From assembly GCF_963676685.1 (NCBI RefSeq), contig NC_092357.1, positions 38,316,001 through 38,380,000 on the forward strand: 64,000 nucleotides of DNA. The letters are read 5' to 3'. The DNA comes from Mytilus edulis. Its lineage: Eukaryota. The position numbers and the translations under genes were made by a program. The notes beneath the pieces were generated by a model, which worked only from the letters and a program-made list of their open reading frames with translations, was not told where the DNA came from and did no database searches. This document shows, in pieces, positions 1 to 64,000 of this stretch; position 1 is the stretch's first letter; each line of letters opens with the position of its first letter.

Positions 1-490
1 AATGTATTACGCGAGAAACATGAATTCTATGAAAAGGATCTAGATGGTATTTCGATTTAGGTAAAATTGTATCCAACATTATTTTTGTCTAAAGGAATAC
101 TAAGTATTGGCTGTTAGATTTCATGCAGAACTAACACTAATCGGTTGGTCAACACATCATGCTTGTAAAAAATATTAAAAAGTATGCACTTTAAATTATA
201 TATGAATATATGATAAGTATTCAACAAACTTTAATCAATTGATATGAAAAATGGTTGGTTAACACGACAATATGAAACAAAAAAAAGACAGATTATTAAA
301 AGATTAATCTTGACGAATTTATTTAGAAAAATCTAATGCGTTACCAGTTTTACAAATATTTTAATAAGTTAAACTCACTTTTATCGAAAAATACCAATTT
401 GATATTTAAATAGCGTGATAGATGAAAATCGTACTTATCCAACTTGATCAAGTATACTGAAGGCTGTTTATAAGTAAATTTCTTTCTTAC

Positions 491-850
491 CTGAGTTTTA
501 AAAAGGTGGCAAGTTGTTATCGATGGAAGCCAAAGAAAGTTTGCGACCGTTTCAGCCATTATCCTCCTATTTATACAATTCATTTTTCCTGCTAATTAAG
601 GTCATTATGTAATAAAACATGTGTTTTATTGAACATCTGCAAAGGCATTTTATTTCTTTAAAAATTATGTGATAATCAAAACACGATAACCATGTCCGAC
701 ACATGTTTTGGATGTGATACACAATCTGTTTAATACCATATTGACAATTGACACAATTAGTGTGTAAGAGTTCATCATTGATCATGTAGTAATATTCTTT
801 GTCGCTAAGAGTTTGTCTCATTGACATACTTCCCACAACCTCCTTCATTC
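491..850 (-). promoter_or_regulatory. Promoter and non-coding exon 1 of a fourth Met-rich protein gene (copy 0); coding exon lies left of the window
   Basis: Minus strand: TATAAATA at 575-568, then an exon ending AAAACTCAG|GTAAGA (donor after 491). The block aligns by eye to 9131-9480, 17274-17630 and 26796-27060, each upstream of a Met-rich CDS. Confidence 0.85.
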
Positions 851-853
851 ATA

Positions 854-1286
854 CTACGGATTCTTTATTTTCGTGGGTACCAATTGTCGTGGATTCAGCA
901 AAATTTGCATTTTCGTGGATACTGTAAACCAACTAATTTTCGCGAGCGATTTATTTTCGCGACTTTCGCTAGTAGAAAAATATCGCGAAGTTAAATCGTC
1001 GCGAATATGTAAAACTTGGATCTTTCCGTATTCAACAACATCAAGTTAATTAGAAAACCGCGAATTTAAATTGCCGCGAAATGGACTCGAAAGGACTAAA
1101 CGCGAAATAAAGTATCAGCGAAAATAAGTTGGTTTACAGTATTCATTTTCGTGGTTTTGCCGAATTCTACATACAAATGCAAGCTTAATAAAAATTTGTG
1201 ATTTGTTGGATTTTTAATTTCGTGTTTCACCTGTACCAACGAAATCCACAAAAATTGATATCCAACGAATAATAATCAATCCACAG
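854..1286. mobile_element. Tc1/mariner-type MITE with TA target duplication, containing a nested MITE
   Basis: Imperfect TIRs CTACGGATTCTTTATTTTCGT / ACGAATAATAATCAATCCACAG flanked by TA. The paralogous promoter near 17620-17640 shows the empty site (tttattca-TA-caaatgaaaac). Confidence 0.85.
922..1139. mobile_element. Nested MITE (TA target duplication)
   Basis: TIRs CTGTAAACCAACT / AGTTGGTTTACAG, TA at 920-921 and 1140-1141, internal TTCGCG/CGCGAA subterminal repeats. Confidence 0.9.
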
Positions 1287-1527
1287 TACAAATAAAAACA
1301 GCGTGTAGATGTGTTCTATATTGTAGGAATCTAATTTAAAGCCATTCACAAAAATTGTAATCCTGGTATCTATGATGAGTTCATTAACCCACATTTTATT
1401 TAATCACTGTTTCCTTGGATATGGCTATTTCTGATAAAAAGAACAAGTGTTTGGTGTATTGATGATATGATGATAGAGGTGGCTCTTTAATGGACGTCCG
1501 AAAAACAATCTTGTAAGACATTAGAAT

Positions 1528-1710
1528 AAAAGAGGGACGAAAGATACCAGAGGGACAGTCAAACTCATAAATCGACAATAAACTGGCAACGCCATGGCTA
1601 AAAATGAAAAGGACAAACAGACAAACAATAGTACACATGACACAATATAGAAAACTAAAGAATAAATAACACGAACTACATCAGAAACTAGGGGTGATCT
1701 TAGGCGACCC
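1528..1710 (-). repeat. Dispersed Penelope-derived repeat fragment
   Basis: AAAAGAGGGACGAAAGATACCAGAGGGACAGTCAAACTCATA... recurs at ~10517, ~28004, ~29860 and inverted at ~23100, ~31580. Absent from the paralogous site near 9685. Confidence 0.75.
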
Positions 1711-2766
1711 AGAAACGTTCTGAAAAAGTTTTTTCCTATAAACTAACCACTCATTCAATATTTATTCATAGACAAATATACATGCATATGTCACTTTGCA
1801 TGATACTAGTTTTTCAGATAGATGTTCTACTGTTTTAGATAAAAGCTAAATTTTCCATACTTCGTTGAAAAAATTGCAAAAATTGAAATACAAAATATGT
1901 TTACGTCCTTTTTTTAGAATTGGTAACTATACCTTCGTAACGTTTGAAATTAAAACAGAATTTTCTGCTGTTGCAGCAAAGGACAAAGTCAACAGGCTAT
2001 AGAAGCATGTTGTGAAATTCGTATAGAAAGTTTCTATGTGAATGAATTCCTATAGTACCAACTGTTTTTTAATGTCTGTATACTTCTCAGGAACATGGTA
2101 AACTATCGTATATACCTACAGCTAGATTAGAGAAAGTCAGGGGGGAAATCCAAAGGAATCGATTGATATGCAGCAAAGATTGGCAAATTTGAAATTAAGT
2201 TTCTTAGCAAAATCAAACAGACCTAATCTCGATGTAAACATTGAATGTTAAAAAATCGAGAAGCATGCAAATACTTGTACAAAATTTGAGATGACCTTCT
2301 CTTACAATTGTATATAAAACAGTAGAACGAGACCTACTTTATAAAAATGGTTATCTTTAATTTGTTGGCCTGCACAGACAGACTTTTGAATGTTCATAGT
2401 CACGAAAATTGTATTGAATAAACATGTAACAGGAGCAGACCAGGGTGCTCGATACATTAGGTGTGTAAAAATTTGCATTGTTTAGGAAATTGTAATATGC
2501 TTAAGACTTTATTGGACACTCAGATAATTGGTGCAGCATTTATCTATGATGCGTTTATTTATAACCACTCGGTCGATGCAAATGCTAGTGGAGTTTTTAT
2601 TCTCCGAGGGTATCACCAGCTCAGTAGAATATTTGACATACTAAGGCTTTAATGCCTCAGCAATAGATAACCTTAGCTGTATTCTGGCAAAATGTTTAGG
2701 ATTTTTTTTCCTCAATGGTCGTTAACTGCGTGCTTTATTTTGCCTCTTTTACTTTTTTAGATTCGA

Positions 2767-2806
2767 GCGTCGCTGATGAGTCTTTTGTAGATGAAACGTG
2801 CGTCTG
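2767..2806 (+). ncRNA. Minimal type I hammerhead ribozyme motif (degenerate)
   Basis: CTGATGA (2773-2779), stem II GTCT/AGAT around a TTTGT loop, GAAA (2793-2796), short near-palindromic stem III CGTGCG, TC cleavage site (2803-2804). The 3' strand of stem I is disrupted. Confidence 0.6.
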
Positions 2807-2809
2807 TCT

Positions 2810-3375
2810 CTTGAAAAAGAACTTTGAACAAATGAACACTCATGTAATCCCACATACAAAAAAATCATGTGACAAGGATTAAACGTTGGCGAATCATATT
2901 ATTATTTTCTTTTTTCAAATGAGTCGGACTTCCTTCAGACGTTTGTCAAAACAAGAAGACCAATGAAACTAGATCATTTAATTTCGCATTTTGATATATT
3001 GATGATGTTCTTTCCGTAAACAAAACACTTTTCTGATTGGGTTCAATGAATATATCCCCAGAACTATAAGTAAAGAAACAACAGACACGGCTTGCTCTTC
3101 ATCATTTTAAACTAAAATTTCGAATTTGACATGACTGGAATCTATGAAAAACAACAGTTTTAATTTTGAAATTATCAATTTTCCCAACCTTAGTACCAAT
3201 GTATTAACTTCACCTGCAAATGGGATACACATGTTTCGACTCATTCGGTAATGAAGAGCTTACAGCTCCTACCCATTCTTTGTGAAACGTCAACATTGTC
3301 TGAACAGAACAATGATGAACCAGAGGTATTTCAAAGAATGACTTGTCCTTTATCTAAGACGTTTTATCGAATTGA
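2810..3375 (+). mobile_element. Decayed Penelope-like retroelement RT fragment
   Basis: Broken frame with RSFNFAF*YIDDVLS, IYP..KETTDT, FNFEIINFPNL motifs typical of Penelope-like RT; many stops and frameshifts. Paralogous copy at ~10300-11330. Confidence 0.7.
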
Positions 3376-3407
3376 ATTATCAGAAAAACAAAACGATTAA
3401 ACTTTAA

Positions 3408-3800
3408 GAACCTAGCACAAGCCCCTGGTGTTCCTCAGTAGTAACTGAGCGTACGAAATATGTCTCTATTCGTTTCTTTATTGATTATCGTCTGTATAAT
3501 CATTATATAATTTTAGATTCACATTTGATACCTCGCATAGATGATACCTGGGATTATCTAGCAGGGTTCAAATGGTATTCAAAGCTCGATTTAAAGATTG
3601 GATATCATCAAGTATCCATTACTCAAGATCGCCCAAAAACAGCCTTTTTATATCCTGGAAGTGGGCTTTGGTAGTTTACCGTTTTAACTTTTGGACTTTA
3701 TAATACCCCTGCTGTCTTTAAAATACTAATAAAACATGTGTTGTCTATTTAGATGACATACAAGTGTTCCAAGACTTTTGAGGAACAGATTGAAAATTTA
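3408..3800 (+). mobile_element. Decayed Ty3/Gypsy reverse transcriptase fragment
   Basis: Translates PSTSPWCSSVV..RFFIDYRLYN..IPRIDDTWDYLAGFKWYSKLDLKIGYHQV..RPKTAF..FGLYNTPAVF..YLDDI with stops and deletions. Confidence 0.85.
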
Positions 3801-4341
3801 GCTTTTTTGAATTTGGTTTTTCTTGTGTATCACGTCATTTATAGACGGAGACAAAAGTTTAGATAGCCTTTCTTGTCGATGCAGAACGTTTTCTGGTTCA
3901 ATATGGTAAAGCACAATCATATTGCACTAAGCAAAAGATTTTTAATGTAGGAATATGATATAAAAACATATTAGCTTCGGACAGAAATTGGTAAATGTCT
4001 ATTCCAAAACTTTACGAGAATAATTCAGGTCAAAAACATGATAAATCGGAGATTACTCTTAAACTCCGTCGTCTGCCGTATTGCACCAAGTCTGAGTTTA
4101 TATTAAGGATAGCACCAAGCAGATTTGCTCGGTGCTGCACCAAGTGAAACTCGTTGATGAAAACTAGTTATAATTTAATAGGAAGCTTTTTTGAATATTT
4201 TACTATTAGTATTTTATTTATCTTTGTGATTTTTAATTGTTTTTATAATTAGTTGCTGTGCACCAGTTAAATTTCCTTGTACCAAGTTTCAACAGGAAAA
4301 TTATCAAGCTTTTAGTGGCAAATATACCTGTATCTATATTA

Positions 4342-5095
4342 GGTAGTAATAAACAGTTAGGAATAAATATTGAAAGTTTCCCTCATAAGTTTAACCATCC
4401 CCTTTTCATTTCTTTCTTGCAATATTAAGCTTACTCTTTGTATCATATTTGTGCATATGTATGTCATCCGAATCTTCCATAGATTTTATATCCAGTATAT
4501 AAAATGGTAAAATATAATTTCTTTTAGGTGTATTCATGGCAACAATCTGCATTTATTTGTTATAAAATATGGCAAAAAGGGGTGAAAAGATGTCACATAT
4601 TTCCCCAAAATTTGGCCAAAAGTAAAATTTCAATTGCTTGACGTCATACCTTTTCTGAGACTGCGAAACAGCGGTTACGTCCTCTTTACTACGCTACGTT
4701 GTAGCTAATAGTTTAGCGAAGCAACGTCACCACTGTTTCGGAGTTTGACCTTTTCTGAAACTGTTTACATATATCTTTCAATAAATTCAATGAAATTCAT
4801 TAGTCTTTCATTGTAAAATTGCGTCAAAAACTTTGTGTAGAAAAAAAACTGTTTGTAAACATTACATTAATCTATTGACTGATTGCCGGTCTAGCTATGA
4901 AACCACGGAGAGTCAAATAGAAAACAGCCCTAAAAACATGTATAATATAATCTTGATGTTCTTATAAACCATCTTTAAAGGCTAAATTAGTACTCAGCTG
5001 TCTAAAAATGAATTTTAATACACAATAACTTTCATATTTGAAAAATTCACCGGGGCCAAAATGCGAAACTAAAGTCCTAACTGTGTGTTGCTACC
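4342..5095. mobile_element. Non-autonomous TIR element (Kolobok-like) with a nested hairpin MITE at 4657-4747
   Basis: Ends GGTAGTAATAAACAGTTAGGA / TCCTAACTGTGTGTTGCTACC. The paralogous unit has an uninterrupted tatctataTTAAga near 12165-12180. The nested element is flanked by a 9-bp repeat ACCTTTTCT. Confidence 0.75.
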
Positions 5096-5980
5096 TTATG
5101 CTATTATTATATTCATAGTTTTATGGACCACTGTATCTGTTGTATTGGTCTAACAGAAATAATAGTATTAATACAATATGTTAACTACAATATGATGTTT
5201 CTTATTTCTGTGTATTCAAGGTACCTATGTTTTGGGCTTTGTACAAAGTCATGTGTTTTCTCTGATCGTTAATGAGTCCTTACGATTCATGTAATGAATG
5301 TTGAATGTGAACGGATTGATATTAAGTCTTAGATGCTATGGTTTTTTTTATTATAAGTTGTTACTGGCTTTGAATACGTGGTCAGTAATTGCGAGTACTC
5401 TTATATCTTTACTTTTGGTCTGTTTTGTTATATTTTTTATAGATGTTTTTTGGGTTTTGTATTGATCTGATCAATTAAACCCTTTGCAACTGGTTGTAAT
5501 TGTTTGTTATAGTGTTGTACTTTTGCACCAATGTTCAATATTAGCATAGGGTTCGTTTCTTTATATATGTCATAGTCAGTAGTTCAGTGCTTGTTGTTGG
5601 TTCATGTCTGTAGTGTTTGTTTTTCATAAACTGTATAATAATTGTGATTAATTTTTCATGTCGGCTAGACGGTATGTGATTTGTTCAATTTTTTTAAGGT
5701 TTCAGGGCTGTCTATAATTGCATTCATCCACTTTGCTTGAATTTTGCTGTATTGTTGTCTCATAGTGAATCATACCAATGTACATTTTATTAAAAGTTGT
5801 TAACGAAAAATATAGCTCAATAAGACCGCAAACTGAATCGCTTTCATCCCATATGGGCATCGTTTTACTAATAGGTAAACAATTTTAATTATGAATGATA
5901 TATACATTTATTGACAAATTATTTACAACTGCTTTAGATTTAAATAATATGTAAATATTCATCAGTACTAAAATGTTTGT

Positions 5981-7192
5981 TTAATATACTCCTTTTTTCA
6001 TTGGCATGGGCATTGGCATTGGCATTGGCATATCAGGTTTCATCATGTCCATCATTAGCATTGGCATTGGCATATCAGGTTTCATCATTTCCATCATTTT
6101 CATTTTCATTGGCATTGGCATATCAGGTTTCATCATTTCCATCATTCCCATTGGCATTGGCATATCAGGCTTCATCATTTCCATCATTCCAATTGGCATT
6201 GGCATTGGCATATCAGGTTTCATCATTTCCATCATTTTCATTTTCATTGGCATCGGCATATCAGGCTTCATCATTTCCATCATTTTCATCATTGGCATTG
6301 GCATTGGCATATCTGGTTTCATCATGTCCATCATTGGCATTGGCATTGGCATATCTGGTTTCATCATGTCCATCATTGGCATTGGCATTGGCATATCAGG
6401 CTTCATCATTTCCATCATTTTAGGCATCATTTCCATCTTTCCTTTCATCTCCATCATTTCTTTCATTTTCATCATGTCCATCATTTCTTTCATTTTCATC
6501 ATTTCCATCATTTTACATTTCATTTCCATCATTGGCATCATTTTCATCATTTCCATTTTACCTTTCATTTCCATCATTTTCATCGGCATCATTTCCATTG
6601 GCATCATTTCCATCATGCCACCTTTACCTCCCATACCGCCCATCATTTCCATTGGCATCATTTCCATCATGCCACCTTTGCCGCCCATACCGCCCATCAT
6701 TTCCATTGGCATCTCAGGTTTCATTGGCATCATGTCCATCATACCACCTTTACCGCCCATACCGCCCATCATTTCCGTTGGCATCATTGGTTTCATTGGC
6801 ATCATGTCCATCATACCACCTTTACCGCCCATACCGCCCATCATTTCCATTGGCATATCAGGCTTCATCGGCATCATTTCCATCGGCTTCATTGGCTTCA
6901 TTGGCATCATGTCCATCATGCCACCTTTACCGCCCATTCCGCCCATCATTTCCATTGGCATATCAGGCTTCATCGGCATCATGTCCATCATTGGTTTCAT
7001 TGGCATCATTTCCATCATGCCACCTTTACCGCCCATACCGCCCATCATTTCCATTGGCATCTCAGGTTTCATTGGCATCATGTCCATCATGGCACCTTTG
7101 CCGCCCATACCTCCCATCATCTTTTTCATGCCATAGGCGTTCACGCCAGCCAATAAGGCTACAGTTGTAAACACGAAAAATGATGCCATCAT
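5981..7192 (-). CDS. Secreted methionine-rich repetitive protein, copy 1 (403 aa; putative ligament/shell-matrix structural protein)
   Basis: Hydrophobic signal peptide ending VNA|Y; 7 MGGMGGKG[GA] modules; E/K/M core with one Cys; 9 MMKPD modules; ends KKGVY. Acceptor TTTTGTAG|G at 7208/7207, AATAAA at 5912-5907, upstream exon at 9131. Confidence 0.93.
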   Translation of the reverse strand: MMASFFVFTTVALLAGVNAYGMKKMMGGMGGKGAMMDMMPMKPEMPMEMMGGMGGKGGMMEMMPMKPMMDMMPMKPDMPMEMMGGMGGKGGMMDMMPMKPMKPMEMMPMKPDMPMEMMGGMGGKGGMMDMMPMKPMMPTEMMGGMGGKGGMMDMMPMKPEMPMEMMGGMGGKGGMMEMMPMEMMGGMGGKGGMMEMMPMEMMPMKMMEMKGKMEMMKMMPMMEMKCKMMEMMKMKEMMDMMKMKEMMEMKGKMEMMPKMMEMMKPDMPMPMPMMDMMKPDMPMPMPMMDMMKPDMPMPMPMMKMMEMMKPDMPMPMKMKMMEMMKPDMPMPMPIGMMEMMKPDMPMPMGMMEMMKPDMPMPMKMKMMEMMKPDMPMPMLMMDMMKPDMPMPMPMPMPMKKGVY

Positions 7193-9130
7193 GAGATTCG
7201 ACGAAACCTACAAAACATGCAGTGATTGTTATATCAGAATTATATTAATAATTCATACATGCATTTTTCAAAGGTAGTCAGCGAATAATTCCTAAAATTG
7301 AATACACGATGTTAACCAAATGATTTACATATGAAAGAATATAATGAACTTTTTAGATTTATATTTTTTTTCTGAAAATACAGTTATCCATTTATTCTTT
7401 TTAATAAGAAAATGTATTTAAAGTCCTTCTGTCATTGTTACTTTTGCGTGAAGTTGCGTGAAGTCAGTTTTTCTGTCATATCTCACCGAGACCAGTGTAA
7501 AATCAACCATCCGTGAAGATACTATTTATTATACAGTGATTATAACAGCGAATTATTGCTTGGCATCACAGTTCGGAGCTATTATTTCGACATACACGCC
7601 GTCTTGAATTGAAAACTTATCACATAAAGATTCTGATTGGTTGCTAAACGATGAGGCAAAGATACAACAACTGCTATTGGCTTAAATTCTATAAATTATT
7701 ACAGACTTTTCCCGTCACAGGAGAAGAGATCAAATGCCGGAAATGTGTATTTCAGTTCCGTTCAACTGTTCTTATTTCATATTTGTTTTAATTATGCATA
7801 TATTGCAAACTGAAATTGAAATATCAATTATAAGAACGTGTGTATTTGTTAATTTGAAATATGAACGATTTGTTTTACTAAACAATGTTCCTATACAACG
7901 TTAACAAAAATGAGTTATTTGTATTTTATAATTTCGGCCAATCACATACCCAGACATGCACAACCTGCATAGTCGTAAAGAGAACAACATATTAAAAACA
8001 CGGGTGTATAATGCACTCTTCAAGTAAATCAATTTCTAAAAATTACCCATTTCCAATACTAAATCAAAAGCCATCTGCACACATATTACCTTAAATTATG
8101 ATAGAGCGAAGCAGGCCACAATTTTTTAAAAAGCTCAAACTTGTATAATATTAAAATTTCCCTAAGCTCGAGCTCTTTACAACATATATCCATTCACAAA
8201 TATAAGACTAGTATTAATAGAAAAGATATAGATATCAGGAACTGTAGCAAAAGCTTTATCAAACCCAAAAAACTTTTATGACGTCTCGTCACGTTAGTAA
8301 ATGTGTTCCCAAACCCTATCTGTATTACATTAACTTACAGGAGAAAACATATAGTTGGAGAATTTTATAAAGTGTTGGTTTTTTTTTTTTTAATATCACA
8401 CCCTGTATCGATCCTCAACCAATATAAAATCCCGAGTACAGCTCTTGGGATTACTAGTATAGTGGTGTTGATCACTCGTTGATTTATTTGACTGTGTTAA
8501 TCCCTTGTTTTATTTAGCGTAAATTGACTTCCTTGTTAATAACCATGTAGTAATTTTTGCAGTTTTTATCACATCATATTATGACAAATATGTTTTCAAT
8601 TAATCCATCCCAAAACTACTCGCATTTTAGAGTTCATATGAATTTAGTACTTATTGGATCAAAGTATCGAAAGCGGTCTTAGGTATTTTTCTTCATCAGT
8701 TACGATCAAACACAAAACGTTTGAAGGTTATGATAAATTGATAACTGAATACATTTGATGACAAATGAACAAATATATCCGTAAAAGAATGAGTCGTTTT
8801 TAAGAAATATAATTGTAAAAGATATAAGGTGTATTTGATAGCCCATAAAATATCATCAAAATGTAAGCAGATCCTTTTGCTAGATTTATTTTATTTCGAT
8901 TTAAGACCAAATTGATACTAATGCAAATATAAGGTAACGTCCGAGTCTGTCTTTCCTTTGTATATTTTTTAATCAAATAGCTGGAACAAGAGTTCTCTGA
9001 CCTAAGAATATTTAAGGCTTCACTAATGTTTCTCTGTCTTATAGTTTCAAGTTTAAGTTCATTTTTTTCGCCTAAGTACATCATTAATGTAGCATACTGA
9101 GGGGTGATAATAAGTGATTTACTTTCTTAC

Positions 9131-9480
9131 CTGAGTTTTAACTAGGCGGCAAGTTGGTATCGATGGAAGGCCGAGGATAGTTCTGCGATCGTTACAATCA
9201 TATTCCTCCTATTTATACAATCTATAATTTCTGCTAATTAAGCTCATTACGTAATAGAACATAGGTTTTATTAAAGATATGCAACGACATTTTATTTCAT
9301 CAAAATTATGTGATAGTCCTAACACGACAACCATGTCCGACAAATGTTTGTCATAAAATACATAATCTTTAACATACCATAAAATTAACACTTTAATTGA
9401 CACACATATGTTGTAAGGGATCATAGTTAAACATGCCTTTTTGCTAATATTTTTTGCATCATTGACATATTTCTCCTACC
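9131..9480 (-). promoter_or_regulatory. Promoter and non-coding exon 1 of Met-rich gene copy 1
   Basis: TATAAATA 9217-9210; donor CTCAG|GTAAGA after 9131; predicted intron 9130-7208; upstream block conserved with three paralogues. Confidence 0.85.
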
Positions 9481-10299
9481 ATCCTTTATCTATACGAATG
9501 AAAACAGCGTGTGGATGTGTTTTAGATTGTTCCCACATAACATAAACCACACTTATCTTAATCACTGTTGACATGGATTTTACTATTTCTGATCAAAAGA
9601 ACAAGTGTTGGTGTGTTTGGTGACATGAATACAGAGGTGGCTATTTAATGGACGTAAGAAAAACATTTTGGTAAGAAATTAGAATAACATGCAATACAGA
9701 AACGTTTTTCTTAAATTTGTTTTTCTTTTAAATTGTGACACAAATTCCAATTTGATTCCATTATAGATAAATATATATATCAATTTGTCACTTTTTGAGA
9801 TACTAGTTTATCAGTTTGATGTACGACTGTTTCAGATAAAAGCTAAATTTTCAATTTTTCGTGGACAAAATTTCAAAATTACATAACCAAAATATTTTTT
9901 ACGTTAGGGTTGTTTCTTTATAGTTTTATTTGTTAGTGCTTTTTAGTTTAAGGTTTTAAATTGCAATTCACAATCAATTTAGTATACATAATGCTACATC
10001 TTCGTTTCGTCACATTCATTATAATGTTTTATTCCAAAATTAACATCTATGTTTTCCTTTGGTTGCAATCAACAATTTAGGGATCATGCATAACATCCCT
10101 AGGTGGTGATATTATTTCTAAAGATATTTGTATAAAACAAGATATCATATGAATAAGAATATTGTACGGATGTTTGAATAACATGAATAAGTGTAATTTT
10201 TATACAATCAAACCCTTTTTTTGAAGTAAGATTAAGGGCAAAGCGTACATTGAACAACTTGTTGTGCCTTGTCTTTGTATTCAAATCGTACTATTTCGA

Positions 10300-11330
10300 G
10301 TCTCTTGTTAAAGAAATTTGCACTCATGTATCCCACATACAAAAACATCATTACACAAGATGAGATGCGAATCATATTATATTGTATGAGTCGAATTTAT
10401 TCAGACATTTGTCAAAAACAAGTATATTAAAAACAAGAACATTTAATTTCACATTCAGATATATTGATGATGCTATTTCCATTAAAAATCCAAATTTTTC
10501 TGATTGACTTCAACTGAAAAAGAGGGACGAAAGATACCAGGTCAAACTCATAAATTGAAATTAATGAGAACGCCATGGCTAAAATTAAGAAGACAACAGA
10601 AAAATCAGGGGGTGATATCATGTGCTCCGGAAGGGTAAGCAGATCCTGCTCCACATGTGGCATCCTTCGTGTTACTTAATTTATTACAAATCCGGTAAAT
10701 AGTCTAATATGGTAGGTCACTTTGGTGAAAAGGGGTTTGTATTGTAGTTACGACTTGAGGAACAAATCCGATATCATCTGTGAAACGGTTATTTTATAAC
10801 AGTCAACCAGCTCGTGATGGCGTCCGAAAAGTTATGAAGGGATGATTTCAACTGCACCATTTGGAACTCTTGGTTTAATAGATTCCCTGTGAGCAGCAAT
10901 CCTCTATTAAGGAAATCATGATAGGAAATACGAGCCCGGTAATATCGTATCAATTAGGAGATTAATACTCCATATGCAGGCGCTTCTGCAATCTTGCTAC
11001 ATAGAAATGGAAAGTTTACAATTGGGAAGCTGAAATCATCTCTTTCGTCGTACAGTTTTGTTTTCTAACAAACGAGACGATTTCAATTTAGAAATTTACC
11101 TACCTTAGTAACAATGTACAAACTTCATCTGCGTATTGAATATTCATTTCCCGACTAATTCTGTATGCATTGGCTTGCAACTGCTACTCATACTTTGTAA
11201 AATGTCAACAGTGTATGAGCAGAAAAACGATGAACCAGGGGTATTTCAATGAATTCGTCTGGTTTTTTTTAAAGATTCAGCGGACTGATTAATCAGAAAA
11301 CCAAAAAATTCAACTTTAAGACGTTTTATT
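10300..11330. mobile_element. Decayed Penelope-like RT (paralogue of 2810-3375) interrupted by an inverted Penelope-derived repeat (~10517-11070)
   Basis: Plus strand FNFTFRYIDD near 10440-10470; the minus-strand insert reads YDERDDFSFPIVNFPFLCSKIAEAPAYG. Confidence 0.7.
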
Positions 11331-11394
11331 TAATTTCAAGATTCTTTCTCCAAGTTCGTGACGGACATTGGTAGAATTTAGCTGATATAGCATA

Positions 11395-11620
11395 CTATTG
11401 ACACTCGATTTAAAGAGTGGATATCATCAAGTAGCCATCACTCCAGAAGAACGCCCCAAACCAGCCTTTTCATTTAAAGATAGTGTGCTTTGGCAGGTTA
11501 CTGTTTCAACTTTTGGAACTTCTAATGATCCTGCTGTCTTTGAAAGGATTAACATAAAACACATGTCTATTTAGATGACATACAAGTGTTTCCAAGACTT
11601 TTGAGGAACAGATTGATAGC
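11395..11620 (+). mobile_element. Decayed Ty3/Gypsy RT fragment (paralogue of 3408-3800)
   Basis: TLDLKSGYHQVAITPEERPKPAF..W..FGTSNDPAVFER..YLDDI, with a similar internal deletion before YLDD as the first copy. Confidence 0.8.
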
Positions 11621-13714
11621 TTCTTTATGCTTTTATGTGTATTATGACATTTGTGGGCGAAGCCAAAAGTGTATGTAGCAAGTTTGCATGCTCCGAGTAG
11701 GCTTTTCGCGTCGATGCGGAACGCTCGCTAGTTTTAAAATTGTAAAACACAATCATTTTGCACCAAGCAAAAGATTGTTTATGTTGGAATATGACACAAA
11801 ATCATATTAGCTTATGACAGAAATTGGTAAATGTCTTTTTCAAAACTATAGTAAAATATTTTAAGTCATTAATTGGAGACTACCCATAACTCCGTCATCT
11901 GCCGTACTGAACCAAGCTGCGAAGTCAGTGTTTATATTTAGGCTTGCACTAAGCAGATTTGCTCGGTGCCGCACCAAGTGAAATAAGTTGGTGAAAAAAT
12001 ATTTCAATTAATAATATTTTACTTATCTTTATTTTATTACTATGTCAAATATATATAACCTGCACCAAGAAGGGGCTCAAATGATTTGTTGTGGACCAAC
12101 TAGATTTCCTCGCACCAAGTATTATAAGGAATAATTGTTTAGCTTTTAGAGACAAATGTACCTGTATCTATATTAAGATATATCTCTATTCATATGTTTT
12201 ACGAACCACACTGTATTTGTTGTGTTGCTTAACATAAATAATAGTATTAATACAATATATGAACTACAATATGATGTTTATAATTACTTCCTACACCAGA
12301 GGCCCAGATAAGTAACGACGGGTATCCTGACCCCGGAACGTTACAATACATTTGATTATTTAGTAAGAGTCAATCAAGAGAAGATTATATCAGAGGAATA
12401 CAAAACATTATTTACAGAAAGGCATATGACTTATGGCAAAAAAGCACACAGCCAACACTTATAGAAAAAAGTGCATGAGGAGAACACCACAATTACAATT
12501 TACAATTTGAAATTGACGAATATAAAGCCCTCATTTGCATTACATCTCTACCTCACCCCACTCAAGTTGTTTTCGTTTCCAGAGCTACTACCTAAAGCAT
12601 AATAGACCTAAGTTATTTTACAATACTATTGTATACTTATATGCATATTCAAGGTACCTATTTTGGGGCTTTTTACAAGGGCATGCTGTTTTTCTCTGAT
12701 TGTTAATGAGTCCTTTTGCATCATGCAGTGCATGTTGAATGTGTACTGATTGATATCTAGTCATTAATGCCAGATTGTTTTATTGATTTCAATCGGCTTT
12801 GCATTTGCTGTCAGTAACAGCGAGTACTCTTGGTTTTTTTTTTTTCTTTTTTTCGTTTGGTCTGTTTTGTTTCTAGGGATGTATTTTTTATAGATGTTTT
12901 TAGGCTCTGTATTGGTCTGACCAATTAATATTTTTTCAACTGATTGTAATTGTTTGTTCTTGTGTTGTACTTTTACAGTACCGTTCAAGCTTAGCGATAT
13001 GTTGGTTTCTTCAAATATGTCACCCTGTCATATTCTGTATTGCCTTATCAAGATCGTAGCCTGCAGTTCAGCGTTTGTTGTTGGATTATGTCTGTAATCT
13101 TGGGAAATTGTATTGTTATAAATTATGCCATTATTTTTCAATTAAGCTGTTTCCTAATTGTCATGTTGGGGTATTCGAAAGCCTATTATAAAGGTATTAT
13201 AAAGTATTTTTTTTTTTTCATTATTGAAGGCTGTCTATAATTGCTCTCATCCACTGAATTTCAAATTTGGTTGAAACTTTTCTCATTGGCTATTATACAA
13301 CATTATCTCCTGATTTTTATTTTTGATTAATACTGTGGATTCATTATTATTCGATGGATACCAATTTTTGCGGGTTTCGTGGGTACTGGTGAGTCACCAA
13401 TTCAAATTTTTAACGAATAACATATTTTCAATAGGCTTTTTACAGAGATGGACACAACCACGAAAACAAATATCCACGAATATACAACTTTTCAGCAATC
13501 AACGAAAATTGATAGATAGGGAAGCTGAATTACTTCAGTCCCTAATAGGCGATTTTGCCAAACTTGTCATTCTCTTATAAATAAGTAATTAACTGCTAAA
13601 AGTAAACAATTCTTAATTATGAATGATATATACATTTATTAGCAAATTATCTACAATTATTTAAGAATCGTATTATATATAAATATTCATCAGTATTATA
13701 AAAAAAAAGTTTGT

Positions 13715-15016
13715 TTAATATACTCCTTTCTTCATTGACATTGGCATTGGCATACCAGGTTTCATCATGTCCATCATTGGCATTGGCATTTGCATTGGCA
13801 TAGGCATACCAGGCTTCATCATGTCCATCATTCCCATTGGCATTGGCATACCAGGTTTCATCATGTCCATCATTGGCATTGGCATATCAGGTTTCATCAT
13901 TTTCATCATTCCCATTGGCATTGGCATATCAGGTTTCATCATTTCCATCATTTTCATTGGCATTGGCATTGGCATATCAGGTTTCATCATGTCCATCATT
14001 GGCATTGGCATATCAGGTTTCATCATTTCCAGCATTTTCATTTTCATTGGCATTGGCATGTCAGGTTTCATCATGTCCATCATTCCCATTGGCATTGGCA
14101 TTGGCATTGGCATATCAGGTTTCATCATTTCCATCATTTTAGGCATCATTTCCATCTTTCCTTTCATCTCCATCATTTCCTTCATTTTCATCATGTCCAT
14201 CATTTCTTTCATTTTCATCATTTCCATCATTTTACATTTCATTTCCATCATTGGCATCATTTTCATCATTTCCATTTTACCTTTCATTTCCATCATTTTC
14301 ATTGGCATCATTTCCATTGGCATCATTTCCATCATGCCACCTTTGCCGCCCATACCGCCCATCATTTCCATTGGCATCTCAGGTTTCATTGGCATCATGT
14401 CCATCATACCACCTTTACTGCCCATACCGCCCATCATTTCCATTGGCATCATTTCCATCATGCCACCTTTACCGCCCATCATTTTCATTGGCATCATAGG
14501 TTTCATTGGCATCATGTCCATCATGCCACCTTTACCGCCCGTACCGCCCATCATTTCCATTGGCATCATTGGTTTCATTGGCATCATGTCCATCATGCCA
14601 CCTTTACCACCCATACCGCCCATCATTTCCATTGGCATTTCGGGTTTCATTGGCATCATGTCCATCATGCCACCTTTGCCGCCCATACCGCCCATCATTT
14701 CCATTGGCATACCAGGCTTCATCGGCATCATGTCCATCATGCCACCTTTACCGCCCATACCGCCCATCATTTCCATTGGCATACCAGGCTTCATCGGCAT
14801 CATGTCCATCATGCCACCTTTACCGCCCATACCGCCCATCATTTCCATTGGCATATCAGGCTTCATAGGCATCATTTCCATTGGCATCATAGGCTTCATT
14901 GGCATCATGTCCATCATGCCACCTTTGCCGCCCATACCTCCCATCATCTTTTTCATTCCATAGGCGTTCACGCCAGCCAATATGGCTATAGTTGTAAGCA
15001 CGAAAAAGGATGCCAT
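13715..15016 (-). CDS. Secreted methionine-rich repetitive protein, copy 2 (433 aa)
   Basis: Signal peptide ending VNA|Y; 9 GGMGGKGG-type modules; same core with single Cys; 6 MMKPD plus 3 MMKPG modules; ends KKGVY. Acceptor TTTCAG|G at 15037/15036, AATAAA at 13640-13635. Confidence 0.93.
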   Translation of the reverse strand: MASFFVLTTIAILAGVNAYGMKKMMGGMGGKGGMMDMMPMKPMMPMEMMPMKPDMPMEMMGGMGGKGGMMDMMPMKPGMPMEMMGGMGGKGGMMDMMPMKPGMPMEMMGGMGGKGGMMDMMPMKPEMPMEMMGGMGGKGGMMDMMPMKPMMPMEMMGGTGGKGGMMDMMPMKPMMPMKMMGGKGGMMEMMPMEMMGGMGSKGGMMDMMPMKPEMPMEMMGGMGGKGGMMEMMPMEMMPMKMMEMKGKMEMMKMMPMMEMKCKMMEMMKMKEMMDMMKMKEMMEMKGKMEMMPKMMEMMKPDMPMPMPMPMGMMDMMKPDMPMPMKMKMLEMMKPDMPMPMMDMMKPDMPMPMPMKMMEMMKPDMPMPMGMMKMMKPDMPMPMMDMMKPGMPMPMGMMDMMKPGMPMPMQMPMPMMDMMKPGMPMPMSMKKGVY

Positions 15017-15705
15017 GTTTTGAGATTCGGTGAAACCTGAAATGCATTTTCAAAAAGGAATTTGCGTAAATTTTATAAAATTTCAGACACGATCTTAATT
15101 TGATGATAATCATACATGTCATATGAAAAAAACTTCGATTTAAAAATATTTATCTAAACATACAGGTTTCCATTTATCATTTCCCATAAGTACTTTTCAT
15201 AATTCCTTCTGTCATTGTCACTTTTTTTGTCAAGTTGTATCATACTACGTAAAACAAGTACAAAATATCCCTATATACATGATAGAGTAATAATATAGCT
15301 CTTGACGTGTTTATATCCTATACATCCTTTGATTCAAATGTTTATGAAGAAGATAAATCAAGAAAAGCGCATCGAACGCACAAATTAATGAAGAGTTTTT
15401 TATTTTAATATTCTAGTGAAGATTTCATATGAGATGACCAATGATAACGGGCACGTGCGCCCTTAGTTTCTAGTGACAATGTTTCAAAGCACTCTTCTGT
15501 GATGAGAAAGAAAATTATCGGTCGGTAAGAGCAAACGACAATTTTGTAAAATAGCGATACTTATGTTTATTCTTTCTTCTAGTTATCGAAATTGGTTTTA
15601 TTTGGAATAAGCAAGTAGTGAATTTTACAGGTTTTTTTTTTTTTCGTCTCAAATGGTTTTATAAAAATATACTTTTAAATAATCCCAAAACCTCTTGCAT
15701 TTTAA

Positions 15706-16282
15706 GGTAGATGGGGTGTCTAAATTATAATCCATAGAATTTTTTAATAATTTGCCAAAATGTAGTTTTTATCATGCTTTTAAAATAATAATAATAAAAA
15801 GAATGGGTCACCGGGCTTATTTTCATGCTACACGGTGTTCAAAATTGACAAATTGTGTATAGATTATGCATGGAAAACCCAATTTTCTTCAGTAAAGCGT
15901 AATCTACACCATAGAATTTTGAGATAACATATGAGAAGAAATGGGGTCACCAGACCCATTTATTTGCTACATTATAAAATAGGTAAATTCCTAACACATT
16001 CTATTGTAAAAGTACCTTAATCTGAATTATCTGCCCTTGCGTATGAGTTGCCCCCCCCCCCTTTATGTGGGAAAGTTGGAAAAAAATTGATCACACAAAA
16101 GTTTTCTGTTTTTTGTGAAATACAACCATAAATATGATAAAACATGTCATTTCCTAAATCGAAGTGGAAGTTCTTACACATGAATTACCTACTACTCTAA
16201 AAATTTGCACATTCTATTAAAGATCTAGACCTTGTTTTCTGGTATTTCCAAATCCAAGATGGAGGAAGACACCTTATCTACC
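15706..16282. mobile_element. Non-autonomous DNA transposon with TTAA target duplication (Kolobok-like)
   Basis: TTAA-GGTAGATGGGGTGTCT ... AGACACCTTATCTACC-TTAA; absent from the matching intron site of copy 1 (~8625). Confidence 0.85.
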
Positions 16283-17273
16283 TTAATAGTCATATTATAA
16301 AAGTAATTAGAATAATAAAATAATAATTTTATACATATTGAAAAAAAGCATCAGAAACGATCATACTTTTGAAAGAAAAGGATGCATTCATATTACCCCA
16401 GATAAAATCCACATTTTTCTACGTAAGAAAATGTCTGTACCAAAATCAGGAATATGACATTTGTAATCCATTTGTTTAATGAGTTTGAGCTTTTAATTTT
16501 GTCATTTGATTGTTGACTCTCCGTTTTGGAATTTTCTTCTGAAATCAGTATTTGTATGCCTGAATACGTTAGATGCAATATGATCAAAAAGCTCAAAAAA
16601 AGAATGAGTCGTTTATATGAAATATAATTTGAATAGATCGTGAAATGAACGTCTATAAACGCATGTACATAATATGTTGGTTGAAAACTTATAAATTGTT
16701 ATAGTGTATGTATAACGCATAAACTAATTATTTCGTAATTACCAAACAAACACAAAAAATAGAATAGAATTGAGCCTAGATTTAGATATAGAATAAATCA
16801 TTGTTTAAATAGATTTAAGTATTGAGTGTTTGGTTTCATTGTATGACAGTAATCGGTTGGTCAATGAATCATGTTGGGGGGAAAAGAAGAAGAAAAAAAA
16901 CGAAAAAAGACGAAAAAAGATGAAAAAAAAAATTATATGAATAAATGATAAGTCTTCAGCAAATTTGATTTTAAATTTATAAAAACATTAATGGTTGGCT
17001 AACACCACATCATCTTTAAGGTAAATCACATATAAAGATGAATAAAAGATTAGTATTACCGAATATGTTAGAGAAAAATAAATATAATATGTTACCGGTT
17101 TTTCATTTAATTTTTATTTAGTCATTCCATGTTGTTCCTGTTTTAGTTTTAATCAAATTTTTCGTATTCTATTCTTTAAATCAAAATATACCAATTTGAT
17201 ACTCATTTGGTTTCGTACCTATGTAATTTTATATAGTATACTGAAGGCTGATAATAAGTTAATTTTTTCTTAC

Positions 17274-17630
17274 CTGAGTTTTGGCAAGTTGATATCGATG
17301 GAGAGCCAAGGAAAGTTCTGCGGTCGTTTGAACGATCATTTGCCTATTTATACTATTGATAATTTCTGCTAATTGAGTTCATTATGTAATAAAACATATG
17401 TTTTATAAAACAAAATCAACGCCATTTTATTTCATCAAAATTATGTGATAGTAAAAACACGATAACCATGTCCGACACATGTTAGACATGTGATACATAA
17501 TCTTTTCGAAACCATAAAGTCAACACTTCAATGACACAAATAGTTTGTAAGGGTTCATATACTAACATGCTTTTCCGTTGGTCTTTTTTTTTGTCTTATC
17601 GACATACTTTCCACAGCCTCCTTTATTCAT
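17274..17630 (-). promoter_or_regulatory. Promoter and non-coding exon 1 of Met-rich gene copy 2
   Basis: TATAAATA 17352-17345; donor CTCAG|GTAAGA after 17274; predicted intron 17273-15037. Confidence 0.85.
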
Positions 17631-18863
17631 ACAAATGAAAACATCATGTAGAAATGTTCTACATTGTAATTAATATGTACATTTCTATCCATTTGACATA
17701 CACCATACTTAACCTCTGTTAACGAAGGATTTAACCTTTTCTTGTCGTATGAAAAATTAATGTAGTAATGCACGTAGTCGTTTATAGTATGAAGAAAGAG
17801 GTGGATCTTTCATGGTCGTAACAGAACGATATGGTAAGAAATTATAAACAGACAATAGACCATTTTAATATTAACAACTTTTGACTCCGGGTTCTACACT
17901 TATTCTACAGATTACCTACTCTGTGGTGGGACATCCTGGTCAAATGGCAGCACCTTAAAAAAGCAAAATCAAAATTATATGACATGGACTATATATACAG
18001 AAATGCTCTCTCATTGATTTCTTCTTCCAACTTTGATATGCACTATTGAAATATGCAAAGACATTCATGAATTTCTTTTGAAATATTTTTCTGTTTAAAT
18101 TTGTTTTTAAATCTTTTTAATACAGAAAGATATATTATCATTTTATTTTTTTTTAAGTTGACTTATTTTTATGCACATTAAACTTAAGTTCTCTCTTTGT
18201 GTGTAACGCTACTAAAGTGTTATTTTAACATGATTTAAAACTATAAAAATACTATAAAAAAAACATGATGATTATATACTATTTTTTTATGTGTGGGTTG
18301 GTTTTTTTTGGTAACACGTTGCTGTTAAATAACGGAATGGTATTAGATTGTCTTATGAATGAGATTTTTCGATGGCCATATAGCCAGTTTTTATCCACCA
18401 TTTTCTACAGGAATACTCATTTTTTTTTTATTTGTTTAAGGTAGATCGGGTGTTTAAATTTTCGCGCCGTCTGCGCATATAGTTGCGCATTGATATCGTA
18501 AGTCATGTACGTTGTCGTAATTTGCCATAACTATAAAATTTGATCATTAATTTATTTTCTTTTATTTAAATACATTGAGAATGAGTTAAATAACTATTAA
18601 CTGCAATTTCAAAACTTATTAAAGGTTATTGCAGCTATTGTCATTGTCGAAATAGTACTTCCGTTCTAAAAATATGGAGCATGTTCTTGACGTCGGAGAA
18701 GACTGAAGAGAGAATAACTCATAATAATCGAACACCTGAACTGCTTTTCATGAATACTGTAATGCAGATCGCAATTATAGATAATGTGTTTGAGATTTTG
18801 ATTTTTTCAGTTGTTCATTGACCTTTTGTTTTGAATTTTCATTGCAGTTCAGTATTTATGTTA

Positions 18864-20000
18864 TTAGGTCTTTCCACTTTTCTTGTGGAAAGACCTATTG
18901 AATTTGTTCTGATTTTTTTTTTTTTTCTTCCGCCTAATTTTTTTCTTGCGGTGTAAAAATGTTTCAAAAGATGTCGCTTAGTTTTTTTGTATATGATATC
19001 ATTCAGTCTATACGCTTTTGAAACTGAACCTGTTTAACCGAACACTTTTCTTTGTAAGAGTTATCTCCCCAAACACTGTTTTTCTTGTTATCAGATCTCC
19101 TCCGCAATCGTAAAAGAAAGCGACAAATTTATTTTTCCAAATTGCTCGTTATATCCTCAGGATGTTACGTTTTATTTTCACCGAAGCTTTACGAAAACTC
19201 CATATGAGAGTTATTTCCCCTTTTGTAATGAAATAAATGAAATAAATTTGTTACTGGAAAACCATTAGTGGTAGAGGCCTAGGGTCTTTTGATTTGAGGT
19301 CCTTGGTCCAAAAAAATGAAAATGAGGTCAAGGTCAAAGGTCAAGGTCATGTTCAAAAATATGATTTTGGCTTGTTATCTCTTATTTTCAGAAATCCTAT
19401 AAGATATCGACAAAATATTTTCACAAAATGAGTGTTACGACATGGCGTAACACGTAAATTTGAGTTATAAGGGTACGTAAACATTTGATGCGACTTTTCC
19501 CCCTTTTATATCTTGTATTAGCTGTATGGTAATATAACTCATTATCATTATAAAGTAAAGGCTTAGGGTCTTTTGATTTAAGATCCTTGGTCCAAAAAAA
19601 TGAAAATTAGGTCCAGGTCAAAGGTCAAGGTCAAATTCTAAATTTTGATTTTGGCTTATTTTCACTCTTTTTCATTAACGTTATAAGATTTCAACAAATT
19701 ATTTTACTAAATTGTTAGTTGCGACATGTCGTAACTTATAAATTTCGATTGGAAGGGTGTGAAGAGAATAAATGGGATTTTTGCCCCTGTTATATTTAGA
19801 ATTATGCGTAAAGTGATATTACTCATGAACCATACATAATACAGACCTAGGGTCTTTTAATTTGGGATCCTTGGTTTATGACCTTGAAATTGAGGTCAAG
19901 GTCATAGTTTAATTGGACGTTCTAGATTTTGACCTTCGCTTGAAATTCATATTTATATATCATTTAGCCATAGGAACTGACATTTTCAACTGAATTTTAA
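18864..20000. repeat. Helentron-like cassette with ~283-bp internal tandem repeats
   Basis: Starts with hairpin TAGGTCTTTCCAC..GTGGAAAGACCTA; CTAGGGTCTTTT..GGTCAAGGTCA units at ~19277, ~19560, ~19843. A related hairpin start occurs at ~56010. Confidence 0.6.
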
Positions 20001-21877
20001 TATTTTCATATCAAAATAGATCCTTATCTTTTTCACTTTAACGTAAATAAGCAAAACTCGTTTCTTTAATTCTACGTAACTTCTGTTGGCCTAGCCTTTC
20101 CCACATAACGTATTTGAAGATCAACATATTACTTCCAGTTTTTTTTTTAAAGCAATCAAATGTTTTGATGTATTTTCTAAACAAATATGCATTGTTAAAT
20201 GCAAACTATCAATAATATGATTAATTTATAGGTTTGACAATGTTTGAATAAAGTAAAAATTTCAAAACTGAGTTAAAGCAAATTTTAGAGGAGCAATACA
20301 GTTCTAACAGAGGGGATAGCGACTGAGGAATGAACAATAAATTAATTACTAGTATCTTCATGTACAAATGAAAATACCAAGAAATTGTACACGTGCGATT
20401 GTTATAGTAATTCTTGTAGCAGATAAAACAAAACCTTATATTTGATGACAGGTCTGATGTATACATATTTATAATCTTGTTTATATTGTTTCTTCATGTT
20501 GTTTTCATGTTGTAATGATTTGTTACATTCTATGTAATGAAGTGTTATAATAATAAAGATTTGAATTGAATTGAATTGAATTGGTAATATCGGCCATGAA
20601 GTATTAAATACTAGTAGTAATAAAATTATGAAAACATATAAATATTTCTACCATTGTTTTCATTAATGTATGTGCTCTCCACAGAGAATCATATATATTA
20701 AACATATCGTTAATCACATCGCCGAAACATCACGAAATTTATACAGTTTTTTCTCAATTTAAAACCATATACATGTATAAACATTTGACCGTCTCTACTA
20801 TGTATTGTTTTCCTAAAATACAACCAAACAAATACAGAGAAATCTTCTTTAGTAGCAGCTTCTTGTGAGTATTCTACAACTATTTCTTCACTGTTTTTCA
20901 CTAGGTCTCATACTTATATCAAAGATTGTATAATGTACTTTTACACATCGGTGCATGCTTTGTGATAAAAAGATAGCTAGTTTTAGTCTAGGAAACGTGA
21001 TTTCAATATTAGCTTTATAAGCAGTTAACTAGTTCTTCAAAACTTGCAGATACTTTATATTTTCTATGTTGTGTCTAAAGTTTTTTTTATTACCAGTTGT
21101 TGGTTGTTTTTTGTATTTTGTTTCTGCTTTTTATCGATTGAATGATACAATATAAATGAGAAGATGTGGAATGAGTGCCAACTCTCCATCCAAGTCACTA
21201 AGTATTAAAAAAAACAATTCTAGGTCAATGTACGGTATTTAACACGGTGCCTTGATTCACTCCGAACAACAAGCTTTAAAGGGCCTCAAAATGACTAAAT
21301 TATGGAAAAGAATTCAAATCGGAAAACAAACGGTTCAATCTATATAACACACGACAACATGAAACACCTATGAACTACACCAATATACGATAAGTCTTTC
21401 TCGAAATAATTTTCCAATCTATATTATTCACTATTACACAACTGTCTCAGCTTTGCGTAGAGATGAACCCTCTATAAAATAGTAAACCTATAATTAGAGG
21501 TTGTAATTGGTTACTGTCCCTTATATCAATTTTTCGTTTATGGTTTCTTTAATCAGGCCGTTGGATTCTCGTTTGAATTGTTTAAATTTTTGTTAAATTG
21601 TTGCCTTGTAAACCTTACTTTCAGTTATGAGTTTTGCTCATTATTGATTGCTTACAAGTGATCTATAGTTACTATGATGTACCTGGTTGATATATATCTT
21701 ATTGCTAAGTTTACTCAAGATCATAATCTTATATATAATTTGAATGTACACCTACATATCATGTCCACGGAAGAGGCCTCACTTCATTAAGATTTATTTT
21801 GTAGTTATTGTATCGTTTCGTGAAAATAAAACTACTTTATATAGTGTATGGAAAAATGCAGACATAGACAATACTTA

Positions 21878-22082
21878 CCGTGTAGCGGGTTATTTTCGCG
21901 GGATGTAAATTTTCGCTAATTTTCGCGGATATAACAAAATCGCCAAATTTAAAAGTGTACATTTAAAGGTATTCAATAGAAGTCTTGAATCCGCCAAAAT
22001 ATAAATCTCCAAAATATTTCGTATACCTTATTCATTGAATATTGCGAAATTTTACACCTGCGAAAAATAACCCGCTATACGG
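21878..22082. mobile_element. MITE with TA target duplication
   Basis: TA-CCGTGTAGCGGGTTATTTTCGC ... GCGAAAAATAACCCGCTATACGG-TA. Confidence 0.9.
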
Positions 22083-22689
22083 TATTATAGGTACTATTTA
22101 GCAAAGAAAATGTTTTTTGCGAATTTTACAATATAGCATACAAATTGTAATAAGGAAACATGTTTTAAAGATGTCAGACCTTAAGACGAGTCGTTATATA
22201 ATTGTGTTAATTTCATAAGTGTTAAACAAGAAAATGGGCAAGAAAAAGAAAACATAAGTTGAAGAAAGCTAAACCACACGATGGCGAAAATGTTCTTCAA
22301 CTGTTTACTTTTTGGGGCTTTTAAAAAATATTTGATTCGAGTATTATAATACTGATACAAGTTTTGTCTGAAATTGCTATCCTGGTACCTTCGACTAGTT
22401 TATGGACAGAAAGACAAAATCCGTTATGAACGTTCTGAAAAAAAACATCATTTTTCTCGAATTCAATTAAAACATGTTAAATTCAGACGTATTTTTTCTT
22501 TGTCAACCGACACGTCTGGTTATAAAACTAGAATAAAACTACAGGCATTTAATTTTCTCTCATTTATGGTAGGTAATCCTCCAAAGATGTAGGAACACTT
22601 CCGAATACAAGGAAGATAACACAATTATACGTTTTCGTAGTGTTGAAATCTGTCTACCTACTTTTGTCTTAAGGACCACATCTATCCCA

Positions 22690-23110
22690 CCAGGAAGCTG
22701 TTTAGGCAAGAGATTCAAATGATGAAGCTGAAATAATTCCTTTGTAATTTTACGGACCTCATCATTGGTTGACCGTTATGGAATATCCGTGTCACAGATG
22801 ATATCGACACGTTATTTATGTTGTTACTACAATCCCGTTTATTTTTCACGATTGTCACCTACTGAATAAGACTTATTACCGGGTTTGTACAAACATGAGC
22901 ATAACGATGGGTGCCATATGTGGAGCAGGATATGTTAACCTTGGGGAGCACCTGAGATTACCAACATGCTTTATGCTTACTTTTTATTTTCTATGTTGTG
23001 TTTTGTGTTTCATTGTTTGTCTGTTTGTCTGTTTGTCTTTTTCTTTTTAGGCAATGGCGTTATTTTCGATTTATGAGTTTGAATGTCCCTCGTGTATCTT
23101 TTTCTCTTCT
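22690..23110 (+). mobile_element. Penelope-derived repeat, 3' portion
   Basis: Decayed KLK..FYG.HH..VDRYGISVSQM-like frame followed by the reverse complement of the repeat at 1528-1710. Confidence 0.65.
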
Positions 23111-23665
23111 TTTAGATGATGTTTTGAGTTATAGTGCAAAATTGAGAGGGTTTTTGTTGGGTTGGAGAGGGGTCTTGATCATCATTTTCGATAATCTTCG
23201 ATAATCTTTATTTCTTATCCAAATTTTCTGCATTCTGTATATTGAAGCACCATTTTTTCTCTCCTCTCAATTTTGTTGCCAATAAGACCAATAGATTCAT
23301 TATATAAGACTGCTGTTTTGAGACATAACAACCAAAACAAGACTATGCAATATGTATCTTGAGAGGGAAAAAAATGATTTTGTTTAAATCTTTATTGTTA
23401 AATTTGTATTGGTATGCTAATGAAATACAGAAAAAGAAAATAAAAGTACACATGCTTTATTCGTGTATTTAATCCTATGCAATAACTACATCAGAAGCTG
23501 CTACCCAAGAAAGGTCTTTTCTTTTCTTTTCACGAAAAAGTGACTAAAGCCCTCGAAATCCAAGCTTAAATCCTTCTGTTATGAATGATATCTATATTTA
23601 TTTTTAAACTACATCTGCTTTAAAGTTAAATAATATGTAAATATTCATCAGTTTTAAATGTTTGT

Positions 23666-24430
23666 TTAGTATGCTCCTTTCTTCATTGGCATTGGTTTCA
23701 TCATTTCCATTGGCATTGGCTTCATCATTTCCATTGGCATTGGCATGGGTTTCATCATTTCCATTGGCATCATTTTTGGCATCATTTCCATCATCTTAGG
23801 CATCATTTCCATTTTCATTGGCATCATTTCCATTGGCATTGGTTTCATCATTCCCATTGGCATCATTTTCATCATTTCCATTGGCATCATTTCCATTTTC
23901 ATTGGCATCATTTTCATCATTTCCATCATCTTAGGCATCATTTCCATTTTCATTGGCATCATTTCTTTCATTTTCATCATTTCCATCATTGGCATCATTT
24001 CCTTCATTTTCATCATTTCCATCATTTTTGGCATCATTTCCATCTTTCCTTTCATCTCCATCATTTCCTTCATTTTCATCATACCCATCATTTCTTTCAT
24101 CTTCATCATTTCCATCTTTTTACCCATCATTTCCATCATTGGCATCATTTTCATCATTTCCATCATTTTACCTTTCATTTCCATCATTGGCATCATTTTC
24201 ATCATTTCCATCATTGGCATGGGCATCATTTCCATCATTTTCATCGGCATCATCTCCATCATCATCGGCTTCATTGGCATCATTTCCATCATGCCACCTT
24301 TACCACCCATACCGCCCATCATTTCCATCGCCATCATTTTCATCATGTCCATCGGGGGTGGCATCATTTTCATCATACCGGCGTTTACGCTAGCCAATAT
24401 GGCTGCAGCTGTAATCACGATAAAAGCCAT
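23666..24430 (-). CDS. Secreted methionine-rich repetitive protein, copy 3 (254 aa, divergent)
   Basis: True start MAFIVITAAAILASVNA|G at 24430, after acceptor TTTTTCAG|G at 24451/24450. One GGMGGKGG module, expanded E/K/M core, ends KKGAY. Hand count about 127 Met in 237 mature residues. AATAAA at 23602-23597. Confidence 0.92.
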   Translation of the reverse strand: MAFIVITAAAILASVNAGMMKMMPPPMDMMKMMAMEMMGGMGGKGGMMEMMPMKPMMMEMMPMKMMEMMPMPMMEMMKMMPMMEMKGKMMEMMKMMPMMEMMGKKMEMMKMKEMMGMMKMKEMMEMKGKMEMMPKMMEMMKMKEMMPMMEMMKMKEMMPMKMEMMPKMMEMMKMMPMKMEMMPMEMMKMMPMGMMKPMPMEMMPMKMEMMPKMMEMMPKMMPMEMMKPMPMPMEMMKPMPMEMMKPMPMKKGAY

Positions 24431-26795
24431 GTTTTGATATACGACGAAACCTGAAAAACAAAAGGCACATGGTATAAATCTAATATGTAAGTTAGTCAAG
24501 CATGTAGAGTCTTCAATTGTCAGCTTAAGTTATGCTAGATAATCGAGTTTGAATATCGATGAGAGTATATATTTAAAGATTTGTAACTGAAAAGGTGGCC
24601 ATTGTTTTATCAAAAGAATGGGGCTGTAAATAAATTATATATTTGTTTCAATTTAACCACTAGCGTTAACCAGTATTAAGACGTTTTATCATTGTGATAA
24701 TTTTGTTTAATATCCTTCGCTCAAATAACAACAAATTCTCTCGTATGATCCTGTGACAACATAAAATTAACTACCAATCATACAATAAAACTATCGCCGC
24801 GATATAGCCTTTTTGTGCTAATGCGGCGTAAAGCAACCAACAATCAATCAAAACAATAAAACTAAACAAGCAGGAAAAAAAACTAAACTCAAGTCATGTG
24901 TTTCTGTTTTACTATACAGATAAATAGATTGTTTATCCAGAAAAATATTTCGGAACCAAATTTTATCAAGTAATATCAATTTCAAAACAAAGATATATAC
25001 ATATTCAAAGCATAAAGGAATAAATAAACACAACATGGTGCATTCTCAATCAATAAATATCAATACTAAGCGAAAGAAGAAAAAGGACAATTTACCGTTC
25101 ACGTTTTGTATATATGTAAATGGAAAGTCATGGTATATATGTACGCTGTGCTTTTGTATATTATTACTTAAATAGGTATCTGCTGACTAAATTGAATATT
25201 GGAAACTCAGTTGGGAATATATATTTAAAACAGATACTAAATCTTTTGAGAAAACCCATAAAAAAATGAAATATTTACATGCCCTCATTGATCCATTACG
25301 TGCATATGTGAAATTACTTTCAAAAACCCAAGCTCGTGAATGAGAGAAGGTTTGTCTACAGATGGGAAGTTAAATTATAAGGTGATGTTGGCGTGAACTT
25401 TTCTTTTAAATCTTTAAACAATTTCCATTCACGAAAAGAAATCTTAAAATCCGCGTGTGTTTTCATAAAATTCAGCGTACAATGTAAACATTTTAAAATA
25501 ATTAGTAATAATATTTCGAAAACCAATTTGAAAAGCATTGATTGTAGATTCCGGCGCCGAGTTTAAATTTAAATTGATGCTGTATTTCACAAAAGTCTAT
25601 GACAGGCCAACATTATTTAAATGTTAGTTAGCCCTCATACTAAGTAAAAATTCCCTCAATCGCGTAGTGAGAACATGAAATTAAGCAATCAAGAACTATT
25701 TTAGTTGCATGAACATTACATTTGTTCATAAAAAAAGTATATATTAAGCATACACAAAATAATGATGAATTTTCATTGCAAAAATTATCAAAATGAAGCA
25801 ACAAAGAAATAATAGAAAGCTGAACATCGAAATTGTATCCTATCAAATTAAGAACACTAACTTTTCCTTTATACATTTACTGCTTTCAGTTAAGTATTCT
25901 TACAATTGTTGCAGGGTATACGTTCGCTGTATTCCCTTCACTTTTGACAAATATATTTTTTTAGATATATCACGTAATCACACTTTTTCATAGACTATAA
26001 TTAGATGATTATTGCGCATATTTTTTTTAGTACCAGATTAAGTTTTTATTGTTAGAAAATTTACTAAAAAATAAATGCAAATTTGTGTAAGGTCATTAAT
26101 ATTAAAAATAATTAAATTCGATTGAGAACCCTCCAAAAAATGTAAAAAAAATATCATGTTGTTTTAAAACATATGAGCGGTTATATTGTACATATAAAGC
26201 AAATAACATGCATCTTTGACACTAATCATTTGCATTATAATAACTAATTGAAAACGAGAGAAAATTGCAGATAGAATCGTACTGAAATTCAATTTGTTTA
26301 TAAGGTGTTCAATAACTGTTATAACGGGATACTTTTACAACTGTTTTTGTGGGATGTTTAGTACAAACACTAATTAATAATTACCAGTTAAAAATTCAAA
26401 ATTTTAAATAAATGATGGAATAAGATTTAATGAAGAATTATACTCTGTATGTAGTTTTTTCCAAATCTTTTAGTATCTAAAAATACTATGTGTTTGCATT
26501 GAATTTTATTAAAATATTCTTACAAAATACTTATTTGCTTTTCTAAGCAACTTTAACATCTATTTACTCAATATAATCAATTAAAGAGAGGGAAAATTGC
26601 ATAGAATCGTGATAAAATTGAGATTTGAATTATAAGTGTTCAATAAGTTTCATAAAGGTGTGCTTTTACAACGGTTTTATCACAGTGTATGTGTATGACA
26701 CACAATAATTATTACATAACAATCAAATGAGTTTGAATTGAAAAGAAAAAATTCAAAGTGTTTTAAACAGTTAAATGATAAATAAATTTTCTTAC

Positions 26796-27060
26796 CTGAG
26801 TATAAACTAGATGGCAGGAAGGAATCAATGGGAAGCCAAGGAAAGTACTGCGATCTTTTCAACAATCATTCGCCTATTTATGCAATTTGAAATTTGAAAT
26901 TTTCAATAATTAAGCTAATTGCGTAACAAAACACATGTTTTCTCAAAAATATGCATGGACATTTATTTTCATCAAAATTATGTGATATTCAATACACGAT
27001 AGCTATGTCTGACATCTATTTGTCAAAAACTACATCATCTTTTCCACATCATCAAATTAA
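26796..27060 (-). promoter_or_regulatory. Promoter and non-coding exon 1 of Met-rich gene copy 3
   Basis: Variant TATA box CATAAATA 26882-26875; donor CTCAG|GTAAGA after 26796; ACATTTTATTTTCATCAAAATTATGTGATA block conserved with the paralogues. Confidence 0.8.
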
Positions 27061-27149
27061 CACTTCACTTGACATAACTATTTTCTTAGAGTTCATAGGA
27101 TAATATGTTGACATTGTATTTTTCGGTGTTTGACATTGTCAAATTCCTT

Positions 27150-27660
27150 TACCTTTCCGCTTCATTTTAATAACAAATTACCCTAAAAATTGTTATAAGA
27201 TTGAAACTTATTAATTAAATATGTTGTTGAGCGAGGTTGGTTTTCTCTAAAAGTTAGTATAATATATAAATGTTGTAAATTGTACAGATATATAAATAGT
27301 TGAGGATTATAGTCTTTTAAGTCTATTAAGGTTAAAAAAAACAGCATTCATTTCACTTCATTACGATAACAAATCATCCTCAAAATTGTTATAAGATGTA
27401 AAAACAAAATTGACGGAAAGGCACATGTTGGTGAGCGGTTTCTTTTTTATCGAAAATAAGTATGATAAGAGTTACAATTAATGTTCACAGATATATGAAA
27501 AGTTTAAAGTTGTAGTCTGTTTAAAGGTTAAAAAAAAACAGCATTAATTTCGATGTACGTTGTTGAGAGTTGTTTTCCTTCGAAAGTTTGTATAATAAAT
27601 ATAATAATGTTCACAGATATGTAATAGTTTTAAATTGTAGTTTGTGTGGTTTTAATTTCA
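27150..27660. repeat. Degenerate local tandem duplication (~195-bp period)
   Basis: ACAAAT..CC..AAAATTGTTATAAGAT at ~27172 and ~27369; AAGGTTAAAAAAAACAGCATT at ~27328 and ~27523. Confidence 0.6.
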
Positions 27661-30062
27661 ATGTACATAGAAATTTGGAAAATTTATTTAATATAGAAAT
27701 TAAGAGACGAACTTTCAGTCCTTAGATATTTAGCAATAAGAACTGCTTATTATTTCATGCTGACAATGTATCTATTAGAATTATTAATAAGCCAAACGCT
27801 AATTCTTTTCCTTGTAGTTTTTATAAATTAATGCATGTTTATATAATAACTAAATCTGTCATGTTTGCTGTAAGGTGGTTTAGATCATAACGAAAGTAGT
27901 TAAAAATAGTTAGTATATAAAGATATTAAGATAAGGTTCTTAATTTTACATCATAATTAATACTGTAAAGTTCAGTAAAAGATTATAATAAAGTTTATAA
28001 AAATAAAAGGGACGAAAGTTACCAGAGGGACAGTCAAACTCATAGATTGAAAATAAACTGTCAACGCCATGGCTAAAAATTAAAAAAAAAGACAAACTGA
28101 CAAATAATAGTACAGAAGACACAACATAAAAAAGTAAAGACTAAGCGACACGATATCCACCAAACATTGGGGGTGATCTCATGGTGTGCTCCGGAAGGGT
28201 TAGCAAATCCTGCTCCACATGTATAAATAATCCAAACCTTCAGACTACTTCTTCTTGTAATTTTTGTATTTAATACATCATTCTACACGTTCAAATAATA
28301 TATAAGTATGTAATTTTATGACCGTTTAATTTCCTACAAGTGATAAGTACATGAGGATATCGTGGTTATGTTCATAATTTTATAACTTCAATAAGAGACA
28401 TCTATGGGTTACGACAGGGCTGTTGTATCTTGCACCAGTTATATCTTGCAATAACCTTTTTTTATGTAAAACTTGAAACTATTACTATTAACCACATTCT
28501 GATAACAATGTACATTCAACAATCAACGTTCAGATGACAATGAGAGGTTTAATCTTTGTAAATGTACTCATTAATGTTTTAACAGTAAGCAAAAATCCAC
28601 ACTATGAATCATAAACACAGAACATTACTTACGATTTATTCAAGTAATTTTCCTTGACAAACAGTAATGAAAGTCTAAAAGACACAATCTATTGCTGGAA
28701 AATTTTAATATCAATGGATAAACGAACATAATGTCTAATTCTAGCGGAACACGTTAAATATGGATAAATTTCTTCTTTTATGTTTATTTATTTCCATTTT
28801 TTACCAAAGATGGATACAACGCGATAAAAATACCTTCATCAGGAACGACCACGCTTAATATTTCGAAGCCAAGGATGTTAAAGGACCGAAACAGTTGCAG
28901 AGCTATTAACCAAAGAGGACCTAAAAAAATTAGCCAAATCCATCTAAAGCAGGTATTATCGTTCATATAATTATACATGGTTGGTTTCGATTAATTTAAT
29001 TCTTTTAACGCTTTTGGTAATAAACTAAAAAAAAGTTGCTGTCTTTCTTTGACAAGTTTTGATGAGTTTAGCTAGCCACTTTGGTTTTATGTGTAAGTTT
29101 TTAGCGTACATCATGATGCCTGTGTTTAACGACTAGACTGGCTATACACCACTCACACGGTCGATTAGCATAGTATTACAAGATCGTCTTTCTCAATCTT
29201 GGATTTGCAGTTGAATAACAATTAACAATCGGTCTAGATGTTTAATGAAATGTGCAAAATATTTGTAACTCATGTGTCAGACTTTTTATTTTAACATAGG
29301 AAAGTATGAGTTTTATAATATATACGGCTGTTCTTTTTTTTTTACTTGTGTTTGGTTTCTCCCCCCCCCCCCCCCACCAATAACTCCCCCCCCCCACCCC
29401 ACCCCCAACTTTGTCAATAAAGGAAATAATTCAGATATAAGTGGGGGAAACTCCAATAAATTAACTTTATAACAGAATTTGTAGTGAATTTACCTTATTC
29501 GTCACATGTATTATGCAGCAAGAAAACGAGTCCGGTGACCCTTGTTTTCTTTTCTTATCGGAAAGCAATTTTAAAGTCAAGGCTATAGTCCTGTATATAT
29601 AATTTATCTTAAAAATATATGGTGCAGTTTTTCTTTTGATAACGCAAAAAAATGTTTTTTCATGCATATTCTATACGAAATTTGACAATTTTGCGTAACC
29701 TGCAGCATGAAAACAGTTTTTTTGCGATTGTGAATGCCACCCTGAAATAAGATATGACTACCAAAGTGAAACATAATGAAACCATGAAGAAAAAAAAAGC
29801 TATAATACATTGATATACATTAGCATTAGTCACAGCTCTGCCAATTATATCCCTTCATAAAAGAGGGCAAAAGATATCAGAGGGACATTCAGACTCATAG
29901 ATCGAAAATAAACTGCGAACGCCATGGCAAAAAAAAGACAAATAGACTAATAATACTATACAAGACACAACATAGAAAATATTAAAAGACTAAGCAACAC
30001 TATTCCCAACAAAAACTGGAAGCGATCTCATGTTCAACGATCGAGGGGGTAAGCAGATCCGA

Positions 30063-30430
30063 TATATTTGTGCTACTAGTAATATATCACAGAAAAACGC
30101 AAAAGAAACACTGAAATTATAAAAACAAAATACAGATTTTTTAAAAAGGGTTACAGCTAAAATATGTTTTCATGTCCCCAAGTACATTGTACCAATGAAT
30201 TTTACGATCATTATTCTTTTGGAAACCATTAATACTGATAGAGGCTACCACTACCGAGTATCTTCATGATCCGCTATTCAGATGAACTCGTCCCTTCACG
30301 AATAGTTCACAATTAGTAATTACGATGTCGATTGCGTTTATTGCGTTGCACTTGATACTATGGATACCACAGGCACAAAATTGAAATGGTGTTTTTTTTC
30401 TTTGAAATGTGACTAACTTTAAGAAGTTGT
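30063..30430. repeat. Local direct duplicate of 33065-33410
   Basis: Both start TATATTTGTGCTACTAGTAATATAT and end TGACT.ACTTTAAGAAGTTG, with a colinear interior. Confidence 0.85.
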
Positions 30431-30976
30431 CACAACATAGAAACTAAATACTTAGCAACACGATTCCCACCACAACCTGGAAGCGATCTCATGTGCAACG
30501 AGGGGGTAAGCAGATCCCGCTCCACATGTGGCACCTGTCGTGTTGCTCATACTATTACAAACCCGTAAATAATTCGGTGGGTAAGATAAGAGTAACGGAT
30601 TCAACCGGAGATTGCCGACTGTTACTATGGCATAATACATAAAATCAAATGAGAGTCTGGATGAGAGTCCTTCATTTCTATATTCCTTAATTTTTTCTGC
30701 CATTTTTCTCTATTCTTTATATATTTTTTTCAATTATTCTCCATTCATTTTAGCACCTCATTTTCTCCATTCTTTATTCTTTTAGTCCATCTGTTCTCTT
30801 TGCTTCATGTTTTTTGCCAATTATTCTCTATTCCGAAAATCATCACAGCCGAACACCTTCTGCATGGAGACGCTGGAAAAATTATGCAAATGACCTTCAT
30901 TAATAAATTAATAAATGTAGAATACAAAGGAAGAGGTATCAATTTCAGTACATAGCTAGCAATGGTTGGTAAATTA

Positions 30977-31211
30977 TGATTGATTTTTAGTGTTTAACGC
31001 ACTTTAAGTGCACTAGGGCTTTTTCGTGCGGACCAGTTTTCAGTGGCAAAGTAACCCGTAGTGCAAGGAGAAACCCACCGACCCTGGATAAGAAAACTGA
31101 TCATCTTAGTCAACAAAGAATGGAGTGCATGGTTCGAACTCCCAACCTCGGTGTTGACTGGCTACAGTGGTTATAAAATAACTATTTAGACCACACTGCC
31201 ACCGTGGCCCT
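30977..31211 (-). mobile_element. tRNA-derived SINE
   Basis: Minus-strand head GGGCCACGGTGGCAGTGTGGTC (A-box-like), B-box GGAGTTCGAACC (31142-31131), tail GCGTTAAACACTAAAAATCAATC. Confidence 0.7.
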
Positions 31212-34200
31212 TTATAATAGTATACACACATTCAAGACAACAAATAATTTTACATTAAAATATCTTTTTTTTTTCTGTAAATGAAGGTTAAGTTTAATTT
31301 TAGGTTAGATTCCTTTAGCTACTATTTTCCTCCAATGTGACATACCATATTAAAACTTATAAATCATCGGATTTGTAACTACACGATTATCATGACAGGA
31401 GCCACATGTGGAGCAAAATTTTCCGATTTTTTTCGGAAAACTCGATATCACCCGCAGTTTTCATTATTCTATATTGAGTTTTGTGTAATGTAGTTTGTAT
31501 GCTTGTCTTTTTTCTTTTTTTTTTTCGCTATGACGTTGTAGATTTATTTTCGACAAAAGCGTTTGGATGTCCATTTGGTATTTTTCGCATCTATTTTTGG
31601 CGAATAGACAAATCCATGATGTTTTGCTCCTATGCCTTTCGCAAGGAGTATCAAATTTATTTAACATTTAAAATGTAATAACTTATTACGCGGTAAAAGA
31701 ATTTAAGCTGACTTACTTGTTCATCATATTCTAATTTTCTACAATTGCTTGCTGGTAATTCCAATTGAATATCCTAAAACATGTGAAATATATCTGTTGT
31801 TATCTGTTCTTTGGTCGGGTTGTTGTATATTTGACATATTCCCCGAACCTCCATTTAAATGAAATTATTTGTTACATTTAGTACACAAAAGTCATATATT
31901 TCGAAAAATTTGACATTTGTTCCACTATTAAGGGCACTTTTACCACGACCTTCGGTTAACCTTTATTTAAACTTTGAGAAAGGTTGCATCAGAATTTTTC
32001 GACGATGCTGTAATTTAAAAAAAATATTGCATCAGAAATAAATGGCATGCGGGAATTGCATGACTTTTCATCTGTAATTCAGTTATGATGTTGTTTCTTC
32101 CATGCTTTCATAAATTTTGTCTGTTCTTAGGATCAGAAAATTGTATACATTTAGTACGATTCAGAATGCAAAATGAAAACATGCAAGCGGATTGTTTTTC
32201 GATAAAACATGTAAACCATACGAACTATGAAATACTATGACAAAAACTATATACCCCCTTCCTCTCTTACTTTTTTTTTTTTGCGATCCCTTAGCAGATG
32301 ATGAAAATAGCACTTTATAAATTGCGTGCGATCGAGAGCAATATTTTTTATTTACCTTCTTCATTAGGAACGATCCTACCTTTAAAACATTGAGCATTAG
32401 GGTGACATAAATACGAAGCAACATTATGATCAATGCGATCAAATTGGACCTACAAACAAGAACAGTTAAATTCATCATAGGCCAACTTTGTCAAATGGAG
32501 TTAAAACCTTAGTTTTTTAACAATTTTTAAATTTATCAAAGGGAAATTTTACAAAATACGATAAACATCGTGTCGATACCAAAGAACCGTCTATGAGATG
32601 ATGATACTCAATGGACTTTGAGTACTCTAGTAGTGCTAGTAAATGAAAATAATACGTCCAAATCTCAGCGTAGTGATATATTTAATTTTTAATTTTATTG
32701 AGTTTTAACTTTTCTTGTAATAACTTTTTTACTACATTTTAAAATTATTTCACGATTGACTTGCACATAGCTGATGAGGAGGAGTGCAGATTTGGGTATG
32801 TTTGTGGTATGTGAATACACAAACACAGAAAAGAGACATTGAACATAGGTACTATATCACGCATTCTGCAGGTTAAAAACACTTATGGGGGATTTGCAAA
32901 ACTTCTTGTCCCTTTGTGACAAAGATATCGTAGTTTGCCAGTTGCAAATTTGGATTTTAATAAAACAATATATATAGCCCTCTACATATATTGTCAGTGA
33001 CCGCTGTTGATAGTAAACTAGGAATTGACCGCAAATGCATGTGGTGAAGACATGTTATTTCCAGTATATTTGTGCTACTAGTAATATATAACAGAAAAAA
33101 CGCACTCAAACTTATATTATAAGAAAATAATGACAGATTTAAAAAAAAAATGGTTACAGCCAAAACATAATGTCCCTAAGTACCAAAGAATTTTACGGTC
33201 ATTCTTCTTTTTGTAACCGTTTGTGCTCAAAGAGGCTACCAAAATCGATTAACAGCATGGTCCGATATTCAAATGATTTCGTCCCTTCGCGAATAGTTCA
33301 CAATAGTAAGTACGATGTCGATTGCGTCTATTACATTTCAGTTGGTACTATGGATACCATAGGCACAAATAGAATTCTTTCTTTGAAATTTGACTTACTT
33401 TAAGAAGTTGACATTAAAGAGTGCACGGTTGAGAATTAATTTGAGACGAAAAAAAGATAGCTTTATCATTTCATACTTATGCTACAGCATTCGACATCAA
33501 CTGTATATGTAGTATGTATAATGCATACTAGATGTTATAAACTGACAGCTAGGGGCGATTATTATGTATTTTCTATAGTACGTTGGATATAAAAAAGAAG
33601 TTATGGTTTGATTGCCAATGAGACAACTCTCCAGGATACAGTTTTTTTTATAAACACTTACGTCCTATTTCATGAGGAATCAGTAGTATGGCATTGCATA
33701 GTTGTATGAGTTTTTTCTCAGACTGTTTTGATATATCTTTTACAGATGACCACGAATATGTTTGATTTCTATTTGCCGTAGACACAATTGCAGGAACCAT
33801 TCTCCTCGCCTCGTTTGTGAAATTATCGCTTGCTAATTATCTCTGATTTTTTTACATGAGGGTCTATATGGAGTTAACAGAATATAGAAAATATATATAA
33901 GCAAATAATACAGAATGAATGGTAATAAAAAGGGGAAGAAAAAAAAACGGCCGAAAAATTAGGAATAGGGAATTTGGAAATACTCAATAATAAAGAATGG
34001 AGAATAAGGGTCAAATAAAAGAAAAAGAAAACAAAAATGCTTTAGGACCCTCATCCAGACCATTTTACAGATAAAAAGAGGAACACTGAACGTTATTATT
34101 TGGAAAAAAAAGAACTACATGCTCTTCTTAGGCATAATTAAGACTTCATCCGCGTTTTGGTATGATTCGTATTTTTTTCAATAGATTTGTGTAATTTGTT

Positions 34201-36054
34201 TTCGTTCACTATTGTGAAAGGTGTTCTTCCTTTGATACATGTAATGATGTCGGTTTTCGACTTATTTATGGTTTTAAATGCTTTCTTACATTTCCTTACC
34301 TTTACCGATGATAGTTACTCCGTGCGGTACATTGAACAACTAATGAACCAAAAACTTAATAAAAAAAAAAAAAAAAAAAAGTTAAACATATCTTTTTCTT
34401 TAGAACTTGGATTAATTCATTACACGTTGTAAGATCTTTCGTAAGAAAATCAAACATAAATGTCATGCATGCATGTTTTTCATGCTTTTCTTAATTCAAA
34501 CGTGCTTCTTGTCATCCCTCATGTCTTTTCTGGATATGAATAGCGTCGATACAAAATGATTATACATGTACATACAAGCCCACTTTGACCCCAAAATGTT
34601 ATGATATAATCATTTTCGAGTGACTTAATTGAAAATAACTTTGCATACTCAACCCTTTTACTAATTAAAGATATTGTTATCAAACTTGAAATCCAGATAT
34701 ATAAAAAGAGATCATGCGCGTAGCTACGTTTACGTCAAAACGCCCGGGCGTACACTTGAATTTGGTAAAACAAAATATTTTCATCTAGATATTATCAAAA
34801 GAATTGAATACAGTACATCAACCTTCTTAGTCTTTCTTCAATTGCCTGTAATTTTGAATAAAAATGACAAAATTGGTGTCATATTTATATATTTGTTCAT
34901 TTTCTGATAAAGTCTAAATCTACCGTGATTTCTATACTCGCTTTCCTTTTCTAAAGCAATTCCTTATGTACTTAGATTCGAAATGTGGTTTGCATTTTTT
35001 TTTTAATTATAACTGTGTAGATGTAGGTTCAGTATGTGGTTGAAGTTTTAATATATAAATAACTTTGTCAAACCATCGTATGATTTTACGATAGCTGGAC
35101 AAAAACTGTTTATGGTCAAAAGAGTATCCAGTGCATCATGACGAAATTATACATGATGAATTTTCCCGTAATTCATGGATTTTTAAAAGGAATGTCTTGA
35201 AGTTTTTACATTCTGAGATTAAAATTTGTTACATATAAATTATTTGTAAAATCGTGGTCAAAGTTAATGAAACTTTCTTGGAGGAAAACGCGTATAGCGC
35301 AAGCATAAATTTCCATCCTGGTATCTATGATGTCGAGTTAATTTACATGATAAATTTATAATCCTCCATATTTTGTCATGAAACTTGTGCAAAAATTAAA
35401 TGAAAATATTTGTTTTGTTTAAATCCTGTAATGGACTGACAAATGAATAAACTTTTCGCGGGGAGAAATTTCAGGCGAGAACCAGGGTTCTATTTACACA
35501 CTTTAATATTGCACCTGAACAACTCAGAAAATTAATTATTTCATGTTCATTTACGATTCTAAATAAACAATGAATAGATTAAACATAAAAAAAAGTAACC
35601 ATTTTGAATCTAAAGAATGTTGTTATTGATATGAGTTTTCAATGACAGGAATGGTTTGTCATTTAACTTCCGGAGGCTTAGCACCCGCTCATCTACATTG
35701 GCCTGGATCCAATAAGGCCTTTAGGCCCTGGCCGAGGTTCGGGCGTACACTTGAAAATGACCTAGCTACGCCACTGGAGATGATTTCTATATATTTCGAA
35801 ATTTGCTAAGAAATTCAAACGGTGGTTCTGCTTGTTTTATATTAGATTTGAGAACTCCTACATCTGTGAATTTGCATAGATACTATTTCAAAATGTTATA
35901 CATGTAGTCGGTCATAAAATTAAATTTGAGACGAATATAGATAGTAAATATATTACTTTCAATTCGTAAAAAAAAACCATACACGTTATCTTTTTTAATT
36001 GTTTTATTTTCAACAATAACAAAATATAAATATAAATTGACGATTTCTTTTGTT

Positions 36055-39000
36055 TTACAGTTCTTGCTTTGGCTTGGTTCTTTTACCACCTAAATTATTT
36101 TGTAATTTAAGCATTGTCCTAAACTCATCCGTGCTAATGCCGCCATCTTTGTTTTTGTCGGCGAATTGAAATAGTTCATTCAACATCCCTTCCATTATTG
36201 CTGGATCATCTGCCATTGGAAAATTACCATCCTTCATAGCAATGCTCATTACAGCTTCCAACTATAATATACAATGTAAGAACGAAAATTATAACTTTGT
36301 TCAAGTCGATTTATAAATCATGTCAACATTTAACGTTTACTTTTCTATATTGGCTAGAGGTAAAGGGGGAGGGTTGAGATCTCATAAACATGTTTGACCC
36401 CGCTGCATTTTTGCGCCTGTCCCAAGTCAGGAGCCTCTGGCCTTTGTTAGTCTTGTATTATTTTTAATTTTAGTTTCTTGTGTACAATTTGAAGTTTAGT
36501 ATGGCGTTCATTATCACTGAACTAGTATATATATTTTTTTAGGGACCAGCTGAAGGACGCCTTCGCGTGCGGGAGTTTCTCGCTGCATTGAAGACCTGTT
36601 GGTGACCTTCTGCTGTTGTCTGTTCCATGCATGGTCGGGTTGTTGTCTCTTTGACACTTTCCCCATTTTCATTCTCAATTTTATTTAAGATACGATCTAT
36701 ATGTAAATGGATTTAATAATTTCCTAACACATTTTTACTCAATTGTTGTATAGGTTTAAAACATAATATCAAATTAATACACCCAAAAACTAAATAATGC
36801 AAGTTTAAGTCAGCATACAAGTAAAAGTAACTAAACGGCATCTGAAATCGTCTAGACTGATGTTTATTAATAAAAACGTACGAAATAGGCACACTATTAC
36901 AAAAAGTACTAATAAAATTTAAAATTTAGTATTTTCGTATAGCAAGTTTTAAGTTTAAAATCATCACGGTTGTTCTTAAGTTCATGACGGATTTTTGCAT
37001 AAAGTTCTTCCAAGGTCTTACACTTCAAACGATTTATTTCTACAGAGCGAAATTTCGATGTCGTCTTCTCTTCGTAATGGATATAGAGGCACATTTCAGC
37101 TATTCAGCGCAGTGACTGCGTAAATATTCTGTATAGTTGGAACCCCTCCCCCTCCTTATTTTTTTGTCTTGGGTTGGGAATCTTTCTTTTGAAAATGACT
37201 GGATCCGCCACTTGGTTGCATAAAATATAACAGGCTTGTTGAGAGTTATCTCATTGGTAATCATACCACACCTTCTTTTTGTATCGTTAGCATATATGTA
37301 TTTAAAATTCATATTGAATTTGATTCTCAATCACATTTTCTTTTCTTTCTTATTTATTTAAATTTTTACCAACCAAATCTGAGAGAAAACCTACCTCTGT
37401 TACATCCAAAACACCATCTTCATTGAGATCAGCGCGTGTAAATCTTTGTAGAACTTCATCAGCTGGCTTGGCGTCAAGTAACTCTATTTCATAAATCACA
37501 GTGGCTCCAGGTGGGAAACGGTCTGAAATACAAATAAATCAGTATTAGCGACAGTAGAATTGAGAATGGAAATGGCAAATGTGTCAAAGAGACAACAACC
37601 CACCCAAAAAGGCAGCAAACAGCCGAAGGTCACCAATGGATCTTCTACACAGCCAGAAAATTCCGCACCTGCAGGCGGGATTCAGCTGGTACATATATTC
37701 AATGTTACTTATTATTTCACTGCATGTTGATTTTGATAGCGAAATCAACATTTGATTGGATGAAACTATCACACGTCACGTCGAACAAAACTTCATATTC
37801 CCCTCTGAACGTCAGGATTGCCTTGTGCGACATTACCTGCCGTTAATGTTTAAATAAAACATTTTGATAGGGTTTGTTTTAAAAAATATTTCAAGTCTAA
37901 AAACAATTAAAAAAGAATGAATAAGTAATTAACTTTAAATCGGTAATGGTTATCATGGTGTATGTTGTGTTTAGTTATAAAATAAAACGGATAAGAAAAC
38001 AATTATGTATTTTTTTTTATTCAGAATTTTAAAAAAAGTAGACAGTGGAATGAAACATTCAGTTCCCTTGGCTTCGTGAGATATGAAGATTTGTCCCCTC
38101 GAAAAGTCATATCTCCCTCGGACGATGCCCTCGTGAAATATGATTTTTCTTAGGTGAACAAATCTTCATATTTCCCTCAGGCACAGGAAATAAATGTATT
38201 GTATTCAATATTGCCGGAATCTTTCGTTTCGTTCTCTTCATCTGTTTCCATAGTAGATAACACTTCTTTTTCTTAACTAATTTTTTCTGCATTCTTTATG
38301 TACCTTTTTCGTTTTTTTCAAAAGATGGGGATTGAATGGAGAAGGTTTGGATATAAAAAAAAAATGACTAAGTTTAAATCAAGCTATATTCTCGTGAAAG
38401 TCTCCAGTCAGGAACTTCGCTCTACTTATCTCTGTTAATAACATACAAACAGTGGCGGATGCAGGAATTTTCGAAAGGGGGGTGATAGCCCAGGGCAAAA
38501 GGGGGGGGGGGGTGCAAAGGTGCAAAACATATGTCCCGATTCAAATGCATTGATCGGCCAAAATAAAGGGGGGGTGCGCACCCCCGGAACCCCCCCCCCC
38601 CCCCTGGATCCGCCACTGTACAAATGTGTATGTCATAATCATTTATGGATTTGGATGAGTAGATGTCTCATCCCCTATTTTGATATAAACAAGAATGTGT
38701 CCATAGTACACGAATGCCCCACTCGCACTATCATTTTCTATGTTCAGTGGACCGTGAAATTGGGGTCAAAACTATAATTTGGCATTAAAATTAGAAGGAT
38801 CATATCATAGGGAACATGTGTACTAAGTTTCAAGTTGATGTAACTTTAATTTCATCAAAAACTACCTTGACCAAAAACTTTAACCTGAACTTCGCACTAT
38901 CATTTTCTATGTTCAGTGGACCATGAAATTGGGGTCAAAACTTTAATTTGGAATTAAAATTAGAAAGATCATATCATAGGGAACATGTGTACTAAGTTTC

Positions 39001-41171
39001 AAGTTGATGTAATTTTAACTTCATCAAAAACTACCTTGACCAAAAACTTTAACCTGAACTTCGCACTATCATTTTCTATGTTCAGTGGACCATGAAATTG
39101 GGGTCAAAACTATAATTTGGCATTAAAATTAGAAAGATCATATCATGGGGAACAAGTGTACTAAGTTTCAAGTTGATTGGACTTCAACTTCTTCAAAAAC
39201 TACCTTGACCAAAAACTTTAACCTGAAGCGGACGGACGAACGGAGGCACAGACCAGAAAACATAATGCCCCTCTACTATCGTAAGTGGGGCATAAAAAAT
39301 AAAACTAAAAATCTATGTTGGTTAACTTACCATTTCCCTTAGAACCAAACGCCATATGTGATGGAATCGTCAGTCTTCTTATTTCTCCCACACACATTCC
39401 AGGGATCCCTTTTACCAGCCCCTTCAGGGTCACTCCTTTAGTCAGCATATGTACAACGCCTTTATCTTGAGCATTGTTTCCATTTTCGTACCTGTAAAAA
39501 CGAAAGATATTTTAATCACAGGTACAAGACAAGATTAAGAAAAAAACAAGTGGATATATACTGAATAAAGTAACATGGTCTGCAGCTTGCATATTCAGAA
39601 AAGAAAATATACTGCTGATATACATGTAGTTTCGGTTGAAAATATCCATAAACCGCGGTTTGATGAATCTCCGCACACTTTACATTGTTAAAACAATTGA
39701 TATCTCGTTCCTCTAGAATGAACCAAAAAATTAAAACAAATTAAGGCTTGATTTGACTTATAAGCATATTTTTTAAACATGCAATATGCTTCATTTCGTA
39801 ATTTTATAATTAAGAATTGAAGGCTGCATTTTGTAACTTCATTGGGGTGTAAAAGCGTTGACCGAAGTACATTTTGTATTTCCGCGCTTCATTCTAAAAA
39901 CTGTGCGCACGGTCAACGCTTTTACAACCCTATGAAGTTACAAAAAAAAGCATTCAATACTTATAATTACATTTTTTAGCTATGATCACGGAAACACGAA
40001 TTGTATATTAATTTTTTAATTTAATTCACCTGTGCACTCTATTGTGTGACCACGTGTTATTATGGATGATAACTTTTATTGAGTGATGCAATTGCTGAAG
40101 GAATAACATGTGATGTGCAATTAGCCAATCAGAATAAAGTATTATTATGAAACATACATCTAATTTAATTATTGGTTGTTAATAAAACGTTGATCATGCG
40201 ATGCGTTTCGGTCAACACTTTTACACGAACATAAGGCATTGAATCTCTGAAGTTGAAAATATATAGTTCTCATCCTTGATCAGGATAAATATGACATACA
40301 TTGTATAGTACTTTGGTTATCCACTAAAAACATAACATGACCGCCACGACTGAGATGGCCAATAACGTTGAAAGTGGTCTTAAACACCAAGAAGAGTGGG
40401 CTTTCCTCACAAGAAAACGGTCGTAACTTATACTTAAACGTTTTAGTCAATTTACAAGGAAGCATTTCTAACATCACACTTCACTTCTAACCATCTTTAA
40501 AGGTCTGAATGGGGTCCATCCTTTATTTCCATATTTTAATGTTAACACCGTTTTTCTCTCCTTCAATTTATGTTGCACAATCTTCACTAACCTTTATATA
40601 TCAACTCCGAATTATCTCTGTTCTTTCATTTTGTCCGACATTTACTTCGTCATTTTGTCCCTATTATTCTCTATTCTGTATACCCAGCTAGACCCTCATG
40701 TTAAGAAATCTTCTTTATTTATAATTTTTATACCGTTTTTCTCTCTCTTTCATTTATATTACCCATTCTTCTCATTCTCAATTCTTTATATTTTAGCACA
40801 TCATTGTTCTGTAGTCTTCAATTTTTCGACATTAATATTTTTCGGCACTTTTTTGTCTATAATTCCCTTTTCCGTAAACCCCATCTAGGCCCTATTTTTT
40901 TATGCAAATTTTAAGAAGTCAGAAATACTTACGTGGACTCTATTATTTCTGGATGACCTTCAACTGACAATTTATAATGAAAATGTACGACACTTCCCAA
41001 CTGTGCTGATTTGTCGTCTGCGCATTCAACCTTCTTCAAAGTTTCAATTTTCATTTCTTTACGCTTTGGTTTGTTCTTAGAGCTACCATTTTTACCATCT
41101 TTACTTGCAGCCGAACAAACTACGAAACAGACGATGCAAATAAAAACAAATTTACGAATTTGTTTTAACAT
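36055..41171 (-). CDS. FKBP14: ER-resident FKBP-type PPIase-like protein with two EF-hands (FKBP14/FKBP7 family), 244 aa, 4 exons
   Basis: Exons 41171-40933, 39491-39331, 37522-37395, 36261-36055 join in frame at GT-AG sites. Signal peptide; FKBP motifs GSVVHFHY, GMCVGEIRRLTIPSHMAFG, PPGATVIYEIELL; EF loops DLNEDGVLDVTE and DKNKDGGISTDE; C-terminal KQEL. FKBP14 versus FKBP7 orthology is unresolved. Confidence 0.88.
36332..36685 (+). repeat. Dispersed SINE-like repeat in an FKBP intron
   Basis: Contains GCCTGTCCCAAGTCAGGAGCCT (also ~49107) and the tail GTTGTTGTCTCTTTGACA..CCCCATTT.CATTCTCAATTTTA (also inverted at ~37560 and partial at ~31815). Confidence 0.6.
38450..38618. mobile_element. Short GC-rich MITE
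   Basis: TIRs CAGTGGCGGAT / ATCCGCCACTG flanked by direct repeat TACAAA; related ends at ~37200 and ~54745. Confidence 0.8.
38689..39298 (+). repeat. Helentron-associated cassette with three 169-bp satellite monomers
   Basis: AACAAG 5' end; monomers start 38724, 38893, 39062; GGAC microsatellite; 3' hairpin ATGCCCCTCTAC..GTAAGTGGGGCAT then an A-run. Confidence 0.85.
39806..39968. repeat. Long imperfect palindrome (~65-bp arms)
   Basis: TTTTGTAACTTCATTGGGGTGTAAAAGCGTTGACCG ... CGGTCAACGCTTTTACAACCCTATGAAGTTACAAAA. Confidence 0.85.
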
Positions 41172-41815
41172 TTCGTTACTGTGCGAGGACAAATACTAAA
41201 ATGAGTGAAGTATTCTGTCTATATATTAAATATCAATTCGAAATACATGACTTCCGTATACAGTCCGGCCAACGGTCATGTCAGGACAAATTTGTCCTCC
41301 GGCCAATAGATATCTTGTCTTAAATCGCATGTGGTTATTATACCTCGTGTTATACAAGTAATTCTTACAAGACGACATTTTTTTTTTTATCAAAGTAAAG
41401 CGTTGCAGCATTGTGAAAGCGATATAACATAGTAAAATGAAGGTTACGTAGTACTATGGTATAATCAGGGAATGGATATGGGTCAAATCTACATATCTAG
41501 ACCACAGATATAGAGAATCAAAAAACCGGGTGCTAGAATATGAAGAATAGTAGATATTGGGCACATAATATAAAAGAATATTGAAAAATTACCATAGTTT
41601 TTGTCTAACATATAAAACAGGGTTTACAATTAGTGCAATAACTCTTGTTAGGAGTCAACTGACGATTTATGCAAATTTTTAAGTCTTGTCTTGGCAATTT
41701 ATGTGTGTAGTCTATCTTGATAAATAACAAAAAGACGTAGTTTGTTTGCCAATGATAGAAGTAAACACCAATTTTAAAAAAATGGATAGCTGTTGTTTTG
41801 ATTTAATATGCAAAA

Positions 41816-42293
41816 ACAATCGTAAGGTTTCCGCGGAACCAGGAGCATCGCCTACTTTTGCTGTTAATCGCAGGCTCAACAAAAATGTGGAAAAAAATTA
41901 ATAAAAATATTCCTCTCTATACTATCTTGATTGTAAAAAGCGTCTGTCTAAATTTGGTAAAAATCCTGGATAATTTATGAATATAATAAATGTTTTAAAA
42001 ACTATGACTGCAGACTAAATGTAATGTTTACTGGAAGAAAAACTAAGGCCATTTATAAGTAAAATACGGAAAAACAGGATTTTATTTTTACAAAATTTGG
42101 ATATTATCTTATGTTCATAAAGAAGCTTCTGTCCAAGTTCGGTAGAAATCTGGGATAGTTTAAGAAAGTTATTAAAATTTGAAAAACTTTAACCACAGAG
42201 TGAATATTTGTGGACGCCGATGCCGAAGACGCTGACGAAATGAAGGATCGCTATGTCTAGCTTTTTTCGACAAAAGTCAATGGCTCGACAAAA
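41816..42293 (+). repeat. Helentron-like non-autonomous element
   Basis: AACAA start, degenerate internal repeats (CTGTC.AA.TT.GGTA.AAATC at ~41945 and ~42130), GACGCC microsatellite, 3' hairpin TGTCTAGC..TCGAC AAAA GTCAA..GCTCGACA and A-run. Confidence 0.55.
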
Positions 42294-43181
42294 GGGGAAA
42301 TACGTCATCCAAGGGCATCAACTCCTATTAAAATGACGTTTTTTTTTATTTCTGGCCATGTTGCAGATTGTTTTCTTCTGATCATATTTACTGCTTGAAA
42401 TTTTTGTCTACGCAAGTTTTGGCAATTTTTTTTTATTTTAAAGTTTTTGACTACTAGTATTTGTTAAATAATATGTAAAAGTAGGGTACAAATCATCACC
42501 AAATGACAATATCTTCTATATGAAGTCGACTAAAATTTCTGGCCATGTTCATATTTTTACAGATCTTGTTCTTTCTAACTTTTATTGTTTGTAACTTGTC
42601 TTCATCTATTGTATAGTTACTTAGTTTTGGACTAAATGAAAACATGGGTAAAATCATGAGTTAGGGGAAATAAATCTAATAAGGAGTCAACAATTTGTAG
42701 ATCTTGTGCTGTTGATTATTTTTGCTATTCAAGTTCTTCTTTATCTATTATAAACAGCTTTCTAGATGAGAAGCAAACACACAAAAGATTGGCAAAAATC
42801 AACACTTAGGGGAAGTAACTCTAATCCTTATAGTTGACAACAGGTTTTCATTATCTATAATATTTGTAGATCTTGTTGTTGCTGATTGTGTTTTGTATTT
42901 TATAATTCTCTCAGTGTATTCAAGATAATAGACAAATATTAAAAAAAAGGTAGAGAGTAAATACTGATAGCTCTCTGGCCATGTCAAATTTTTATTTGTG
43001 GGGTACTGGTTTCATTCTATTTATTTTTTTAGCAATGTTGATAGACAGACAGTATCTCTATACACATTTGGTTAAATTTAGTTTCAGAGGATAACAACAA
43101 ACTATGAACATCATTCATGTACCAACAATGTGGTGTTTACTCTTATTGTCTGAATTACTGTATATTCCATTATGTTCCTTG

Positions 43182-44717
43182 CAGCGATGGGGTAATCGTA
43201 ATCTGTAATCGTAATCGATTGTAATTGATTACATTTTTTCAAGTAATCGACAGTAATCTGTAATCGAAGACATTTTCGATTACATGTAATCATAATTTAA
43301 TCAATTACAGTAAATATTTGGATGTAATCATCGATTACTTTTCGATTACATTTCGATTACTTTAGTAAAATAGTTTGATGAAAAATAACCTATTTCAGAG
43401 GAAAATATGTATGTTATCACTTTGCAGTACAGATAAAATATTATGCATCAACAATACTTGAGAGTTAAGCAACTGCCTTATTTCTATCTATTGTCTGAAG
43501 CTGCATTATGAGCAACCAGATCCCTACCTAATTTTACTTCATATCTAGCTTTTGAAACAAATGGATGTATGTGCTTGTCAATAATTCAAGAGCTCTAATA
43601 TTAAAACAAGAAAATCGATCTTAAATAAGAAATGTGTCTGGCTTTTGTTAAGTTCTGTACTACATTTTTTAAAAGTAGTAAGCTTATTTATATTAAATTT
43701 CCTGAAAACATAATTTTTAATCAGAGTTGAAATTAAAGCTTAGAATAGATAAACAGTTGATTTCTTAAATGTTATGATATACATGTATATAAATTAAATT
43801 AAAAAAAACACAAAATCCTTTTAACAATGAACCAATGGCAATGCATAGCAATTCTTTTTAGAAATAGATGTATCCCTTTGACACTATAAATATATTTTGT
43901 ATATAATTTGATTGAAGAAGTTAACAAATCTTAACAACATTCTTGCCTTTACTAATGAGATGATCAAAGTCTCCCTACTTTGTTTTTTTTTCAATTATCT
44001 TATGTCTAATTAAGAAGGAAATTTACAATATTTAGACCCAGGTTATAAATTGTACTCCAGTGGCAGTTAAATAATCTGTAATTAGGGTGGTTATCCAAAC
44101 AAAAGGTTTAAATCATGCATGTCATTATAAAAATAAATTTTGATCTTAAAAATTAGCTGAACTAATTAATTATTCTACTTTTTTTATATTTCCTTAAACA
44201 TTATAATTAACTATGCTAAAATATTTTATTTTAAAGGGTAAAAACAAAAAAGCTAACCTAAGTCAGTAAGAAAGCTAAATTTTTGAAAAACAATTAGTTA
44301 TGAATAAGTGAGTATTGCAATGCGATGACATCTTTCATTTATGTTGAAAATCAAAATTTCAAGATTTTTTTTAAATATTTCTAATCTTCATCAAGAGATT
44401 TGATCTAAAAAAAAACAGTTATTAACTTATAATTTAGAAACAATGCTTTGAATGATGCATTTGGTAAAGATCTTAATTTCCACTATACAAATGTTGAGCA
44501 ATATAATTGTGTTTTACTCCTGTTATTTTTTGTTGAAATGTTGAAGTATGTAATTGACAGTAATCGAAAAGTAATGTAATTACTTTTGATAAAGTAATCG
44601 ATTGTAGTCGATTACATACTAAAATTTGAGTAATCGATTATTAATCGATTGCACAAAAATCCTTCATGTAATCGATTATTAATCGATTACATTTGTCAGT
44701 AATCGTGCCCTTCCCTG
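43182..44717. mobile_element. Non-autonomous hAT-type element with 8-bp target duplication
   Basis: Perfect TSD GTTCCTTG at 43174-43181 and 44718-44725; TIRs CAGCGATGGG / CCCTTCCCTG; dense GTAATCGATTAC subterminal repeats at both ends. Confidence 0.9.
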
Positions 44718-46318
44718 GTTCCTTGGTGCCAATTTTAAGTAGCATGAGTTATCAATTGAATTCCATTGATACATTTTTACATACTTTATTTCATGGTTTT
44801 AACCAATTCTGCATACAAGACAATAGAAAAAAAATCTGTAGTGAAACACTTTGATTCAAGGTTCACAAACACCAATGAATTAACTGAAAATTCAGTACCC
44901 CACTACTAATAATCATACTACTGATGTGAAATTTTCTTGAGATATATTCTCATTTGAACTCTGGCTGAGGTTGTTAGTTCTCTTTAGTACTCCATCCTCA
45001 ACCCCTAATAAATAAATACATATGTCTCAAGTCAGGAAACTATTTCTTGTTTCTTTTTTTTTGTTATATAGAATAGACTGTTGGTTTATTTGTTTGAATG
45101 GTTTTACACATATTTTGGGCCCTTTATAGCTTGCTGTTAGGTGTAAGATAAGGCTCTGTATTGAAGGCCTTACTTTGACTTATAATGATTTACTTTTACA
45201 AATTGTGACTTTTATTGAGAGTTGTCTCATTGGCACTCATACCACATATTCTTATATCTATCTATAAAAGTTACAACTGAAAGGCCCTATATCAATCAAA
45301 TAGATATTAAACATTTTTATCATTCTCTCTTTATTATATCTACATTCAAAATTGCACAACAACTTCAAATGCAAAAATAATTATGTAGTACATAAACTCT
45401 TTTGAAAAAAATATATATTTTAACAAATGTAAAGAAAATTCAACAACAGTAATTTTCTTATAATATAAAAGTATAATGTTATGAAAAGTCAAAAAATAAA
45501 ATAATACTTTCTTTTGACAATAATCTGACCTCTAACAGAAATAAACATACAAGACATATACATAATGTATACTAAATGAAGGTAGCCAATGTATATTAAT
45601 GCATGGACAATTTTCAACTTGAATTATCTCCCCTATACCACAATTTTTCAACTTGAATTATCTCCCATTTACAAAATTGATCTCAATTAAAAATAAAGTC
45701 TTGCTAGTGTACTGTAAATCTCGATGAAAAGATATATTGCTGATTAGCTTAGAGTGATGAATTTGTTTTAATCTTGGCAAGATCAAAGATTTCAAATTCT
45801 AAAAATTAAATTAAGTTATCATTTGACTATAAAAATAAACCTTCTAAAATGATGCAATAAAAAAAAGTAACAATAGTTTTAAAATCATTGGAAACAAGGC
45901 ATTTGTTAAAACTAGTTATTTTATTACTGATGGAATTTTTTTTTATACAATCTGCCATAACAACTTCAAAAACAAAATGAAAATAATTAACAACAAAATA
46001 ACTGACCCCTAAATAAAGATGTTTTCATTTAAATCATTACATAATTGCACTGAGTGGTAAGCTATACATAAGTCCCTTAAAATAAACCATATTTTATTTT
46101 TTCCCAAACTGCAAACCATTCACAATTTGCTCATGATGAAAAAATATCTCTGATTGATAATACTTAAGCTTGTTAATTGTTTCTGTGGTATATAAATTTA
46201 TAGGCAATACAAATATTTCAAAGCTTGTCCAATTGGATATCTTATTTTTCAGTAATTGTTATTTTCAATGGCCTGCCATTGTCTGTCTGTGGGGATGAAA
46301 TGCCATTGCCTGCCCATG

Positions 46319-49300
46319 TTAATGGCTGGCTACTGCTGGTCTGTTTGAATTTGAGGTTACTAGTGGATTGTGAGAATCTATCTTGGAACCAACATTCTTA
46401 AATCTGAAAAATAATTATTATATTGTAAATCTTTGTTAAATTCTAAATTATGAACCCTTGATAATTACTAATTTAGAATTTAAGGTTTCTTGATGAGCAA
46501 CATTAGTTCAACAGAAATCATGCAGCGAGCTGCATTACAGTAAAAAAGTTGCATTATCTTGTAAATCTGATGTAAAATCTGAAATATAAATGTAACATCT
46601 CTTGCATGGAAAGTCAATTTAAAACATCATTACCCATTTATTAATAAATCTTTCAAGCTGTTTAAAGTTAAAATAATTTTGTACAAATTTAAAATACATA
46701 GAACTATCACTTATTTCTATCTTTTTTCGTTCCTTTCATTTGCTTAATATCTGGTTATTGACCTACATTTAATAATTCATTTCATTATGGTACAGGTCAG
46801 AACTATGGATGTCTTCTTGGTTATTTTGTGTAATTTAGTCGAGTTTTATCAATGCCTTCTCAAAAGTTTCACTATAATCATAATTAAGAATCATACCTTG
46901 TTAATTTAAACAATTCTTTTTCTTGATTCACTGCTTTGTCTGTAGTTGGTGATTTATACGATCTTGTCTCATATACTTTTCTTCCTTTTCTGTAAAAAGC
47001 AACAATAATATATTTTCATGTGTAAAGCTCCGGGAATTTAGTTTCTAAAGATACAAATTAATTCATTTTAACTAGCAACCTCCTTCAATGCACATTTTAA
47101 AATAAACATGTAAATATTTGTTTTACACCACATGTTCAATGTTACACTGAAATTAATTGTGTAAAATCTGTAGAATTGTTGAAAATGTTTTCAGTGTATG
47201 ATTTAAACTCTTTAATATTCAGCTATTAGTAGAATTTGACTACATTTTGATTTTGATAGTGTGAGTAAAACAAATGCATTTTATACTTCCTCATTTCCAT
47301 TCTCAATTTTACATTTTATACTTTCAATTCAGAAATTCATCTATGTATTTAGTACACCGTATTGCGAATTCTAATGCAACAACCTTTGTAACGTTCATTT
47401 TGATTGGATAACGTCACTTATTTACAAGGCATCAATTGACAATTGATGCTATGGAACGTACGCGCAAGCGGAGATGGCATATGACAGATTTTAAATACAT
47501 GTTTTAACGTTGTTTACTGTCAGTTTCATTAGAATGGAGATAACGCGTCGCCAGTAAACTTAATTTGCGACCGTCAAATCTCCAATTGATGCCGTCGAAT
47601 CTTAAAATACAATACAGTTATCTCCTAATTCTAAGACTGCAGATATTCTTAGAAGGAAAATTACTCCTGAACTTACAAAAATGTAAAACTTCCTAATACC
47701 TAATGTGATATTGTCTTATTTTTGAAATTTATAAAAACATTGCAATATTTTCTGAATACAGTTAACTCTCGTTGTCTCGAACTCGGTTGACTCGAAATTT
47801 CGGATGAGTCGAAGTTTTCACGTGGTCCCGAACTTTATTCCATACACAAGTATGTAATTCGACTCCTGATGAGTCGAAATTGGATGAGTCGAAATTTCGG
47901 TTGAGTCGAACTAAATTTACGGTCCCAAGGTTAACAAAAGCATTCAAAATTCATTTTTTATCTTGAACTAATACACATATGTCAAAACAGGACCTCCGGG
48001 ATTTAAATGGATTGAATAGTTAATCTGACAATACACGTGTAATTAAATTTCCGGTCACTGACCACTGTATTGATTTATGACATGCTATTTCCATGAGTGT
48101 TTACCTAAGATTATCTTTTATAGAATTTTGACAAATAATTAGTGATACATTGTTAATGTTCATGAAAAAGTATTTAAAATGTTTACAAAACAATTAATTT
48201 GTGATTTACACTAATGAGCTTGGGTGTGTATAAAGTGAGGATTGTGGCTTCCGTTGATGATCACCTAAAAACTACTCAAACGGCGTCTTTAATCTTGTTA
48301 TATTTTCTTTTGAAAAGAAAGAGTGAGATAAAACATAATGAATAGAAATTCAAATTTTCTTAAATCTCTTGTATCCGAGAATAAACAATTTTGGCAGCTA
48401 TAACCGACCTGAATAACGAAACTATCAATTGGAAATTACTCTTTTGGAAAAGCCATAGGATTTGTTTTTAATTGAAAGAATTGAATAAATAAAAATAATG
48501 TCATCATAATAATAAAAGACTGTGACATACAAATACATCGATCTGATACTAGAATATCGATCCCCTTGCCATATTCACCCGGATTTATTTTAGCTTTACC
48601 AAGCTAAACAAGAGTTGTGTCCCTTAGATTGTCGAACTTCCGGTGTTCGTTTAAGTCGAACTACGTGTATCTCGAAATATTTCTCTGGTCCGGCTGACTT
48701 CGACATAGCGAGAGTTGACTGTACATGTAGTTCAGGGAAATTGCGCTCTACTGGAATTAGGTTTGTTGAACGTTGGTTTTATGTAATGCTGTTATATTAT
48801 ACTTACTCTTGGACATATTGGGGTCTTGCTGGTTTGCCAAAGGTTGATCTGTATTCTGATGCCCCTTGTTCTTTTTCCTGTTCATTTAACATGGCTTTAT
48901 GTTGTGCTCTCAGTTTATCTTGTTTGAATTGCCATTTGTTGATATCGTCATGCCATTTTTTCTCATATTCATATCCTAGGATCTTTGACATAGATGATTT
49001 GCCATTTCCATTTGTATCACCCTCAGGTCTGTAAATAAATATCATTTTTTTTAGTTTTATAAGACAATGAGATGTGGTATGGTTACGCCACATTATTTAT
49101 GTATGTGCCTGTCCCAAGTCAGGAGCCTGTAATTCAGTGGTTGTCGTTTGTTTATGTGTTACATATTTGTTTTTCATTCATTTTTTTTTTTACATAAATA
49201 AGGCTGTTAGTTTTCTCATTTGAATTGTTTTACATTGTCTTATCGGGGCCTTTTATAGCTGACTATGCGGTATGTGCTTTGCTCATTGTTGAAGGCCGTA

Positions 49301-52300
49301 TGATGACCTATAGTTGTTAATGTCTGTGTCATTTTGGTGTTTTGTGGATAGATACAAGTCTCATTGGCAATCATACCACATCTTCTTTTTTATATTTCCA
49401 ATATGACAACTATCCTGCAGAGATCTAATGAAACAGATTTAAGCATCTATATATTTTAATTCATGTTAGGGTAGCATTGTTTCTGAAGATTCTAAGTCAT
49501 TTTGAAAATGAAAACAAACAGTTTTGAAACACAAAATCAATTCACGATAACATATTTTACATATTTTACAAAAATTGCTGACAGAGAGACAGCCAAAGTT
49601 AAAACTATAGGGTTTCTGAATCATTCATCCCATATTAAACATTGTAAAATATATATTTTCAGAATTTGTAACAGAGATATAACAAAAAATATCAGCTACT
49701 TGACACAAAATATATATCTTTCTCTTGCAAACAAAATTTTATATTGATAATCAAAAATCTATGATATTTTATTCCAATATCAATATATTAAAAAATCTGA
49801 GACAAGCTGTAGGTACTTTTTTAAATAAAAAATTAGAAATGCTGTTTTTGTTACATTTCCAGTCTGGTTCTGACAAATAATGCTAAAATAGCAAATCAGT
49901 TGTTGCAAAGGAGAAAATCTGTTAAAAAGAAATGCTTTACAATATAAAACACTTTCTGTAATAAAATTCTCAGAATGAAACCAAGTTTAGACAATGTGGA
50001 AGACACTGAACTCTAATTTCTGTATATATTTCAAGAAGGTTTTAGTAATAATGAATATCCAAAAAAAAAAATCTAAATTTATGCTTACAATGGTAAATAT
50101 TTAAGATGAGGTCGTTCCAGTTCTAACTGGGACTGTTTAGCTATTGTTGATGGTTTAGTCCTTTCTTGTGGTCTTGGCTTTGTCTTCAATGGCTTAGCAC
50201 TACGAACACCAAAACCAGGTTTTTTAACTTCTGGTAATTTAACTGTCTTATCCGTAACTGTGTCTCCATCCCTCTCAAATGCTGATAACCTATCGAAGGA
50301 GAAGGGTTGTCTTCTTGGTCTCTCATAGCAGTCTGTTTCAGGTTTCCATTCCTCATGAACCATATATTCAGGAACCATGTATTGATATTCAATGTCATGA
50401 TTGATTCTATAAAAGAAAAGAAAAAATAACAAACAGGAAACTAACTAAAGTTACTAAACACAAGGAAATTTGTAGCTCTATATGCTTTGGTGTTTTGTGG
50501 ACTTGAATTTTGTCTGTTTGATGCTATTCGTTTTTGCCATGACATTGTCAGTTTCTTTTTATCTTAAAAGTTTTGAATGCCCTATGGTATCAATTGACCT
50601 TTTTATGTTTTTTGGTAACAGCAAAATCAATCCAACAGCCTTTCTAAATGACATGCATCATTAGAGAACTTGTTCATGTACGTTAGCTACCAAAGACAGT
50701 TTAATATTTTTTAAAGATCTCTTACTGTTCAGTCCTTTTCAATTCAGCATCCTCCAGGGCATTATCCTCAAGATAAAACCATTCAGGCCTGGGATAACCT
50801 TTTGGTGCCCTTTCACGCATGTTTGGATTTTCTTTGAACTGTAACAGATCTACAATTCACAAAAACAATCAATTAAATTAATGAATTAGACAATACTCAT
50901 CAAAACACTCAACTTTGTATTAACATAATACTCCAAATTGACAACAACACTTCAAATGGTCTGCAATTTTATTTGCTATGGTCTACATGTTTCGCCTGCA
51001 CGGCAGGCTTCATCAGAACAATTTTTATACAGAAAATAATCCCTGAAGTACTCAAAGTGGTGCATTGAATTTGACGTCGTCATGGTGAGAGAAACAATGA
51101 AAAGTGAAAGTAGCAATGCAGAGTTATAAATAGATAAGATAAATATAGAAAATTAAAGTTTGTTTACAATGTAACTTGAGTTTGTTTTACTATTATCTGA
51201 TACATGAAATTGTTCCTTAGGCTTGGTATCTAATTGGAGTATTATTTTAATGCTGCATTCATTTGCATAATTTGACAACCTTACATACCAAGGTATCCAC
51301 TTCAGGGACTCTATCGAAATGATTCACACAGGCGTTAGTTCACCGAATGGAATTTAATTTTTTATTAACATGATTAATCATCATATAATTTATTAAAAAG
51401 AAAGTAATGATATAAACAAATTTTCTGTGGTTTTCTTATAATAAAGATAGACAGACAACATCATGGAGAAAGAAGAAGATGAAAAGACAACATTAAACCC
51501 AAAACTTAAGACTAAATTAATATAATTGTTCACTTAATATAGCTACACTTTTAATTTAAATATCAAGCCTAAATCAAAAGACAACCGTATAATTATAGGT
51601 CTATATATAAATTAGAATAGAAATATTATAACTAGATTGACTTACTTTGTCGACCACCTTGTTTGGCCAGTCTGATATATTTAGAATCTGTTTCACGAAA
51701 CAATGGTTTAATTGGATCATCCTGGTATTGTCCCTCTATTTCAGCATTCAGTCCTGGGATCTGTGAGGTTGCTGGTAATGGCACAGGCTCAGATGGTACC
51801 TTTGGTTTAGCAGGGGCATGGTAGAACCAACCTTAAAAGATACAAATTACAGTTGTTTTCAAAAAGAGTTTAAACATTAGACCGTTGGTTTTCCTGTTTG
51901 AATGGTTTTATACTAGTAATTTTGGGGCCCTTTATAGCTTGTTGTTCAGTGTGAGCTAAGGCTTTGTGTTGAAGGCCGTACATTGACCCATAATGGTTTA
52001 CTTTTTTAAATTGTTATTTGGATGGAGAGTTGTCTCATTGAATTGGCACTCACACCACATCTTCTTATATCTATTAAGTGGGTCTCATTGGGGTCTAAGC
52101 GTGACACGGGATTGAAGATTTTTTGTAAGCGTGACACGTGAAAGCCAAATTATTGTCATGAAAACGGGAAATGAGGTCTAGCGGGACCCGGGAAATGACA
52201 AAAAAATGAGAATTGCTTACGTACATAGTGTAAGCGGGATACAGGAATCTGATAAAACAGTTAGCGGGATCCGATCAGAACCCCCAATGAGACTCCCTTT

Positions 52301-53714
52301 TAAGTACATTGATATACAAAAAATGAAAAATGTACTGTGGATTTATTTCTATTCTGGGAATATCAATTTTCGTGGAATTTGTGGGTATATGTTTACCACG
52401 AATTCAAGTGTTCAACATAATACAAATGTTCTATAGGCGTGTATTCATACTTTTGCAAAACCACGAAATTAAATAATCACAAGAATGCAATGTTTACTGA
52501 ATCTATGAAAATTAATACCCATGAAAAAAATGAATCCATAGTAACAGAAAAAAAATCAGCCATGTAAAACAGGATGTTATTATACTGATTAACAGTAAGA
52601 AATTCAATGTACTAATGAATCCAACACCATTTACTTATTTCCCAAACAGTTGCACTTTTAATGCATTGCCATAAATCTGTTCTAGTGAAGGCAGCTATCA
52701 TATTGTATATATCATACAATTTCTTGCAAATTTGTATATCTAATTCCCAAAATGAAATTTCAGAAAAAACAAAAAAATAATATAAATTCATAATAATGTA
52801 AGGAAGGTTACAAATGTACATGAACTTTGAAATTTTTCAGTGTACCTCACGAGTACATGTATTCAACATAAGATTTTATAGCAAAACAAAAATCTGACAG
52901 ATCTTGGTATCAAGGATACTCAAAGATTTATATTACGTACACAACAGCCCGGGTGAATTTTGCTTTTTCCACCTTGGACAGCCCACCTGTTCCCACTCCA
53001 GCTATAATCTCTTTTTCTGTAAAAATATTGATTACAAATGCTTATCTGCTTTTTTCAATTGATTGTACTTGCAAGCCTTTTTATTAACCAAAGAAATTGT
53101 ATGCCCACTCCTATGGTGTGCAGAGTGGACAAGTTAGAAATTTTGCCCACCCAGTGCCCACTCCCACCCTGGACGGGTGGTCACAACAAAATCCACCTGA
53201 GCTGTATTAAGCTGGAGTTAGCCAATGTTGTCCAGTGACCAATATTTCCAAAGAAAAATCTAGACACTTCAGTTAAAAAAATACATTGTATTGTACAAAT
53301 AATAACTACAAAATGTATATGTTCATGTATATATGCAACGACAAGTATTCTTCGGTATTCAGTAATTCTGACATTTTGTTGTACAATTAAAAAAGAGGAA
53401 GAAGAAAGACAGATTGGCAAGTTTTCCCCCCATTCTTTATCAAGTTGTCAATGCATACTACAATGCTACAGTACCAAATTGCACCTATTGAACAAACATA
53501 CAATGTAGCTGTGTAAATCTTACAAGTTTTCATTGAGACTAAACATTTGGTATTTTTATGATTTGAAAAAAAAAACATCGAAATAATTCCAATGACTTTG
53601 TAATGTAATCATTTTCAATGACTCTTCATCACTCCATATATCTGATGGACAGATCCAATTATAGGGTCAATTAATCTACTTACCACATTCGTTTATGTTT
53701 TTATTCGTGGCCAT
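46319..53714 (-). CDS. C7orf57: C7orf57-like protein, multi-exon
   Basis: Exons 53714-53684, (53016-52987, tentative), 51831-51646, 50849-50726, 50406-50089, 49028-48807, 46989-46897, 46403-46319 join in frame. Motifs WFYHAP, SQIPGL, ETDSKYIRLAKQGGR, PEYMVHEE, MSKILGYEY recalled from the C7orf57 family. Confidence 0.8.
47759..48721. mobile_element. pogo/Tigger-like non-autonomous element (TA target duplication)
   Basis: TA-CAGTTAACTCTCGTTGTCTCGAA ... TTCGACATAGCGAGAGTTGACTG-TA with GAGTCGAA subterminal repeats. Confidence 0.88.
50978..51022 (-). ncRNA. Minimal type I hammerhead ribozyme motif in a C7orf57 intron (sense to the gene)
   Basis: Minus strand: attgtt-CTGATGA-A-GCCTGC cgt GCAGGC-GAAA-CATG-TA-gaccat. 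Perfect 6-bp stem II, palindromic stem III ACATGT, stem I with one mismatch and one G-U pair. Confidence 0.7.
52077..52298. mobile_element. MITE
   Basis: TIRs GGGTCTCATTGGGG / CCCCAATGAGACTCC with internal AGCGTGACACG and AGCGGGA repeats. Confidence 0.75.
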
Positions 53715-54078
53715 AATTTCATGTATTGACCCAAAAAGAACAACAAACAGACCGGAAGTGTACGTATTCACTTAGCAACGACCTTCTAAAGCTAGAAGTT
53801 TAAAAGAAGTATATTTGATTTTTAAAGGACCACTTTGAAAACTTAAATTGAAGAGCATATGAAAACTTGTATTTACTTAATAAAAAAATACATTAGAGTA
53901 CGAACAAACTGGTCTCAAAATTAAAAAAATAAGATTCGTAAATGTCGCACTTCCTTTGTAAAGGTCACGTGATCGTCCAATGTGGTTTCTCTTTCACTTT
54001 AGCAGGCAAAAACTAATTGCCCTAATTACAGTGTTGACACTGCACTTTACTGATTGTTTTGATACTGAAACATGTGGA
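53715..54078. promoter_or_regulatory. Bidirectional promoter region between C7orf57-like and METTL21A
   Basis: Divergent ATGs ~365 bp apart; ETS ACCGGAAGTG 53751-53760, RFX-like half site TAGCAAC 53773-53779, CACTTCC 53948-53954, E-box GTCACGTGAT 53964-53973. Confidence 0.7.
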
Positions 54079-57000
54079 ATGTCTTGTCAACAGCCTTCCA
54101 CAGCCGTAGTTGTATACGATGAGAGCAAATTGTCACCATTGGTTAAAACGTCCAGGACTTTCAATTTTGCCAAGACAGAACTTGTGATAAAACAGGACTG
54201 GGGAAATTTAGGAGTTGCAGCAGTTGTATGGGATGCTGTAAGCTATTCACATGATAAACGATTATATATATTTTTGATTTGTCATACAGAATAATGCATT
54301 AATTATGAAATAGGTGTTATCTATGAGGGGGGATAGGAGGGGTCTTGATCCCGAAATCCCGGACTTGAAAAAACGAAATCCCGAGGTCCAGAATTTAAAT
54401 AAAGCAAATCCCGACATCCCGAAATCCGGAAAAAAGGATTCCCGAATCCCGAAAAGGTCAATACCGAAATCCCGAGCTTAAAAACACCCGATCCCGGAGT
54501 CCCGATAAAGGTCCTATCCCCCCTCATCTATGATGATCAGTCAAGGATATAACACTTAGTATAGAGAAAAATAACATATATGTGTTATTGTCGACTTATT
54601 AAATAAAAATGAAAGAACTTTGGTCCCATTTAGCATTGTTCAGGGTTTTGTGTCAATGCTTTCAACTATATGTCCCCATTCAAATTCATTGATTGTCCAA
54701 AAAAAAAAGGAGGGGTTCACACCCCCAGAACCCTCCCCCTGGATCCGCCACTGCTAATATAGAAGATGAAGGTCTTAAACATGTTATAGACATGTACTTT
54801 AACCTATAATGGTTTACTTTTTAAATTGTTATTTGTATGGAGAGTTGTCTCATTGGCACTCACACCACATCTTCCTATATCTATATATATTTAATTTGCT
54901 AAATAAGCTCTTTTATAATTTATTCTAGATCTGTCTCTGAATATTAAACATGTTAAACCTTCCCCTTTTTAATTATGACATTTTTATTCTCTGACGTAGG
55001 ATATAAAATTCAACTTTTAAATATTTAACCCTGCTTTTTCAAACAGTATACATGGAACAATGAAGTATCAGAAACATTTTAATATACAAGATTGCTATTT
55101 TCTAATCATGCTAATTAAAAAGTTGCAATTCAAAAGAACTTAATCCAAAATTGAGGTGTCATAATTTTGAGTTTTATCAAGTTGCCTAATTGAATGAATA
55201 TTAATATGATTACCCAAGGTAATTAACACAGTACACAAGGGGAACTTATAATTATTTCAATCTGACAGTACAAATATCATTTTAATAAATATTTTTGAAA
55301 GTGTTGCAATTAATCATAATTTTTTTTTATATTTTAAAAACATAAAACAATAAATATCCAGCCATGAAAATCTGACTGTTTAAAACTTTATACATTAAGA
55401 ATCTCTACAGATAAAAATATTTGCATATTTGCATTTAAAAACAGTTTTTCACGGTTAATATAATTCCAAATAGATATATATCATTGTATACTATATATCA
55501 GGTATATGGAAGATAGACAACAAAAAATATTTTCTGTGAAAAAAGCAAGCTTTAATAACAATTTTCAAAAATAATATTTTTAAATGAAAATGAATCAAAA
55601 CATTATCAATAGTTCTTACCCAGTTTGAAAAACACGTCAGTGTAATAAAATTGTCTGAAAGAAAGAAACAATAATCACTAAAGACTTTAAAGAGCCTGTT
55701 TTGCTTACCTAGGTTAAATAGATCTATTTGCATCTTCAACAATTGGCACTGTCCAACATTTACAAATTTCCTCTTACATGTAGATTAACAGAAGTCAGAG
55801 TGATCTTTGAAACTGATAAGGTGTGGCCTTAAATGTGGTCCAACTAGAGTCTTTCAGGGTGGTTCAATTTGATGTTCACACAATGACACATGTCAGTTGT
55901 TGTTCACAATACTTGAATAAGTCGGAATGTTTTAAATTGATGAAAATTGTTTGACATGTCCTGAATGATACGCCATGTTTTTATTAGGTAGTTTTGCAGA
56001 TTATTAATTAAGGTCTTTCCTCTACGCGAGGAAAGACCTTATTGTTTTTCTAATGTTTTTTTTTTTTTTTCTCTTTTTTTTCTTCCAGCATTTTTTTGGC
56101 AAGCCCTCCTACCGCTTCTATTGCAGTTATCAATACAAAATTTGAACCATCGATAGACCTCATCATGAAGTTTTACCAGATGAACTTTTGTAGGATTTCA
56201 TCATCCCCTTGAGAAGTTATCTCCCTTTTATTGATTTTTTTCAACATGGCCCCCCCTCGTTGTTTTTAAAGATATCATGACTTTATTTGGACAATAGGTA
56301 GATCTAATCATTTTGTATTACCATATGAGGCTGCATAGGATTTCATCATCCCCTATGAGAGTTATATCCCCTTGAAGTAATTTCTTTCCTTTGCATTTTT
56401 CTCAAAAAGTATTAAAGATAGAATCGATTTGAAAACGGCAACATGTACAGGAACAGATGGCAATGTTTATAAACATAAACAATTAATTTGTTACCAAGCC
56501 TTATAAGGAGTTATTTTTTGGTTCATCTTTTCTTAGGTCCCAGTTGTCCTAATAAGGTGTATTATTTTGAAAGGCACACTTGAGCTTGTGTTTTGAAGCC
56601 TATAATTTGCAATACATACATGTGTCTACTTTGAAATTAAATTTTAATAGAGTTGAAATTGGAATACCTAGGATGAGCATGTTTTTGGGACAAATGAATC
56701 CATAACTATTTTGACTGATTATATTTACTTTTACAGATTTAGCTGTTCAAAAAAATATCAGTAAATAAAAATTCAATGATTAGCTATTTTTTGTTTCTTT
56801 TCATTTATGAAATACAGTTGTGTAAAATTGTTCGTATCATGGCCAAACCCAATATAAACATGATAAAAGCTGTTAACAGTCACCCTACCAATTTATTGGA
56901 AAGCTACATACTTTTACTCCAGCTTACGTAGCGAATCAATGTAAAATAACATAATTTTTCCCTATTATTCTGTACATAAATTAGGTCATTAGTTTACTTT

Positions 57001-59176
57001 TGTAATTTCAGGGCTTAGCTCATTGTTGAAAGTCATACAGCATGACGTACAGTGACTTAAAGTTGTTAATTTCTCTTTCATTTGGTCTTTTGTGGAGAGT
57101 TGTCTCATTGGCAATCAAGTATATGTCTTTCAATCTATCCATGTACTATAAATGTATCTTGTAAGGCCAAATAAAAATATATGTGTGGTTCCAGTAACCC
57201 TACCATCTCTACTTTTTGGCTTAAAAATAGCCTACCCTAAAGATTTTATTGTCATTTTTCATTAAGCACTGTTAAAGTCAGAACGTTGCTCCCATAGACT
57301 CAATGTAAAAAAAAAACATAAAATAAAAAAAAAATCCCTACCTACCTACCCTAACTTTTTTTGAAATGTAACTGGAACCACACATACTTTTTTATGTGGC
57401 CTAAAATATTGGAACATTGAAAAAATCTAAGAAAAGAGTTGAACATGGCTTTAATTTCATTTGCAGGCAATAGTTCTTTGTGAGTTCATAGAAAAGTATA
57501 AAGAAGAATTCAAAAACAAAGAAGTTATAGAACTTGGAGCAGGATCAGGGATTGTTGGCATTGTAGCAGCATTGATTGGTAAGAGTTTATATATTTAACT
57601 AGAGGCATTTAGGGGTGGGGCAGGGGGGGCAGTGGTTTAGTTTCTTTGTTGAATAAATGAGATGAAATGCTGAACTCTATTAAAAGATTATGAGCTAACC
57701 TGAGAAAAACTGTTTAAGGAATTTTTTCATATCCCAAAACCTGCTAAGTTTAAGGATTGTATAATAGAAAATAAAAATTACTTGTACAAATAAATTTTGT
57801 AAGAAAATAAGGGGAGATTATTCAAACCTTCTAAGAAAATATATCAATACAACACTTTACCTGTATATAAAGTATATTATTATTTACTTCTTCAAGTAAA
57901 TAATAATAACTTGTACAAGTAGTTCCCCTGACTGACTTAAGCCATTTAAATTGTGGTTTGAATGCTTATGAAATAAATATATATCCACCTGTAACTAAAG
58001 GTAAACATGGTAATGGGTGTAAACAATACATGTGCAGATCCCTTTAACTCCTTACAGACCCACAACACTTTTGACTTCATTGTTAAATACTTGATAAATC
58101 TAAAAAGTCTAGATATAACAAGAATGTGTCCAAAGTATATGGATGCCCCACTTGCACTATCCTTTTCCATGTTCCATGGACTGTGAAATTGGGTAATACT
58201 AATAATCTAATTTGGCATTTAAATTAGAAAGATTATACTATAGGGAACATATGTACTAAGTTTCAAGTTGATTGGACTTCAATTTCATCAAAAAATACCT
58301 TGACCAAAAACTTTAACCTGAAACTCCCCCTTTTATTTTCTATGTTCAGTGGACCGTGAAATTCAAAAGTCTAATTTGGCTTCAAAATTAGAAAGATCAT
58401 ATCATAAGGAACACATGTGTACTAAGTTTCAAGTTGATTGGACTTCAGCTTCATCAAAAACTACCTTGACCAAAAACTTTAACCTGAACGGACGGACAGA
58501 CGGACAGACGAACGGAGGAACGGACGCAAGAACGGAGCCACAGACCAGAAAACATAATGCCCCTCTACTATCGTAGGTGGGGCATAGAAAGAAGATGTGG
58601 TATGATTGGTAATGAGGCAACTCTCCACAAGAGACCAAAATGACACAAAAAATTTAAGTTTGCTCTTTTCAAGTTTTGTCAGCGTGGTCAGTGGAGCACT
58701 TGTCTGCAAAGTAATTGTTCAATAACTATAATGATCTATAATCATGACAATGTAAATAATACAAAACGCTTTTAATTTTAGGAGCCAATGTTGTGATCAC
58801 AGACAGGGAGCAAGTCTATCCCTACCTAAAACGTGTTTTAAAGGATAATCTGAAAGACAAAGAAAATGTCAAATATTCAGTGAAAATCTTAGACTGGACA
58901 AGAGACCTTCATAAAATTCCTCAGAAGTACGATATAATTCTAGGTGCTGATGTCATTTATGTGGAGGAAGTGTTTGATGCTTTGTTAGCGACACTACAAC
59001 ATCTCAGCCATGATGAGACAAAAATATATTTGTCGTGTAAAATACGATATGATCGAGACACAAGATTTTTAGACATGGTACAGAAACACTTTACGCTCCA
59101 AGAAGTCTTGCATGACAAGGATAAAGATATTAAGATTTTCTTATGTAAAAAAATAAAAATAAAAATATTGAGCTAA
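54079..59176 (+). CDS. METTL21A: Protein-lysine N-methyltransferase METTL21A-like, ~221 aa, 3 coding exons
   Basis: Exons 54079-54237, 57467-57578, 58782-59176 in frame; motifs IKQDWGNLGVAAVVWDAAIVL, VIELGAGSGIVGI, VVITDR, LDW, YDIILGADVIY, CKIRYDRD. An in-frame upstream ATG at 53980 is an alternative start. Confidence 0.92.
54323..54527. mobile_element. MITE with internal CCGAAATCCC repeats
   Basis: TIRs ATGAGGGGGGATAGGA / TCCTATCCCCCCTCAT. Confidence 0.8.
57165..57401. mobile_element. PIF/Harbinger-type MITE (TAA target duplication)
   Basis: TAA-GGCCAAATAAAAATATATGTGTGGTTCCAGT ... ACTGGAACCACACATACTTTTTTATGTGGCC-TAA. Confidence 0.85.
58117..58588 (+). repeat. Second Helentron-associated satellite cassette (about two monomers)
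   Basis: Same architecture and sequence family as 38689-39298, with a longer GGAC/AGAC microsatellite. Confidence 0.85.
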
Positions 59177-60498
59177 ATGTCATAAATGTGTTATATATAG
59201 ATATAAGACGATGTGTTATGAGTGCCAATGAGACAACTATCCATAAAAGTCACAATTTATAAAAGTAAAACATTATAGGTCAAATTTTGGTCTTCAACTC
59301 AGAGTACAGGATAGTTGACTTATTAAATGTAGGCTTGTACAACTTGCTATTCAAATACTGATGCTCAACAGAACATTGAAAATCCTTACAATAGTCACAT
59401 ATCATGCATATTCCTGTTTTACTTCTTGTACTTTGAATGACAATTTGATTTTATTAAGTAAAAGTACAAATTGCTCTAGAAGATTGACAAGTACATGTAC
59501 ATGAAGCAATAATATACTGGAAAAATGAACACTTCAATCTTGCAACGTGCACAAGGCTTGCACATTTTATATTTGTAAATGAGCATATTCTGTGAGATGA
59601 ATGCTGCAAGATTCACCAATTTTCCATCATGAATAATAAATGTGTGGTACACTTATTAATATAAAGACAGAATTCTGCACAATTGAAAATAACACAAAAA
59701 GGCATTCAGAGGTCTGAAGGTTTTTCCGTATTTTATGTAATTAAAGTTAATGCTTGCCAATTCTTATCTGAGTACAAAAGGGCATTAAAATTCTTATAAG
59801 TCCATGTAATCAAAAAAACAAACTAAAAATGAAGAAAAAACTACCTATAACACATACCTTTGAAGCCTTCATCACAGATTACATGTATTTGTATTTTCCA
59901 TCTGTTTGGATAATAATGTTGAGCCTGGTACTTTCTTTTGTAGCTCCAATGTGCATTGACGGGTTGTTTAAATTCACAGCACTCTTTTTCAAACTTTTTG
60001 TTAATATAAGATAAGGATCTACAACTTAAATATCTATAAATGCATTTTGTGCTCTATCCTATTGAGGTGTTCTTTATTTGAGTTCAAATAAGCCACTGGT
60101 AATTTACACTGCATTGTATTAGTTTTCATCATTTCGCTCATTTAATGGCTACATGTGCATAACACACAGTTTATAAAATTGAGAATGGAATGTGCATAAA
60201 ACACAGTTTATGCAATCTAGAGAATAAATCGAGGTATATAATGTTTATTTCCAGCTGAATCACAAAGAACAAACAGACCTTAAACGAAGATGAGACCTGT
60301 GGGAAAGCACAATTTATGTTGTATGTCAATAAAACCCTCACATTTCATTTCTAACATGTTCAATGTGAACATTGGGAAGTTCTACAGAAAAATTAGACTT
60401 CCTTGTAAAGAAGTCAAATATAACATTTCACAAAACAATTAGGATAAAATATTCTGGTGGACAGTCAAATGCTGTAAATTTGCAGGCTAGACTGAGAA

Positions 60499-63400
60499 TT
60501 ACATGTCAACATCACAACATTCAATAGATTGATTAATAGTGCCTATCAATTCCTCCATCTGCTTTATATGTTGACCATTAACCTCCTCATTATAATTTGC
60601 AAACTCCTCATTTTTCAACATATCTTCTAAAATATATTTTACTCGATGAATATCAAACTGAATACAGTCCTTATTCAACCAATGAGGTGTTGTGAATGTT
60701 TGAGTGATGTCCCCTTTGGTTGATAATCTGGTATCTATATGACTGGTTTCATGTTCATTTTCTACCCTATCAATTGATTTAGTCTGCTGTTTTAATCTTT
60801 CAATCCTTGGAAGAACAATCGTTCTCATGAAATCAAAGAATTCTGGAAAGTTTATTCCTTTGTCAGCTTTCAGCATTATCTGTAAAATAAATATTTCATA
60901 TTTAAAAAGGTGTGTTTTCCTTTGACATATATGAGTTATTTTTCAGATGAAGTGTTTCTGGTTTAAGGGAGGTAATCCAAATTTAATCATTTTCTTTTGT
61001 CTTACTAACATGAAAATGCAGTTAGACAATATTTGTTCATTGTAGGAAATTGGAAAAGGAGAGAAAAGTGAGCTTTTATCCAGTTTGTACAGCAAGTACA
61101 AATACATTTTCAAATATTGATTTTATCTTGTACTTCATAAACATTTACACTTAAATATATTGAGTTTTGTTTTTAAGTTCCGAATCTTTGAATACAGAAA
61201 TTTCTTCTTCTTCTTCTTCGTTATAATTCAGCACTCCATCAACATACTGATGATAACGTGCCGGGCACTGATTTTACTATGCCGCGCGTGCGTGGGATAT
61301 ACATTTTATTTACAGTGAAAAATACAAAAATAAAAATTAAAATTTCAACATTTATAACTTCTTTTTCTTCTGTTTTTGTACTATACATTTTGGTTAAAAC
61401 TATATACATTGTGGAATTTATTAAATGTTAAGATGTTTATTGAGGACAGATATTGGAATCTGTTCTCGGAAGCTTTCAAGAGTAGTACATTGAACTGCAG
61501 CTACTGGGAGAAGGTTCCATTGCAAGATGGTTCTAGGGTAGAATGAGTACTTGTATGAGTCTTTAGTGGTTTGTATGGGTCTGAAAGAGTAAATATGTGA
61601 ATGTTGTCGTGTTCTTGTATCAGATTGTGTAAGTAGGTCTGTCGGATATATGGCAACAAGATGATGTATAATTTTGTAGAGGAAAATGATGCGGGTTCTA
61701 ATTCGCCTTTTCTCAAGTGTTGCCCAATTTAGAGTTTGTAGCATTTCACTGACTGAGCTGGTGTTATGGTATCTGTTGCAGGTGTACCTTGCTGCTCTGC
61801 GCTGGACCATCTCAAGTTGGTGTGTTTGAGATTTGGTGTGTGGGTCCCAGACGCAGCTGCTGTATTCTAGCTTTGGTCTTACTAGTGCAATGTATGCTTT
61901 TTCTTTGACTGTTTTTGAGTTGACTTTTAGATTCCTTTTAATAAAGTTCAGCTTTTGTGTGGCTGCAGCTGTGATATTGTTTACATGTTTGTTCCATTTG
62001 AGATCAGTTTGTATAGTTATTCCCAGGTATTTTGTGGATGTTTCTTTTTGAAGTACATGTTGGTGGAGAGTATAGTCAAAATTTAATGGGTTTTTCTTAG
62101 TTGTTATCTGAAGGACTGAGCACTTGTCTGGATGGAATGACATGAGCCAGTCCTTCTCCCATTTTGCAGCTGATGTGAGATCTTCTTGCAGTTTTTGTGT
62201 GTCTTCTTTGTTTCGTATTGTTTTATAAATTATGCTATCATCTGCAAATAATCTGAGGGTACTGTGTTTGATGTATTCGTTAAAGTCGTTTATGTATACA
62301 AGGAAAAGGATCGGACCCAAAACTGTTCCTTGGGGAACACCAGATGTTACGTTTATTTTGTCTGACTGAACACCATCAATGATCACTGTTTGTGTACGAG
62401 ATGTGAGAAAATCTTCTATCCATTTTAAGGTGTTGTCATCAATGCCATAATGTTTTAGTTTGTAGAGGAGTCTTTTGTGAGGAACTTTGTCAAAGGCTTT
62501 GGCAAAGTCCATCACAATTATGTCCGTTTGGATGTTACTGTTGTTATTTTTTGCTAGTTCTTGGATGAAGGATACTAGTTGGGTTTCGCATGATCTATTT
62601 GCTCGAAATCCGTGTTGAAGGTCGTACAAAATATTGTTATTTTCTAGGTGGTCCATCATACTACTGGCTATTATGTGTTCCATGATCTTACAAAGTATGC
62701 ATGTGAGAGATATGGGTCTATAATTTATTGCGTTGTGTTTATCACCTTTTTTAAAAACAGGACAGACATTTGAATATAACCAGCCACTCACAACAGAAGG
62801 TGGATACTAGGAGACTTTCTATACTACAGATTCATCACTTCATGTTATAAATCTGTCATCTGGAACTTGTATAGCAGAAATGTAGACTGCAGGATAAATA
62901 TGCCTTATAGGTACAAATATGTAAGAAAAGAATGATGTATGTCAAAAGTCAGGATGTTTCTCATATGTATTGTTCATTAGACTTTAAAAATTGGCATAAA
63001 AAAATCTTTTGCTTGATGTATGTTTTAATATGTGATATATAAGATCTCCAACTACTTATTTCTTAATTTTTGGTCTATTACAATTAAAAAAAAAAAATCT
63101 TACTAGGTTACTATATAATTTTTTTTTTGAAGTGGTGATAACCTGATGGAGTAAGAATTTAAAATATATTGTAATGATTTTGCAATTAAGACAAAAACAA
63201 ATACTATGGATTTAATTATTTTCATAGGTACCAATTTTTTGTGGATTGAGGAAAACTTGAATTTTGTAGATGTTTGTTTTTTCCTGGTTTGTCCAAATTC
63301 TGCTTAAATTCCTGAAGAAAACATAATCATTGGACATTGGAATTCATGTTTAAGGTGGTACCCAACACTTTCACTAAAATTAATTTGGCTCGTTTAATTA

Positions 63401-63925
63401 TTATAAAATTTTGACAAAGTATTTACTTTGACCCTTTGACAAAAATATAAAAGTTTCAAAATATTTGAACCAACCCTTTTATCAGAAAAATTACACTGGT
63501 TATATAGGAGTTTGACAGACACTAATTTTGATCACTGAGAAGCTTAATATTCCCTCAACAACACAATGTAATTAAAACGTTTAGCTGATTTGACAGAGTT
63601 ATCTCCCTGTAAAGTTAAGTACCACCTTAACAAGTAATCAAGAAATCCATGAAAATGTGTTCAACAAATAATATTGAATCCACAGTACATGTGCTTTGAA
63701 TGTTTGTTTCTCGTACCAAGTGACTTTGCATATTTCCATCTTGGATTCAGACTGAACCTTTGGTATTACCTGACAATGTTGGTACCAGTCCCCATCTACC
63801 ATTTTAGCATCTTTCACATCTTGAATTTCCTGTTCGACTTCTGTAAGTCCTTGTTTTAGGTAGTTCCAACTTATATCAACATTACAACCATTTAACCAGT
63901 TATGATTTATAGATATAGTATCCTC
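60499..63925 (-). CDS. JMJD4: JmjC-domain oxygenase JMJD4, last two coding exons (gene continues right of the window)
   Basis: Exon 63925-63770 EDTISINHNWLNGCNV..DWYQHCQ joins exon 60879-60499 IMLKADKGINFPEFFDFM, matching the JMJD4 pattern TISINHNW..W..HCQ.IM....GINF.EF; both junctions phase 0, GT-AG. Confidence 0.9.
61202..62775 (-). mobile_element. 5'-truncated non-LTR retrotransposon (CR1/L2-group LINE) with uninterrupted RT ORF 61421-62791
   Basis: NYRPISL, QHGFR, DFAKAFD, SGVPQGTVLGP, LFADD, KYLG motifs without stops; ~200-bp 3' UTR with hairpin CATCAGTATGTTGATG and (GAA)6 tail at 61219-61202; no endonuclease domain present. Confidence 0.92.
63354..63626. mobile_element. MITE with TTAA target duplication (Kolobok-like)
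   Basis: TTAA-GGTGGTACCCAACAC ... GTTAAGTACCACC-TTAA. Confidence 0.8.
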
Positions 63926-64000
63926 CTGGAAATAAACATAACCAAAATCTGTGTCCTTTAGAAAATTTATGATGTTAGATGAACAATTTAATTGATTTTC

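What the first reader, a model, noticed from the sequence alone, without database searches (positions are those of the whole stretch)
5981..15016. End-functionalised design: the only two Tyr are the first and last mature residues, in mirror-image Y-G-M-K-K ... K-K-G-V-Y ends
Seen: in copies 1 and 2 predicted cleavage after VNA exposes YGMKK, the chain ends MKKGVY, and no other Tyr occurs in ~400 residues. Established: molluscan structural proteins are often cross-linked by Tyr/DOPA-quinone chemistry with Lys, and shematrins end in basic-Tyr tails. Inference: chains may be end-linked into a network with a defined strand length, like a telechelic rubber. Copy 3 has only the C-terminal Tyr and could act as a chain terminator or pendant chain.
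Basis: partly seen in the sequence, partly recalled or inferred. Interest (0 to 1): 0.8.

Follow-up and report, generated by a model that had tools for sequence, protein, structure and literature searches.

The report
Mussel methionine-rich ligament-type protein genes
These are tandem mussel genes for secreted, floppy proteins made almost half of methionine, most like the pearl-oyster hinge-ligament protein LMP. Their only tyrosines do sit at the two chain ends, but whether those ends glue the chains together is untested, and the idea has already been floated for scallop abductin.

Summary
Observation confirmed. Copies 1 (5981-7192) and 2 (13715-15016) encode 403 and 433 aa proteins with Tyr only after the VNA signal-peptide site and as the last residue. 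Copy 3 (23666-24430) keeps only the last Tyr.

The genome (mussel-like, 1.37 Gb) holds seven such two-exon genes. All seven end in KK(G)(V/A)Y and six start A|YGMK.

Mature chains are 97-99% M/P/G/K/E/D, so "no other Tyr" is expected by chance (P about 0.8). The ends, however, are conserved where introns and intergenic DNA are barely alignable. The C-terminal Tyr survived two in-frame deletions and a V-to-A change next to it.

Pinctada LMP, read from a paper, has the same layout: S|YG start, MMKPD repeats, Tyr only near the ends. Reviews already speculate about Tyr cross-links at abductin's extremities.

AlphaFold predicts two disordered repeat halves around a confident central 60-residue helix, so the ends are not the only special sites.

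Best reading: mussel LMP-like ligament or shell framework proteins with conserved Tyr/Lys-Lys end motifs. End-linking stays a hypothesis.

The parts
5981..7192 (-). Copy 1 CDS, 403 aa, 44% Met. It lies wholly inside exon 2.
   Evidence: ORF list and composition. Contigs of run X1 cover only about 5906-7215, at word depth up to 14,000.
7136..7192 (-). Copy 1 signal peptide (MMASFFVFTTVALLAGVNA); predicted cleavage VNA|Y.
   Evidence: Read from the sequence with the -3/-1 rule. SignalP was not available.
7133..7135 (-). Copy 1 Tyr20 codon (TAT), the predicted first mature residue, followed by G-M-K-K.
5984..5986 (-). Copy 1 C-terminal Tyr403 codon (TAT) before the TAA stop; tail M-K-K-G-V-Y.
6407..6589 (-). 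Copy 1 central Glu/Lys/Met core with a single Cys. Predicted as one long alpha-helix (model residues 201-261, pLDDT up to 88).
   Evidence: AlphaFold2 on the seven-paralog alignment. It is the most conserved internal block in alignment A1.
6590..7120 (-). Copy 1 N-terminal half: 7 units of MMGGMGGKGGMM[DE]MMPMKPxMPME (Gly/Met, abductin-like). Predicted disordered.
5999..6406 (-). Copy 1 C-terminal half: 9 units of MMKPDMPMPMP... (Pro/Met, LMP-like). Predicted disordered.
   Evidence: The repeat was compared by eye with LMP Fig. S3A.
7207..7207 (-). Copy 1 first base of exon 2, after a conserved acceptor (ttttgtag|GTTTCGTCGAATC), 15 nt before the ATG.
   Evidence: The acceptor is conserved in all 7 paralogs and homology decays upstream of it.
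9131..9217 (-). Copy 1 TATA box (GTATAAATAGG, 9209-9217) and non-coding exon 1 (about 58 nt, ending at 9131 before a conserved CTCAG|GTAAGAAA donor).
   Evidence: A conserved block about 1.8-2.3 kb upstream in five paralogs. It was not seen in X1 contigs, so it is inferred from conservation only.
5907..5912 (-). Copy 1 AATAAA polyadenylation signal. X1 coverage ends at about 5906.
13715..15016 (-). Copy 2 CDS, 433 aa. Tyr19 codon 14960-14962, C-terminal Tyr433 codon 13718-13720. Exon 2 starts at 15036, TATA at 17344-17352, exon 1 ends at 17274, AATAAA at 13635-13640.
23666..24430 (-). Copy 3 CDS, 254 aa, 69% identical to copy 1. The mature N-terminus is GMMKMM (no Tyr). C-terminal Tyr codon TAC at 23669-23671, tail KKGAY. 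Exon 2 starts at 24450, exon 1 ends at 26796, AATAAA at 23597-23602.

Best explanation
What is shown:
- The window holds three members of a seven-gene family. Six lie in a roughly 50-kb tandem array and one lies 0.75 Mb away.
- Each gene has two exons. Exon 1 is non-coding, and exon 2 carries the whole CDS and the 3' UTR.
- The genome is mussel-like.
- Each gene encodes a secreted protein of 29-52 kDa that is 44-46% methionine.
- Each protein is built like a block copolymer: a disordered Gly/Met half (GGMGGKGG units), a central Glu/Lys/Met segment predicted to be a long helix, and a disordered Pro/Met half (MMKPDMPMPM units).
- The two chain ends carry the only aromatic residues and almost the only Lys-Lys pairs (Y-G-M-K-K ... 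K-K-G-V-Y), and they are kept by purifying selection.

What is inferred:
- These are the mussel counterparts of the pearl-oyster ligament methionine-rich protein LMP. They are insoluble framework or elastomer proteins of the hinge ligament, or of another Met-rich shell matrix.
- The ends act as handles that couple or anchor chains after secretion. The most plausible route is oxidative Tyr (DOPA-quinone or radical) chemistry with neighbouring Lys or Tyr.
- The repeat halves supply entropic or PPII-type elasticity.
- The central helix supplies a further association site.
For: Genes and expression:
- ORFs are intact and have signal peptides.
- TATA box, donor, acceptor and AATAAA are conserved on the minus strand in all or most paralogs.
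- X1 contigs cover only the exon-2 span at very high depth and give zero in the flanks. One run on record as RNA-Seq, labelled 'mollusc metagenome', holds part of it.

Family:
- There are seven members only.

Ends:
- The C-terminal Tyr is kept in 7/7. It survived two independent in-frame 3-nt deletions, a V-to-A change beside it, a synonymous TAT-to-TAC change and a TAA-to-TGA stop change.
- The N-terminal Tyr is kept in 6/7, with synonymous variation in the flanking V, N, A and G codons. pN/pS is 0.23.
- Introns and intergenic DNA are only 45-52% alike, against 75-85% for the UTR and signal region.
- KK occurs almost only at positions 4 and -5.

Comparison with known proteins:
- Pinctada LMP reads ...TVYS|YGPRNRGKMMPMMPP, then about 30 x MMMKPD, then ...HPTPYNLYQG. 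Its Tyr lies only at the ends, and Pro follows the YG, so cleavage after it is blocked. LMP is a ligament framework protein.
- Abductin has conserved Tyr at position 20 after a 19-aa signal peptide, and dityrosine 'at the extremities' has been speculated.
- The shematrin C-terminal signature is RKKKY/RRKKY.

Structure:
- The repeat halves have pLDDT below 50. The central helix, residues 201-261, reaches pLDDT 88.
Against: - No orthologue could be aligned. The word search, a scan of 1.84 billion representative proteins, Pfam and the ESM Atlas gave nothing real.
- The LMP comparison was by eye only, and shared Met-rich repeats could be convergent.
- Tissue of expression is unknown. Three raw RNA runs of a related species label had almost no reads.
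- Paralog conservation could partly reflect gene conversion within exon 2.
- AYG|M cleavage would remove the N-terminal Tyr.
- Nothing shows any Tyr modification.
- Met-Lys cross-links are proposed for such proteins.
- From my own unverified recollection, Kikuchi et al. 1987 reported Lys-derived desmosines in bivalve ligaments and called methylene-bistyrosine an artefact.
Confidence: 0.6

Rival explanations
1. The terminal Tyr are incidental. They sit in the only non-repetitive bits of an expanded repeat gene and are kept for ordinary reasons, such as the signal-peptidase +1 context or C-terminal stability and export. The real cross-links run along the chain: Met-Lys sulfilimine, Lys-derived links, or non-covalent association through the central helix.
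For: - The lack of internal Tyr is expected by chance (P = 0.80).
- The whole N-terminal segment, not just the Tyr, is under constraint.
- Chains are 44% Met and 11% Lys.
- Met-based cross-linking has been proposed for Met-rich insoluble shell proteins and for abductin.
- The central helix is the best conserved and only confidently structured part.
Against: - The C-terminal Tyr stayed the last residue through three independent changes right beside it.
- The same Tyr-at-ends layout appears in LMP and abductin, and in shematrin tails.
- Lys-Lys is also concentrated at both ends.
Confidence: 0.3
2. The ends are anchors, not covalent cross-links. The Tyr plus Lys-Lys motifs bind aragonite nanofibre faces or acidic partner peptides, tethering the elastic chain between mineral fibres.
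For: - In Pinctada ligament the peptide LICP binds aragonite {110} through coplanar carboxyl and Tyr side chains.
- LMP is said to form the framework between nanofibres.
- Earlier scan notes (unchecked) report LICP-like Tyr peptides encoded elsewhere in this genome.
Against: - The end motifs are basic, not acidic like LICP.
- One Tyr per end is a weak binding surface.
Confidence: 0.12
3. The family is not a ligament protein at all. It is a Met-rich matrix protein of nacre, periostracum, myostracum or byssus (MRNP34/NU-5-like use).
For: - Met-rich regions occur in insoluble proteins of nacre, prisms and ligament alike in Pinctada.
- The tissue is unknown here.
Against: - The MMKPD repeat and the S/A|YG start match the ligament protein LMP specifically.
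- There are no acidic Asp/Glu-rich mineral-binding blocks. The paper notes such blocks for nacre and prism proteins but not for ligament ones.
Confidence: 0.2
4. Not genes: an ATG/CAT-rich satellite that happens to be open in all frames.
For: All six frames are open across the repeats.
Against: - Only the minus-strand Met frame has a signal peptide.
- That strand has a conserved TATA box, splice sites and polyA signal.
- There is transcript-like coverage, and seven intact paralogs with pN/pS of 0.23.
Confidence: 0.02

Closest known systems
LMP, ligament methionine-rich protein of Pinctada fucata (Suzuki et al. 2019; sequence in Kintsu et al. 2020, PMC7591529, Fig. S3A)
   Same: - Secreted and extremely Met-rich.
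- Tandem MMKPD-type repeats.
- The predicted mature chain starts Tyr-Gly.
- Tyr is confined to the two ends.
- A short basic stretch follows the N-terminal Tyr.
   Different: - The LMP repeat is a uniform MMMKPD x about 30, with no GGMGGKGG block, no PMPMPM and no central E/K/M helix core.
- The LMP C-terminus is ...HPTPYNLYQG (two Tyr, not last, not basic), not KKGVY.
- Homology was judged by eye only.
Abductin (Argopecten irradians; Cao, Wang & Bayley 1997, as described in PMC9999432 and PMC13052691)
   Same: - A secreted Gly/Met hinge-ligament elastomer.
- Few conserved Tyr near the chain extremities, including position 20 right after a 19-aa signal peptide.
- Tyr and Met-Lys cross-links have been speculated but are unknown.
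- The N-terminal half here has GGMGG-type units.
   Different: - Abductin is 136 aa, about 58-60% Gly, about 1% Pro, with Phe in the GGFGGMGGGX repeat.
- Here Gly is 12-15%, Pro 14%, Met 44%, and there is no Phe.
Shematrin / KRMP shell framework proteins of pearl oysters
   Same: A C-terminal basic-plus-Tyr tail (RKKKY, RRKKY, RRRKY, PRKKY; PMC3896809) resembles MKKGVY/MKKGY/MKKVY.
   Different: Shematrins are Gly/Tyr-rich with many internal Tyr, and they belong to the prismatic layer. There is no Met-rich repeat.
Resilin (dityrosine-cross-linked insect elastomer)
   Same: A disordered elastomer whose network is thought to be fixed by sparse Tyr-derived cross-links.
   Different: Resilin has many Tyr spread along the chain, one per repeat. 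Here there are at most two per chain, at the ends.

Membership tests
LMP-like ligament methionine-rich proteins | Secreted: N-terminal signal peptide | tested here: met
   A hydrophobic 17-19 aa leader with a VNA site in all 7 paralogs. This is a rule-based reading only; SignalP was not available.
LMP-like ligament methionine-rich proteins | Very high Met content with tandem MMKPD-type repeats | tested here: met
   44-46% Met. There are 9-18 MMKP[DG]M units in six paralogs and none in c3. The LMP repeat was read.
LMP-like ligament methionine-rich proteins | Alignable sequence homology to Pinctada LMP | not tested
   LMP is not among the stored proteins, and a sequence read from a paper may not be typed into a tool. 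Database searches returned no true relatives. The comparison was by eye only.
LMP-like ligament methionine-rich proteins | Located in the insoluble matrix of the hinge ligament; expressed in mantle isthmus | not testable with these tools
   Runs are coded and tissues unknown. X1 shows transcript-like high coverage.
Abductin | GGFGGMGGGX decapeptide repeat, about 60% Gly, about 1% Pro | tested here: not met
   Gly 12-15%, Pro 14%, no Phe in the mature chain.
Abductin | Few conserved Tyr at the chain extremities | tested here: met
   compared.
Shematrin | Gly/Tyr-rich XGnX repeat body | tested here: not met
   There are no internal Tyr.
Shematrin | C-terminal basic-Tyr signature (RKKKY and similar) | tested here: inconclusive
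   KKGVY, KKGY, KKVY and KKGAY have one or two residues between Lys-Lys and Tyr. The signature is quoted.
Telechelic (end-linked) elastomer network | Reactive groups only at the chain ends | tested here: inconclusive
   Tyr and Lys-Lys are only at the ends. However, single Lys (11%) and Met (44%) run along the whole chain, a central helix is predicted, and c1 and c2 carry a Cys.
Telechelic (end-linked) elastomer network | Ends are covalently modified or joined in the mature material, with junctions of three or more ends | not testable with these tools
   This needs mass spectrometry or amino-acid analysis of ligament.

The most novel reading that the evidence does not exclude
A natural telechelic rubber. 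Chains of genetically fixed length would be joined essentially only through their Tyr/Lys-Lys end motifs, at junctions of three or more ends. This would give a network of near-monodisperse strands whose stiffness is tuned by which paralog is expressed (237-452 residues). The one-Tyr paralog c3 would act as a chain stopper.
Probability: 0.1. Interest if true: 0.8.

Novelty: new member of a known kind. Interest (0 to 1): 0.42.

Why it matters
The cross-links that make bivalve hinge-ligament proteins insoluble and elastic are still unknown (PMC9999432).

This family has at most two Tyr per chain of about 400 residues, both at the ends, and a natural one-Tyr variant. That makes it a clean test system. 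Terminal-peptide mass spectrometry, or Y-to-F recombinant proteins, would show directly whether Tyr or Met/Lys chemistry builds the network.

The family also links two known ligament protein types in one chain: abductin-like Gly/Met units and LMP-like Met/Pro units. That could guide the design of Met-rich synthetic elastomers.

Tried and rejected
Searches and tools that gave nothing:
- Pfam on the three proteins: no family.
- Word-index protein search: nothing at E <= 0.001.
- Full HMMER scan of 1.84 billion representatives: nine hits, all unrelated periodic repeats.
- ESM Atlas: no usable hit.
- Full-text search for the repeat motifs: no paper.
- No open paper on Mytilus ligament Met-rich proteins.
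- I could not verify the old desmosine / methylene-bistyrosine ligament literature.
- Suzuki 2019 and Futagawa 2025 are not held.
- LMP terminal peptides are absent from the Kintsu MS table, but the searched gene model was a 127-aa fragment, so this is uninformative.
- A bacterial promoter scan was irrelevant.
- A search with the signal peptide found only the seven paralogs, so the abductin-like clusters noted elsewhere in this genome are not close kin.

Ideas rejected:
- 'No internal Tyr' as evidence of design.
- The upstream TTG extension of the copy 3 ORF, which crosses the acceptor.
- The open antisense frames as genes.

Full report
**What is there**

The stretch 5981-15016 holds two intact minus-strand ORFs, c1 (5981-7192, 403 aa) and c2 (13715-15016, 433 aa). 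A third, c3, lies at 23666-24430 (254 aa from its real ATG). Composition is extreme: Met 44-46%, then Pro, Gly, Lys, Glu and Asp.

Tyr occurs only at residues 20 and 403 of c1 and at 19 and 433 of c2. In c3 it occurs only as the last residue. The extra Tyr in the listed c3 ORF lies upstream of the ATG, in sequence that crosses a splice acceptor. All six frames are open across these ATG/CAT-rich repeats. Only the minus-strand Met frame has a signal peptide and gene signals.

**Gene model**

All paralogs share a splice acceptor 15-20 nt before the ATG (c1 exon 2 starts at 7207), and homology decays upstream of it. They also share a 3' UTR with AATAAA about 70 nt after the stop (c1 5907-5912).

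About 1-2.3 kb upstream lies a conserved block. It contains GTATAAATAGG (c1 9209-9217), a non-coding exon 1 of about 58 nt, and a CTCAG|GTAAGAAA donor (c1 exon 1 ends at 9131).

The whole CDS therefore sits in exon 2, and the stop after the last Tyr is in the terminal exon.

**Expression**

Contigs of run X1 (kind guessed as RNA) cover only about 5906-7215, at word depths of thousands up to about 14,000. Depth is zero from 7270 to 10600 and below 5767. This is the footprint of an abundant transcript family, not of genomic DNA.

One run on record as RNA-Seq, labelled 'mollusc metagenome', also holds part of the stretch. Four coded species labels hold near-identical words.

Three raw RNA runs of one related label had only 5-14 reads. 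This fits tissue-restricted expression, but the tissues are unknown. Exon 1 was not seen in X1 contigs, so it rests on conservation alone.

**Family**

The genome is 1.37 Gb. The window is on a 71-Mb contig, and earlier scan notes call it a blue mussel, which I did not check. It has seven members:
- six in tandem at C14:38.29-38.34 Mb, of which three are in this window;
- one inverted copy at 39.09 Mb.

Six begin ...(V/I)NA|YGMK(K/N)M. All seven end MKK + (GV/G/V/GA) + Y.

**Is the Tyr pattern more than chance?**

The absence of internal Tyr is not. Mature chains are 97-99% M/P/G/K/E/D. Across the seven paralogs only 33 other residues occur internally (I, S, L, N, A, T, C, Q, H, V), all one mutation away from the repeat codons. 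With the real codon usage, a single-step mutation model gives Tyr a 0.7% share of such changes. The probability of seeing none is therefore 0.80.

The conservation of the ends is more telling:
- Introns and downstream DNA are only 45-52% alike after alignment. The 3' UTR is 75% alike and the signal region 85%.
- The N-terminal 24 codons give pS 0.27, pN 0.063 and a ratio of 0.23. Third-position changes occur in the V, N, A and G codons around an unchanged TAT.
- At the C-terminus, two independent in-frame 3-nt deletions (KKGY, KKVY), one V-to-A change, one synonymous TAT-to-TAC change and one TAA-to-TGA change all left Tyr as the last residue.
- Lys-Lys, despite 11% Lys overall, occurs almost only at position 4 and at the fifth residue from the end.

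Gene conversion within exon 2 could inflate this conservation. The whole terminal segments are constrained, not Tyr alone.

**Cleavage site**

VNA|Y fits the -3/-1 rule. It is the only good site common to all seven, because c3 has Asn at -3 of the alternative. In the six Tyr-bearing copies AYG|M also fits the rule and would remove the Tyr. SignalP was not available, so this stays open.

**Architecture**

c1 reads as follows:
- YGMKK;
- seven units of MMGGMGGKGGMM[DE]MMPMKPxMPME;
- a Glu/Lys/Met core with one Cys;
- nine units of MMKPDMPMPMP...;
- MKKGVY.

Unit numbers differ among paralogs: 2-8 Gly/Met units and 9-18 Pro/Met units. c3 has almost none of either. Charges nearly balance, for example K 46 against D+E 47 in c1.

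AlphaFold2 was run on the seven-paralog alignment. It gives pLDDT below 50 for both repeat halves and one long helix, residues 201-261, with pLDDT up to 88 for the core. That core is also the best conserved internal block. The Cys is present only in c1 and c2.

**Comparison with what is known**

The published sequence of Pinctada fucata LMP, the major framework protein of the hinge ligament, reads as follows (role):
- signal ...STVYS|YGPRNRGKMMPMMPP...;
- about 30 x MMMKPD;
- ...MGMMMHPTPYNLYQG.

It shares with this family the Tyr-Gly start, the MMKPD unit and Tyr confined to the ends. In LMP a Pro follows the YG, which by established knowledge of signal peptidase blocks cleavage there. A second Pinctada ligament protein ends ...PASIY.

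Reviews describe abductin as having conserved Tyr at positions 4 and 20 with a 19-residue signal peptide. One review states that its cross-links are unknown. It reports speculation about dityrosine between Tyr 'located at the extremities', and also about Met-Lys sulfilimine.

Shematrins carry RKKKY-type C-terminal signatures. Kintsu et al. argue that Met itself may cross-link such insoluble proteins.

I could not compute an alignment to LMP.

**Mechanism**

Shown:
- secreted, abundant-transcript, low-complexity, largely disordered chains;
- conserved Tyr/Lys-Lys ends;
- a predicted central helix.

Inferred:
- They are ligament-type framework or elastomer proteins, counterparts of LMP.
- The ends serve as coupling or anchoring handles.

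The telechelic-network idea has three weaknesses:
- Polymer logic: two ends that each make one bond only lengthen chains. A network needs junctions of three or more ends, for example quinone plus the two adjacent Lys, or trityrosine.
- Competing reactive groups: Met and Lys run along the whole chain.
- A third special site: the central helix, with a Cys in c1 and c2.

From memory, and unverified here, older biochemistry reported Lys-derived desmosines in bivalve ligaments and called methylene-bistyrosine an artefact. The suggestion that c3 is a chain stopper is chemically sensible but purely speculative. c3 is also the most divergent and shortest member.

**Verdict**

Its most striking part, 'no other Tyr', is a by-product of a six-letter repeat alphabet. 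The conserved end motifs are real and shared with LMP, abductin and shematrin-type proteins. The end-linking reading is a fair, testable hypothesis that the literature has already voiced for abductin.

The family is a new, apparently undescribed mussel member of the Met-rich ligament-protein kind. It is notable for combining abductin-like and LMP-like blocks.

Earlier scan notes report abductin-like Gly/Met clusters, with LICP-like Tyr peptides, elsewhere in this genome. They share neither the signal peptide nor the UTR motifs with this family.

Noticed in passing
window 6407-6589 (c1) and the matching part of c2: The central Glu/Lys/Met core (tri-peptide M-M-[E/K] rhythm, 9-nt period) is predicted as a single 60-residue alpha-helix with pLDDT up to 88. 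The rest of the protein is predicted disordered. The core holds the only Cys, and only in c1 and c2.
   Followed up: partly
window 6006-7136 (+), 13767-14963 (+), 13790-15040 (+), 23745-24437 (+): Long antisense and off-frame ORFs (Ile/Gly/Ser-rich, His/Trp-rich) overlap the Met-rich genes. They are by-products of ATG/CAT-rich repeats, not genes.
   Followed up: partly
G000:C14:38291000-38313200 and 39088500-39089950: Four further intact paralogs lie outside the window (mature 320, 348, 415 and 452 aa). Their numbers of Gly/Met and Pro/Met units differ, so the family offers a graded series of chain lengths and block ratios.
   Followed up: partly
window 58793-59176 (+): An exon-sized ORF matches Pfam Methyltransf_16, a lysine methyltransferase (E 4e-20). 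It is probably part of an unrelated neighbouring gene.
   Followed up: no
window 61421-62791 (-): A 456-aa ORF with a reverse-transcriptase domain (RVT_1, E 7e-36), indicating a retroelement copy.
   Followed up: no
window 19278-19904 and 38723-39227: Tandem repeats of 284 nt (2.2 copies) and 169 nt (3 copies, 95% alike) lie in the intergenic DNA.
   Followed up: no
window 50085-50432 (-): A 115-aa ORF has a weak, sub-threshold match to DUF5524 (E 2e-6, below the gathering score).
   Followed up: no
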